Assembly: GCF_021917145.1 (NCBI RefSeq)
Contig: NC_061076.1
Span: 13,160,768 to 13,224,767 of the forward strand
From: Hypomesus transpacificus
Lineage: Eukaryota
Direction: 5' to 3'
Length of the DNA: 64,000 nt
Shown here piece by piece: positions 1 through 64,000 of the stretch. Both the position numbers and the translations under genes were made by a program. The notes under the pieces are model-generated. The model was not told the DNA's origin. It made no database searches and saw only the letters and a list, made by a program, of their open reading frames with translations. Every line of letters starts with the position of its first letter. Within the stretch, counting starts at the first letter, position 1.

Positions 1-1224
1 CAGGTTCTCGTGATTACAGTGTGACAAAGTGGAATGATTAGGAGCCCCACAGACCCTGCACACTCTCTGGGAAGAGCGTGGCATGGCAGCTTGGGTGCCG
101 GGGTTGGAAGGCACTTGGGTATGCACTGTGACCAGCCGGTCCAACAGGTTTACCAAACTCTTCATGCAATCATTGTCGACACCAGCAGTGGTCAAAGGGG
201 CTGGAGGCTGTCTCGGTGGAGCAGCAGTGTTCAAGAGAGGTGCCTCTTCAAGTATAGGTACGTGGCACGAATTAGCTCTGTGCTCTACAACACTAGGCTT
301 TAGTGGTCTTGCAGCTGCAGATCTTGATTTCTTATCCTGCATGTGCTCATCGAGCCTATCTTGAATTTCACAGGCCGACCATTTGTCAGCAGACTTGAAC
401 TTGAAAACACTGTAGAGAGACTGGTCTGGGCAGTGTTTGATAAACATCATGCTGACCTCATGGCCCGGGTCATCAATGCTACGACCCTGCCTTTTCAAGC
501 ACTCGTCAGCTACATCCACCGTTTTATTTAGCCTAACCCAATACTCTATAGCATCTTCACCTGGTGTGGGCAGCGTGTTATAGAAATCTGACAGGGGCAT
601 GCTTGAGTATGATAGTTCACTGAAATGTTGTTTCAGAGTATCAAAAATCACATGTGGATTTGTAGCGTGATCGATAGATGTGTTACGCAGCTTTACTCTC
701 ACCACATCTCCTGCTTTGCCCATAAGCTTTGCCAGGATCTCTTGGGATTGCTCGTGAACTGGGATGGCACGTCTCTTTAAATACAGGGTCATGAGATTTT
801 CCCACTCGTGAACTGTAAATTTATCTGAGCCATCACCCCTGAATAAGGGAGGCTCCTTTGCGGCTGATTGCAGCACTACACTGACATTAGGCAGTGTTGT
901 CTCTGTTGGCAGAGGAATACTTGTGCTGTTTGTGCTCCTATCAGCCTGTAGCTGAGCTGTAATGGACTCACCCAGCTTTTCAGCTAACTGTGTAATGAGC
1001 GAACCTAAGTCTGGGTTCTGATTGAAGTGGCTCGGCATGGCACGGTCTACATACCGAGTTGAGGTCAACTGGGGGGTGCCCAACGCCGTGACTCCAGGCC
1101 CTGGTGTTCTGGTTTCTGAGGGCTGATTCAAAAATCCCCTCCCCACACCAAACTGGCACTCAAAAGAAACGCGCTCAGCATCATCACCCCCACTACCCAG
1201 TGAGTATGTTCTGCCCTCTGCCAT
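1..1224 (-). CDS. Gag-like protein of an LTR retrotransposon or domesticated gag (capsid-like core plus C-terminal CCHC zinc knuckle); partial, runs off window start
   Basis: Own translation of the minus strand from ATG (rc of cat at 1222-1224) gives an open frame of >=408 codons to position 1: MAEGRTYSLGSGGDD...FRGDGSDKFTVHEWENLMTLYLKRRAIP...CRVCGAPNHSTLSHC (CX2CX4HX4C). Not in ORF track because it is not closed inside the window. Confidence 0.6.
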   Translation of the reverse strand, partial: MAEGRTYSLGSGGDDAERVSFECQFGVGRGFLNQPSETRTPGPGVTALGTPQLTSTRYVDRAMPSHFNQNPDLGSLITQLAEKLGESITAQLQADRSTNSTSIPLPTETTLPNVSVVLQSAAKEPPLFRGDGSDKFTVHEWENLMTLYLKRRAIPVHEQSQEILAKLMGKAGDVVRVKLRNTSIDHATNPHVIFDTLKQHFSELSYSSMPLSDFYNTLPTPGEDAIEYWVRLNKTVDVADECLKRQGRSIDDPGHEVSMMFIKHCPDQSLYSVFKFKSADKWSACEIQDRLDEHMQDKKSRSAAARPLKPSVVEHRANSCHVPILEEAPLLNTAAPPRQPPAPLTTAGVDNDCMKSLVNLLDRLVTVHTQVPSNPGTQAAMPRSSQRVCRVCGAPNHSTLSHCNHENL

Positions 1225-1395
1225 ATTAAATGCCACCTTATCAACACAATGGAAGAAAAAAAACTGTTCAATGAAATCACAATGGATAAATTGGGAGCAC
1301 GAAATGACAGTACTAAAAGAGCATATCAATTGGCAAACATATATACAGCATCAAATCAGTACTTTACATTTCACAATTGACGAACGTGCTGTAAC

Positions 1396-1400
<5 letters not shown>

Positions 1401-1432
<32 letters not shown>
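1401..1432. repeat. poly(T)/(A) homopolymer tract (~45 nt incl. flanks)
   Basis: Uninterrupted T run seen directly in sequence. Confidence 0.9.
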
Positions 1433-1434
<2 letters not shown>

Positions 1435-1829
1435 CACTCAATCAGTTCACTGAGATGGTACAAAAAGTCCACAATGTGCAAACACCTACTTCGTTCAGCA
1501 TCGACACATGTGGATAGGCCTATATAAAAAAATAAATTGTCCATTCAAAATAAAATAAAACCCTGAGCACTCTCCACGGAAATACCTCAGTACCACAAAG
1601 GGCCAGTGGTAGCAGCTTCCTCGGCGAACGAGGTGATGTCGTCCTTTAAACCAATCCTTGAAAGGTCACGGCACCAATGTAACGGGTGTGCAACAGTTCT
1701 CGTGTTAATATATAGAAGTGCACATCCGTTAACGGCGTAATTGTCTGCGTTGTGTTCTGGGGGGGTGTGAATGTTGGATGAATGGAAGGATGGGAGACTG
1801 GACCACAAAGGAGGCTGGCTTTCTCTCAT

Positions 1830-2365
1830 TTATTCGCTTCTGTATGAGCCAAAGAAACCAACGTGTCAATAGTATAAACGGTCGTAGTCGGGACCAACAT
1901 TCCCTCCTCCGCTCAGACAGTAAAAAGCCTTCTGACGACGTATAAAATAATATGAAAATAAATAGAATAACATACTAGATGCACTTCACTGCATATACAC
2001 AAACATAACCAGCATCGATAATATAAAGAACATAAAACATTCATACCTGTATGAGCCAAAGAAACCAACGTGTCAATAGTATAAACGGTCGTAGTCGGGA
2101 CCAACATTCCCTCCTAGCAAACAAATAAAGAGGAAACACTGTAATACCCGGACGCACATGTACACAACAAAAACTCTCAAAAAGTGCATTTACTAAGTGC
2201 TAGCTAACAAAACAGCGCTGTAACATGTTCACACACTTAATTCACAACACACTTAGTTACACATTAAACATTTTCATTGTACACAAAACGACCTATATGC
2301 TAAAATATGACGAGAAACACAACAACATACCTCCGCTCAGACAGTAAAAAGCCTTCTGAGCTTTG
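1830..2365. repeat. local direct duplications (70-bp unit ctgtatgagccaaagaaaccaacgtgtcaatagtataaacggtcgtagtcgggaccaacattccctcct x2; ccgctcagacagtaaaaagccttctga x2)
   Basis: Identical strings at 1838-1907 / 2046-2115 and 1900-1926 / 2330-2356. Confidence 0.7.
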
Positions 2366-2478
2366 GCGCCACACACACGTCACAAAACACGGACTTCTCT
2401 TAAAGCTACAGTACAGGTACAAAAACACATCAACAAAGGAACAGGTTACCAAATGTACCTAAACATATACTGGTACAT

Positions 2479-3492
<1,014 letters not shown>

Positions 3493-3639
3493 TTCTCAAC
3501 TTATTTAAACCTAGCTGCAGGCACACTCGTTATGGGCAGGCAGATACGATTCGCTGACTCTTTACTAGCTCCCTCATGTGTCCGAAAGGTAGGTTGCACT
3601 ATATTGCAGAGTTCATTGCAGTAGGAGCTAAATCCCTGA

Positions 3640-3985
3640 GCCGTCCATATGGCCGTCCATAGACTGACGGCGATGGCTGCTGATCTTTGCATGGACGGAC
3701 TGACGGCAATACTGTTCAGAGTGCCGTCCCTGATTAGCAGGGACGTTCGTCGCTAGGGGGAGCATAGATCATGGACGGCGATGCTGTTCAGAGTTTCGTC
3801 CCTGATTAGCAGGGACGTCCAGCGACAGAGGGAGCATACAGCATGGACGGTGATGGACGGCAATACTGTAGCAGGGATGTCCGTTGCTAGAGGGAGCATA
3901 GTACTATGGACGGCGATGGACATCGATGCTGTTCAGAGTACCGTCCCTGATTAGCATGGACGGCGCTAGCACTTGAATGGTTGAA
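3640..3985. repeat. minisatellite, ~65-bp unit (atggacggcgatgctgttcagagtNccgtccctgattagcagggacgt...gggagcata) x ~5
   Basis: Tandem near-identical units read directly. Confidence 0.8.
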
Positions 3986-4974
3986 AAGGACGGCCATGTT
4001 TAGCAGGCTGTTGAGCTAAACCAGAACTGTCGAAGGCTACCATAGCATGTAGCTAGCTACAGCAACTTAGAATGACTCAATAACTTTTGTCACATTATTT
4101 TGTATGAATTTTTTAAGTGTACGATAAATATTTACGCCTTTATTTATTATTTGTTTTACATTATATATTATACAATATAGACTTGAAAAACAATATATTA
4201 TGGCTAGGGTTTGCCTAGATATAGGCTACATATATGTTGTGTGTTTTATGGGTGGATTTGGAGCCGCCAGTCAGTCGCTCTAATTTTGTGCACGAACCAC
4301 TAGAGCAGAGACAAATCTAAACGTTGCAATAATATGCTATGCGACAAGTCAAGTTTTGAAAATATGCATTTAGTCTTGCAGCACCAGCAAAATCATTAGT
4401 ATTAGTCGTTTTTGACTATGGATCCGGCAACATGTTATCTTACATGGTAAAGTTAGCATTGAGCCACAAGGTCTACAGTTATTAAAACATCATAAATTGA
4501 CATGGCTGTTCAATTATGATAGTGTAGCATCCAAAGTGTAAGGCCTGAATATCTCGTAGCATTAGACAAAAAGTGATCTGGTAACTCTTGGAGCTCATAA
4601 CCATCTACGTTTATTTTCTTTCTCCACACTTCTCCACTCCGTCGCTCTCTCCACACATCATCAACATGCTACCGGCCTTAGCAACAACATAGGAGTGTCG
4701 ATCAGGTCATCATATATCTCTGTCCACTGGATTACAGGGCTTGACATTAACTTTTTGAGGCAGTTGTCCTTTGGAAAAGTACGTTGATGTTTCACTTGTC
4801 ACTGCACAAAAGTCACTTGACCCCGATATCTTAAAATAGCCTGACCAAGTGATCGGGCAAAACCTAGCCTGGCTAACGAATGAAACAGGCTCGGTAAAAA
4901 AAATCCAATATGCTGGCTATCTTCAACAGGCTCGTATCTACAAAACTCAATCCTCCCTGACGTTTCTGGTGCTC

Positions 4975-5062
4975 CAACACACCTGATTCAAATGAATGGG
5001 TCGTTATCTAGCTCTGTAAAAGCCTGGTAACGAACATGCATTTGAATCAGGTTGTTGTAACA
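4975..5062. mobile_element. hairpin MITE (same family as 63530-63640)
   Basis: Palindromic ccaacacacctgattcaaatgaatgg...ccattcatttgaatcaggtgtgttgg structure, repeated at window end. Confidence 0.5.
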
Positions 5063-5157
5063 AGCATTGTTTTCCTGTTTCTCTTTATTCTTGGGTTTCA
5101 TGTGACGTCACACAGTGTTCGTGGCGCCATTTTAAGGACGGAAAAGATCTAACTGCT

Positions 5158-5341
5158 GTGCCGTCTAACTGCTGTGCTGTGGGCTGTGATAACAGCAAAA
5201 TACAAAAAGGCCTACATAAATGTAGCTTTTACAATTTACCAAAAAACACCGAACGTCGTAAGAAATGGATTGCAGTTATCAAGTGGGATCAATGGACTCC
5301 TACAGAACACTCCAGACTCTGTAGTGAGCACTTTATTTCGG
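5158..5341 (+). CDS. THAP zinc-finger domain exon (exon 1) of a THAP+DDE_Tnp_4 transposase-like gene (ISL2EU/PIF-Harbinger superfamily)
   Basis: CAVGCDN...HKCSFYNLPKN..RRKKWI...RLCSEHF = THAP C2CH signature; GTAGGT donor at 5342; upstream tgacgtca CRE-like motif at ~5103. Confidence 0.7.
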
Positions 5342-5503
5342 GTAGGTAGCTAGCTACTGCAGGTGCCCCAGCCGTTTTCGTAAACTAGAGCTAGCTCCCG
5401 ACGCTCGTTAGAAATTGTACGAAAATGTTGATATAATACAAATTTAAAAAAGTAATTACTTCCAAGTAGGTAATGTGTTGTTTGTCTCATTCTACCACTG
5501 CAG

Positions 5504-5817
5504 GTAAGAAAAGTGATAATCCCTTGAGCCCCGATTACGTGCCGAGCCTGTTTGCCTACCTGTCACCTGAGCAGCGCCAACGAAAAATAAATAGCTTCAC
5601 GAAGTTTGAGCAAACACAGGCTTTAAAGAGGAAGAGATCTAGTAACCAAGATGTTGCCAGTAATGCAAGGACGCATAATGACAAAGACAATTACTACAGT
5701 GACAGTCTTCCAGAGAACGGGCAGAGTGGGGAACACACTACTCTAAAGACCCCATCCATACTGAGAGCAGTGGAGCATGTTCTCATGAAGCCTGCCAAGC
5801 AACTGTCAAGAAATTGA
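5504..5817 (+). CDS. exon 2 of THAP+DDE transposase-like gene (THAP C-terminal AVPSLF motif and linker); ends in stop/frameshift region
   Basis: Acceptor cag at 5501-5503; phase 1 join gives ...CSEHFISG|KKSDNPLSPDYVPSLF; a coiled-coil-like frame (KLKDKCTRLRAEVYQLQDR) continues in the +2 frame from 5811 and hits TAA at ~5869. Confidence 0.5.
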
Positions 5818-5915
5818 AAGACAAGTGTACCAGATTGAGGGCAGAGGTCTATCAGCTTCAGGACAGGTAAAGCAAGTTATCTTTTCAGCAGGCGGTCTTT
5901 AAGGGTAATGATGAC

Positions 5916-6845
5916 ATGGTGCAAGACTTAACTGGACTTCCATTCTATGCCAAAATTATGGTTGTATTCACCTTTCTGTCAGGATCCCTAAAGGGGGGGG
6001 GGGCAGGGCTGTCTCCTTTTCAGTGTTTTTTAATGACTCTAATGAGAATGAGATTGAATTTACCACTGCACTTCTTAATTTATATATTTCTTGTGTCAAA
6101 GTCTACTGTAAGCCGAATTTGTAATAGTACACTAAGTGTAATGTACAGCATGTTGTCTTCATTCATAATATGGCCCAGTAAAGAGCAGATTCAAATCAGT
6201 TTACCCATGTGTTTCAAAAGCAGTAGTTACAGAAATTGTACTTCCATAATAGATTGCTTTGACATTTTCATTGAGAAGCCTAAGAACATGAGAGCCCCAG
6301 CACAAACCTATTCGCAGTATAAGCATCATAATACTGTGAAATATTTGATATCAATAACTCCACAGGGAGTCATATCGTTTGTCTTTACTGGTTGGGGGGG
6401 GCGAACAAGTGATAAGCACATAACACAAAACTGCGGATACCTGGAAAATCTGTCACTTGGTGATGTGGTCCTAGCAGATCGTGGGTTTACCATTGGAGAT
6501 GCTGTGGGCTTGTACAGTGCTCAACTCAAAATACCTGCCTTCACTAGAGGGAAACCGCAACTGCACCCATGTGAACTTGAGTCTACGAGAGGACTTGCAG
6601 CTGTTGGTATCCATGTGGAGCGCGTCATTGGTCTCGTGAGGAACAAGTACACAATCTTACAAAGCACAATACCCATCTCTCTCTGCAAGACTACAACTCC
6701 AGGAGAGCTTCCATCTGTTGACAAAATGGTCAGAGTCTGCTGTGCTTTGTGCAACATTTGCCCATCTGTTGTGCCTTCAGAATATAAATTTCTTTTAAGT
6801 AACATTGTGTTCTCAGTATCTAAATGTATGACTAAATGTAAATGA
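5916..6845 (+). CDS. DDE_Tnp_4 (Harbinger/HARBI1-like) nuclease domain of the THAP-transposase; same frame as the +2 frame of 5811-5868
   Basis: LSPFQCFLMTLMRMRLNLPLHFL...VSKSTVSRI (HTH), IIDCFDIFIEKP, YSQYKHHNTVKYLISITPQGVISFVFTGWGGRTSDKHI, LADRGFTIGD, ...VRVCCALCNICP typical DDE_Tnp_4 blocks. Confidence 0.7.
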   Translation: MVQDLTGLPFYAKIMVVFTFLSGSLKGGGAGLSPFQCFLMTLMRMRLNLPLHFLIYIFLVSKSTVSRICNSTLSVMYSMLSSFIIWPSKEQIQISLPMCFKSSSYRNCTSIIDCFDIFIEKPKNMRAPAQTYSQYKHHNTVKYLISITPQGVISFVFTGWGGRTSDKHITQNCGYLENLSLGDVVLADRGFTIGDAVGLYSAQLKIPAFTRGKPQLHPCELESTRGLAAVGIHVERVIGLVRNKYTILQSTIPISLCKTTTPGELPSVDKMVRVCCALCNICPSVVPSEYKFLLSNIVFSVSKCMTKCK

Positions 6846-7110
6846 CTAAAGGTAAATATTCCCACTATAAACTGTTTGTTTTTATGCAAGTCTTCAGAAT
6901 AGAAACATTTTTAAGTAACATTGTGTTCTCAGTATCTAAATGTATGACTAAATGTAAAAGACCAAAGGTAAAAATATTCCCACTACTGTTTGTTTTTATG
7001 CAAGTCTTCAGAATAGATTTTTTTTTGTAACACTGTGTTCTCAGTGACTAAATGTAAATGACTAAAGGTAAATATTGCCACTATAAACTGTTTGTTTTTA
7101 TGCAAGTCAG
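6775..7110. repeat. ~115-bp tandem repeat x3 immediately 3' of the transposase ORF (probable subterminal repeats of the element)
   Basis: Repeated taacattgtgttctcagtatctaaatgtatgactaaatgtaaa...ctgtttgtttttatgcaagtcttcagaataga units. Confidence 0.75.
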
Positions 7111-7477
7111 TAGATTATTTGAAATAAAAACAGTAAAATAAATTTCTCTTGTTCATCTTTAATTAATAATAATGAAATCATAACAATGGAGGTTTTGACA
7201 GTTCTGCAAAAACAAAATATAAAAAGTGGAACTCAAAATAAAGCAAAAAAATAACATAACCAAATGCACAACAGTTTATTTCATAGCTCAATAAAGAAAA
7301 GAAAACAAACATGTATCAATGATGATAATGTATTTTGCCTAAAAAAAACTAGGCCATAAATATGCATTTGTCTGTTGCTGCTCTTTAAATGCTCTTGAGC
7401 GTACATTTTTTAATAAAGAAATAAAGCATTACTACACTTTTTTTCTGCATTTCACATATCTGTCTTTGGTACCCTGC

Positions 7478-8572
7478 TCAATTTAAGGCAAGACCTGGGA
7501 AAGTGCTTCCGCATACACTGTCCAGACGTGCAGTTGATGTCATCTGTGTCACCATGTTTACCACAGTAGCATCCAAGTTCAGGTGGATGTTCTGTGGTTG
7601 CCGTGCCTGTGGGAGTATGCTGTGGTGCTGTATACCATTTCCCCAGCAGTTCTGGTCTCCGATCTTGATTAATTCAACCACTTTGAGGTAGGCATTGTGG
7701 AAGAAAACAGGATCATACTGGATCCGCTGGAGGAAAAACTCCTGCGGGGTCCATATCATATGATCACAGTAACTCACTGCGGCAACATGCATTTGAGCTT
7801 GCACTTGGTACATGAACTTGTGGCCAGTCTTCAGTGCCATTGTCCCATCCTCTCCTATGCCTAAACAGAACGATGGATCCTCGCAGCTTTTAGTGAGTGA
7901 GCAGTCCCTGCTGTTGTATGGGCATTTGATCTCCAGAACGCCATCAGCGTGACAAGTGCATGTTACCATGCCATCAGGTGATGCTCACATCCAGGGGAGG
8001 TCTGGGTTGATGATAAACCCTGAAGCTTTAACCTGGAAGTATATACAGTATATTGATAAATTGTACATGGATATTGATAGGCATACATAAATTAATTAAT
8101 CTTTGAATTGCTGATAGACCTAGAATTCTTGGTGATCTTGCATCACAGCTCGATAGTTTTCCCTTGCTTTTTCTTCATTCACTTGACCCCATCTGACAAA
8201 AATGTAAATACAAACTGTTTATTAAAATGTTTTTGTCTGAAGGAGATTTCCTGCCTATCAACATTTACCTAAAGGTGTTGCACTCTGCCATAAAAGCCTT
8301 TGCTTATAATTGACTTTTATTGACTGGCCAAACAAGTTACATGTCAAGTCACTACACAAATCAAACCTTAACGTTAAATTGTGCTTTACTCTGTACCTTG
8401 TTGCCTCGGTGGAAAGCTGAGATGAGCGTGGATAGCATATCCTTTTGATCAAAGACACAGGTCTGTTTGCTTTGGCTGCCTCGCTGAATACTGATGCTGT
8501 GACTCTTCCTGCCCTCTGATCAAACCAAACCCTACTTCTACTTTGTTCCCTGGTCTCCTCCTCAACTACCAA
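7478..8572 (-). pseudogene. YqaJ-like (lambda-exonuclease family, PD-(D/E)XK) nuclease domain gene, two exons (8258-8572 and ~7478-8035), in-frame TGA
   Basis: Exon 1: WFDQRAGRVTASVF (YqaJ N-motif); exon 2: ASPDGMVTCTCHADGVLEIKCPY; own translation of 7970-8035 shows PWM*ASPDG (TGA where G/L expected). Confidence 0.55.
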
Positions 8573-9287
8573 ACACTGGAAAAATGTCTCTTAGTTAGTT
8601 TGTTAATTAGCTGGCTATTTACTGAAATAGTTAGCAATGATTTTCAACTGAATTGACATTAACACCAACCTGTTGCTGTGTCAGTTGTAGGTTTTCAAAG
8701 GCTTTGGTACTCTCAACAAGTAGTGTGGGCATGTCCATCTCTAGGCAGGTGCTTTAATATAGGGTTGAATGAGGAGTGGGCAAGTCCAGCAGCATCGCCT
8801 TTGGTGTGTACCTTCAGTTGTGGAAGATGTATTCGGATATCAAACTATATATATTTCAAACTTTGTTGAAAATAGATACAATCGACAATAGATATATGCT
8901 TACCCTAAATTTGCTGATTACCGACGGGGAGATATCTTTGAAGCACTCACCAAACGATGTTGTGAATTGTGAGGAAAATTCCAGAAGCCTAGTCGAACTC
9001 CGTTGTGCATGCTCAGACAATTGTCGCTGGTCCCTCTTGCTCGGCCAACATAATTTTTTTTTGTGCAATGCTAAAAGTTTGGTGAACACAATTATGGATG
9101 TTCTCTTGATGAACATTTTGTAGTTCAGTAATGAAAATCATGCAATCATTGACCAAACATATTTTTCTTTTTTGACACAACCATTATGTTGAGCAAACAT
9201 GTATTTCCTCATTTGTACAACTGTTAGCATCGAAAAATTGTTACAGTGTACTTCAGCATACTTTCAGCTAGAGACACCATTCAACCT

Positions 9288-10858
9288 TTAAAGGGGCGAT
9301 TGATCGCAAAACCCATTTTACCGTGTCATAGTTGAATAACGACAGTTCGGTGGGTAAAATGAACATACAATGAATATCAAAGTCCACTGACACCTCTTTC
9401 CTATGCAAATCTCAAAAAGAAAAAATTAAGCTGTAAAACGCTAGCTTTTCAACAAAGCCACCGGTGTGACGTAGGACAGGGGACCGCCCTTTTTGGCTCT
9501 GGTCTGTATCCTTGTCACGCCCCAAAATTTACATCCAGACCCGCCCGAGGTAGCGTCTATCTCCGATACTAGTTTAGCTGCGCGCTGCTCTGTGTAGACT
9601 ACTTTTAAGGAATTACAAAGAAGAACGTTTTGAATTATAACAAGGATATTGAAAATGGACCACGGTCGTAAATGCTGTGTTCCAGGCTGTACAGGGAAGG
9701 CTAACACTCACAGTCTTCCCAAGGACCTAAACATTCGACAGGCATGGCTGCTGTTGTCTATGAGAAGATCCCGGCGAAGTTCGACACTCAATCATTCATT
9801 TGCTCTGAACATTTCACCCAAGACAGTTTTGACAACCTTGGACAATTTCAAGCAGGATTTGCTAGGAAGCTGAACCTGGAAAGAGGTGCTGTTCCGACCG
9901 TATGCTCATTGCAACCGCATAAGGACAGTATGATGTTGTGCTAACAGTTATTAGCAATGCTAACATGTCCTGTATATAGCATCCCAGGTAGAATAAATAG
10001 AAAAAATAGCCAGAAAACGAACAGCAGTCTGGCTTATTGCTAACGCCTGTCTAGATGATCTATTTGAAAGAACTGGAGAAAGGCAGGTGCTACATACAGG
10101 ATATGTTAGCATTGCTAGTAACTGTTACTAGTAACACCCAGACTGTAGTTATGTAAACTAGTTTAGCTTGCTAACGCAAGAGCATAGGTAGAATGTGTGA
10201 TAATATAGCCTAGTTTAATGGTAATGGGGCTAACGTTGTTTCATGTTCCTGACTGTGTTTCATTCAAATAAATAACTTATGTTTTGTAAATCTACAATTC
10301 ACGATGCATGTTTGTCCAGATCTTTGTCATGTTATTTTTCAGCAAGATATCTAGAGCTAGCTAACTGAAGCCGAGTAGAATCACGATATGGTTTGGTTGC
10401 TAAGCTGTAGCCTAACGTTCTACCCTCCTAAGTCAATCCAGTTTGCTTCAACAACAGAAGTGGAAACAAGTAATGTTATCATTTCAAATGATATGTAGTC
10501 AATCTGTTGAAAACAGTGTTGTGTAGATTTATTTGCACGTTTTTTTTTAAGTCTCCACCTTTGGTATTTCAGTAAGTGCTGCTGTTGGCCGTGTTGCGTT
10601 TTTGCTCCCCAGCTTCACTCGTTGAAAACCAACCAATCAGCGCGTAGCTTATCTAAATATTAATGAGCATACCATAGAAGGAGAAAAGCTAGTGTTTTTT
10701 CCCAGGAACATTTCAGAGGATCTATCAGGGGGCATAGAACAGCACCCGGGGCATTTTCAAGCCAACCAATGTTACATACCCTATTCGGAGACCTTAAGGA
10801 ACAGTGTGAAATACCCCAAAACCCCAGTCAATCGCCCCTTTAAAATGTTCAGAAGACA
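9288..10858. mobile_element. ~1.57-kb element bounded by inverted repeats tttaaaggggcgattga..; contains THAP-domain fragment
   Basis: 9290 ctttaaaggggcgattgatcgcaaaaccc vs 10830 aaaccccagtcaatcgcccctttaaaatg (reverse complements). Confidence 0.45.
9649..9944 (+). pseudogene. THAP-domain ORF with internal frameshift (~9745); promoter-like GC boxes and gtgacgt motif at 9460-9560
   Basis: MDHGRKCCVPGCTGK...HSLPKD...RQAW then frame-shifted ...ICSEHFTQDSF...GAVPTV. Confidence 0.55.
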
Positions 10859-12409
10859 TTCAGCTATTCCCAAATGATTCAGCTTTTTCAAATATTCAGC
10901 CAATTTTGAATTGTGACAGTTTCAAATACATGAACATTTAGGTCCTTCTTGATTTTTATGATTTTCTTCTGTTTTCTGCCTTCATCTTGCTCCAGGTCCT
11001 TTCAAAAATACCTTGCACAGCAGTATCTTCCAACTGCAAGTAGTTTTGCATTTTTCTTCTCTTTTCTGTACTTTTCTTAAAATTTCTGGCTGCAGGTCCT
11101 TTGTAACATACATTTCAAGCCTTTAAAAACTCCAGCAAATAATTTTCTGCAACATTTTCACATTTTTATGCATTGTTTCTCTTCTGTCTGATTTTTTTCA
11201 CTTTTTGTTTTGCATTTTTCTCCTCATTTCTGTAGTTTTATGCCTTCGTCCAGCTCCAGCCCCTATTTAAAAGACCTTTCGGGTACATTTCTCATAATCG
11301 AGCTAGCGCAATGGCTCTCCATAACTAAAAACGGTTCGACTTTTTTTCCCACAAATTGATTAAATTGTCCAAACAAGGTATGTACATTGAGCTTAAAGTG
11401 TACATAATCTAGTTGGATCGTTTTAGCAAGTTTTACAGAAATCTGCAAAAATTGAGGCTCGACTGTCATAGCTGACCGTCACGAACAGCCAAACTGGGGC
11501 TGGGGTAATTGTTTGCTGCAGCTGGCGTTAATCCTACGATCAAAAGCTTCTTAACTGGAAAGTTTTTACTTCTAATTGACGATATTGAACACAGATGTAA
11601 AGTAACTTGTCTTTACTCTAAATATCTTTGTTTTCAATTCGAAGTAGTAGATCTAGCTTATGTAGGAAATCTTCCATTACATCCTCTCTCTAGCTTCACG
11701 CCTTCGGTTATTATTCAAGCCTACGGTGTTAATACATACCACTTTGACACACTTTTAAGAAATGATCCGCTGGTTAGAAGCAGCATGATCTTGTTATTTA
11801 CGTATAAAAAACTCACCAGGGACAACGACAACCCTGCACTATGAATTATTATTTCGATGTCATCTTAAATCAAGTGTCTGAACAGGACTGGGTGTGCAGT
11901 TACGCATGATTAGTTTCTCCTCCGTCTTGAACCTGAAACCTAGATTCTAGGTTAGAAATGTTGCCAGTCTGTTGCTAATGACCAACGGTTGCTACCTTTT
12001 TCCAGCAAGTTCAAGTCATTCCAGTGTTGTCCTTTTACCTTCAAATTCGTTCAACCCAGACTTCAGCAACTGGAGCCGAGTGCACCAGCTGGGCGTACGC
12101 CTGGACGTACGCTACGTCCGACGTAGAATTGAAAGTTACGACTAGTACACCAGTTAGACTTAAGCCCTTTATGTGCTGCACTACATAGACAACGTTGTGT
12201 CAAAATGTTCGTCTTGGTCCCAATTGAGTTTGTTGTATTTTTATTTACGTTCCGTTGCATGGTCTAAGTTTAAATTACGTTTTTGTGGCAATAAGTGAAG
12301 CTAACGGTGGCTAACTTGCTAGCCACAGACACGGACGTTGCCAATGTCACTACGTCACGAAAACACGCGTGACTACTTGTAGCAGAACATTAGTTAAGCA
12401 GCTTGTTAA

Positions 12410-12540
12410 CTTATGGGTCGGAGATACCCAGCTAACACATGACGTTGCGGCAACGTTGACAGTAAGTGCTCAGTTGGTAACCCGCGACGATACCTTCTGG
12501 CAACGTTGTGGCAACGTCGTACCTTGGTCGGCTATGGAGT
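12410..12540. repeat. ACGTTGC-rich satellite-related block (duplicate of 33770-33890)
   Basis: cccagctaacacatgacgttgcggcaacgttg...ggcaacgttgtggcaacgtcgtacc shared with 33774-33850. Confidence 0.7.
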
Positions 12541-13470
12541 TAGATTAGTTTCATAATTCAGTTTCATGATTCAAACAAATTTAACAGGATCCAAACAAAC
12601 GTAACACGATTCATACTAACATAACACGATTCAAACAAACGTAACACGATTCAAACAAACGTAACACGATTCACAAATGTATTTCGTGATTCACAATTGT
12701 AACGCGATTCACAAATAAATGACCCTATTACATTCGTTTGCAACCTGACAAACACAAGTTACAAATCCTTGCATTCGTTGGTGTGAATCCTTGCATTCGT
12801 TCGTGTGGATTTTTGGAACTTTCCTGACGCGCTTTGATCCACAAATGCATTTTTTCTAAAAGATATCCTCAGCAGCCTATCAGATCGTCTCTTCCAATTT
12901 TAGCCAATCACATTAACGTGTCTATGTGGACTTCAACAACCTGCCATAATGACGGACATCGTCTCCTTCAGATCATGAGCAATGTCGTCTGGTAGCATGT
13001 AGGTGAAATATTGCTTGTTAATCTTATTAAACCGATGATCATACCTGATTAAATATTGTTGAGAATGGCAGGATTCATGTTTAGTCATTTTCCGTGTTTC
13101 CTAGACTAACGCAGAGCCCATCTACCCATATTAGACATTTTCCGGTGATTGGCTAAAATTGGAAGAGACGATCTGATAGGCTGCTGAGGATATCTTTTAG
13201 AAAAAATGCATTTGTGGATCAAAGCGCGTCAGGAAAGTTCCAAAAATCCACACGAACGAATGCAAGGATTCACACCAACGAATGCAGGGATTTGTAACTT
13301 GTGTTTGTCAGGTTGCAAACGAATGTAATAGGGTCATTTATTTGTGAATCGCGTTACATTTGTGAATCACGAAATAAATTTGTGAATCGTGTTACGTTTG
13401 TTTGGATCGTGTTAAGTTTGTTTGAATCGTGTTGCGTTTGTTTGTTTGAATTATGAAACTAATCTAACTC
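12541..13470. mobile_element. MITE-like non-autonomous DNA transposon with ~370-bp terminal inverted repeats that contain short tandem aacaaacgtaacacgattc units; absent from the paralogous copy at ~33.9 kb
   Basis: 12541 tagattagtttcataattcagtttcatgattcaaac... is reverse complement of ...gtttgaattatgaaactaatcta at 13447-13470; related fragment at 58230-58310. Confidence 0.65.
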
Positions 13471-13489
13471 CATAGTCGGCTGGTTACGT

Positions 13490-13860
13490 TATTTTGTGAC
13501 CTGTGGACAACGCTGCCGCAACGTTGTACCTTGGTCGGCCGGTTACGTAATTTTTTGGTCCCATGGACAACGTTGCCGCGACGTTGCACCTTGGTCGGCT
13601 GGTTACCTTATTTTTAGACCTGTGGACAACGTTGCCGCGACGTCGTACCTTGGTCGGCTGGTTACGTTATTGTTTGGTCCCATGGACAACGTTGCCGCGA
13701 TGTTGTACCTTGGTCGATTGGTTACGTTATTTTTGGTCCCGTGGACAACGTTGCCGCGACGTTGTACTGTGTTCGGTTGGATGTTATTTTTGGTCCAGTG
13801 GACAACGTTGCCGTGACGTTGTACCTTGGTTGGCTGGATACATTATTTTGGTACCATTAA
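13490..13860. repeat. 59-bp tandem satellite (ggtcccatggacaacgttgccgcgacgtcgtaccttggtcggctggttacgttattttt) x ~6
   Basis: Direct reading; same array at 33840-34380. Confidence 0.85.
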
Positions 13861-14027
13861 GTTGCTGTTAAGTCGCTCTTTGGTCGCAGGACGCAGGATC
13901 TCGAGTGCAATATAGAGGTTTATCCAGAGATGGAGAGATCACACTGGACTGCTCTCAGTTCTGACACTAGTTTAGCTATAGTCTACATGAATTCCAATCA
14001 CACACATTATTAAATGTTGCACCCAGC

Positions 14028-15155
14028 ACAAGGGCTGGGCGGTATGACGGTATATACCGTGCAACGGTAGAAATGTGTCTACCGGGAGAGATTTGGCTAT
14101 ACCGTTTCAACCGCGGTATACTTTATACTATATTTTTGTATTACACGTGTCAATTAACTGTCTGGTTTTTGCATTGTATATAAGCCATCATCAGCCATCG
14201 CGTTCTTGCGATATTTAGATTTGTAGTTTAACTTCTATTTGATTTGCTATTTTCGTTTGACCTGAAGCACATTTGCGTTGGTCTGACGGAATTTTTGATG
14301 TGGAGTGTATTTTGTCTAAGCGGACTGCATCCATGCCAATGCTAATTACTTATATATTTGATGTCCCATTCTGCAGGTAACCAATTCGATTTGTTGTTCA
14401 AGTTTAATGTCTCGCGCTGTAAAATTCTCGTTGTAAAATTACACTGGTGGCGTTGCTAGCATTCTTGATCTAGGACAGGGGTAGGCAACCCAAAATGTTG
14501 AAAGAGCCATATTGGACCAAAAAAACAAAAAACTATTCTGTCAGGAGCCGCAAACAAATTGAAACCCTAATATAAGCCTTATAATGAAGGCAACACATGC
14601 TCTAAGTGTCAATATTAGCTATATTAGCCTATTATCAAAATGATAAGTAGGCTACAAATACATAATAAACATTCATTAAAAAAGCGAGCTAGCTTCCGTT
14701 ACCTAGCAACCTAGCATAACACTCGTAGCAATGCTACTTCCTGCTAGTGTTACTTGTTAGCCTCCTCATTGTAAAATTTGAAGCCATATGATAAAGTTTG
14801 CATAGTCGATAAGATAGATAGGTACTTTATTAACCCCCGAACGCAAATTATTGTGTCCAGGTAGACAGATAGCTAGAAAGCTCACGCAGTCCAGAAAATC
14901 TTTAATCGATAAGTTGGATATTGTAGCCACAGTACAGTTTGAGTCTTTTGTTTTTAACTCAATTGTTGTCTCATGTGACAGTTGTTTTTGTCTGTAATAA
15001 ATCAATAATAGTGTGATGATGTACGGTATGGTTATTTTGTACCATTTCTTAATTGAATTTACAGAACAATTACTATACCGTGATATATACCGTAACCGTG
15101 ATATAAAATTACTCACACCGTGATAGAAGATTTTGGCCATATCGCCCACCACTAC
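14028..15155. mobile_element. hAT-like non-autonomous element (TIR (t)agggctgggcg..; internal caggggtaggcaaccc MITE-like segment); present only in duplication copy 1
   Basis: 14031 gggctgggcggtatgacggtatataccg vs rc of 15125-15155 gggctgggtagtggtgggcgatatggcc; same TIR family as 26431/30560. Confidence 0.45.
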
Positions 15156-17274
15156 CCAGCCCGTATAAATGTAGACAATGCACGTAGCCTAATTCATGTG
15201 CTGCTCAGCCCCAGCATGTCATTGGTAATCAATTTTCTCATATGCAGAAACATAGCTTTAATTTAAAAAAAGACTGAATTTGGAATATAATTTAGTCTTT
15301 CATTCTTTACTATAAACATGTACAAAAGCAATCAATGTGTGATGTGTAACATGATTGAGCAAACATTCTTTGTATAGCACACCAAAGCTGTATGACAAAC
15401 AATACAAATTTGTGCTCAAATAATTTTGTAATACAAAATTGTTAAATGTGACCGAAAGGTATGCGACTCTTAAGAGTATCATTTCCAAAGACAAGTCATC
15501 ACAGAATATTACAATTCTTCCTTAGCAAACCTGCCCTTCAGTCTGCCCCTGAGCAACAACTTTGCGCATGCCCATTTCAACGCATCGCTGAAATTGAAGT
15601 TTCAGAAGAGATTTTGCAGGGGTTCAACCGCATTGGATTTCAACTGGAAATTAGCTACTTCAAAGGTGAGGCTTCTTTACAGAAATTGTTTTAAATATAT
15701 AAACATATTTTCAGAAATTGATGGGGCATTCTATAACGTATAGGTTGAAATTGAGGCTATTTAGACTGTTAATGTGCTATCAGATTCACATTGTTTACGT
15801 TAGGATGTCGCTAGCTACAGTAGAGGTTAAACCCTCCAGAGGTTTATGTTGAAATACTGATTATACATGTTATAATACTTTAATACATGTTGTTAAAGTT
15901 TAGTGTCTCCCAAATATCCCAGAAGAATCAGTGAAAATAAACGTTCAGAACTGTTAGAAAACCTTGTCCTAAAATAGTTATTTAGCCCTGAATTTTCAAA
16001 GACTGGAGCTAGAGCGTGGCTAGCTCCAAAGCAATGGTGTCTATAAAAGTGTCATGTCACTAATTCTTCCAAATTGTACATTACATCTGTTTTGGATACG
16101 TTTATTTGTTTTAACCTTTAGATGCGTGAGTTCTAAATATTTCCGACGTTTCCACCAGAGTGAGTTATTTTTCCAAAACGGAAGCTAGGTAGCTTTAATC
16201 TTCCTTTACCTAGCAACCTAGCATAATCCTCGTACCAATGTTACTACTTGCTAGTGTTACTTGTTAGCATACTAATTGTAAATTTTGAAGCCATACTATA
16301 GCGTTTGTCATATAGTTTTTGTCTATCGAAAAATAGTCGGTTGGAATGTTCAGAATCACACATGTGCGACGCTACGCTGTGGGGCCCTGCCTTCAAACGA
16401 TCACATGTGCGATATGCTACTCCTTTCATATCAATATACTAATACTATGTACGTAGGCTAAACTACATTCCACTTTCATTTCTGTACAGGTTATCCTACC
16501 ACCGTCACACGGCCTAGCACTGTGTCCCTAGGAAATTATGGTAAAGTAATGAATGGCCGTTTATAACATTGAAAATAATTGTATGAGCCATGGCAAAGGC
16601 TATGTTTTGAAGCAAAAGCATGACTTTAAACTTTTGAATCACCAGATACCATACCCCTAGGTGTCAACTCTGGTCTGGTGGAGGAGAACCCATAGGGGGC
16701 CCAGGAAAACAGCTGGCAGCCAGGCAAGTGCAAATATAAGACACTATATAAAATACTTAAAAGCTTCTCAATAGCATTGCCAACTCATTGTAAGGCATAC
16801 ATAAGTTGTTCCGATCGTGGCGTGGGGATACATATTTGTCAAAACAACAAATGTTGTCATACTAATGCTTTGTATACAACCATTCAAGGTAACATTTGTT
16901 ATTTACATCAATGTTACAGCTAATCTAGACGAACCACAGTGTATGCCAATCATGCTAACTCTTGTAAGCTTGTTTTACTGGTCTTTAATGACAGACACAT
17001 TACAGGTTATGCACCAGAAGATGGAGACATAGGAGGAGAACCAACGAGAGGTTCTCCTATTCAGGCGACTACAGGACAGACACTGAAGAGGTGCCAGTGA
17101 TGGACCTACGGGTGGCCTAAACACAGTCTGAACTACAAGACCGTGAAGAGCGCCTTAAGGTGCTTTAGTTCCGAAAGAGAGTGGTAGGTGTTACGAAATG
17201 CCATGAACTATGGCTTACACGCAGCGTTCAACGCTCAAATTGATGCTAACGATAAGTTCATGTTCTAATTGCAG

Positions 17275-17377
17275 ATGCTGTGATGAAGTGGAAGACGGGA
17301 CTGGGAGAGAAGGCTGTGGAGCTCCTCATAGCGGACACACTCAAACACGCCCCGGCAGCCCATTCAAAACAAGCCAG
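17275..17377 (+). other. putative internal coding exon of an unidentified (probably decayed) gene: ..AVMKWKTGLGEKAVELLIADTLKHAPAAHSKQA(R)
   Basis: ttctaattgcag acceptor, gtgaatg donor, open in one frame, phase-compatible with next exon. Confidence 0.3.
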
Positions 17378-17572
17378 GTGAATGAATCATGATTGCAGCT
17401 TCCATATCCAACCTTTCACATGGCTATGTGACAAAAAACGAGAATCCCGTTATCTTTTTTTGATGAAGTATATTGTTCTAGATGTGATTTTTTTATGACT
17501 TGTATAGCCCCTTTCGCACGTGCAATTATGTTGATAGGACAATAACTTATTTTGTGCTTCATTGTCAGGGCC

Positions 17573-17642
17573 ACAGACAGGATCTGTAGCGGAGACTGGC
17601 AGAAGATTTTCATTCACTGTTTGGCACTTTGTTTGAAATAAA
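17573..17642 (+). other. putative terminal exon (R)ATDRICSGDWQKIFIHCLALCLK* followed immediately by AATAAA
   Basis: cattgtcag acceptor at 17564-17572; phase 2->1 join with previous exon gives AGG; stop TAA overlaps aataaa at ~17637. Confidence 0.3.
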
Positions 17643-17822
17643 AAAGACTGAATGTTGCATGGAAATGCTGCCTTATTTATGCTTGAGTTAGGCTACACAT
17701 CACACATAATCCTCCTAAAGTTGGCTACCATGTAGCCTATTATACAAGAACAAGTAGCATTTTGGGCATAAGCAGTAGAATTGAGAAATGTAGGTTAGTT
17801 AATTGACGTTGCAGTTACGGAC

Positions 17823-18389
17823 TAGCCTGGCTCTGCCCTCCTACATACTTCCGCTCAATTTAGATTTCGCTTCTGCACTAGGTCTGGGAGTTTGGCTTTG
17901 AAGTCGGTTTTCTTCAGAAAAAATTTTTTGTAAGTCCAATCAGCGAACAGAGGGAGTGGCTGAGAACGATGACGTTAATGTCGTGCACTAGTTTGAGTAG
18001 TTCAGTAATGGCGGCGGAGAAAGATGCGACCGAAGCTATTCTGCGGTTGTGGCAACGCTGCCGAATATCCATAAGTTATAGCCGGTGCAAGAACATTGCT
18101 AACTGAGATTTGTTGTTGGCCATGATGTCGTGGCCCTCCTCCCCACGGGGTTATGGAAAAGTTCCATTTTTTCCAGCTACGGCAGCTAGCTCCGTTACAG
18201 CAGTGGTGAAGGAGTTGGCTAAGGTGAACGCTAGCGATTGGTCATGGCAGATCAGAGTGGCTCTGGGCAGATCCAATAGTTTTAAACTTCAACAGTACCC
18301 GCCTTCAAGGAAGTTAACGCTTGTCAATAGAGCGATCCCAGACCCTCTGTACAAATGAAATGTACAAGGGTCTGGTTAGGACCAGGCTA
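17823..18389 (+). mobile_element. 567-bp non-autonomous DNA transposon (TIR TAGCCTGG...CCAGGCTA, 9-bp TSD GTTACGGAC) carrying CCAAT+CRE promoter and ORF with RecQ-like helicase motif I (frameshifted in this copy)
   Basis: TSD gttacggac at 17814-17822 and 18390-18398; empty site gcagttacggactagcaacgtcac in paralog at ~38010; ccaatcag and tgacgtta upstream of ATG at 18013; MAAEKDATEAIL... Confidence 0.7.
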
Positions 18390-18751
18390 GTTACGGACTG
18401 GCAACGTCACAAAATTACGTTGCTAGGAGCTCCTTTAGAGCATAGAAGTAAAGGAAAAAAAAACTTTTTTGAAAACTCATGTTTTTATTGGTATTTTTTC
18501 ATGTCCATTACAATGGACGCCAGGACTAAATGAGCGTAAAATGCCATGAAAACTTAGTTTTACATAGGCCATGTTTTTAAGATGGGAATCATGTAACAGT
18601 GGAACCTCCAAACACAATTAAGTTGATTATTATCTTATTATCTTATCGTATTGTTATACTTTTAATATTGTAAGCTAATAACAGATCACACAACTATTAA
18701 ACAAATGGAAAATAACAAAAATACATCTCCCGGATTTTCCCATATATTCTC

Positions 18752-20397
18752 TCATTTGCGATGAGCAGCCTTAAAACAGTTTCGGTGTGGCACAAAGCAA
18801 AGGTGGATGTTGCATTTGTCACAGAATACACGTGTTTTTCCTGTGCAGTATGGCCTCTTGCACCTGGTGGCCTCTGTCTTCTCATCATAATTTGGCATGT
18901 GGTCAACCATATCATACTGCACTTCAGGTAGAGGTCTTGCATCTTGAACTCGTGGTCTGTGGGCATGTGGTTGTGGCTCTGGAGACATACTGGGCCTTTC
19001 ACGTTTTGATGCCACTGGTTTATGGACACTCACCAGACACCGGGCCACATTCATCTTGAAATGGAGGAGATCCAGGGTGTCTTTTGTCTGGAGATTGGCC
19101 CTCTTGGCATCCAGCCTGTACTCCAGCCAACTGTTGACGACAGCCAAATCACAAGCGTGTGATCATTCTCAGGGTCCACTTTCTTGACCGAATTTCTGTG
19201 CGGTACAGACTGACAAGTTGATGAAGTAGGTCAACACCTCCCATCGCTTCATTGTACAGCTTGACCACCTCTGGAAGGGACACCTTCAAAAATCTTTTCT
19301 GCTTTTTATCCCACCGCTGCACCTCATCCATCCTGCTAACACCAACAAATTTGGAGGCCATGACAACTGATCTGCTGTCAAACCATTTGACCAGTGCGAC
19401 CTTACCATCACGGCTTACAGCTTCATCGCAGCTTCCTCGTGGCATTTTTGTCATCACTTTGTCGGACTGTAGAGGAGGGTTGGACAAGCGACAGATCCTT
19501 GCTGTTCCAGCGGCATGAATTTTCCTCTCAGCCAGCAGTTCCAGAATATTGTATGACGTGAAATAATTGTCAAAATACAATTTGTGGTTGGCCTCTGTGA
19601 TGCGCTGGCAGAGATGGTACACCACTCCAGCTCCAAGTCTTAGCTGCGTCTTCAACTGCTTTGACACTTCCATTGTAGCCCCTTGATGCAGCAGGAAGTC
19701 ATAGGCCATGCCACTTTTCTCACACAGGAAGTATAATTTCACCCCCCAAGGGTATGGCTTGCCTTTAACATACTGCTTGACGGAGAGAGCTCCACGAAAT
19801 GGCACCATTTGTTCGTCAACACAAAGGTTTTCCTCTTGTGGAAGCTCCAAGCATCTCCTGCGCAGGGCATCAAAGAGAGGACGTACCTTATAAAACACGT
19901 CATTGTTCTCTGCTGGCCTCTCCAAATTGTTAACCAAATGCAAATGTGACCGAAGCTGGAAGAATCTGTCACGGATCATAGTGTTACGAAAAATACCAAT
20001 GTCCATCCCGGCTCCCCAGTACATGGAGACTCTTGGCATTTTCATCACGCCCATAGCAAGGTGGAGACATTTACATTACATTACATTTACATTTATGCAT
20101 TTAGCAGACGCTTTTATCCAAAGCGACTTCCAAGAGAGAGCTTTACAAAAGAGCATAGGTCACTGATCATAACAACGAGGTAGTCCCAAACATTGCAAGC
20201 AGCCAAAACATGAAGCATACATTGTGGAAAACTAAACAAGTGCCAAGGAGACCAATGAGGGTTCTGAGTTCTCCTGAACTGGTGGGTTTGAAACCTAGTG
20301 TGCCACTTTGCATTGCATAGATGTTGGTGCTGTCAGACCAAATCAGATCGAAGAGTTCATCTGGTACATACGGTTTGAAGTATTCGTATGGGCTCAT
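18752..20397 (-). pseudogene. piggyBac-family transposase (DDE_Tnp_1_7 + C-terminal CRD zinc finger), frameshifted and interrupted by a SINE-tail insertion
   Basis: ORFs 20167-20397 (N-term ELFDLIWSDSTNIYAMQ), 19149-20054 (core ...NYFTSYNILELL...GTARICR...), 18752-19147 (CKRPYCTGKTRVFCDKCNIHLCFVPHRNCF). Confidence 0.7.
20055..20235 (+). mobile_element. SINE/LINE-tail repeat fragment (catttagcagacgcttttatccaaagcgacttcc...) inserted inside the piggyBac ORF; same family at 62281-62455
   Basis: Near-identical 180-bp string at both locations. Confidence 0.7.
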
Positions 20398-23393
20398 GGG
20401 ATGTCGGTCATAAATGAGATGATTCTCAAAGGAAGTATCAATGATTGTGGTGAATGGCCTATGGCGCCACTTTATCTCAACCTTCCTGGTTACTGTAATC
20501 TGCTCATGGACATCTTCCTTTGTTCACAGTAATCTCTTCCTGATCCTCTGCCACTACACTTTCTTCTATCTCAACCTCAGCTGCCATCTCAAGTTCCTCA
20601 AGGATGCATGGAACCTCTTCACTGTCACTATTCTCTCTCCCTCGTCCTATCCAATAACAAAACAATTCGATTTATAACTATTTTTCCATAGTCATACAAC
20701 TTTGTACTATACTCTCAACATCTACACTTACCCTCTATCTCATTCCTGCTCTTATTTTCCTCATTTCCTGAATCCAAGCAGTCAAGATCAGATAACTTTC
20801 CATTTACAAGGTGATCTAGGAAGTCTGTGACTTTATACTCTAAAAGCACATGTGATAAAATGGGTTATATACCTAATATACATATATATATATACAATAT
20901 AAATCAATTGTGAAGTCACAGTTTAGCTATGAAATGCTTATAGGTATTTTTTTCTTTGCATGTAGACACTGACTAAATGTGTGCTGGCTAATATCTCTTG
21001 ACTCCCGATGTCCATTGGGATGGACATTAAACTTTTAAAAAATCCTGTAACTTAATTAAATTGAATATTGTCAAAATAACTTGAAATATTAACACTTGAA
21101 ATGGTTAAAATTATGCTGAGAGAAAATGTATTAGGCTAGCATGAACATGAATTAATTTTTTTAATGAAATATAGGCACTTACTCCTCCCGTCTCTCGAGC
21201 TTCAGAGCCATGCTTGTCTTGATTGATGTCTGAAGCACTCTCAGATCAAGTCAAAGGTCATTGCACCATTGTGATTGGATAATAAGGAACCAATTAATGA
21301 TAAGCATCATTCAAATAATGAAATCACCGATTTTCTATTGGTTTAGACCCAGAAATATGCAATGTCCATTCCAATGGACGCCAGGTCTGATCTATTTTCG
21401 GAAACAAGTCTGCGGCTGGGGCGTTAGCATCATGACATTAGCCTCTGTTGCCCGGGCGACACATACAACAGTGGTCTGTGATACATCTGTTTTAAATTGT
21501 TAAAATAAACATTACTCACAACTGAATCTTCGTTTTTGGATTTATTATACATTACAAGTTAAAAATGTGTAATGCCACTATCAAAGAGGCCATGGTGATA
21601 ACTCTGTACTCATTTACTGCACTGCTGGTAACCTACTAGTAGTACTGTAGATCTACTTTCGAAAACATTATCAACAATTTCACAGAGGAGTTAGCTCTAG
21701 CTGTTACCCCGGCACATCTCTGCGGTCCAGATATTCCTGTAGGCCTACAGAGCCTTAGAATTCTATGGCTCTGGGCCTACACTGCTCCGTCCTGTGTGAT
21801 TGAAATTACGACCTGAGCACCAGAGAATCATTTATGGCAGACCTGGGCATTGTACGGCCCGCGGGCCACCGTCTGTCCCAATCCGGCCCGCGTAAGGTAA
21901 ATCAAAAATTAAAATAAATGTGTTGAGCGGTAGTAAATATGTAGTCCTGAAAGACTAGTGATCAGGAAATTTACATATGTGTGCTTGCGCAACCTCACCG
22001 ACAGGGGAATTAGCTGTTGGTTAGCCCTCGAAAATGAAAAACGAAAGGTTGATACAGAATGTAGAGGTTTTAACAAGACATGGACTTCTAAGTATCCGTT
22101 TACTGGGGTCAAAGTCAAAGCTGTGTTCTTAGTTTTGGAGAACAGGTCGCTGTGTTGAAGGATTACAATTTGACTCGGCACTAAGGGACTAAAGAAAAAA
22201 ACTAACGGACATAATAAGAACTTGACTGATTCAGTGGGCGCGGGCTTATGGTTTGCTAGTTAAATTGCATACCCGGATCATCACCTGTCAGCTGTCCTTC
22301 GCACATCAATTTAACTAGGTGGATAAGCGGCATATCCTCCTCAGACATTCAGCCAGATATCGATGTACTTGTTCAAGCCCACTGGATTCCTCTCACTGAA
22401 CAAAATGAACTGAGAAAAACGTATTTCTTTTTGTATAAAGTTGATCAATTGCATATCTTTAACATAGCCTACTGCAAAACTTTTCAGTGTTTGTGAAGAT
22501 TAACTAGTTGAAAATAAAATGAAACACTGATGTAATGATTATTTTAGTTGTTACTGTTACTTCGATAGTCTTTTCCTAGTTGACCAACATGTAAAATATT
22601 TATATAAATGTTTACAGAATATTCTTATTCTTCTGATAACCAGTAGCAGCTAATCAAAATATATACTTTACTGCTTTTTAAAATGGGGGAAAATGAATAG
22701 TGAGCAGAATTAAGTTCAAGTTATTGTTGGGTCACTCCAACATATTTCTGGTTTCTCATGTGGCACCTTGTCAAAATTAATTGCCTACCCCTGAGTTACG
22801 GAGCTTGGCCATGGAGCTAACCCATGGAGCTAACCCTTGGAGCTAGGATTTTGATGCTATGGAGAGTGTGGCAAACTTGGTTTAGCCAAGGCCAAAGGGC
22901 AAGAAAGCCAAATTACAGGTGTTGGCCATCTGAAGGGTATGCAACAGCAAGGGGGAACCGCTATAAGACTTTGAGCCATAAAATGTTAGGTCTCAATTCA
23001 GGGAAGCACTTTTAAACAGTAGCACTTTCTATTTTGAAATGTTTTATTTTGCTTGTAATGTTTTAGTTTGGCAGCTCAGTGAAGCACTTAAAAAGATGTA
23101 TATTTTTATATACAGTTTGATTGTGCTTCAAATAAAACCAATATTTACCTACACCTTATTCTTGTTTAAGATAATTTACATAATATATATGAATGTATAT
23201 GGAGCGTGATAAAAAGGTGACCTTGAAATTGTGGCGACGCAAGGAAAAATTAAAATTTTGTGCTGGTGCACCTAAATAAAAAAGTTAGGCGCACCAGTGC
23301 AACCAAGGGAAAAAGTTAGGCTGGAGCCCTGTGTATATCATTTGTAAAAATGTCAGTAAAAAAACTGACCCATATGCAACCGACGCAAGTACA

Positions 23394-24727
23394 CCCCACA
23401 ATTTCCCCAGAAATTGTACCCTCTCTAGTTGCATTAATAATTGCATTGCAGGTCGATTTGTAAGGTGTCTTTATTTTTTTACCTGACTTTTTCAGTTCCT
23501 CCAGGCATCTTTTCGTCCGTCCATTTTATTATTTTCGCATCATCTTCATCTTGCTAACTCCCTTCCACAACAATAAATGACGGTTTAGGGTTGTCTCGAT
23601 GGCAACAACCTTGGTACACGCACTTGTGTTTGAGAAAGAGAGCAACTGCAAACGGCACTTTTTAATGCACAGTCTGATCATGCGTTTATTTAAATTAAAA
23701 CCTAGTGTAGCTTCACATAGTAGCAGTCACATAGTAGTTAACAAACTTAACACATATAGTATTTGGTGTGTGACAAAAACAAAAGAGAAAGCAGGCGATC
23801 TGCTGGTCCAATATATGAGCGGGCAGAGCGGCCTATCGGGAATTCTACTTTTAATCTTTTAATCCATCTTTTAAAAAGTCACAGTATAAAAAGCAAAATG
23901 AAAATTCAAAGTACAATATTTGTGTCCAAGATGCAGTGGACTACAAGTATAAAACAGCAGACAATACTCAAGTAGGCCTACTTATTATAGCCTAATTAAA
24001 AACTTATCATTACAGTCCACAAATGACCCATGATCACTCATCTTTTTTGTAAAGCTTAAGGCAACAGTTGTTATACTTTGCAGCTAACATTTCACAAGCA
24101 TGTGAGAGTAGGTGGATTTTATAGTGCTGCTTAATCATATAAATGATTGATCTCCCAACTGGCACTGTATTATTGACTGTTGTAACGTAAAACAGCAACC
24201 ATCAAACAAGAGTTTGATTATATATTAAGCTGTTCTTGTCTTTACTAAAATCAAAACTAATCAAAGGACTGAGTGCTCTTGCAAATGAAGCGATTTGACT
24301 TTTGGCTAATGTAATAGACTCACAGTCTACACAGACATACATTACATTCATTACCAATGTAAATATAAGTTAAACGTGTGTTTAAACTTCACCTGGGGAA
24401 ACTGCAGTGCCACCGCACCGCAGCAGACTAGCTGAGCCAGCTCTGCACGTTTGATGCAGGGGGCTATTTTAGGGGCAGGGGGCTAAGAATACGTTTAATA
24501 TAAATAATTTAATTGTTCACTTTTGGTAAATGTATTGTTCAGTTCAATGTTTTGAGAAGCTTGTGGACACAGTGGCAGTTTATTTTTGCAAATACAGCTT
24601 TTGGATCACCAAAGTTAGGGGGGCAGCTGGGGGGAAAGGCTCTGGAGTGGGGGGGGCAGCTGCCCCATGTTTAAAACAAAATAAACTAGAGAGGGTACAA
24701 TTTATGGGGAAATTGTAGGGTGTGCTC
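23394..24727. repeat. unclassified 1.3-kb segment bounded by ~40-bp inverted repeats
   Basis: 23394 ccccacaatttccccagaaattgtaccctctctagtt vs 24686 aactagagagggtacaatttatggggaaattgtagggtg. Confidence 0.4.
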
Positions 24728-25734
24728 GCTTGCAAGTGGGTCTGTCCCCTTAAGTTTTTTCCCATGTAGTGATATTTTCAAGCATTTAGCCTACTAAAGA
24801 ACCCCCTTTGAAACAACCCCCATTGAAACAAGCTACTGTAACAACTTTGTCACCGGCAGTATTTCAGATGGAATCGCGATTCAAACAGTAGGCTACCATC
24901 TGCTAACTGCCCCCAAAAACGTAAATAAGCTTTACATCTATTTATGGAGAAATGGCTAATTCAAAAGAAGTTTGCTATGAGCAAGCTAGTTGCGGCGACT
25001 AGCCAAACTTCACTGACTGAGGGGATTGTTTGAAAGGGCCGGAAATTAGAACGTTTCTTTTGACATAAAGTTTAGGCTGTGACTCTGAAGCCAGCGACGC
25101 ACCACACAAGCTTGAGTTTAAACTTTACATACATTCTTTATTGTGACATTACTTACTGTACATGCAAGTCTTGATTTGCTTAAATGTACGTGTATGATGC
25201 TGCTAGTAGACATACACCACGGCACGATACTCGCTGTGCAACAGCACATCAATCCATGCGTTGCTAACGTGTGGTGACGTAGTTAGCACTGAGTACCCTT
25301 CGTTGACTAAAGGCACATTGCCACAAAAACATTGTAACCTCCTATACCGTGCAACGGAACGTAAATAAAAATACAAGCAACGCAATCGAGACTAAGACGA
25401 ACATTTTGGCACAGGCATATTGACTGATCCTTAGGGGGGCGAAAATAAACAATAATAATAACTAAAAAAAGGCTTTTCCTGCGAAACTGCAGTGAAAATG
25501 CTGAAAACCTGAATGGGGATAGCTGAAAAGCTAAAAGATGAAAATAGTCAAAATGTTGTAGAAAGTTATAAGCTGAAGCTTCAAAGCGTCAGAATGGTAT
25601 TTTTGAAAGGGGCTGGAGCCGGACAAAGGCATAAAACTACAGAAAAGAGAAGAAAAATGCAAAAAGATAAATAATTCAGAAGAATTAGTAGAAAGTCATT
25701 TGCTCAGGTTTCAAAAGGCCTGAAATGTATGTGA

Positions 25735-25909
25735 CATTTAGCAGACGCTCTTATCCAGAGCGACTTACAGTAAGTACAGGGACATTTCCCCGAGGCAAGT
25801 AGGGTGAAGTGCCTTGCCCAAGGACACAACATAATTTGTCTCGGCCGGGAATCGAACTGGCGACCTTCAGATTACTAGCCCGTGTCCCTAACCGCTCAGC
25901 CACCTGACT
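25735..25909 (-). mobile_element. tRNA-derived SINE (teleost family with catttagcagacgctcttatccagagcgacttaca tail)
   Basis: rc reads gggagtcaggtggctgagcggttagggacacgggctagtaatctgaaggtcgccagttcgattcccggccgag... Confidence 0.85.
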
Positions 25910-28890
25910 CCCATGTTAGAAAGGACCTGCAGCAAGATGAAGGCAGAGAAGTACAGAAAAGAGAAGAAAAATGCTAAAGTACTGGCAGTTGGAAGGTACT
26001 GCTGTAAAAGATATTTTAAAGGACCTGGAGCAAGATGAAGGCAGAAAACAGAAGAAAAATGCAAAACAAAAAGGAGAAAAATTCAGAAAGTTGAGCTGCA
26101 GGACAATGTGAAAATGTAGCAGAAAACCAGTTGCTGAAGTCTGGGTTGAACGAATTTGAAGGTATAAGGACAACACTGAAATGACTTGAACTTGCTGGAA
26201 AAAAGGCAGAATTGAATCCTAGCGGTTTAAAGAAGGCGATGGAAGATTATGTTCATATTTTGAATTATTTTTCAATCCTTAAAAAATGAAGTCACCTAAA
26301 GATGCAAAATAAGTTGAGAAAAGGGAAAAATTAGCAGAAATGTAGTTGCTAGAGCTCTTTTCAGAGCTGGAAAGTACTTGTGGAACTGAATAAGCACTGA
26401 AAAACAAACATGTAAAAAAGAACAGTGCAATTAGGGCTGGGCGATAAATCGATAAAAATAACTATCGAAGTAATGACTTCCCTCAATAAAGATATCGTAA
26501 CATTAATTCATTTTCAATAATAACGATAGAGAATAACAGCAGTCCATTTAATTTCTGTGATGCAGCAGGAAGTTGCGGAGAAATGGTAGCCTACGTTCAC
26601 TAAAATATACTGACGCGGATTAATATTAGTCTTATTGCCGAAAACAGTGGCAGCGATAGCCATGGCGAGGGAGCAACTTCCAATAAAGAAATTATTGATA
26701 AAAAGGGTTTGTCTTCTTCAGTTATTTGGAAGTTGTTTGAATTTTTGAAATCCGACAAAGAGCAGCAATGTTCGGTGCAAATTGGTGTAGTAAACAAACA
26801 CGTGGCTACCAAGTCTGGTAATACGACAAACTGCAAATGTGGACTTCTTGTTGATCTCGACCTACGATCTTGGTTAACAAACGTTTTAACAAATCTCTGC
26901 TTACAAAGGTGTTGGTAGATCTGTCGAAAGTCCATACTTGTTTTTTTATATAATATAACAACACGTAGGAAAATCCCAAATCAAACACAACGAATCTGGA
27001 GCAGACGCCATGTTGTCAACATCTCCAAGGCAGCCGCTTGCTAGGTCCTTTTTTTTGCAGATTTCTTAGAACATCTCTGGACATATAAGAACAGCGTTTT
27101 GGTCCAATTATAACACTAATATATAAGAAACCTTTTTTACCACCTGAAGCAAAATCACTCGTTGGAACATGCTGAAAGTGTGAGTTTGCGCCAAGGTATT
27201 GATAAGTAGAATATTGATAAAAAGCAAGGTTTTAAAAAGCTTAAAGCCATATGGCAGGTTAACCACCACTGTCGATTAATGGGTACATAAAGCACTCAAG
27301 ATATGTATAATATTCAAGAAATCTCCAAATTATGTCTCAAAATGGTGTTTAAGACTAGTTTTTGTCACTTGTTGTGTTAGCATATAAGGGCAATTCGATG
27401 ATGACGTCACGTTGGGGAGTCGTGGAGCTGAGTAGCCTCAGTCTAGTACTAGAACTATGGTGAATGACCGGGATGAAGAAGAGGTGGCAAGAACCACTAA
27501 TGTATATGATGGCCCGCAGCCGGCCGTTAAAGCCAAATCAATGATTCATGTATCATTTATTAAATGATTCATTTATTAAACTGTTCATTGTACCAAGGAG
27601 AATTAGTGGAGAGTTGATGAAGTGTCCTCCTGGTAAGTTGCTATCATTTAGCAACGCAGCAACCGCCTCTGGACCACGAACAGCAGTGCACATAAATAAT
27701 TTATTTTTACTGTCAGTGAATAGCACCGAGTGGAAGTCAACGTTATCTTTATATCTAGTGATCATTCAGGGCCTGACATTACTTTTTGAGGCACTACACT
27801 AGCCTACATTTACGTTTCACTTTTCTATGCACAAAAGTAACGTACGGGTAAACAATGTGCCTTTGACCAACGAAAATGAGCTGTAATATTATACAAATGA
27901 TAACAATTAAGGTGTTATAAAAAAACTGTATTTGTAACATTAAACATTTACACAATTTTGCAGAATGAAACACTTTCTATTATGTACTGAAGCGTCGTCC
28001 CAATATCTCTTATCGCTTGTTACTTGAAAGAGGAATTATTTACTCCGTCCTATCAGTTACATTATCAGGGCTTGGAAATACTGTGTATTGCTAAAGTAGG
28101 CAAATGGCTAATAGTAGAACATAACATTTGATAATACTTTCAGTCAATCAAACAGCTGCAAGATCCAGTGAAATGTTGTATACAGCTAGAAAAATAACGT
28201 TAGCTACTGTAGCATCGCCAACGACATTGGTTAACTCAACTTCGGTAGGCATTCCTCAGTATTTGCAAGCTGGCCTGTGCATGTAACATGCCATTTTATT
28301 TTGTTTGAGTTTAAACTTGTCCAGTGGGGCAAGTACAATCTTTTCCACTTGCCCTACAAATCCACTTGTCACGGCAAATCATGTCGTTGTAGTTCAGATA
28401 AGTAGACTACCGGGTAAATGTAGCTCTATCTATATCTAGAAGACAGCCCATAGCTAGCCTATAGCTAGCATGATAACTTGCCAGTCCCACCTGTAAAATC
28501 CCCCCAAGATCATCAAAAATTAAATATTTTCCCCGACGTTGGATACACTTTTCCAATTAGATGTCCCACGTTTTGATGGTACTAGCAGGGCCCGTTTTAG
28601 ACATGCTCTGGTACCAGCGTAGTGTTTTTGTAATCGATTTCAATGGTCTCAAAGCAGACTTTTGTCTGTTGTCTCCCCAACGTGACGTCATGCAATGCAT
28701 TGTGGGGGAAAGAAAAATCATTGCAAAAGATAGCTACTTTTTCGTATTATATTGCGTTTTGTGACACCCAACAACATCAAATACAATGGATAACAGTTTA
28801 AATGTTTATTACCAACAAGCAAATAGCGCAAATTCGTTGGAAAATGTACCTGCCATATGGACTTTAAGTTACTTGACCCCAGGTACGTGC

Positions 28891-29456
28891 TAGCCTGGTC
28901 CTAACCAGACCCTCGTACATTTCATTTGTACAGAGGGTCTGGGATCTCTCCATTGACAAATGTTAACTTCCTTGAAGGCGGGTCCTCTGTTGAAGTTTAA
29001 AACTATTGGATCCGCCCAGAGCCACTCTGATTTGCCATAACCAATCACAAGCGTTCGCCTTAGCCAACTCCTTCACCACTACTGTAACGGAGCTAGCTGC
29101 CGTAGCTGGAAAATCAAACTTTTCCCAAACCCCGTGGGGAGGAGGGCCACAACATCATGGCCACCAACAAAACTCAGCAAGGAATGTTCTTGCTCCGGCT
29201 TTAACCTATGGATATTCGGGCAGCGTTGCCACAACCACAGAATAGTTTCGCTCGCATCTTTCTCCGCCGCCATTACTGAACTACTCAAACTAGTGCACGA
29301 CATTAACGTCATCGTTCTCAGCCACTCCCTCTGTTCGCTGATTGGACCTACAAAAAATGTGTTTCTAGAAACCGACTTCAGAGCCGAGCTCCCAGACCTA
29401 GTACAGAAGCAAAATTCAAATTGAGCGGAAGTAAGTAGGAGGGCAGAGCCAGGCTA
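28891..29456 (-). mobile_element. second copy of the 567-bp TAGCCTGG-TIR transposon with intact 64-aa+ ORF (MAAEKDASETILWLWQRC...LPTGFGKSLIFQL)
   Basis: 9-bp TSD ggtacgtgc at 28882-28890 and 29457-29465; ORF 29079-29312 (-). Confidence 0.7.
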
Positions 29457-29540
29457 GGTACGTGCTCCATGGCCGCAAACATTTCTCTCACACCGCTCTG
29501 CCTAAAACTTATGCTGAGTGTAGGGAAAAAGTTGGGAGTA

Positions 29541-29647
29541 GGGAGTCAGGTGGCTGAGTGGTTAGGGAATTGGGCTAGTAATCTGAAGGTCGCCAGTTCG
29601 ATTCCCGTCTGAGCCAAAATGACGTTGTGTCCTTTGGCAAGGCACTT
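29541..29647 (+). mobile_element. tRNA-derived SINE, 5' part (split by insertion 29648-30352)
   Basis: gggagtcaggtggctgagtggttagggaattgggctagtaatctgaaggtcgccagttcgattcccg...ggcaaggcactt. Confidence 0.8.
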
Positions 29648-30352
29648 TGACTACAGGGCGTGTTTCAAACGAGCCTGGAAAACAAATACCTCTTCGCTCA
29701 ATTGGATAGATCTACAACCAATCAGAGCAACAGAGTATGTGACGTATGTTAAGCACCGCATAGTTGTTGTCAACAGAACTAAACTACAAGCAGACTTGAA
29801 GAATGAATACAAACGATTTTTGCCGGTGTTGTAAAATTAATTTAAGGGTAGGGAGAGTACTTGTTCACACGGTCAACCTTTTTGAGCGAAACAATAAAGG
29901 GCAATGCATATACGAAGTTCTCCGTTTAGGATTACAACTCCATCGGGGCCAGCTGATAGATTAATCTTTTACCGAATCCCGTAGGAAGGACGGCAAAAAC
30001 ATATTTTCCATCGACAAATGCCTTGATTGCGTCTCTCTGTTCCTCTTTCAAAATAAATGCGCTGTCGATGTCTTCTAAAACAGACTCGATGGCAGTATCA
30101 TAACATCCCAGATCTCCAGCGGTAGCCATGTTTGTTCAAAACGAATTCAACTTAAGCGCTCTTTTGTGACGTGGGTGATTATGTTACTGTTGATCATCTG
30201 TCCATCATCGTATAAAGCCCGCCCTGGCAATTTAATTGGTTCGCCCAGATTCTGGTTTTCTGTAGTTGGTCCCCAATACGAGACCCTCCAGACCCAACTT
30301 CCCGACCAAATTCCTTGGGGGGCGGGGAGAAGTTGGGCTGGCAGCCAGGCTA
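29648..30352 (-). mobile_element. diverged third copy of the promoter+RecQ-motif-I element inserted into the SINE (right TIR ccaggcta intact, left end degenerate)
   Basis: ORF 29932-30129 (-) ...FVDGKYVFAVLPTGFGKRLIYQL; upstream (minus) gaaccaattaaa CCAAT, ccagggcgggc GC box, cacgtcac; ends ...ggcagccaggcta at 30352. Confidence 0.5.
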
Positions 30353-30440
30353 ACTTCACCCTACTTGTGTCAGGGGAATGTCCCTGTACTTACAGTAAGT
30401 CGCTCTGGATAAGAGTGTCTACTAAATAACTAAATGTAAG
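30353..30440 (+). mobile_element. tRNA-derived SINE, 3' part (cttcaccctacttg...gtaagtcgctctggataagagtgtctactaaataactaaatgtaa)
   Basis: Continues the SINE consensus interrupted at 29647. Confidence 0.8.
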
Positions 30441-30879
30441 TTGAGGAGGAGACTTATTTGGCTACTACTACAGATCTGTGGTCTATCGTTTAATTATCGT
30501 TATCAAATGTAAATATAAATATCTATATCGATAATTGTTTACCCATATCGCCCAGCCCTATGAACAATACAGTGTAAAGAAGTTCAACTGTTAAACAAAT
30601 ATATATTTAAAGAAGCCAATATGACCATTGGTATGTACTCTGATATTATAAGTAAAGGAATAAATGAAAGCGTGGATATATATCAACTCTAACATGGCCT
30701 GTATCTTGTATTGTTAAAGTGCTCGAAAATTAGCTCTGTTAATGTATGGTGGACTGAGAAAACATATTTGTTAGTCAAAGCGGAGCGAGCGGATGTCATG
30801 GGAGAATTCATACTGTGTTAGATTTACTGCTTCAAATTGAAAACGGAGAAGATATTTAGAGTAAAGACAAATTACTTAA

Positions 30880-32325
30880 GGCTCTGGATGTTGTAGGGCT
30901 GTCTTGGTTGACACGACTCTGCAACATCGCGTGGACACCGGGGACAGTGCCTCTGGACTGGCAGACCGGGGTGGTGGTTCCCCTCTTTAAAAAGGGGGAC
31001 CGGAGGGTGTGCTCCAACTTTAGGGGGAAAAACGTCATTTTCCCTGGGAAGGTGTATTCAGGGGTCCTGGAGAGGAGAGTCCGTCGGATTGTCGAACCTC
31101 GGATTCAGGAGGAGCAATGTGGTTTTCGTCCTGGCCGTGGAACAGTGGACCAGCTCTCTACCCTCCGCGGAGTCCTGGAGGGTACATGGGAGTTCGCCCA
31201 ACCAGTCTACACATGTTTTGTGGACTAGGAAAAGGCTTCGACCGTGTCCCTCGGGGGCTCATGTGGGGGGTGCTCCGAGAGTATGGGGTACCGGATTCCC
31301 TGATTGGGGCTGTCCGGTCCCTGTAAGACCGGTGCCAGAGTTTGGTCCGCATTGCCGGTAGTAAGTCGAACTTGTTTCCGGAGAGGGTTGGACTCCGCCA
31401 GGACTGCCCTATGTCACCGATTCTGTTCATTACCTATATGGACAGAATTTCTAGGCGCAGCCAGGGTGTCGAGGGGGTCCGGTTTGGTGACCTCAGGATC
31501 GGGTCGCTGCTTTTTACGGATGATGTGGTCCTGTTGGCTTCATCTGGCCCCGACCTTCAGCTCTCACTGGAGCGGTTCGGAACTGAATGTGAAGCAGCTG
31601 GGATGCGAATCAGCACCTCCAAATCTGAGGCCATGGTTATTGACCGGAAAAGGGTGGAATGCCATCTCCGGGTCGGGGAGGAGATCTTGACCCAAGCGGA
31701 GGAATTCAAGTAAATCGGGGTCTTGTTTACGAGTGAGGGAAGAATGGAGCGCGAGGTCAACAGGCGGATCGGTGCGGCGTCCGCAGTGATGCGGGCTCTG
31801 CATCGGTCCGTCGTGGTGAAGAAGGATTTGAGTCGAAAGGCGAAGCTCTCTATTTACCAGTCGATCTACGTTCCTAACCTCACCTATGGTCACAAACTAT
31901 GGGTAGTGACCGAAAAACGAGATCGCGAATACAAGCGGCCGAAATGAGCTTTCTCCGCAGGGTGTCTGGGCTCTCCCTTAGAGATAGGGTGAGAAGCTCG
32001 GTCATCCGGGAGGGGCTCAGAGTAGAACCGCTGCTCCTCCGCGTCGAGAGGAGCCAGCTGAGGTGGCTTGGGCATCTGATTAGGATGCCTCCTAGACACC
32101 TCCCTGGTGAGGTGTTCCGGGCACGTCCCACTGGGAAGAGGCCCTGGGGAAGACCCAGGACACGCTGGAGGGACTATGTCTCTCGGCTGGTCTGGGAACG
32201 CCTCAGGGTCCCCCAGGAAGAGCTGGTGGAAGTGGCCGGGGAGAGGGAAGTCTGGGCCTCCCTGCTTAGGTCGCTGCCCCCGCGACCCGACCCCCGGACA
32301 AGAGGCAGATGACGACGACGACAAA
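30880..32325 (+). mobile_element. L2/CR1-like non-LTR retrotransposon (LINE) fragment: RT domain (FTDD motif) and C-terminal ORF2 tail, multiple frameshifts
   Basis: ORFs 30908-31228, 31342-31713 (..LFTDDVVLLASS..), 31723-31947, 31899-32312 (..LGHLIRMPPRHLPGEVF...GRPRTRWRDYV..). Confidence 0.75.
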
Positions 32326-33769
32326 TTACTTATCATCTGTGTTCAATATCGTCAATTAAAAGTAAAAACTTTCCAGTTATGAAGCGTTTGTTCGTAGCAG
32401 TGGCGAAAATCTGCTATTAACTTTGGGGGGGACAATTATATTACATTTTCTCAAGAGCAATTTCTGAGGGGGACACCAAAATGATTGCTGTAATACAGCC
32501 TACATTGTAATATGTTAAATGTATATTGAGGAACCATAATTAATACTCCTGGATAATTTATAGTTAGTAATTGAAGGGTTGTCTCAACTTGTTCAAATGT
32601 AGTTATAGTAGTTTTTTTTATCAGTCAAGTATGAATGCAGGTGTACAGTATTTACAACCAGCAATACCAAGAAAGGCCAGTACTGTACACTGTGTATGGG
32701 TGCAGTTTATGTAATTACAATGGGCATGGTGCAATCTCATCTAAAATAATCTCAATTCAACCATTATAAAGTTGGGGGAAATCGCGACCATTTCTCTTGA
32801 AGTGTCAACACTTTGTTGGCAAGAGTCTGCAGTTCTATACATTGTGGGTGTGGCTGATATGGTTCTGTGCCACCACTGAGGTGACTAGACAGTACTGTGC
32901 CACTGTTTCCTGCTAGCTAAAAGGTTGACCCCCGGTCCTGCCATGGCTGTGACAGCGTGTGTGGGCTCATCTGAAGTCTCTCCCTGGCTCTTTCCCTTTC
33001 ACCACCCTCACTGACTCACAGTATGTCTCCTAGAAAAGACATAAGGTGCTTGCCATCCTCCTAACTACCTGTACCCAATACTACACAATTAATCACAACA
33101 ACAATACCATTGCCTCAAACTAATGCTGGTTCAGTCACCAGTTTAAGTGAAGAGTGGGGGTATCCATGGCATTGTCCAATTATGTCCCTATTTTACAAGT
33201 CTAAAGAATGTTGCCAAACAAGAGACTCAACAAACTTACCCAAGACCCCGTCTCTGCCAGTGTGTTCCTGCCTACCTGCAGCTCTATTGTCTGTTTGTCA
33301 TCTGGTGCCTCCTCTGCCTAATGGCATCATTATGAAACATTCAATTACCACATTTCAAATCACTTTTATGAAAATTGTATTTGAGATTAGGCTACTAGGG
33401 TTCTTTCTTTGCGTTCTGGTGTCCTGAAATGCTCTGATGTCCGTCTTTCTTTTTTCTGCAATTTTTCTACCATGCTGGCAGCACACACAATGTGCAGGTT
33501 ATTTACAGTAGGAGATGGGCTTCTATCATTTATTACCCTTCTTCTAGAATAGGCTATGATCTACCAGGTTGCTAGACAGTTAGGAAAGGTGTTGACAAGG
33601 ATTGACAGCTGTATGAGTTCAGCCCTTTACACAACACAAACTGCAACCTTTTGTCATATTAATATAATTCATGTTTTGGTTTTATATTGGTTGGCTTCCC
33701 AGAATAGCTGAATTTGCAGAGCTAGTGAGCCCCAATTCTGTTTGTGTGGTATTTGCCATCATCTTTCCC

Positions 33770-34380
33770 AGCTAACACATGACGTTGCGGCAACGTTGCC
33801 AGTAAGTGCTCAGTTGGTAACCCGCGACGTTACCTTCTGGCAACGTTGTGGCAACGTCGTAGCAACGTTATAAAGGGAATGTTGCCAGTTGGTCCCATGG
33901 GCAACGTTGCCGCGACGTCGTACCTTGGTCGGCTGGTTACGTTATTTTTAGACCCGTGGGCATCGTTGCCGCAACGTCGTACCTTGGTCGGCTGGTTACG
34001 TTATTTTTTGGTCCCATGGACAACGTTGCCGCAACGTCGTACCTTGGTCGGCTGGTAACGTCATCTTTAGGTCCATGGGCAACGTTGCCGTGACGTTGTA
34101 CCTTGGTCGGCTGGTTACGCTATTTTTTGGTCCCATGGACAACGTTGCCGCGACGTCGTACCTTGGTCGGCTGTTAACGTCATTTTTAGGTCCGTGGGCA
34201 ACGTTGCCGCAACGTTGTACCTTGGTCGGCTGGTTACGTTATTTTTTGGTCCCGTGGACAACGTTGCCGCGACGTTGTACCTTGGTCGGCTGGTTACCTT
34301 ATTTTTAGACCCGTGGACAACGTTGCTGCGACGTCGTCCCTTGGTCGGCTGGTTACGTTATTTTTGTCGCAGGACAACGG
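33770..34380. repeat. ACGTTGC-rich block plus 59-bp tandem satellite (paralog of 12410-13860, lacking the MITE insertion)
   Basis: Same unit as 13490-13860, ~9 copies. Confidence 0.85.
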
Positions 34381-34399
34381 ATCTTGAGTGCAATATAGT

Positions 34400-37300
34400 G
34401 GTTTATATATATAAATGTAGACAATGCATGTAATTCATGTGCTGCTCAGCCCCAGCATGTCATTGGTCATCAATTTTCTCATATGCAGACACATAGCTTT
34501 AATTTAAAAAAAGACAGAATGTGGAATATAATTTAGTCTTTCATTCTTTACTATAAACATGTACAAAAACAATCAATGTGTGATGAGTAACATGATTAAG
34601 CAAACATTATTTGTATAGCACACCAAAGCTGTATGACACACAATGCAAATTTGTGCTCCAATAGTTTTGTAATACAAAATTGTTAAATGTGACCAAAAGG
34701 TAAGCGACTCTTAAGAGTTTCATTTTCAAAGACAAGTCATCACAGAATATTACGATTCTTCCTTAGCAAACCTGCCCCTCAGTCTGCCCCTGAGCAACAA
34801 CTTTGCGCATGCCCATTTCAACGCATAGCTGAAACTGGGATCCCTAAACAGATTTTGCCGGGGCCGCACCGTCTTTCACACAATGGATTTTACCTGGAAA
34901 TAAGTTACTTCAAAGGTGAGTTTCTTTACAGACATACTTTTAAATATATAAACATATTTTCAGAAATTGGATGGGGCATATAGGTTTGAAATTGATTTGT
35001 TTATAGCGTTATATCAGATTCACATTGTTTACGTTAGGATTTCGCTAGCTAGGTTAAACCCTCCAGAAAGTTATTTTGAAATACTGAAAATGCATACATG
35101 TTATCAAAGTTTAGCGTCTCACAAATCACCCTCAAAAGAATCAGTGAAAATAAACGTTCAGAACTGTTAGAAAACCTTGTCCCAAAATAGTTTATTTAGC
35201 TAGCCCTGAATTTTCAAAGACGCTAGCGCGTGGCTGATCAGGTTCACAGTCGGTCATGGCATGCACAGCAATGGCGTCTGTAAAAGTATCATGTCACAAA
35301 TTCTTCCAATTTGTACATGACATCTGTTTTTGGATACGTTTATTTGTTTTAACCTTTAGATGCGTGAGTTCTAAATATTTAGAACTTTATTTAGAGACAC
35401 TTTCACCAGAGTACGTGAGTTATTTTCCCAAAACAGAAACTATGTAGCTTTAATTAGCTTCCGTTACCTAGCAACCTAAGATAATACCAAGCCCCCACCC
35501 CTCGCCCCTTGGCTTGAAGCAACGGCCCCGGTGGATGTAGGTGGTATTGCATGTACGGCTAGGTTTCCGACTCTTCCGGTCGTTTTTATTCTATTAACTC
35601 CATTCAACATTTACAAAACTATCTCCCCCAATAATTTTTGTTTGATTCTCGAACCCGGCTCATACTACTAGCTTTTTCATAGAATAATTTTTCCAGATTT
35701 TTGCTAAATTTGAAACCAATCCGAAATGGGTAAACTAGCAACCCATTTATTTGCTTAGTCAATGAAAGTTGCCTGCAAATGTGCTCGCGAATACTAACAG
35801 GGCACGAGCACAAGAGTTCACATTGGCCGATAGCCGATTTACATGAGCTCTCGGAGCTAGGGAAAAAAAGAGCCACTGTTTAAAGCTAGACAGGAAGACA
35901 CGGAAGTGGAAAGATGGCCGCGTCCAGTCTCGCGCTCTCGCTTGCCTCACTGCGCCACTGAGCACTTTTCATAGAAATGAATGGGGACGCCATCTTGGAA
36001 GACAAAAGTAGCTTACTCTAGTTATATTAACTCTATGGATAATACTCGTACCAATGCTACTTGCTAGTGTTACTTGTTAGCCTACTAATTGTACATTTTG
36101 AAGCCATACTGTAGTGTTTATCATATAGTTTTTGCCCATCGGAAAATAGTTGGTTGGAATGTTCAGAATCACACGAGCGATGCTACGCTGTGGGGCCCTG
36201 CTTTCGAACGATCACATATGTGCGATGCTACTCCAATATCAATATACTAATAGAATGTACGTAAACTACATTCCACTTTCATTTCTGTACAGGTGATCCG
36301 ACCACCATCACAAGCACTGTGTCCCTTGGAAATTATGGTAAAGTAATGAATAACCGTTTATAACAGTGACAATAATTGTGTGAGTCATGGCAACCCTAAA
36401 GGCTATGCTTTGAAGCAAAAGTATGACTTAAAACGTTTGCATCACCAGATGCCATACCTCTAGGTGTCAACTCTGGTCTGGTGGAGGAGAACCCATAGGG
36501 GGCCCCGGAAAACAGCTGGCAGCCAGGCAAGTGCAAATATAAGACACTCAAAAAAATACTCAAACCATTGCCATTGTAAGGCATACCTAATTGTAAGGCA
36601 TACTTAAGTTGTTCTGATCGTGGGGGGAAACATTTGTCAAAACAACAAATGTTGTCTTACTAATGCTTTGTATACCCCATTCAGCTGTACCATCTTGGGC
36701 AAAGACCAATCAAGGTAACATTTGTTATGTACATCAATGTTACAGCTAATCTAGAAGAACCACAGTGTATGCCAATCATGCAAACTCTTGTAAACTTGTT
36801 TTACTTGTCTTTAATTACAGACACATTACAGGTTATGCTCCGAAAGATGGAGACATTGGAAGAGAACCAGTGAGAGGCTCTCCTGTTCAGGCGACCACAG
36901 GGCAGACACACTGAAGAGGTGCCAGTGATGGACCTACAGGTGGCCCAAACACAGGCTGAACTCCAAGACCTTGAGGAGCGCCTTAAGGTGCTGGAGTTGC
37001 GAAAGAGAATGGTAAGTGTTTGGAGATCCCATAAACTATGGCTTACACGCATTCAACGTTTCACATTGGTGCTGACAATAAGTTCATGACTTCTAATTCC
37101 AGACGCTGTGATGAAGTAGAAGACGGGACTGGGAGAGAAAGCTGTGGAGCTCCGCATAGAGGAAACACTCAAACACACCCCGGAAGCCCATTCAAAACAA
37201 GCCAGGTGAATGAATCATGATTGCAGCTTCCATATCCAATCTTTCACATGGCTATGACACAAATCTAGAATCACATAATATTTTAATTGATGATGTATAT

Positions 37301-38030
37301 TATTTTAGATGTGATTTTTTTAATGACTTGTATAGCCCCTTTTCACACGTGTGATTATGTTGAATTGAACACTAACTTATTTTGTGCTTCCTTGTCAGGG
37401 CCAACAGACAGGACTCGTAGCGGGGACTGGAAGAAGATTTTAATTCATTTTTTGCACTTTGTTTGTTTGGCACTTTTGTTTTGCAGTGTCACTTTTTATC
37501 ACGTATGTATATATTTTGGCCATTTTCGTTTTTATTTTAAATGTTACATGCATACTTTGTGCATTGTCATTTTAGCAGACGCTCTTATCCAGAGCAACTT
37601 ACATAGTAAGTACAGGGTAATTCCCTGGAGGAAAGTAAGGTGAAGTGCCTTGCCCAAGGACACATCATTTGGCAACCTTCTGATTTAATAGCCTGATTCC
37701 CTAACCGCTCAGCCATCTGACTCCCCTTTAGTATAGGTAGATCACATATTTAGGATTCCTATATGTTGAATGTATTTACCTTCCTGCTAAAGTAAATTCC
37801 TTGTCTGTGCAAACTTTCATGGCGATTAAAACACTTTCTGATTCTGAAATGCTGCCTCGTTTATGATTTAGCTTGAGTCAGGCTACACATCCCACAAACA
37901 TATTCCTCCTAACGTTGGCTATCTATTATACCAAAACAAGTAGCGTTCTGGGCAAATGAGGTCTGCATATGAAATACAGGTTACTTCATAATTAAGTAAA
38001 TTATTAACGTTGCAGTTACGGACTAGCAAC
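34400..38030 (+). repeat. segmental duplication copy 2 (paralog of 15160-17822) with extra inserts incl. SINE at 37567-37727
   Basis: See copy 1. Confidence 0.85.
37567..37727 (-). mobile_element. tRNA-derived SINE (truncated)
   Basis: cattttagcagacgctcttatccagagcaacttaca...ctaaccgctcagccatctgactcccc. Confidence 0.75.
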
Positions 38031-38300
38031 GTCACAAAATGACATTGCTAGGAGGTCGCGGTTACAGACTGGCAACGTCCCAAAACAACGTTGCTAGGAG
38101 GTCGCGGTTACGGACTGGCAACATCAGAAAATTACGTTGCTAGGAGGTTGCGGTTACCGACTGGCAACGTCCCAAAACAACGTTGTAAGGAGGTCGCGGT
38201 TACCGACTGGCAACGTCGGAAAATAACGTTGCCACGACGTCGCGGTTACTGACTGGCAACGTCGGAAAATAACTTTGCCACGACGTCGCAGTTAGACTGG
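38020..38300. repeat. ~46-bp tandem satellite (gcggttaccgactggcaacgtcggaaaataacgttgccacgacgtc) x ~6; target site of Pack-type TE in paralog
   Basis: Direct reading. Confidence 0.85.
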
Positions 38301-38914
38301 CAACGTCACAAGATTAGCGTAAGGGGTCCTATTATCGTCCACCTAGGTTAGTTCTCGACGCTCGTTAGCAATATTACTAAAATGTCGTTATAATACAAAT
38401 TTAAAACGTTATGTCACAACATTGTACTTTAATATATAGATACACACCTATATTATAACATTCCGGTTTTGAAATTCAATCAGGATATGCCTAGAAATGT
38501 TACTTTACTGATTTTAGCAGTTAGCCAGGGGGTCCCATTATCGTCCACCCAATCACTTTCAATGGAGAAATGTCAGTTTGAAGCTGCGGAAGGCAGGTGC
38601 TACACATACGGTTTGAGAGCGTATTTACATACTAAAATCTCAAAGTAAGAAGCTGTAATTTGGTGTGCAGCAATATAAGATGTGTACATAACGATGAGTT
38701 ACTTTCTTTCATTGCTCCTGCATATCTTCTTAAGAAATTAACGGAAGAAACGGTTGTGGACGATAATGGGGACCCAAACGTTGGAGATTAAGAGTGGATG
38801 ATAATAGGGCCCTTTACACTACGTTGCGGCAAACTACTGGCTCCCCATAGATGCACGGTCCCGCAACGTCGCGGCAACGTATGTTTGGTCATCGCGTGAC
38901 GTTGCGACAAGTAA

Positions 38915-40090
38915 CGGTGCGTTCACACTGCAGCGGGCGGGCAGAGCGGGGCGTCGGCTTCCAATTCATTTTCAATGTAACCAGGCGTTAACGCCCGCGT
39001 AGGGCATTGTGGGAAGGCGAGCGGGGCGTCGACGCTCGCGTAGGGTATTGTGGGAAGGCGAGCGGGGCGGCGAAAGTTGGATTTTCTGAACTTTATGTAA
39101 ATGACGAGCGTGAAAACGCCAGCGATGGCCAATCGGGTTGGTTTCTTGTAACGTAGCAACTGTTGGTCATAGTAAACATTTCTAGGTTTGACAATTTCAA
39201 GATGGAAGATCAACTCATCGTATGTGTGTCTTCATACCCAGTATTGTATGATACGTATATGTTCGATTACAGAGACAAACAAAAAAAATGATGCCTGGCG
39301 CAGGGTTGCTGAGGTTGTCGGCGTCCCTGGTGTGTTGTATTTTGTACTTTAATTCAGTTTCTTCACATTACGTAACTTTCTTCTGTGCTAGCTGCATAGT
39401 CTAGCTAGCTCACCCGGCATACGATTGACATTCAACGCTGAAATGCTGGCTGGCAGCCACTCGCTATCCATACAGTGAATGTGTAGTGGCAAGTCATAAT
39501 CTAGCGATTGATTTGCAGACATTTCGAGTAATATAATAAAAGGTTACACATGTCAACGTTTATGTCTGATGCATCTTTTTTCCAGCCGGAACAAGACCCG
39601 TTCCATAGAGTGCAGGTGGGATTTAATCTTTCACTCGGCCTAAAAAAAGTGTGGAAAAAGATAACCTATTGTGTGCTGTAGATAAGATCATGTCAGATCT
39701 AGAATGCGTGTCGGATTTTTGCTTAATGTGTGTAAAAGTTGTATTTTGTCCGCACATTTGCCATGACATTATACGAACTACAACAGTGATTTAAGAGAAC
39801 TACAGCTCTGAATGAATCTGTCTGACACGCCCCCGAGCGTGGTGCACTTTGGGAAGGCCGGCGGTGCTGAGCGGTAAAAAAAAGTCTGCAGTGTGAACGC
39901 ACCGTAAAGTTAAGAAAATCCAACTTTCGCCGCCCCGCTCGCCTTCCCACAATACCCTACGCGAGCGTCGACGCCCCGCTCGCCTTCCCACAATGCCCTA
40001 CGCGGGCGTCAACGCCTGGTTACATTGAAAATGAATTGGAAGCCGACGCCCCGCTCTGCCCACCCCGCTGCAGTGTGAACGCACCGTAAG
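38915..40090. mobile_element. non-autonomous DNA transposon with ~185-bp TIRs containing internal 34-bp direct repeats; candidate TAA TSD (Harbinger-type MITE?)
   Basis: 38918 cggtgcgttcacactgcagcgggcgggcagagcggggcgtcggcttccaattcattttcaatgtaaccaggcgtt... is rc of 39900-40088; flanks gtaa|cggtgcg and cgcaccg|taag. Confidence 0.55.
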
Positions 40091-40492
40091 GGCAACGTAA
40101 ATGTGTTAGCTCGGTTGCTATCGCCAATTTACTCCAGATCGGCACACAGGTGCTTCAAAGTCCCTAGAAACGATTTAGCTTTTGCAACGAGACAATTTCA
40201 GATAATTATGACAATGGTAGAATATAGTATAGTTCAGTATCGCTAACCATGGCAAATGGATTTCGAACTACAATATCCGTGCTGATCTTGGATTAAATTG
40301 ACGATAGCAAAGTTTCCATCTTTTGACGACGCCAAATGGAATAGGTGCTAGCTAATGTTTGCTCCATCGGTTTCTTTGCTAGCTATGCAAATGCAGCTAG
40401 CTTAGTGTGTGTGAACCCTGCCAACATAGTGAAACCGCTATGGTGCGATAACTGGATTAATTTCACGTTAGCTAGGCCTACCTGCATTTCAG

Positions 40493-40826
40493 ATTAGTGA
40501 TGGGAAGTTCGGTTCTTTTTACTGATTCGGTTCTTTGAATCTCGTTCAGTAAAATGAACGAATCTTTTTTCGAGTCATTTGTTCATTTCAGGGGGGGGGG
40601 GGGGGGGGGGGGGGGGTTGGGGGCTATACGTCCACTGCAAAGGACGTATAGCCCCTATTAGTGATGGGAAGTTCGGTTCTTTTTACTGATTCGGTTCTTT
40701 GAATCTCGTTCAGTAAAATGAACGAATCTTTTTTCGAGTCATTTGTTCATTTCAGGAGGGGGGGGGGGGGGGGTGGTTGGGGGCTATACGTCCACTGCAA
40801 AGGACGTATAGCCCCTATACGTCCAC
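40493..40826. repeat. 167-bp tandem duplication x2, each with G(25-27) homopolymer and a perfect 13-bp-stem hairpin gggctatacgtcc-actgcaaa-ggacgtatagccc
   Basis: Direct reading. Confidence 0.85.
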
Positions 40827-41129
40827 TGTAGGTTAGTGCATGACATGTGCACCAGCAAATACTATTTCAAAATAAACTCCTGCATTAAAATAATGTATCA
40901 TGAGTTTGTATGATTTGGTCATGTATTATCACACTAGCATTTAATTATCACGTCAAACAATTACACTGCACTAAACTGTAAGTGTAAATGTAAAGTGAAA
41001 ATAACAAAACCAGTCAGTATGATGACTTGAGCGAATATCATTCATTCACGTCTTACTAAAACAGCGGCCACGCGAAAGGGAATAAGGAAACTGTTTCCTC
41101 TACAAAAAAATACAATGCGGGTCACGTGA

Positions 41130-41560
41130 AAAAAGGATCCAAAGACTCGTAGAAAGACCGAGTCGGTGAAGGAACTAATCATTCGTTTCCTCTAGCTACA
41201 GAGCCTATGCAGGTCACGTGAAAAATGATCCAAAGACTCGTAGAAAGACCGAGTCGGGAAAGGAACTAATCATTCGTTTCCTCTAGCTACAGAGCCTATG
41301 CAGGTCACGTGAAAAATGATCCAAAGACTCGTAGAAAGACCGAGTCGGGAAAGGAACGAATCGTTCGTTTCCTCTTGCTACAGCCTATACAGGTCACGTG
41401 AAAAATGATCCAAAGACTCGTAGAAAGACCGAGTCGGGAAAGGAACGAATCGTTCGTTTCCTCTAGCTACAGAGCCTATGCAGGTCACGTGAAAAATGAT
41501 CCAAAGACTCGTAGAAAGACCGAGTCGGGAAATGAACGAATCACTCGTTGAGAGGACTCG
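41130..41560. repeat. ~87-bp tandem repeat x5 (gtcacgtgaaaaatgatccaaagactcgtagaaagaccgagtcgggaaaggaac(t/g)aatc(a/g)ttcgtttcctctagctacagagcctatgcag)
   Basis: Direct reading; contains cacgtg E-box in each unit. Confidence 0.85.
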
Positions 41561-41857
41561 TTACTCCCGAGTCCTTATAAGGATTCGTTCAAAATGAACG
41601 AATCGTTCACGAACGACACATCACTATTTCAGATACACTCAAGTCAGATAAGGAACAACACTGGGTTGCACCAGCTATGCGTACATTCAAACGTAGCCTA
41701 GTTTGAACGTATCTACTAATTTAGGTCGGAGTTTACGCGCTACTAATATTTAAGCGTTGCACCAACTTAAAAAGTTCCAACGTAGTCATAAATTACAACT
41801 TACATTTTACACCTAGCCCTTAGAGGGTGTAAAGTCCTCCGTAAAATAACGGTTGGA

Positions 41858-43017
41858 ATGGCGCATCGTTTTGAAAGGTGGGATCATTTGGAGGACGAGG
41901 AGGAGATGATAATAATGCCTGTTTTGCGTCGGCAACATGTTCTTCGCGATAGGTTACACCCCTTAGACATATATGACGACTTTGATTTATACTCGCGCTT
42001 TCGTTTTCCAAGAGCGAAGATACAGACAATTACCGATCTGCTAGCTGCAGGCTTGCAGCACGACTCCGACAGAAACGGGGCCCTAAGTCCGTCCTTACAA
42101 GTGTGCCTGGCATTACGCTATTTCGCTACGGGCTCATTTCAAAACTTGGTTGGGGATTCAATTCAAGTGCATAAATCTACAGTTTGTAGAGCAATTAGAA
42201 AAGTCGCACTATCATTGTGTAAGCGCTTGAACGATTATGTAAAGTTTCCAACTCAACCTGAGCCACAAAACACGACCCGTCAGAAACTCCATCAGATAGC
42301 CGGTTTCCCTGACATACTTGGCTGTGTAGATGGCACCCACATCAGAATTAAGGGACCCAAAGACAACGAGAATGACTTTGTGAACAGGAAGGGATACCAC
42401 TCGATCAACACACAGATTGTATGTGATGCTGACCTTTTAATTACAAATACAGTGATAAAATGGCCAGGGGCAAGCAATCTAGCCTTTAGAGAGATTTTGA
42501 GGCTGGACGATACTCCGGGAGGTTGCTAGGAGATTCAGGGTATCCCTTGAGAAAATGGCTTATGACCCCATACCTAAACCCAGCAAGTGTCAGTGAGCAG
42601 TGCTACAATTCAGCACACACCAAGACCAGAAATGTGGTAGAGCGGTGCATAGGTGTTCTGAAGAACCGATGGGCCTGTTTGCACAGAGGTATCCAGCTAT
42701 ATTTTATTCTAACTTCATTGCCTACTTAATTTTAAGCACTGCAGGCTCTGGATCCTCACATAGCCTTTTATGTCCCCAAATGAATACCTACATGCCTTCC
42801 TTTTGTCATAGGCATCTTGATGGAGCCTCACAGAGCTGCCGCTGTAGCTGGTGCCTGCATTGTCCTACACAACATGGCAATGATGTGGAAAGTACCACTG
42901 GTGGAGGAAAGAAATGCAGATGATAGGGGTGACATAGACATTCCCTTCGGCGAGGACAACCTACCAACTGAGGCTACCACTGTCCGGACCTATCTTACTA
43001 CATCCTACTTTGGATGA
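41858..43017 (+). pseudogene. PIF/Harbinger (HARBI1-like, DDE_Tnp_4) transposase; frameshift near 42510 and possible intron/indel 42730-42816
   Basis: GFPDILGCVDGTHIRIKGP...FVNRKGYHSINTQIVCDADLLITNTVIKWPGASN | LLGDSGYPLRKWLMTPY...NSAHTKTRNVVERCIGVLKNRWACL | ...AGACIVLHNMA in three frames. Confidence 0.7.
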
Positions 43018-43352
43018 GCTGCTAATAAATAACCTCCCAGGGGCATGAACAAAAACTGTATATTGCAATACATTTATTAGGTATAGGCCTACTGCAAAAC
43101 AAGAACACGATAGCTAAAAAATAATTATCCAAATATTTGAAATAAGAAACTGCACAAATAAATAATAATTATCAATAAAAAAATATAATAGAAATGGTAA
43201 AATATTATTATTTATCCATTTATTCTGCCCCAATTAGAGTTGTCTGAATGCTATGGCTCATTTGAAAGTGTGATGACGTATCCCTTTGTTTTAAGATCTT
43301 CTTTTAGTGTTAATATTTCTATGTTCAATTTGATCTTTTCAAGCTCAATTTT

Positions 43353-44060
43353 TTATGTTTCTGCTTGTATCTTTTCTGTTTCCTGTTTGAGCTTTTCAAT
43401 TTCCGCTTTAAAGAGTTGACATCTCAGTGTGTCAATATTTTCCACTGTGCAAGGAGTAGGAGGCCTTCTGTTGCCTTTAGCACGCTTGGCTGCTGGTGGT
43501 AGGTGGGTGTTGGAGCCATCCTGAGGTGTCTCAAGCAGACATGTTTCTGCAGGTGGGGAGAGGGGTTGTTCGGCTGTATGAGGGGGAGGTGGTGCTGGTG
43601 TTGGTGCGAGGGCTGTTGCTGGGAGAGATTTTGGAGAAACTGGTGCCGGAGCATCTTCTGCTGTTCCACTCTCAACCCCACATGAAATCCCAATTACTGA
43701 GGGGGAGTCCTCACCAACAATGTCCAATACAAGAGATGAATATGGTCCCATGTCTGGCTTTGGTCCACCTCCTGTTGGGACATTTCGTGGAAAGTCCTCA
43801 ACGGCTTGCATCTTTAAATCACTCCACTTCTTTCTAACTTTCTTGACATCCCTGTGCTCCACTCCTTTCGAATTGATGGTGTCTGTGATGTCCTCCCATA
43901 TTTGTTGTTTCACTTTATTTGTTACAAAGGTGTTAAATGTGGATTCTAATGGTCCTTTGTTTAATTTATATTTTGAAAGCAGGATGAGGATTTCTTCATG
44001 GGTGAAGTTTTTCTTTCTTGGCCTACGGTCAGACATTGCCAAATTCCTGAAACAGCACAA
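43353..44060 (-). CDS. Harbinger-associated Myb/SANT-like DNA-binding protein (Myb_DNA-bind_5-type), intact 235-aa ORF, convergent with transposase
   Basis: FTHEEILILLSKYKLNKGPLESTFNTFVTNKVKQQIWEDITDTINSKGVEHRDVKKVRKKWSDLK. Confidence 0.65.
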   Translation of the reverse strand: MCCFRNLAMSDRRPRKKNFTHEEILILLSKYKLNKGPLESTFNTFVTNKVKQQIWEDITDTINSKGVEHRDVKKVRKKWSDLKMQAVEDFPRNVPTGGGPKPDMGPYSSLVLDIVGEDSPSVIGISCGVESGTAEDAPAPVSPKSLPATALAPTPAPPPPHTAEQPLSPPAETCLLETPQDGSNTHLPPAAKRAKGNRRPPTPCTVENIDTLRCQLFKAEIEKLKQETEKIQAET

Positions 44061-47000
44061 ACTAATGTGTCAACAGCATTAAACTGTTATTAAACTAGAT
44101 TAACTAAGGTAACTTGACTAACGTAACATTTTGACGGTAACATTATATTGTTGAAGAGCAAATATAACCCCATTTTGGATTAGATAGCTAACTTTAAACA
44201 ATTCTAATTGATAGTAACAGTTTGCCAGTGTAGGCCATCATTATGTTTTTGTTATAATGTTACAATTTCGCCTGCCCAGTAATAGAATACAGTACTGTAA
44301 CTACAGCAGGCTACTACTAGTACAGCTTGTTACAACTGTAACTAGTTAGCTGTTGCAGCCGTTATGAACCCTGGCCTGATTTCTTAAGAGTTGACGGTTT
44401 CACTGATCACCACTCGTCTTCACTGTGTTGCACTAGCTGTTTACATGAAGAAGAAGGTAGTACTCTAGTTATCACCTTACAATTTTTCCTAGTTGACGTA
44501 GTCTAGATACCTTTTTTTTTGTTGTTTCGTGATTATCGTTTTGCCGTTAGCCTCTTGTAGATGCGTAACGCTAGCTAAGTGTTCAAACTGATAGATGGGC
44601 ACGAGAGACATGTTTGAAGTGCACGTTCTTGCCTACAAAAACTATCACGGTCACATTAAAAACAACAGTAAACACAATGAATGACAACACAAGTACTTTA
44701 TTTCGGAGATGATCATTGCATAAATGAAAGAGTGCCTACCACAGATGTACGTTAAGTTACATCGTTAGCTTGTACTAAGTTAGCTGAGTAGCTAGTCTAT
44801 GAAACCCACCTAGCGTTATCATTTGTCAGCTGTTTTCATAATATTTGTTGACAACACGGTACTAAAACACGTACGCACAGCTGGTGCAACAGGCTGCAGA
44901 ACTGCATATAGCTTCTCTCTGACTCTAATTCAAACAGCTGGTGATGTTACTTAGCTAGCTACATAGTGACCAATGTGGGGAAAGTGAATGAATGTTTTAT
45001 TGTATTGAGTGGTAGAAATAAATTGTCAAACTAATCCTTTCTTATGACTACTTACTGGACATCAGACACAAACAAATACTGTCCGATTTTCACACATGCA
45101 CCTGCATCACTCCTGAAGGCTGGGGCTGAGGATCAAACCATTGTGGGACCAAGGGCGGGGTTTACAATCATTTAAAACTTTAAAAAGCGCCATTGTGTCC
45201 ATAATCAGAAAAGCGCTTTCATTGCATATTATTAATGTTATTGAAATTACATAGTTATGTTTACAGTGATTTATTAAGGGGGACAAATCATATTTTTCCC
45301 AGGATTGGGTTCTCAGAGTAAATCACCATTGACACTGACCAAAAGTTCTCGTTACCTCTCTTTCTGGAACGGAAAACCCAGAGTTTGCCTCATTTTAGGG
45401 TTGCCCATCTCAGGGTTTCACTAAACCCGTTTTCTGGAATACCCCCCAGATCTTGCTGGATTTGTCTCTCTGAGCTACCCGTCTGTTTCTATAGTAACTC
45501 AATATTGATTGTACCAATGTAGCTGGACCCCTCTGCAGGCTAGCAACTCATTGTCTTTGGAATTGAACAAGTACCTACTTGGCTGTGTTAGAGATAACTA
45601 ACTAGATGCCTTGCCTTTACGGTATTCACCTGCTAAAGATAGTGTAAATTCAGCCACGTAACGCGTTAACTATCTTGCTAGTGTGTATAAAGCTTCCATT
45701 CAGATGGGCTGCTACTGTTTTGCTAGCTACAGAAGCTAGAGCTATACATTGTCCAAATGTGTTCCAAATGTTAGCTAACAAGTTAAATTACGCAATACCT
45801 TTATTAACTGTAATTTAAATTGGACAGCTAACCCAAGGAAACCTATATGTTTGGTTAACTAGCTAGCCACAACCAACAAAGGAAGACCACAGAGATGAGA
45901 AACTACCAAATTATATCTGGGAATAGAGGAAGTAGTTGGCACTGATAACTGGAGATGACTCAGGCGGGAATAGTGGTACGTTTTAACATATTTCCTAAGT
46001 CTTTGTCTTATCGTACTAGTAAAAAAAATTGTTTCATTAGCGTTACATGTCCACGTTGCATATTGCATTTAATCTGCTCCTGCATAAATTCAGTTGAATT
46101 GCAGGACAAGTTATCCTTACTTCACAACATGAGAAATGGTTGAAATGCGTGAGAATTACGAGGTTTTGAGTGAGAGCGTGAGATATGGCTGAAATGCGTG
46201 AGTCAGAGAGCCCTGAGTTAGATTGACGCCTGGCCCGTAGCCAGCCTAGTGGAAGGGGGGCAGTTTATCCCATCATTTTGTCTTTAATTATGATTTTTGT
46301 GCTGACAAATTCTGGATCTTTGGCAGTGAGCCAAAGCGAACTACCCGAAACCCTCCTTGTCCACGGGCCTGGATGCATTGTTAAGTTACTATCTGGCAAG
46401 CAAATGGCTGGCTCATCCCCTCAACTGTCTTTCTTCTTGTCATCCAACTGTAGGTATTGCCCATATGGGGTCTGGCACTTCCTCTTCCTGCCGTGCTTCT
46501 GATAGCTGTTGGCCTTTACATGATCTTACTCGCAATGGTGCTATGGTTTCGTCATTGCCTTAAGGTATCTGCTACAGAACAGTCCGTCAGTCATCATTGT
46601 TTTAATAATTACTAGGCACAAAATTATGAATTATACACACCATATCATTATGAAAATAAGTATCATATTGTGACTTAATAATCAGCTCCAAATGATAATA
46701 AAGGAAAAAGGCTCAAGAAAATGGTTGAATGGAGATTGACAGAATTGTGTCTTGCCCTCAGGATCACTGCTGCTCAGAGTGTGGAGAGTGCTGTCCAAAT
46801 ATTGCACCTTTTGAATACTGCATTGCATGTGCAGAATCTTGTGACTGTCGTTTTCCATCACTTCGCTCCTTTCTTGATCAAATGTGCCCATCTCCTTCTG
46901 TGAGTATGCCAGTGAGTCAGTCATTCAGTATAGACTAGATTTATTGATCCAAAAACAAGACTGTTATGTTATTGTAGTAGTTCCAATTGTTTTTAAACTT

Positions 47001-48242
47001 GGGAAACACAAATAAATATTTGTATCAGCTGCTTTGTAGCTATACTAAGTAATAACTTAGCTAGTACTTATTATTAAGTCAAATACAATAATATAGTAAA
47101 ATATACTTATTTTTAATAATTGCATGCACTAAGTTCTATCATTCTTTCTGTAGTCTCTACAGTGGCCTGCATGGGACTGTGCCTGCACCTGCCAGGCTCC
47201 GGAGTGTGAGTCATGCAATTGCCTCTGCTTTGAGATCAAGGTCAGGTAGACCAAGTCCAAGCATTGCATAGAACTGAAAGACAGTGTGTGATTTTATTTG
47301 GGCCTCAGACAAAGTGGTGGACTACCATCCACCCAAAATTGTTGTTTTGTGTAGTCAGTAAATGTGTAAAGCAACTGTATGATATCCATAAGAGTGCCAT
47401 GGATGTGTCACTGGGAAACCAACCATGTGAAGTCAGTTCAAGTACTATATGCATGAAGTGTCAATGCTTCACTCCACAAGTTCTTGAAAAGCGTGCTGCA
47501 TGTTTCATACAAGTCGTAATTAGCTTTTGCCTTATTTAAACATTCTACATTTGAGATTACTATATATTCAGATGTCACCCAGTTCAAATTTTATATGACA
47601 ATACTAGGTGTGCTTTGCACATCTGAGTCTGATCATTTAAATGTATTTTTCTTAACATTTGTATGTTGAAAGGATTTTGTGGTACTGTGAAAATGAAATG
47701 AAAACAGGACTAAAATGTGTTTTTAAGGTTTTCTGAAATAAAAAGAGAATGGCATTTAAACTGTTGTTTTGTTCTTAAACATGATGAGATTTCTATGCAG
47801 TATTCCTTGGAGCTTTTGTGATTTTTGCCACATGTTGACCATCTCAAATTTGGACCACTTTAAACCAAGACACAATGACAGTGGATTTCTGGTTTTAATG
47901 TACAGGAGAACAATCCTTTGACCCTAAAACGAGAGGTCCAGACAATGACAAACACATGACAGAGCATAAGGGATAGCTGGAAGAAAACATGATTTCTGCC
48001 AAACAAGCTGTCAATACAAGTAGTGTAGAGAGATAAAAATATTTTATCAGACAAAAATATACAGTGTGCAGGACCAAACCTTCCACATTAAGAAACATTT
48101 AAAAAAAAATGTATAAATGTACTGCATTAAAATATGTAAAGTACATAGTAAACATGTCCCCCAACAGTTTAGTTCTTCCCTTGATCAGTCAGTGACCAGA
48201 CTACCCCTTAGCAGCACAAAGTCAGCTTTACTATTGAATCGT

Positions 48243-48445
48243 AGGGAGCCAGGTGGCTGAGCGGTTAGGGAGTTGGGCTAGTAATCTGAAGGTTGCCAGT
48301 TCGATTCCCGGCCGTGTCCAAATGACGATGTGTCCTTGGGCAAGGCACTTCACCCTACTTGCCTCGGGGGCAATGTCCCTGTACTTACTGTAAGTCGCTC
48401 TGGATAAGAGCGTCTGCTAAATGACTAAATGTAAATGTAAATGAA
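48243..48445 (+). mobile_element. tRNA-derived SINE, full length
   Basis: agggagccaggtggctgagcggttagggagttgggctagtaatctgaaggttgccagttcgattcccggccgtg...gtaagtcgctctggataagagcgtctgctaaatgactaaatgtaaatg. Confidence 0.85.
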
Positions 48446-49289
48446 TCAACGCACACCCGGAGACCCTACTGGCCCCAATAATAAATAAATGTCTCAGAAA
48501 AAATTGTCAATTTCCCTGAGCACAGCCAGGATGTGAATTACATAACATTGGTCGGACTGCGGCAGAAAATGGTCAAAGACTAATCAATAGCCTACTGTTT
48601 CAATTAGTAAGTGTGAATTTATGGTGAATACATGCTGTGGCTGGTAATTGACATGTGGCTAAAGAGAGACTATTCCTTGACTGAGACTCTGACCCCTGAA
48701 AGCCTGTAAAACAATGCAATTCTGAACCTTCTGCTGTATTTTCTATATGCACTAATGTATGTTGCGGAGGGAGAACACAACAGTTATATAGCCTGCGTAC
48801 CAACAGGCCTAGAACGTGCCCCCGGGGCCAACAGTAGGCTACCGTTTGAGGGAATTGAACCCTGAACCTTCTTGCTTTGAGGCAACAGTGCAAATCACCT
48901 TGCCATCTTTACATTTTATGTGTAAAATTTTTGGTTCCACTTTTTCTAATCAGTTCAGTCGTGAGACAGTCTACTCAGATGCAGTGCTCGTAAAAACCTT
49001 TCAGATGAGACTTGAGCACGTAAAGGGTGCGCATGCTGCATGAGACTTGAGCACGTAAAGGGTGCGCATACTGCATGTGAGATCCGTCACGTACAGCCCA
49101 TCTAGTTACTCCAAAAATCACGCCCTCTTTCTCAGCCGTCAGCCAAAAAGACACGCCTTGTAAATGCAGACAATCCAACCACTGTTCACCAAAAAAGCAT
49201 CGTCTATTTTTATTGGAAGAAGCAATTGGTCAATCTGACTCAAACAGCTTTTGATTGGTGGTTTATCTTGAGATCAGTTTCAGGAAAAG

Positions 49290-49426
49290 ACGAATTATTC
49301 GTCACGGGCACTCCCTGTCACTTCACACGATTAAGCAGTACTGAACATCCTTCATCATTGCTTGGTGTTGCAACAGAAAGCAGCTTTTTTCTATCACAAA
49401 TTGGTTTATATTGCGCAGAACATTTG
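49290..49426 (+). other. candidate non-coding first exon / promoter of the aldolase gene (inverted CCAAT boxes at ~49220-49260, GTAAGT donor at 49427)
   Basis: caattggtcaatctgac...gattggtgg; ...gcagaacatttg|gtaagtc; coding exon begins right after a (CT)n-ag acceptor at 50098, implying an upstream 5' UTR exon. Confidence 0.25.
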
Positions 49427-50017
49427 GTAAGTCATTAAACTGTGCATAAATATGATTAGCCATGCAAATGTCTGTTTTCTACTTGTAAGGATTATGTAAC
49501 CGTCCACATATAAAACATTTTTGTAATTTGTAGTGGTGGCTGTGTCTATCTGCTACTCCTAGTGCAATACAAGGTCATTTGGATGCAAGGACAGACGCGG
49601 AAGTACCTTTCTGTCAGGACTTCGTCAATCGATCACTTTAATGGTGGCGTTGTAGCGTATATAAATTAAAACTGTATAGTAAATTAATGTTAAAAAAAAA
49701 CACTTTGGCCTTACTAAACTAAATCTACGAATATAACATTTTGTATACGCCCACATAAGTCAAAAAGCATAGCCTACTCACGACGGTATGCCAAATATGG
49801 CCACGATATAACTGGCTGTTGATACTTCATGTTTGAAAATAAATACGTGCAGTAGGCCACTCGGTCTAGCAGACCAAGGTTATCATAAGCGGACAGAAAA
49901 CGATTGCAGTCGCCTTATCCGAATTTTAATGGTCTGACAAATGCATTAATATTAGTTTCAAATTAATAATTTTGTAGCACAATCAACTGGTTTAATGACA
50001 CTGCACCATCGATTTCT

Positions 50018-50034
50018 CGCTCTCTGTCTCTCTG

Positions 50035-50098
<64 letters not shown>
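50018..50098 (+). repeat. (CT)n microsatellite forming the polypyrimidine tract and AG acceptor of the first coding exon
   Basis: ctctgtctctctgtc(tc)n...tctctcag|aatcaggATG. Confidence 0.85.
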
Positions 50099-50105
50099 AA
50101 TCAGG

Positions 50106-50217
50106 ATGCCACACGCCTACCCATTCCTCACTCCCGAGCAGAAAAAGGAGCTCAGTGACATCGCTCAGAGAATTGTTGCACCTGGAAAGGGAATCCTTGC
50201 AGCTGATGAGTCCACAG
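50106..50217 (+). CDS. fructose-bisphosphate aldolase (class I; A/C-type), coding exon 1: [38 protein letters not shown]
   Basis: ATG at 50106; GTACTG donor after 50217; matches vertebrate aldolase N-terminus. Confidence 0.9.
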
Positions 50218-50671
50218 GTACTGTCAGAGACACTCACCCATCACATAATCTCACCATTAACCTAGAACTGTGTCTTAAATTATCTAACTCAGTCTGGGGG
50301 ACGTTATAACAGGACTGTTAACTTCCCCTAAAGAATAACACAAATACGCACTGAGACGGAGTTAAGTTTTCTGTTGAGTTAAGAGCTGTTATACAGAGTT
50401 AAATACCAGCCAATCAGAAACAGCAGCATGACCACCCTTATATATTTGTAGGCAAAAGACCAATTAAATTAGTGCTGTTCTTACATGAGCATTGACATAT
50501 CATTCCACACTCCTGTGACCATGGTCACAGACACATCTCAATCATGCTTAGGAAGTGAAACCTCATTCTGCCATAACATGTAGTCTACAGTAAGGTGACA
50601 CCAGTAGACATGCCAGTGTGGATCTCTTACATGTTAACTTCTTTCCCTCCCGTGCGCCTCCTCCTGTTCAG

Positions 50672-50938
50672 GCAGCGTCGCTAAGCGCTTTCAGAGCATC
50701 AATGCCGAAAACACAGAGGAAAACCGTCGCCTCTACCGCCAGCTTCTCTTCACCGCTGATGACCGTGTGGCACCCTGCATCGGCGGAGTAATTTTCTTCC
50801 ACGAGACTCTCTACCAGAAAACCGATGAGGGCAAGCAGTTCCCCCAGCTGATCAAGGACAGGGGCATGGTGGTGGGCATCAAGGTGGATAAGGGTGTGGT
50901 GCCCCTGGCTGGCACCAACGGAGAGACCACCACGCAGG
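50672..50938 (+). CDS. aldolase coding exon 2 (267 nt; equals fused mammalian exons of 212+55 nt): [49 protein letters not shown]...[13 protein letters not shown]
   Basis: ttcag acceptor ending 50671; GTGAGA donor at 50939; phase 1 in / phase 1 out. Confidence 0.9.
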
Positions 50939-51055
50939 GTGAGAATTGGAGACCCCAAGGCCCCCATCTCACTTGACCCTTAAAGGAATGGGCATTAATA
51001 ACAAGCACACAGTAGCCATGGCTTTCAATATTTTAATTTTCTGTCTTTCCCTCAG

Positions 51056-51216
51056 GTTTGGATGGGCTGTATGAGCGCTGTGCTCAGTACAAGAAGGACG
51101 GAGCTGACTTTGCAAAGTGGCGCTGTGTGCTGAAGATCACCCCCACTACTCCTTCTAACCTGGCCATCATTGAGAATGCCAATGTCCTGGCCCGCTATGC
51201 CAGCATCTGCCAGATG
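51056..51216 (+). CDS. aldolase coding exon 3: [53 protein letters not shown]
   Basis: ctcag acceptor ending 51055; GTGAAA donor at 51217. Confidence 0.85.
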
Positions 51217-51586
51217 GTGAAATTAACATCGCAAACAAATCCACACACATGCAAAAACATAAAAATAAAAATATACATGCGTAAATATGTAAACATTTAC
51301 AAACAACCTCACCAATGTGTGGACTTTTTCTTCGTTTTAAAATATTTTCAATTGAATATTTATTGCTAAAGAAAGTCAACCCATGGCTACATTATAATAT
51401 ATAAGCAAGTTTATGATGTTCTGATGTCCTGCTTAATACCGGTAGTGGCAGCACTATCTATATTACACAGTTAACCACAATGTTAACTGGCGCAATTGAT
51501 ATGCTGGACACGGCCCTGTTTAAGTGAAGTTCTATTGTATGTTGTCATGACACTGGTTGCCATGCTCTTCTCTCCTACCAACCTAG

Positions 51587-51697
<111 letters not shown>

Positions 51698-51884
51698 TGA
51701 GATAGAGATCCATAAAGAGGTGTCAATCAGACTATTGTACATAGCCATGGAGGAAGTTCTGGTTATTTGGTCCTAAAGTTTAAAGCCAATTTCGTTATAA
51801 GACTTACTAGAAAGTCGCAATTGAAAGTTTAATATAGTCTTATGCTCTCTCCGTCTGCTTTTCTTTCGTTTCACTCCCTCCTAG

Positions 51885-52059
51885 GTCCTGGCTGCGGTGT
51901 ACAAGGCTCTGTCGGACCACCACGTCTACCTGGAGGGTACTCTGCTGAAGCCCAACATGGTGACCGCAGGACACTCCTGTCCCCAGAAATACAGCTCCCA
52001 GGAGATTGCCATGGCCACTGTCACTGCCTTGCGCCGCACCGTGCCTCCTGCTGTGCCCG
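51885..52059 (+). CDS. aldolase coding exon 5: [58 protein letters not shown](G)
   Basis: cctag acceptor ending 51884; GTAATT donor at 52060. Confidence 0.9.
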
Positions 52060-52216
52060 GTAATTCCACATTTACAGAAGGCGCTCATTAGATATACTGT
52101 ATGCATGAACAAAGATACATACTGCATTCGTACAGATTTATTTATTTTGTTATTTGCACCCTCCCTTCCTTGTCGTCAACTTACCTTCACCCCCTGTTCC
52201 TTCCTGTCCCCCCTAG

Positions 52217-52416
52217 GCATCACCTTCCTGTCTGGAGGCCAGAGCGAGGAGGAGGCCACCATCAACCTGAACGCCATGAACCAGTGTTCCCTACACCGGC
52301 CCTGGGCCATCACCTTCTCCTATGGCCGCGCCCTGCAGGCCTCTGCCCTCAAGGCCTGGGGAGGCAAAAAGGAGAATGGCAAAGCTTGCCAGGAGGAGTT
52401 CATCAAGAGAGCCATG
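52217..52416 (+). CDS. aldolase coding exon 6: (G)[66 protein letters not shown]
   Basis: ccctag acceptor ending 52216; GTAAAG donor at 52417. Confidence 0.9.
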
Positions 52417-52713
52417 GTAAAGAATGAGGGAGGGGTGGAAGCAGTAATAGAGGGATGAATGCATGTATTGTGAGATCAAGAGAGGAAGTCGAAGATGGAA
52501 AGATGGATGGAATGAGGAAGTGGATCAATGAGTTGATGGAGGACAGATAGATGTAACCCAATTGTGTATGTGTGTATATTATCAGCTGCTGATGTACAAA
52601 TACTTGTTATCCTCAAGTTCTAAGACAGACCCATACTTGCCTTTTATCTCTCTCCTCTACTCTCTTCCCCTTGTTCATCTTTATCTCTGTTGCATCCTTT
52701 CACTGTTTTACAG

Positions 52714-52809
52714 AACAACAGCCAGGCGTGTGTTGGCAAGTATCTTTCCACTGGAGACAAGGGAGCCGCCGGTGGAGAGTCTCTCTATGTGGCTAACCAC
52801 GCCTACTAA
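52714..52809 (+). CDS. aldolase coding exon 7 (last): NNSQACVGKYLSTGDKGAAGGESLYVANHAY*
   Basis: ttttacag acceptor ending 52713; TAA at 52807-52809; exon lengths sum to 1095 nt = 364 aa + stop. Confidence 0.9.
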   Translation, partial: NNSQACVGKYLSTGDKGAAGGESLYVANHAY

Positions 52810-54370
52810 GTGTTAACACACCCCTCTTCCCCCACCCTTGCAGCCAGTAGGGTTCTGCTTAAACACCCCTGATATGGGTCTATTACTGTCATCCTTCTGT
52901 CTTTCTGACAACACCCCACCTTTCCTTTTCAGGTCAACTTTTGTAGTTGTAATGTCACCGTTATGTTGTTATGTAAGACAGTTACATGTGTTGTGAACAT
53001 TTTTACTAGAGCACATAAGGCCCACCTTCAAGAGAGAAGACCATCCACTATTCCTTGATGTTAAGCCCCTCCCTCAGTGTGTTGTACTCTTATATTCAGT
53101 CCCCCATCCTGCCTCTCTGATCCCCTGTGATTCTGTGATGTAATCTTGGATGATTCTTTATACATGTGCCTTCATCTCTTTACTGAAACAACTCCTGGAG
53201 GAAGACCTTGTAGAGAATAATACTGTTGTTTAATACACTGGAAACAGAATTAAATAATCCTATTCACTAATTGCCTTGTAGTCCATTAAATAAGATGTGT
53301 GTTTTTCAAATAGTATTTTTACATTCACTATACTGAGGTACAGGGATATAATGAAACCGCAATCTAAACATTTCTTGTTTCGCCATGCTATCCACTATGG
53401 GTGGACTATGCATGGTCTATGGTTGGTCCATGCGTGCAGTGCTAGACAAGATGATGCAGTGTTTCCCACAGATTAGAAAGCAATTTGTGGCGAGGGGGGG
53501 GGGGGGGTTGTTCGTTACCCAGATTTTTTAATTTTATTAAATATATATGTAGTAGCTGTTGGATGCTGTCCTCCTCTCCTACTCTTTCTTAAATGCCTAA
53601 CGACTCTATCTCTTTCTCTCCCTGACCCTGTCTTTATGCTTGAGCAGTACTGGCTGAAGCCTGACAATATTGTAACCAATTTCTGCATATTTGCATGTAG
53701 CAACGCTAGTGCTAAATAACTATGGAAAGCCAACAGGGTCATATGTACGCGTAATTTAAACACGTATTTTTTGAGTCCAGAACCTGGCAGATCAGCTCCA
53801 GTTTGCCTACATGAAGAGTAGAAGTCTAGATGATGCTCCCCTTACATTGCTGCATCATGTACTGCCCCCATCTGGAAAAACTCAAAGGATTGTGTTTGTG
53901 GAAATCTCTAGTGCCTTTAACAGAATGTAACCACATCTGTTGGGAATACAACTACTAAACATGAGTAAATCCTTGATTCATACTGCAGATAATTAAATTC
54001 CTAACACACACAGGGTTTTGTCTTCTCCCTGGACAAAATACTTATGCAATGTTCGTATTCTGTGATTCATTTCATTATTTTATTCTATGCTTTATTATAC
54101 ATACATATCATAGTTATCTGAGGAAATATAACTTCAACTCAAATCTGTTATACTTTACTTGTGTGATGTGGGATGGATGGGGCTTTGGAGGATCCACCAC
54201 TTCTTTCTCTTCTGCTGCTGGTGGTGAACCTTTATAGTGGATGGATGGCCTGCATGAAGATGCTTCATTTGGTGTGGATGGGCATGCTAGATGATGTTTT
54301 GTATTGGACATGACTCAAAAAATTGACCAAAACATTGACCGTGTCAGTGGATCAGATCATCTTTCATATA

Positions 54371-56021
54371 CAGTGCCCTCCAAAAGTATTGGAACAGTGA
54401 GGCGAATTCCTTTATTTTTGCTGTAGACTGAAAACATTTGGGCTTGACATCAAATAATGAACGTGAGACCAGAGATCAACGTTTCAGCTTTTATTTCCAG
54501 GTATTTACATCAGGATCTGATGCACAACTAAGAAAATATCACATTTTGTTTGAATCCACCCATTTGTCATGTGAGCAAAAGTATTGGAACAGATATACTT
54601 AAAACATATTTAAGTGAATAAGACTTAATATTTAGTTGCAAATCCTTTGCTTTCAATAACTGCAGCAAGTCTGTGACCCATTGACGTCACCAAACTTTTG
54701 CATTCTTCCTTTTTGATGCTTTCCCAGGCTTTCACTGCAGCCTCTTTCAGTTGTTGTTTGTTTTGTGGGGTTCCTCCCTTCAGTCTCCTCTTAAGCAGGT
54801 AAAATGCATGCTCTATAGGGTTTAAGTCTGGAGATTGACTTGGCCAGTCTAATACCTTCCATTTCTTGCCCCTGATGAACTCCTTTGTTGTTTTGGCAGT
54901 GTGTTTTGGGTCGTTATCTTGCTGCATGATGAAGGCTCTGCCAATCAGTTTGGTTGCATCTTTCCTTAAATTGGCAGACAAAATGTTTCTGTAGACTTCC
55001 GAGTTCATTTTGCTGCTGCCATCATGTGTTACATCCTCAATGAAGATTAATGAGCCCGTCCTAGAAGAAGCCATGCAAGCCCAAGCCATGACATTACCTC
55101 CACCGTGTTTCACAGATGAGCTTGTGTGTTTGGGATCATGAGCAGTTCCTTTCTTTCTCCAAACTTTAGCCTTTCCATCACTTTGGTAAAAGTTAATCTT
55201 TGTCTCATCAGTCCATAAAACTTTGTCCCAGAATTTTTGAGGTTCATCTCTGTACTTTTTGGCAAATTCCAGCCTGGCCTTCCTATTCTTCTTGCTAATG
55301 AGTGGTTTGCATCTTCTGGTGTAGCCCTTGTACTTTTGTTCATGAAGTCTTCTGCGAACAGTAGATAGTGATACCTTCACTCCTGCCATCTGGAGGTTGT
55401 TGCTGATCTCACTAACAGTTGTTTTAGGGTCTTTCTTTACAGCTCTCACAATGTTTCTGTCATCAACTGCTGATGTTTTCCTTGGTCTACCTGTTCGACG
55501 TCTGTTACTTAGTACACCAGTAGTTTTCTTCTTCTTCAGGACATTCCAAATGGTTGTACTGGCTATGGCCAATGTTTCTGCAATGGCTCTGATTGATTTT
55601 CCATCTTCTCTAAGACTCACAATTGCTTGTTTTTCACCCAAAGACAGCGCTCCGGTTTTCATGTTGTTTTCACCTCTGAATACAGTCTGCATAGACAAAA
55701 CCTATCTTACCCAATCTGAACCTGAGTGTAGACATTCAGTGGTATTTATTGATTGAATAATGTATGTAATAGGACACACCTGGGCAACAAAACACACCTG
55801 TCAGTCATATGTTCCAATACTTTTGCTCACGTGACAAATGGGTGGGTTCGAACAAAAAGGTGATATTTTCTAATTTGTGCATCAGATCCTGATGTAAATA
55901 CCTGGAAATAAAAGCTGAAACGTTGATCTCTGGTTTCACATTCATCGTTTGATGTCAAGCCCAAATGTTTTCAGTCTACAGCAAAAATAAAGGAATTGGC
56001 CTCACTGTTCCAATACTTTTG
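54371..56021 (-). mobile_element. Tc1/mariner (Tc1-like, IR/DR-type) DNA transposon, 1651 bp, TA-flanked, apparently intact
   Basis: TA at 54369-54370 and 56022-56023; ~225-bp TIRs (cagtgccctccaaaagtattggaacag... outer and inner caaaagtattggaacag direct repeats) at 54371-54600 and 55795-56021. Confidence 0.85.
54625..55698 (-). CDS. Tc1-like transposase, 357 aa, uninterrupted (paired-like HTH N-terminus; DDE: WTDETK / QQDNDPKH / NPIEH; C-terminal GFATKY)
   Basis: ORF track protein; D..D(33-34)E spacing counted by hand. Confidence 0.85.
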   Translation of the reverse strand: MSMQTVFRGENNMKTGALSLGEKQAIVSLREDGKSIRAIAETLAIASTTIWNVLKKKKTTGVLSNRRRTGRPRKTSAVDDRNIVRAVKKDPKTTVSEISNNLQMAGVKVSLSTVRRRLHEQKYKGYTRRCKPLISKKNRKARLEFAKKYRDEPQKFWDKVLWTDETKINFYQSDGKAKVWRKKGTAHDPKHTSSSVKHGGGNVMAWACMASSRTGSLIFIEDVTHDGSSKMNSEVYRNILSANLRKDATKLIGRAFIMQQDNDPKHTAKTTKEFIRGKKWKVLDWPSQSPDLNPIEHAFYLLKRRLKGGTPQNKQQLKEAAVKAWESIKKEECKSLVTSMGHRLAAVIESKGFATKY

Positions 56022-56551
56022 GAGGGCACTGTACCTGTAATTACTGCACATGCCAGTGTGCAAGCTTTCATTAGCCATACTATAAACCTACTAATTTCAG
56101 TGTAATTTTGGCAAACCACTACTGTACAATTATTACAAGTTTCTCATTTTGACACACGATAACGCTCACCACACCAGTTGCCAGTTCACACACACTTTCA
56201 CCAACAAGATACAACCGTGTCCTATAACAACGTTTGCGTGAGTTTTGGCGTGTTTACAGTAGCCTATTATTGGCCGGCAAGGCTGTGATTGGAATACGGG
56301 ACTGGAGCTGTCCACGACGGGACCAATCAAAATCAGCCATAATTCGGGATGTCCCGGACAATTCGGGACGGTTGGCAACCCTATGGACACCGGTAGCTAA
56401 GTTTGAAATCTCCTGAATCGCGACGTAGGCTTCTTCCTGTCATTGCACAGTGTTTTTTTTTTGCGTTTCACGGCAGAGTTGGATTGCTGGAACTGGTGAG
56501 AGACATTAACTTGATTGTGCCAGTTGGGTTACAGAAGAAGACGGACCAGGG

Positions 56552-57826
56552 GTGACAAGCAGGTTTTTGTACCTATTCGTTCTTTCAGTTGAGTGCCACC
56601 GTCGGCTCATTTGTCTTGCACGAGTAAATTGTTGTGTGCGCGCAGTTTTGAGTTTTACTGTTTTAGTTTTTGTGCATTGGGGCATACAACGAGTGGAAGA
56701 TATTGATGCAGAAGATGCGGACGGGGTTCAACCGCTTCATAATACTTCACAGGCCATGCTGCGGTTTACTGGACATTTCCCGCCTATATTTCTGGGGGAC
56801 GGGAAAGAAGATTTTCTTCACTGGTGCAAACGGTTTGAAGTGACTGTGGAGGCTGGTATGGATTTTGATAATGATAAACTAGCTAAACTTTTGCTCACTT
56901 GCCTTGGTGGTACGGCTTTTAGTTATTGGGACAGTTTGCCTAGTGATAGAAAGAAAAGACTACAGACTGGTGAAAGAGAAGTTGAAAGGACCTTTTGGCC
57001 AAACAATCTACCTCTCCACTTTTCAGAGCTATGTGAATGCTCGTACACGTTTGCCTGGGGAGGCTCTCCAAGTTTTAGCTGCTGACATTAGCCGCTTAGG
57101 GGATTAGGCTTTGCCCACATCATTTTTTGTTTTCACATGAGATGAATGCAAGAAACAGAGAAAAATTCAGGCGATTTATTGCGAATTGAACAGTATCTTC
57201 AGCTTCATATACATGAACAAGGCATGAACACATTGCATGCTGCTCTTGCCATGGCTCTAGAGATTGAACAGGGGCATCAGGCCAGCAAGATTCTGATGCC
57301 TTCACACACGCAACTGTGGTCATCACCAACAGCAGGAGTTTTCCCTGCATCCACTGTTAAGGTTCCTCCACAAAGTTCACCTGCCTCCTCCTGTGCTCTG
57401 GCAGCTGCAATTCCTTCGGCGGTTAACTTAGCGACATCCGGGGATGTCAGTACACTGCAGAGGACCTTGGAGAGTTTGTCGGACAGAGTGGATCAGCTTC
57501 AGCTCGAGGTCAGTAGGCAGAGGTATGCTAATAGTCGTCCTTCTCCAGAACGCCAGCGGCGTAGTTTTACTCCGGAGGGCGCACGAGGCCGTACATTTAA
57601 GCGACACAAGTATGACAGACATGCATATGAAGCGAATGACCGACGTGGATCTGATCACCGGGACAGTAGTGGTGATAGGACCTATAGGGGTTCACACCGA
57701 CGTGAGGATTATCATTCGTTTGGGGGCTACTCAATGAAACGGCAGAGTCACCACTCACCAAGCCCGGGCCATGTACGCTTTCAGTCCCTTTCACGTGCTT
57801 ACCAGACCCAGGAAAACTACAAGTAG
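56552..57826 (+). pseudogene. LTR-retrotransposon Gag (Retrotrans_gag-like core), frameshift near 56920; no downstream pol on this strand
   Basis: MLRFTGHFPPIFLGDGKEDFLHWCKRFEVTVEAGMDFDNDKLAKLLLTCLGGTAFSYW...; continues in other frame ...GPFGQTIYLSTFQSYVNARTRLPGEALQVLAADISRL and 57146-57826. Confidence 0.55.
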
Positions 57827-57954
57827 TTGACAAGTAGGGCCACTTGCCAGCTGCCGATGATAGGCCCCATGGTAACAGCGATCTAAAACAAGTAATTCTG
57901 AATGCTGATGTTATGACTCAATATGTGCCACTAGTCATTGAAAGCACCTTAGGC

Positions 57955-58918
57955 CACGTTTACACATAGCCGGGTATTTACAGAAACAAATATTTCTGCC
58001 CCTCCGTTTTCTAAAATAACGTCGTACACACAAGTACGTTTTCTAAAATGTTTCTGTTTACATGAACCCGCATATACGCCCCCGAGCGCCATCATAACTA
58101 TGCCAAACCTGTAGGCGTCAGTGTAATGTGAAGGATAAAGCCATGCAAACCAATCACAATTTTCAAAATCAACAACTACGAATAACACGACCGACTTCCT
58201 TTACCTTTCAGGCGCGAGGTTCATTTGTTTGAATGATTCACAAATGCGATGCACAAATGTATTTTGTGATTCAGAAATGTAACGCAATTCACAAATAAAT
58301 GACCCTTATGCTAGTTGTGTTCGACTTCATGCACCACCAGCGGTGCCGACAGCCGGCTGCGTTGAAGCTGAGAAAGCAATTGGCTGCTTCAAGTCAGCCG
58401 GGCTGCAGGCGACGCCGGCGCTGCATGAAGTCAAACGCACATGTTACTATAAACAAGACGCTCTCATGACGTGATGCTTTTTTAGTCCCATACTGTGATA
58501 ACGTAGTGTCCATTAAATGAGGATTCAATCCAGGTGATCATGTTCAGTATTTAATATAAGAACTCACAGAGGTTGTAGATGACAGACATCGCTCAGGTTG
58601 GGTCTCTGCTTAATCTACTGTCAAGGTCTTGACCTTCAGGGTTAACTGCACCTTCTGATGGCGTGGGGTGGTATTACAATAGTATCTATATGAACCAGAT
58701 GATCACGATACCACACATACTGTGAGCTTTGAGAAATTAAAACTCTGTTTAAGCTAGTGCACACGCAAACACAAAAACAGAGTTTTCAGAAATCTCCACT
58801 TTGGCCGGAGTTTTTAGAAATGATCGTTTTCCGTGATAAAACCTCCGTTTTAGTGTAAATGAAAGGCCACACCGCATGAAAATATATGCGTTTTTCTTCC
58901 GTGTAAACGGGGCCTTTG
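57955..58918. mobile_element. MITE (~960 bp) with TIR ggcc(a/c)cgtttacac...; contains palindrome 58325-58425 and a fragment of the 12.5-kb MITE family
   Basis: 57955 ggccacgtttacacatagccgg...ccgttttctaaaa vs rc of 58790-58918 ggccccgtttacacggaag... Confidence 0.45.
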
Positions 58919-59510
58919 TTGTTGTGGTGGTTTGCAGTGTTGTGTGACCTGCCCGAGTTCACCGGGGCCTTGGGGGTAGTCTCTTAGTTGGGGGGCATAT
59001 CGAAGCTTGCTGGGGCCTTTAGTAGTCTTACCTTATCCGGCATAACTGGTAGTAGCCGCATGAATTGTAATACTTATGTAACCCATAATAAAGACTGAAC
59101 CTTTTCCAAAGTCCGTGGTGCAGCTTCGCTTTGTATGCATTCTCCTTTCTGAAATAATCTGGCAACATTCTAGGTTTATTACAATATGATGGTGAGACAG
59201 TGCTGAATTTTGATTTAAAATTTGAGTTGATTGTAAGGGGCTTATGGAACAATTATCACTCAGTACAAGCTAAATAATACTGCTGGATAAAATATTCATG
59301 ATAATTAAGAAATCGAGTGAAAAAAACGTGTGTGAGGAAAACAAAATATACAAATATTAAGAGTAATCATTTACTTTCTGCAGTCTGACTACAGTACGGT
59401 CATCCGCGTCGCCAATTCCAACTGTTTCCAAAATGTGCGTAGGCCTACTCTGAGGGTCAGAGTCTGCGTGGAGGACCGCACATCCTCCCGTCAAGGTTGT
59501 TTTTTATAAA

Positions 59511-60649
59511 TCACAACCTTTGCGTGGAAAGTGGCAAACGCACATTTTCAGCCCCGTTTTGTGCGTACGCAAGCTTTATAAATGAGACCCCAGGTCTCTT
59601 CAGCCGATCCAAGAACATGTGAAGCTTCTCAAGAGCAGGTTTGGCTCCCACAAAGTTAGTGCCCTGATCAGACCACAGCTTACTGGGATGCCCTCTTATC
59701 GAAGTGAATCTGTGAAAGGCCAGCATGAAACCCTCTGATGACTGGTCACTAACTACATCAGTGGTTATTGCCCTCGAAGCCATCAGACGACAATCCCCCA
59801 GACCTTGAGGTTGACTCTCTTCTTAACCTCATCTCTTACCTCGTAAGGGCCAAACAGGTCCACAGTTGTGAACTCAAATGGTGCAGCTGGGCCTGTCCGC
59901 TCAGGTGGAAGGTCAATCATGATCTGCTGACAATGTTTTGCTTGGGCCTTTCTGCAGACCACACAGCTGTCCACAATCTTCTTGGCAAGCCTTCTACCTT
60001 TTATTACCCAGGCCTTCCTCCTCAGCTTGAGAATGGTTCCTGCTATTCGGTCATGGTTCTCTTTGTGGGCTTCTCGTGCCAGCATCGTAGACACCCATGC
60101 CTCACATGGTAGAAGTGGCACTGCAGTCTTGTCTTCATTGAACGTTTGCATTCTGCCTCCACAAACAAAGAGTCCAGTATTCACATCTTTGTAAACAGTT
60201 AGTCTGCTTAGAGTAGTATCTGGGAAAGTTACACCCTCTTGAGCTCCGAGAAAGAGATCCCTCAGTGCGTCTTGACGTTCTCCCACCATCAGCACAGCTT
60301 GCTTGACCTTGTCTTTAAGTGCCTTTGCCTCCCACTTTGGTCCTCTGCGTTTTTCCTCCAGGTGAGAAAACACAGGCAGTCTTGCGATTTCTCACATAGC
60401 CAGTTGTGCGATACAGCCAGCTGGTTTATCCCCCATGTTGACTCTTGTAATGGCATATTCATCCATCTTCTTATCCTCACTGTCCCTCCAGACAAATCTA
60501 TGAAGATGCATTTCCTGCTGCTCCAACCACACTGGATTGTAAATCTTCTTGATGTCTCCTAGAGCTGTGTACACACCTCTTCTTAATCTCAAAAGGCCAG
60601 CTCTGATTGGGTTGAGAATATCTGGCCCCTTCAGCAGAATATCATTCAT
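59511..60649 (-). pseudogene. BEL/Pao-like pol fragments: RT (60392-60649) fused by deletion directly to integrase zinc-binding (59783-60373) and integrase core (59511-59783); RNase H missing
   Basis: LLKGPDILNPIRAGLLRLRRGVYTALGDIKKIYNPVWLEQQEMHLHRFVWR (RT); HDRIAGTILKLRRKAWVIKGRRL..CVVCRK (HHCC); ITTDVVSDQSSEGFM..SDQGTNFVGA (DDE core). Confidence 0.6.
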
Positions 60650-62280
60650 GCTAAACCCTCTGAACTTCTGACTGCCTACTATCTAGAGGCAGTAGACTAC
60701 TATCTGTAGTAGGTGAAAGTTAGTGTGTGAGTAGGTCTGGGTTGGCGCCCTCGACCTAGGCCACAATCAGTCCGAGTCTCTCTATGCAGATAGTGTTGGC
60801 AAGGAGACGTCCTTGGTCATGACCCGGGTAGAGACCAAGCCACAGATGTTGATGGTGGGGGAGTGGGAAGGGAAGAGCAAGATGGTCTCGCTTCAGCGCT
60901 CTCCAGGGGAGTTGTTTTCCAGCAACGGCCTTGGCCAAGGCCTGAGCTGGTTACGGGGTCTAAAGTGGATAAGATTGGTGTAGATGTTTAGACGAGTAGA
61001 CGCGACTCAATTTTCACGTCCACCCTTCAGGAAGGCCTCCAGATCCTCGAACCTTCTTTGCTGAGCCGCGAACTTATCCCTGTTGTACTCCCTATTCTGC
61101 TGTAAGTTCACAGTCAGTGCTCCAACGGCTCTGCCCACCGTCTCAATCGGGTCGGGCAGCCTATGGGGGCTTTTGATGGCTGCAGCCGTTTCCTTGACTT
61201 TCCGATATACAAGCCAACCGCCTAATCCACACAGCAGAAAGCCTGTAATCATGGTTCCGAAAATAAGATGATGTCTTCAACAAATAAGAAGATGTCTTCA
61301 ACATCCTCAACGGAAAGCGCCGCTAGACAAACGACACACCAATTGTCCCACGCGTCCATCGTGTAGCCAGCTGCAAACGTCCCGTCCGGACATTTGGGTT
61401 CCCCCGAACCCAAGCTTCTCTTCGAGAAGATGGTGTCAATTGCATTGAGAGACCAGCTAATTAATTCCATGCTTCCAGTTTCGGAGAGTGATGGTGAGAG
61501 AGTATCTTGAGACAGACAAGACAGAGCGAAGCAGGGAAGGTCAGGGAGGGGAGGATAGAAAAATGCGACCGCCTTCGTCGAGAGCCAAGAGGGAAACCCT
61601 CCAGAATGTGGCCTCCACAGCATTTCTGTTGTAGGGAAGTGATGCAGGTTCCTCAGTCCATGGATATCTAGCGTCCCAGTGTGGAGTCGTCACATTAGCA
61701 TCTCCCTTCAGATGAGGCCTCCCCTAATGATTTCCAGTTCCCTCTCCTCCGCCAAGGTCATCTCTTATCCTCCTGGTTGGCAGTTTCCACACCGACACCC
61801 TCCACATCTTGGTTCACAGGCTGCTCCAATGCTGTCCCATTGCCACCAGTCCAAGAACTCCCGTTGGGTTGCACCTGTAGCAGCTCTAACTTTAGCCATG
61901 TTTTCCTCCCGCATCTGGGTTGTTGGGCTGACAATCTCCTCGTATTTCACTGCGGCTGTTCTCATGGAGCGAGTAAAGTGGGCCTTGGATTCATGTGCTG
62001 CCGCCTCTATCTTCTCAAACAAGGAGGGGTGTGCTATGCCTACTGTTTTCCCTAATGGACTTTCGCATAAGACAAGGTCTCGGACAACTCTCACCCTTTG
62101 TGGTGCTAATGGCTAATGAGAAGTTCCACCTCTTTTGGTCTCCTTATATCCGCTAGTTCTACCTCTGGGAAGAATTTATGTAGCTCCTCTGCTTCGACCT
62201 CTTTGTGCACCTTGGCAATATCATCCAGGCCATAGCAGACAAGTTCATGAGCTGTTTCCGTTCTTTTAGGCGTCCTGACT

Positions 62281-62900
62281 TACATTTACATTTATGCATT
62301 TAGCAGATGCTTTTATCCAAAACGACTTCCAAGAAAGAGCTTTACAAAAGAGCATAGGTCACTGATCATAACAACGAGGTAGTCCCAAACATTACAAGCA
62401 GCCAAAATATGAAGCATACATTGTGAAAAACTAAACAAGTGCCAAAGGGAAGACCCATAAGAGCATGCAGTTATACAAGTTACAAATTAAAACAACATGA
62501 ACCCCAAAAAGTGCAAGACTGTACCTGTAGAGGAACAATCAACAGTAAAATATTTCACAGCGAGTACAAGAGTTCAAGAGTTAACTTTGTTATAACTAAC
62601 CTACAAGAGCAACAAGTCTCTCAATAAGAGTCATTGTGATCCTGGAGGAAACTAACATCAGGTCCGGCCAAGCATTCCTAAGTGCCGTTGTACTCCCAGA
62701 ACAAGTGCGTCTTGAGCCTTTTCTTGAAGGTGGGGAGACAGTCAGTGTCCCTGATGGTTCCACCATTGGGGGGCCAGGCAGGAGAAGAGCTTGTGTTGGG
62801 ACCGGGCAGTCTTGAGCGGTGGGACCACCAGGCGGTTGTCTGAAGAAGACCGTAGGTGATGGGTGGGGGTGCAAGTAGTAAATTACGTTGTGTCCTTGGG
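62281..62900 (-). mobile_element. SINE/LINE-tail repeat (encodes the common fish ..FKKRLKTHLF.. tail peptide); 5' part identical to insertion at 20055-20235
   Basis: ORF 62678-62908 (-) ...PTFKKRLKTHLFWEY; shared 175-bp string with 20055-20235. Confidence 0.55.
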
Positions 62901-62995
62901 CAAGGCACTTCACCCTACTTGCCTCGGGGGAATGTCCATTTACTGTAAGTCGCTATGGATGCGACATGACTAAATGTAAATGTAACAAGGGGCTC
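62880..62995 (+). mobile_element. tRNA-derived SINE 3' fragment
   Basis: ggcaaggcacttcaccctacttgcctcggggg...gtaagtcgctatggat...ctaaatgtaaatgtaac. Confidence 0.7.
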
Positions 62996-63529
62996 ACAGA
63001 CAGGCCCCCCACCACACTGACTCTGGGACCCCTGTACACAATGCACTGCAGTTCTGATTCTGAATAGAGGAACATGCTGAAGAATAATGTAAGAGATCCA
63101 TGTTGTACAATAAAGCCTTTATTTTGTTCCCCTTTATTGGTTATCCTGTAAATGAAGGTGCACAAAAAATAAGATTTTTAGTTTAGTTACAATTACACAC
63201 AATTAGTTACAAAGCTCACAAATACTTTAGTCAAAGCTTTACTTTACAGGGTTAGACTTACATTCAGCTGCCGTTTAAGCATTTTTACCTCCAATTCCAT
63301 CTTCATTGAGCTCAAGTGGAGGTTGTGAATTTTGGCACGCAAGTAGTGCTTTTATAGCATGCGCACATCTTCACAGTCACACTGGAAAAAAGACAAACCA
63401 TTCATAATTTTGTTCAATGTGGTGGTCAGATGCCAACTAAACTCAGATATACACAATGTGAGGGTATTTAATGAGAACTCACCTCCCCACCCCCAGTTCC
63501 CAAAGTGAGAGGGGCCAGGCTCCAGCAGA

Positions 63530-63640
63530 TCAGGCCCTGCTCCAACACACCTGATTCAAATGAATGGTCGTTAACAAGTTTCTGCAGAGCTGGATAACGA
63601 CCCATTCATTTGAATCAGGTGTGTTGGAGCAGGGAAATAT
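63530..63640. mobile_element. hairpin MITE (same family as 4975-5062)
   Basis: ctccaacacacctgattcaaatgaatgg...cccattcatttgaatcaggtgtgttggag. Confidence 0.5.
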
Positions 63641-64000
63641 CTAAAACATGCAGGACAGGGGGTCCCGAGGACAAGGGTTGGGAACCACTGGTCTAAACTA
63701 ACCTCCTGTTAGCGAATTAGGAATTATTAGGAACTGTGGGAAAGTGCCTTCGGTTTTAAAAGACACATACATAGAACATGTTTAGAATCGTTACACTCAT
63801 GATGCAGCAATATCAACTTACATCAGTGGGCTCCTCTCCCCTGACCAACACATTGGGAGGTGGCTGCAGGAGTGTGATTGAACCTCCGGCCACTGCAAAA
63901 TGTGACTATGGTTAACCAAATGACTAATTATGAAGGAAACTCATAGAATGAAGTGCACCTACCTTGGACATACGGATTCTCTCCTGCTACCACCTCTCCA

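Follow-up and report, generated by a model that had tools for sequence, protein, structure and literature searches.

A 567-bp unit of the Hypomesus transpacificus genome, lying within the 64,000-nt stretch of contig NC_061076.1 that was analysed here (the window), is organised like a small DNA transposon and carries an open reading frame that starts like a RecQ helicase. The question raised by this locus is whether that reading frame was picked up from a host gene or belongs to the element family itself. An earlier sequence-only reading favoured the first answer, describing a Pack-type transposon with a captured 5' gene fragment in three copies, and named a family-specific passenger ORF as the alternative.

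The boundaries of the unit were established by direct reading and by alignment. Copy 1 (567 bp; 17823-18389, + strand, helicase-side end to the left) was aligned end to end with copy 2 (566 bp; 28891-29456, - strand), a member of the same family in the opposite orientation. Over their full length the two copies showed 91% column identity (570 columns; 92% by blastn), and the likeness broke off exactly at TAGCCTGG at one end and at CCAGGCTA at the other. The terminal inverted repeat (TIR) of the window elements is 8 nt long; in copy 1 its helicase-side unit, TAGCCTGG, occupies 17823-17830 (+), with the same 8 nt in the amphioxus and anchovy elements described below, and its transposase-side unit occupies 18382-18389 (- strand; CCAGGCTA on the + strand). 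Five of the six occurrences of TAGCCTGG in the window were element ends, against 1.7 occurrences expected in all. Copy 1 is flanked by the 9-bp target-site duplication (TSD) GTTACGGAC at 17814-17822 and 18390-18398, and copy 2 by GGTACGTGC at 28882-28890 and 29457-29465, likewise a perfect 9-bp repeat.

The pre-insertion site of copy 1 was found in a segmental duplication within the window, in which approximately 13.3-18.5 kb matches 33.8-38.1 kb, some 20 kb away, at 91-95% identity. At 38015-38023 the paralogous duplicate holds a single, uninterrupted GTTACGGAC. This confirms both the element boundaries and the length of the TSD, and shows that the insertion of copy 1 postdates the segmental duplication. 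The sequence-only reading had placed this insertion-free site at about 38010 and had described two clean copies with exact 9-bp TSDs, belonging to a non-autonomous DNA transposon with short TIRs; all of these descriptions held.

The CCAAT box and tgacgt(t/c)a element that had been noted upstream of an ATG were located in copy 1 at element nt 114 (CCAAT, 17936-17940), nt 148 (TGACGTTA, 17970-17977) and nt 186 (ATG, 18008). They fall in a promoter-like block of 96 nt (17934-18029, +) that is identical in copies 1 and 2, runs from the CCAAT box to codon 7, contains 7 CpGs and is the longest identical stretch between the two copies (P ~0.003); the block is also conserved in element copies from other sources. 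In every fish element, the autonomous anchovy copy included, CCAAT stands at nt 109-114 from the helicase-side end, and the helicase ATG stands at nt 184-224 from the same terminus across the compared elements. Closer to the ends, the motif GTCTGG begins at element nt 60 of copy 1 (17882-17887, +) and keeps this position among relatives: it stands at nt 59-60, counted from the helicase-side end, in all three window elements, in L001 (an intact relative of copy 3) and at both ends of the amphioxus element, and the anchovy element has GTCTAG in its place on the helicase side. When motif positions were compared at the transposase-side end, GTCTGG was found at nt 47 from the end in copy 1 (18338-18343, - strand) and at nt 45 in the anchovy element. 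GTCTGG is treated as a candidate transposase-binding site.

The reading frame behind the promoter-like block proved shorter than the product of about 115 aa proposed earlier. In copy 2 it reads MAAEKD...LKPEQEHSLLSFVGGHDVVALLPTGFGKSLIFQL and comprises 64 aa plus a stop (29079-29273, - strand), or 77 aa when counted from an upstream ATG; in copy 1 (18008-18222, +) it is frameshifted and meets a stop after 32 aa. A 1-nt deletion is common to both copies, and the frame of copy 2 is open only by virtue of a second, compensating 1-nt insertion. Similarity to helicases was found beyond the PTGxGKS motif. The Pfam DEAD domain matched the copy 2 ORF with an E value of 1.7e-4, which lies under the gathering cut-off. 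When the ORF profile was compared with solved structures, RECQL1 was the best match, aligning over 53 residues that include motifs 0 and I (E 1e-7); bacterial RecQ, RECQ5, BLM, WRN and RECQ4 came next, with DEAD-box helicases far lower. The RecQ-like N-terminus recognised in the sequence-only reading was thus upheld as a match specific to RecQ among solved structures.

Full-length helicases were then sought by an exhaustive profile search with the window ORFs. The best full-length matches (350-620 aa) have the same N-terminus and came from amphioxus and from the teleosts Neogobius, Acanthochromis and Nothobranchius. These transposon-type helicases scored 66-84 bits, against 35 bits for the best solved cellular RecQ. 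They carry Pfam DEAD and Helicase_C domains only and are encoded inside transposons. In reverse, tblastn with the amphioxus helicases P0148 and P0157 matched copy 1 at 18028-18174, which identified the copy 1 frame as a remnant of helicase exon 1 with motifs 0 and I. The copy 2 ORF is 50% identical to P0157, and for the window ORFs together identity is 50-61% with amphioxus element helicases and 49-50% with that of anchovy, against 38% with human RECQL1. A fragment of a cellular RecQ gene, considered as a candidate in its own right, was discarded on these identities and bit scores.

Two of the amphioxus matches pointed to a named transposon group by their accessions: XP_002591964.1 adjoins XP_002591963.1, and XP_019624894.1 is near XP_019624892.1, the second member of each pair being listed as an AcademH transposase-like protein (Kojima 2020, Mob DNA 11:15, PMC7165386). 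The locus of XP_019624894.1 (L002) was found to contain a 9,064-bp element (L002:9817-18880) with perfect 90-bp TIRs beginning TAGCCTGGGTACC, of which the first 8 nt are TAGCCTGG, and with the 9-bp TSD AGGTAAGGG. Its helicase ATG lies 184 nt from the left end, compared with 185 nt in copy 1 of the window. From the other end a convergent gene encodes 992 aa with a Pfam DUF6589 domain and a CCHH zinc finger. With the core of this transposase 141 homologs were found. Among the closest, P0262 is 50% identical to it (E 6e-146) and shares a 90%-identity cluster with XP_019632652.1, the transposase of the published AcademH-1_BBe (PMC7165386); another, XP_022063315.1, is one of Kojima's teleost AcademH remnants (PMC7165386). 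Both P0262 and XP_022063315.1 have DUF6589 and no other transposase domain in Pfam. In the literature searched, DUF6589 was mentioned in a single paper, on a rust fungus. Further homologs came from the teleosts Engraulis, Alosa, Mugilogobius, Knipowitschia, Misgurnus, Megalobrama, Phoxinus, Sander, Gadus, Nothobranchius, Pleuronectes and Epinephelus.

The same arrangement was found in a fish. In European anchovy, a 10,248-bp element (L003:6812-17059) is flanked by the TSD GCTCATTAC and has the ends TAGCCTGG and TAGCCTAG, its left end starting with the same 8 nt as the window elements. A transposase gene runs inward from the left (one paralog encodes 1,012 aa, and at least nine paralogs exceed 90% identity), and the helicase gene (587 aa) is read inward from the opposite side, its ATG lying 203 nt inside the right end. 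In the window copies the CCAAT/CRE block is therefore the promoter region that came with the element's own helicase gene and not a captured host promoter, and it would drive transcription of that gene.

At the DNA level, what the window elements have in common with the anchovy and amphioxus elements is limited to the 8 nt of the terminus, some short motifs and the coding exon. A blastn comparison of the window elements with the two autonomous elements returned no similarity beyond a 69-nt exon stretch, so neither the anchovy nor the amphioxus element is the direct master, and among these two there was no autonomous partner that matches the ends of the 567-bp unit at the DNA level. Within the window, no helicase or transposase sequence was found besides the element stubs.

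The third element (29648-30352, - strand) lies in a SINE, whose tRNA-like head was not recognised by ARAGORN. It had been taken for a diverged copy of the 567-bp unit. By blastn it has only 10 terminal nucleotides in common with that unit, so it is not a copy of it; its helicase exon is homologous (48% identity between the ORFs at the protein level), the element being an AcademH deletion derivative of a related family. Its helicase-side terminus is intact (TAGCCTGG, 30345-30352) and its other end is gone, about 57 nt of the transposase-side terminus being missing when judged against the intact relative L001, and no intact TSD is present. L001:9780-10375, on an ENA contig, has the ends TAGCCTGG...CAGGCTA and the 9-bp TSD GTTATAATC. 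Inward from the terminus of copy 3 runs a helicase exon-1 ORF of 65 aa (29932-30129, - strand), whose identity is 61% with amphioxus P0148, 50% with the helicase of the anchovy element and 38% with human RECQL1. On the side opposite the helicase end lies a second CCAAT/TGACGT block with a short ORF: a transposase N-terminal stub beginning MNTNDFCRCCKINL (29803-29964, +), preceded by CCAAT and TGACGTAT. Over its residues 1-50 this stub can be aligned with P0384, the anchovy AcademH transposase (residues 1-51; E 6e-7). Copy 3 thus retains the transposase promoter and first codons in addition to the helicase side.

The origin proposed in the sequence-only reading, in which the 5' end of a host RecQ gene and its promoter were picked up by a possibly Mutator-like element, agrees with some of these observations: MULEs also typically make a 9-bp TSD, and the ORF is significantly RecQ-like in an element that is short and otherwise non-coding. 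It was rejected, and is considered very unlikely, because autonomous elements in two distantly related chordates place this exon at the same distance from a matching TAGCCTGG terminus, because it recurs in two families of the window that are unrelated in DNA sequence, and because the ORFs are closer to transposon helicases (50-61% identity in amphioxus) than to cellular RecQ (38% to RECQL1). The TIRs are 8 bp long, and the associated transposases are of the DUF6589/AcademH type; Pfam detected no MULE/MuDR domain in them. The alternative of a family-specific passenger ORF was nearer the truth, the exon being part of the helicase gene of the element family itself.

The family, which the sequence-only reading did not recognise, is a known one (PMC7165386) and was identified through the collinear full-length relatives. 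AcademH is defined as a group whose elements encode a DDE transposase in one direction and a RecQ-related SF2 helicase in the other (Kojima 2020, Mob DNA 11:15, PMC7165386), with TSDs of 9-10 bp, a 5' pyrimidine and 3' purine at the termini and TIRs of 8 to 575 bp, those of AcademH-2_PSt being 8 bp long (PMC7165386). The window copies have T...A ends (TAGCCTGG...CCAGGCTA), and perfect 9-bp TSDs were present in six of the seven elements with two termini (copies 1 and 2, L001, L002, L003 and L006, but not L008). The exon-1 remnant of an element-borne helicase is present in all three window elements and collinear with the helicase genes of L002 and L003. No transposase is encoded in copies 1 and 2, and the approximately 50 aa in copy 3 match the N-terminus of the anchovy transposase. 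Comparison with published termini was made on supplement sequences of AcademHP-1_SP and AcademHP-1_SKow that are machine-read and contain errors. In this text the consensus file has AcademHP-1_SP starting with TAGCCTGACCAGAC, the termini figure with TAGCTGACCAGAC, and its TAGCCTG-type terminus, which the window elements match, is given as TAGCCTGACC and TAGCTGACC, respectively; the same source gives TAGCTGTGGG as a terminus of AcademHP-1_SKow and TAGTCTGG, a close sequence, as the start of an A. digitifera (Acropora) family (PMC7165386). In the machine-read AcademHP-1_SKow sequence, the first helicase exon lies approximately 540-660 nt from the 3' terminus, reading inward, and is 41-44% identical to the window ORFs (tblastn). 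AcademHP is defined by two PHD fingers (PMC7165386); Pfam found no PHD finger in the L002 and anchovy P0384 transposases, which have a CCHH finger instead (CREPGCPRVFVYPKARITHERKEH, CRAPGCQQVYTYPKSRDNHELKKH).

Taken from sequence comparison, the 567-bp units are very probably non-autonomous internal-deletion derivatives of an AcademH-type DNA transposon of the Academ superfamily. That an unrelated MITE family should have arrived by coincidence at the 8-nt terminus and the TSD length of AcademH is exceedingly improbable. The TIR is admittedly only 8 nt long, and blastn otherwise picks up no DNA resemblance to the autonomous elements; yet the agreement extends from the terminus and the TSD length to the positions of GTCTGG (nt 60), CCAAT (about nt 112) and the ATG (about nt 185) and to the helicase exon, and in copy 3 to the transposase N-terminus as well.

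The parent of the 567-bp units would have had two convergent genes, each with its own promoter beside its terminus: a helicase gene starting approximately 185-200 nt inside one terminus and a transposase gene (DUF6589) starting a few hundred nt inside the other. Nearly all of the interior, from where helicase exon 1 ends up to the final ~170 nt on the transposase side, would have been lost in a deletion, leaving both termini (TAGCCTGG), the GTCTGG motifs, the CCAAT/CRE-like promoter and helicase exon 1. The resulting copies would have been moved in trans by the transposase of an autonomous relative, whose 9-bp staggered cut at the target would give the 9-bp TSD. Mobilisation in trans and the staggered cut are deduced from the TSDs together with what is generally known of DDE transposons; to our knowledge, Academ transposition has never been demonstrated experimentally. 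The ORF would then be a decaying relic and not a functional product.

Further copies were collected with the ORF profile, which matched 347 distinct short ORFs (55-113 aa), nearly all on short ENA metagenome contigs that are taken to be host fish DNA. These stubs end at many different deletion junctions just past ...SLIYQLAP. One contig (L006) holds a complete copy of the family of copies 1 and 2 (family 1) with the TSD GTTAAGAAC. Another ENA contig (L008) has both termini, with unmatched flanks and no TSD, and may be a chimeric low-coverage assembly; L004, L005, L007 and L009 (ENA) are truncated or rearranged copies that yielded no TSD. Scans of JGI metagenome contigs for the transposase-side terminus and for a degenerate motif-I coding pattern returned no matches.

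Across seven aligned family-1 copies, conservation was seen in the terminal 60 nt, the promoter block, the exon and a 3' block, and was poor in nt 62-112. That the promoter block and the ORF are better conserved than a neighbouring stretch of 50 nt is not predicted by a pure-relic model; the difference could come from cis requirements or from lower CpG decay.

A function for the retained module, kept by selection in the non-autonomous element, was also weighed. The promoter and the helicase N-terminus of 57-64 aa might act in cis as a transposition or transcription module, or might yield a small Walker-A peptide that modulates the autonomous helicase. Such a function would fit the identical 96-nt run with its 7 CpGs (P ~0.003) in copies that are otherwise 9% diverged, the conservation of the promoter, ORF and 3' blocks, but not of nt 62-112, across copies from other sources, and the retention of exon 1 by many independent deletion derivatives. 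It would also fit a dN/dS of 0.26-0.50 among four intact copies, a sample in which intact ORFs are oversampled since the gene caller favours them. Against it, the frame of copy 1 is broken, one frameshift is common to copies 1 and 2, L005 has lost residues of motif I, and the test of substitutions by codon position (11:13:21, p = 0.15, in a sample biased to open ORFs) is not significant. The retention of the exon is moreover an ascertainment artefact, because the copies were found with the ORF as query. Function of the module is on balance unlikely, with only a slight chance of being right.

A wider proposal, to which a low probability is given, is that AcademH is active in teleosts now or was so recently, and that a promoter/exon-1 module of ~300 nt is needed for propagation, either in cis or as a Walker-A peptide. 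Intact autonomous copies, as in anchovy, would then exist alongside amplified non-autonomous families that all keep the module, and in the peptide version the short peptide would interfere with the helicase or recruit it. Internal deletion of an AcademH parent, followed by decay of the exon, remains the preferred account of the window copies.

With this account, an apparent gene capture in the window becomes an ordinary deletion derivative with a family name, in a family seldom described from fish. The anchovy element, like the finding of homologous transposases in over a dozen genera of teleosts, suggests a wider and more recent history of AcademH in vertebrates, and the hundreds of distinct exon-1 stubs on presumed fish-derived metagenome contigs point the same way. 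In the repeat annotation of fish genomes, such stubs are at risk of being labelled as 'RecQ-like' gene fragments. The family could also serve as a vertebrate system in which to ask why a cut-and-paste transposon carries a RecQ-type helicase.

Among known systems, the cellular RecQ helicases (RECQL1, BLM, WRN, RECQL4, RECQL5 and bacterial RecQ) share the N-terminal helix, motif 0 and motif I (PTGxGKS) with the window ORFs, but are set apart by an identity of 38% and by diagnostic residues (PTGFGKSLIYQLAP vs PTGGGKSLCYQLPA). The Pack-MULEs of plants resemble the window copies in their 9-bp TSD, their non-autonomous nature and the gene-like fragment between their termini. They differ in that the fragment in the window belongs to the element family's own gene, and membership in that group was discarded: the fragment is present in autonomous elements, long TIRs are absent and no MULE/MuDR transposase is associated. 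From AcademHP it is the relatives' transposases that differ, a CCHH finger standing in place of the two PHD fingers.

With AcademH, the window copies and their relatives agree in the 9-bp TSD, the T...A termini, the short TIR, a terminus of the TAGCCTG type recorded for AcademHP-1_SP in the machine-read supplement and the element-borne helicase; in the full-length relatives, a putative DDE transposase homologous to that of AcademH-1_BBe is encoded on the strand opposite the helicase. Derivatives of AcademH with internal deletions have been described from sea urchin and other species, among invertebrates and fungi; in vertebrates no intact element was reported, only single-locus remnants in some teleosts, and no non-autonomous teleost families were described (PMC7165386). 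The present material differs from that record on two points, each of which appears to be new relative to the dedicated AcademH paper and may already be catalogued in Repbase or Dfam: clean, multi-copy, non-autonomous teleost families, represented here by deletion derivatives whose TSDs are clean, and, in anchovy, a multi-copy autonomous element that is apparently intact, 10.2 kb in length and accompanied by at least nine transposase paralogs above 90% identity.

An AcademH element of 10.2 kb was located in the European anchovy (Engraulis encrasicolus CM068268.1, L003:6812-17059), flanked by the target-site duplication (TSD) GCTCATTAC and encoding a transposase together with a 587-aa helicase. 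At least nine paralogs in the transposase cluster, >90% identical, were found in the anchovy genome. The element is apparently an intact AcademH element in a vertebrate; none was reported in vertebrates by the 2020 AcademH paper (Kojima, 2020; PMC7165386). A second AcademH element, of 9,064 bp, was delimited in amphioxus (Branchiostoma belcheri KV411614.1, L002:9817-18880), with perfect 90-bp terminal inverted repeats and the TSD AGGTAAGGG. Pfam DUF6589 was also matched by XP_019632652.1, the transposase of the published family AcademH-1_BBe, and the AcademH transposase core corresponds to this domain.

Within the window, the two ~567-bp non-autonomous copies (17823-18389, +, and 28891-29456, -) were identical over 96 nt (17934-18029 vs 29250-29345; P about 0.003), a run that stretches from the CCAAT box as far as codon 7 with 7 CpGs inside it, and differed at 9% of positions elsewhere. 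The identity could reflect constraint, absent CpG decay or chance. The third copy (29648-30352, -), a deletion derivative of a related family, separates the two halves of a SINE (29540-29647 and 30353-30440) that has a tRNA-like head, not recognised as such by ARAGORN, and a tail ending in gtaagtcgctctggataagag, which we take to be of a type known from fish SINEs. The flanks of this copy have only ACTT in common, which fits an original 9-bp TSD, ACTTCACCC, part of which was lost in the deletion that removed the element terminus.

The window also carries a ~5-kb segmental duplication (about 13350-18500 vs about 33800-38100; 91-95% identical), with its halves offset by about 19.8-20.2 kb and with tandem-repeat arrays of 119-nt (and 59/60-nt) units inside it at 13351-13888 and 33804-34460. 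A short repeat of ~59 nt (38030-38200) adjoins the target site of the first copy, and a further array at 41111-41549 contains at least four ~90-nt units that are 63-96% identical.

Signals of other mobile elements were recorded along the window. About 760 bp downstream of the first copy lies a piggyBac-type transposase fragment (19149-20054, -; DDE_Tnp_1_7, E 8e-62), and an uninterrupted Tc1/mariner-type transposase ORF of 357 aa was found at 54625-55698 (-; HTH_Tnp_Tc3_2 and DDE_3). LTR-retrotransposon remnants span 56552-60373, including an ORF with an integrase zinc-binding domain (59783-60373, -) and ORFs at 56552-57826 that had no Pfam match and were judged gag-like by eye only. A 163-aa ORF (7478-7969, -) that matched a YqaJ-like exonuclease weakly, at E 0.005 and under the cut-off, may be a piece of another mobile element. 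Probably the sole host gene signal noticed in the window was the ORF at 52006-52458 (+), which presumably carries a fructose-bisphosphate aldolase exon, the C-terminal one. PIF/Harbinger-type transposase ORFs were identified at 5916-6845 (+) and 41858-42529 (+), with matches to DDE_Tnp_4 and HTH_Tnp_4; the second of these ORFs is accompanied by a Myb/SANT-like ORF in the reverse orientation (43353-44060, -), which is the usual two-gene layout of Harbinger elements.
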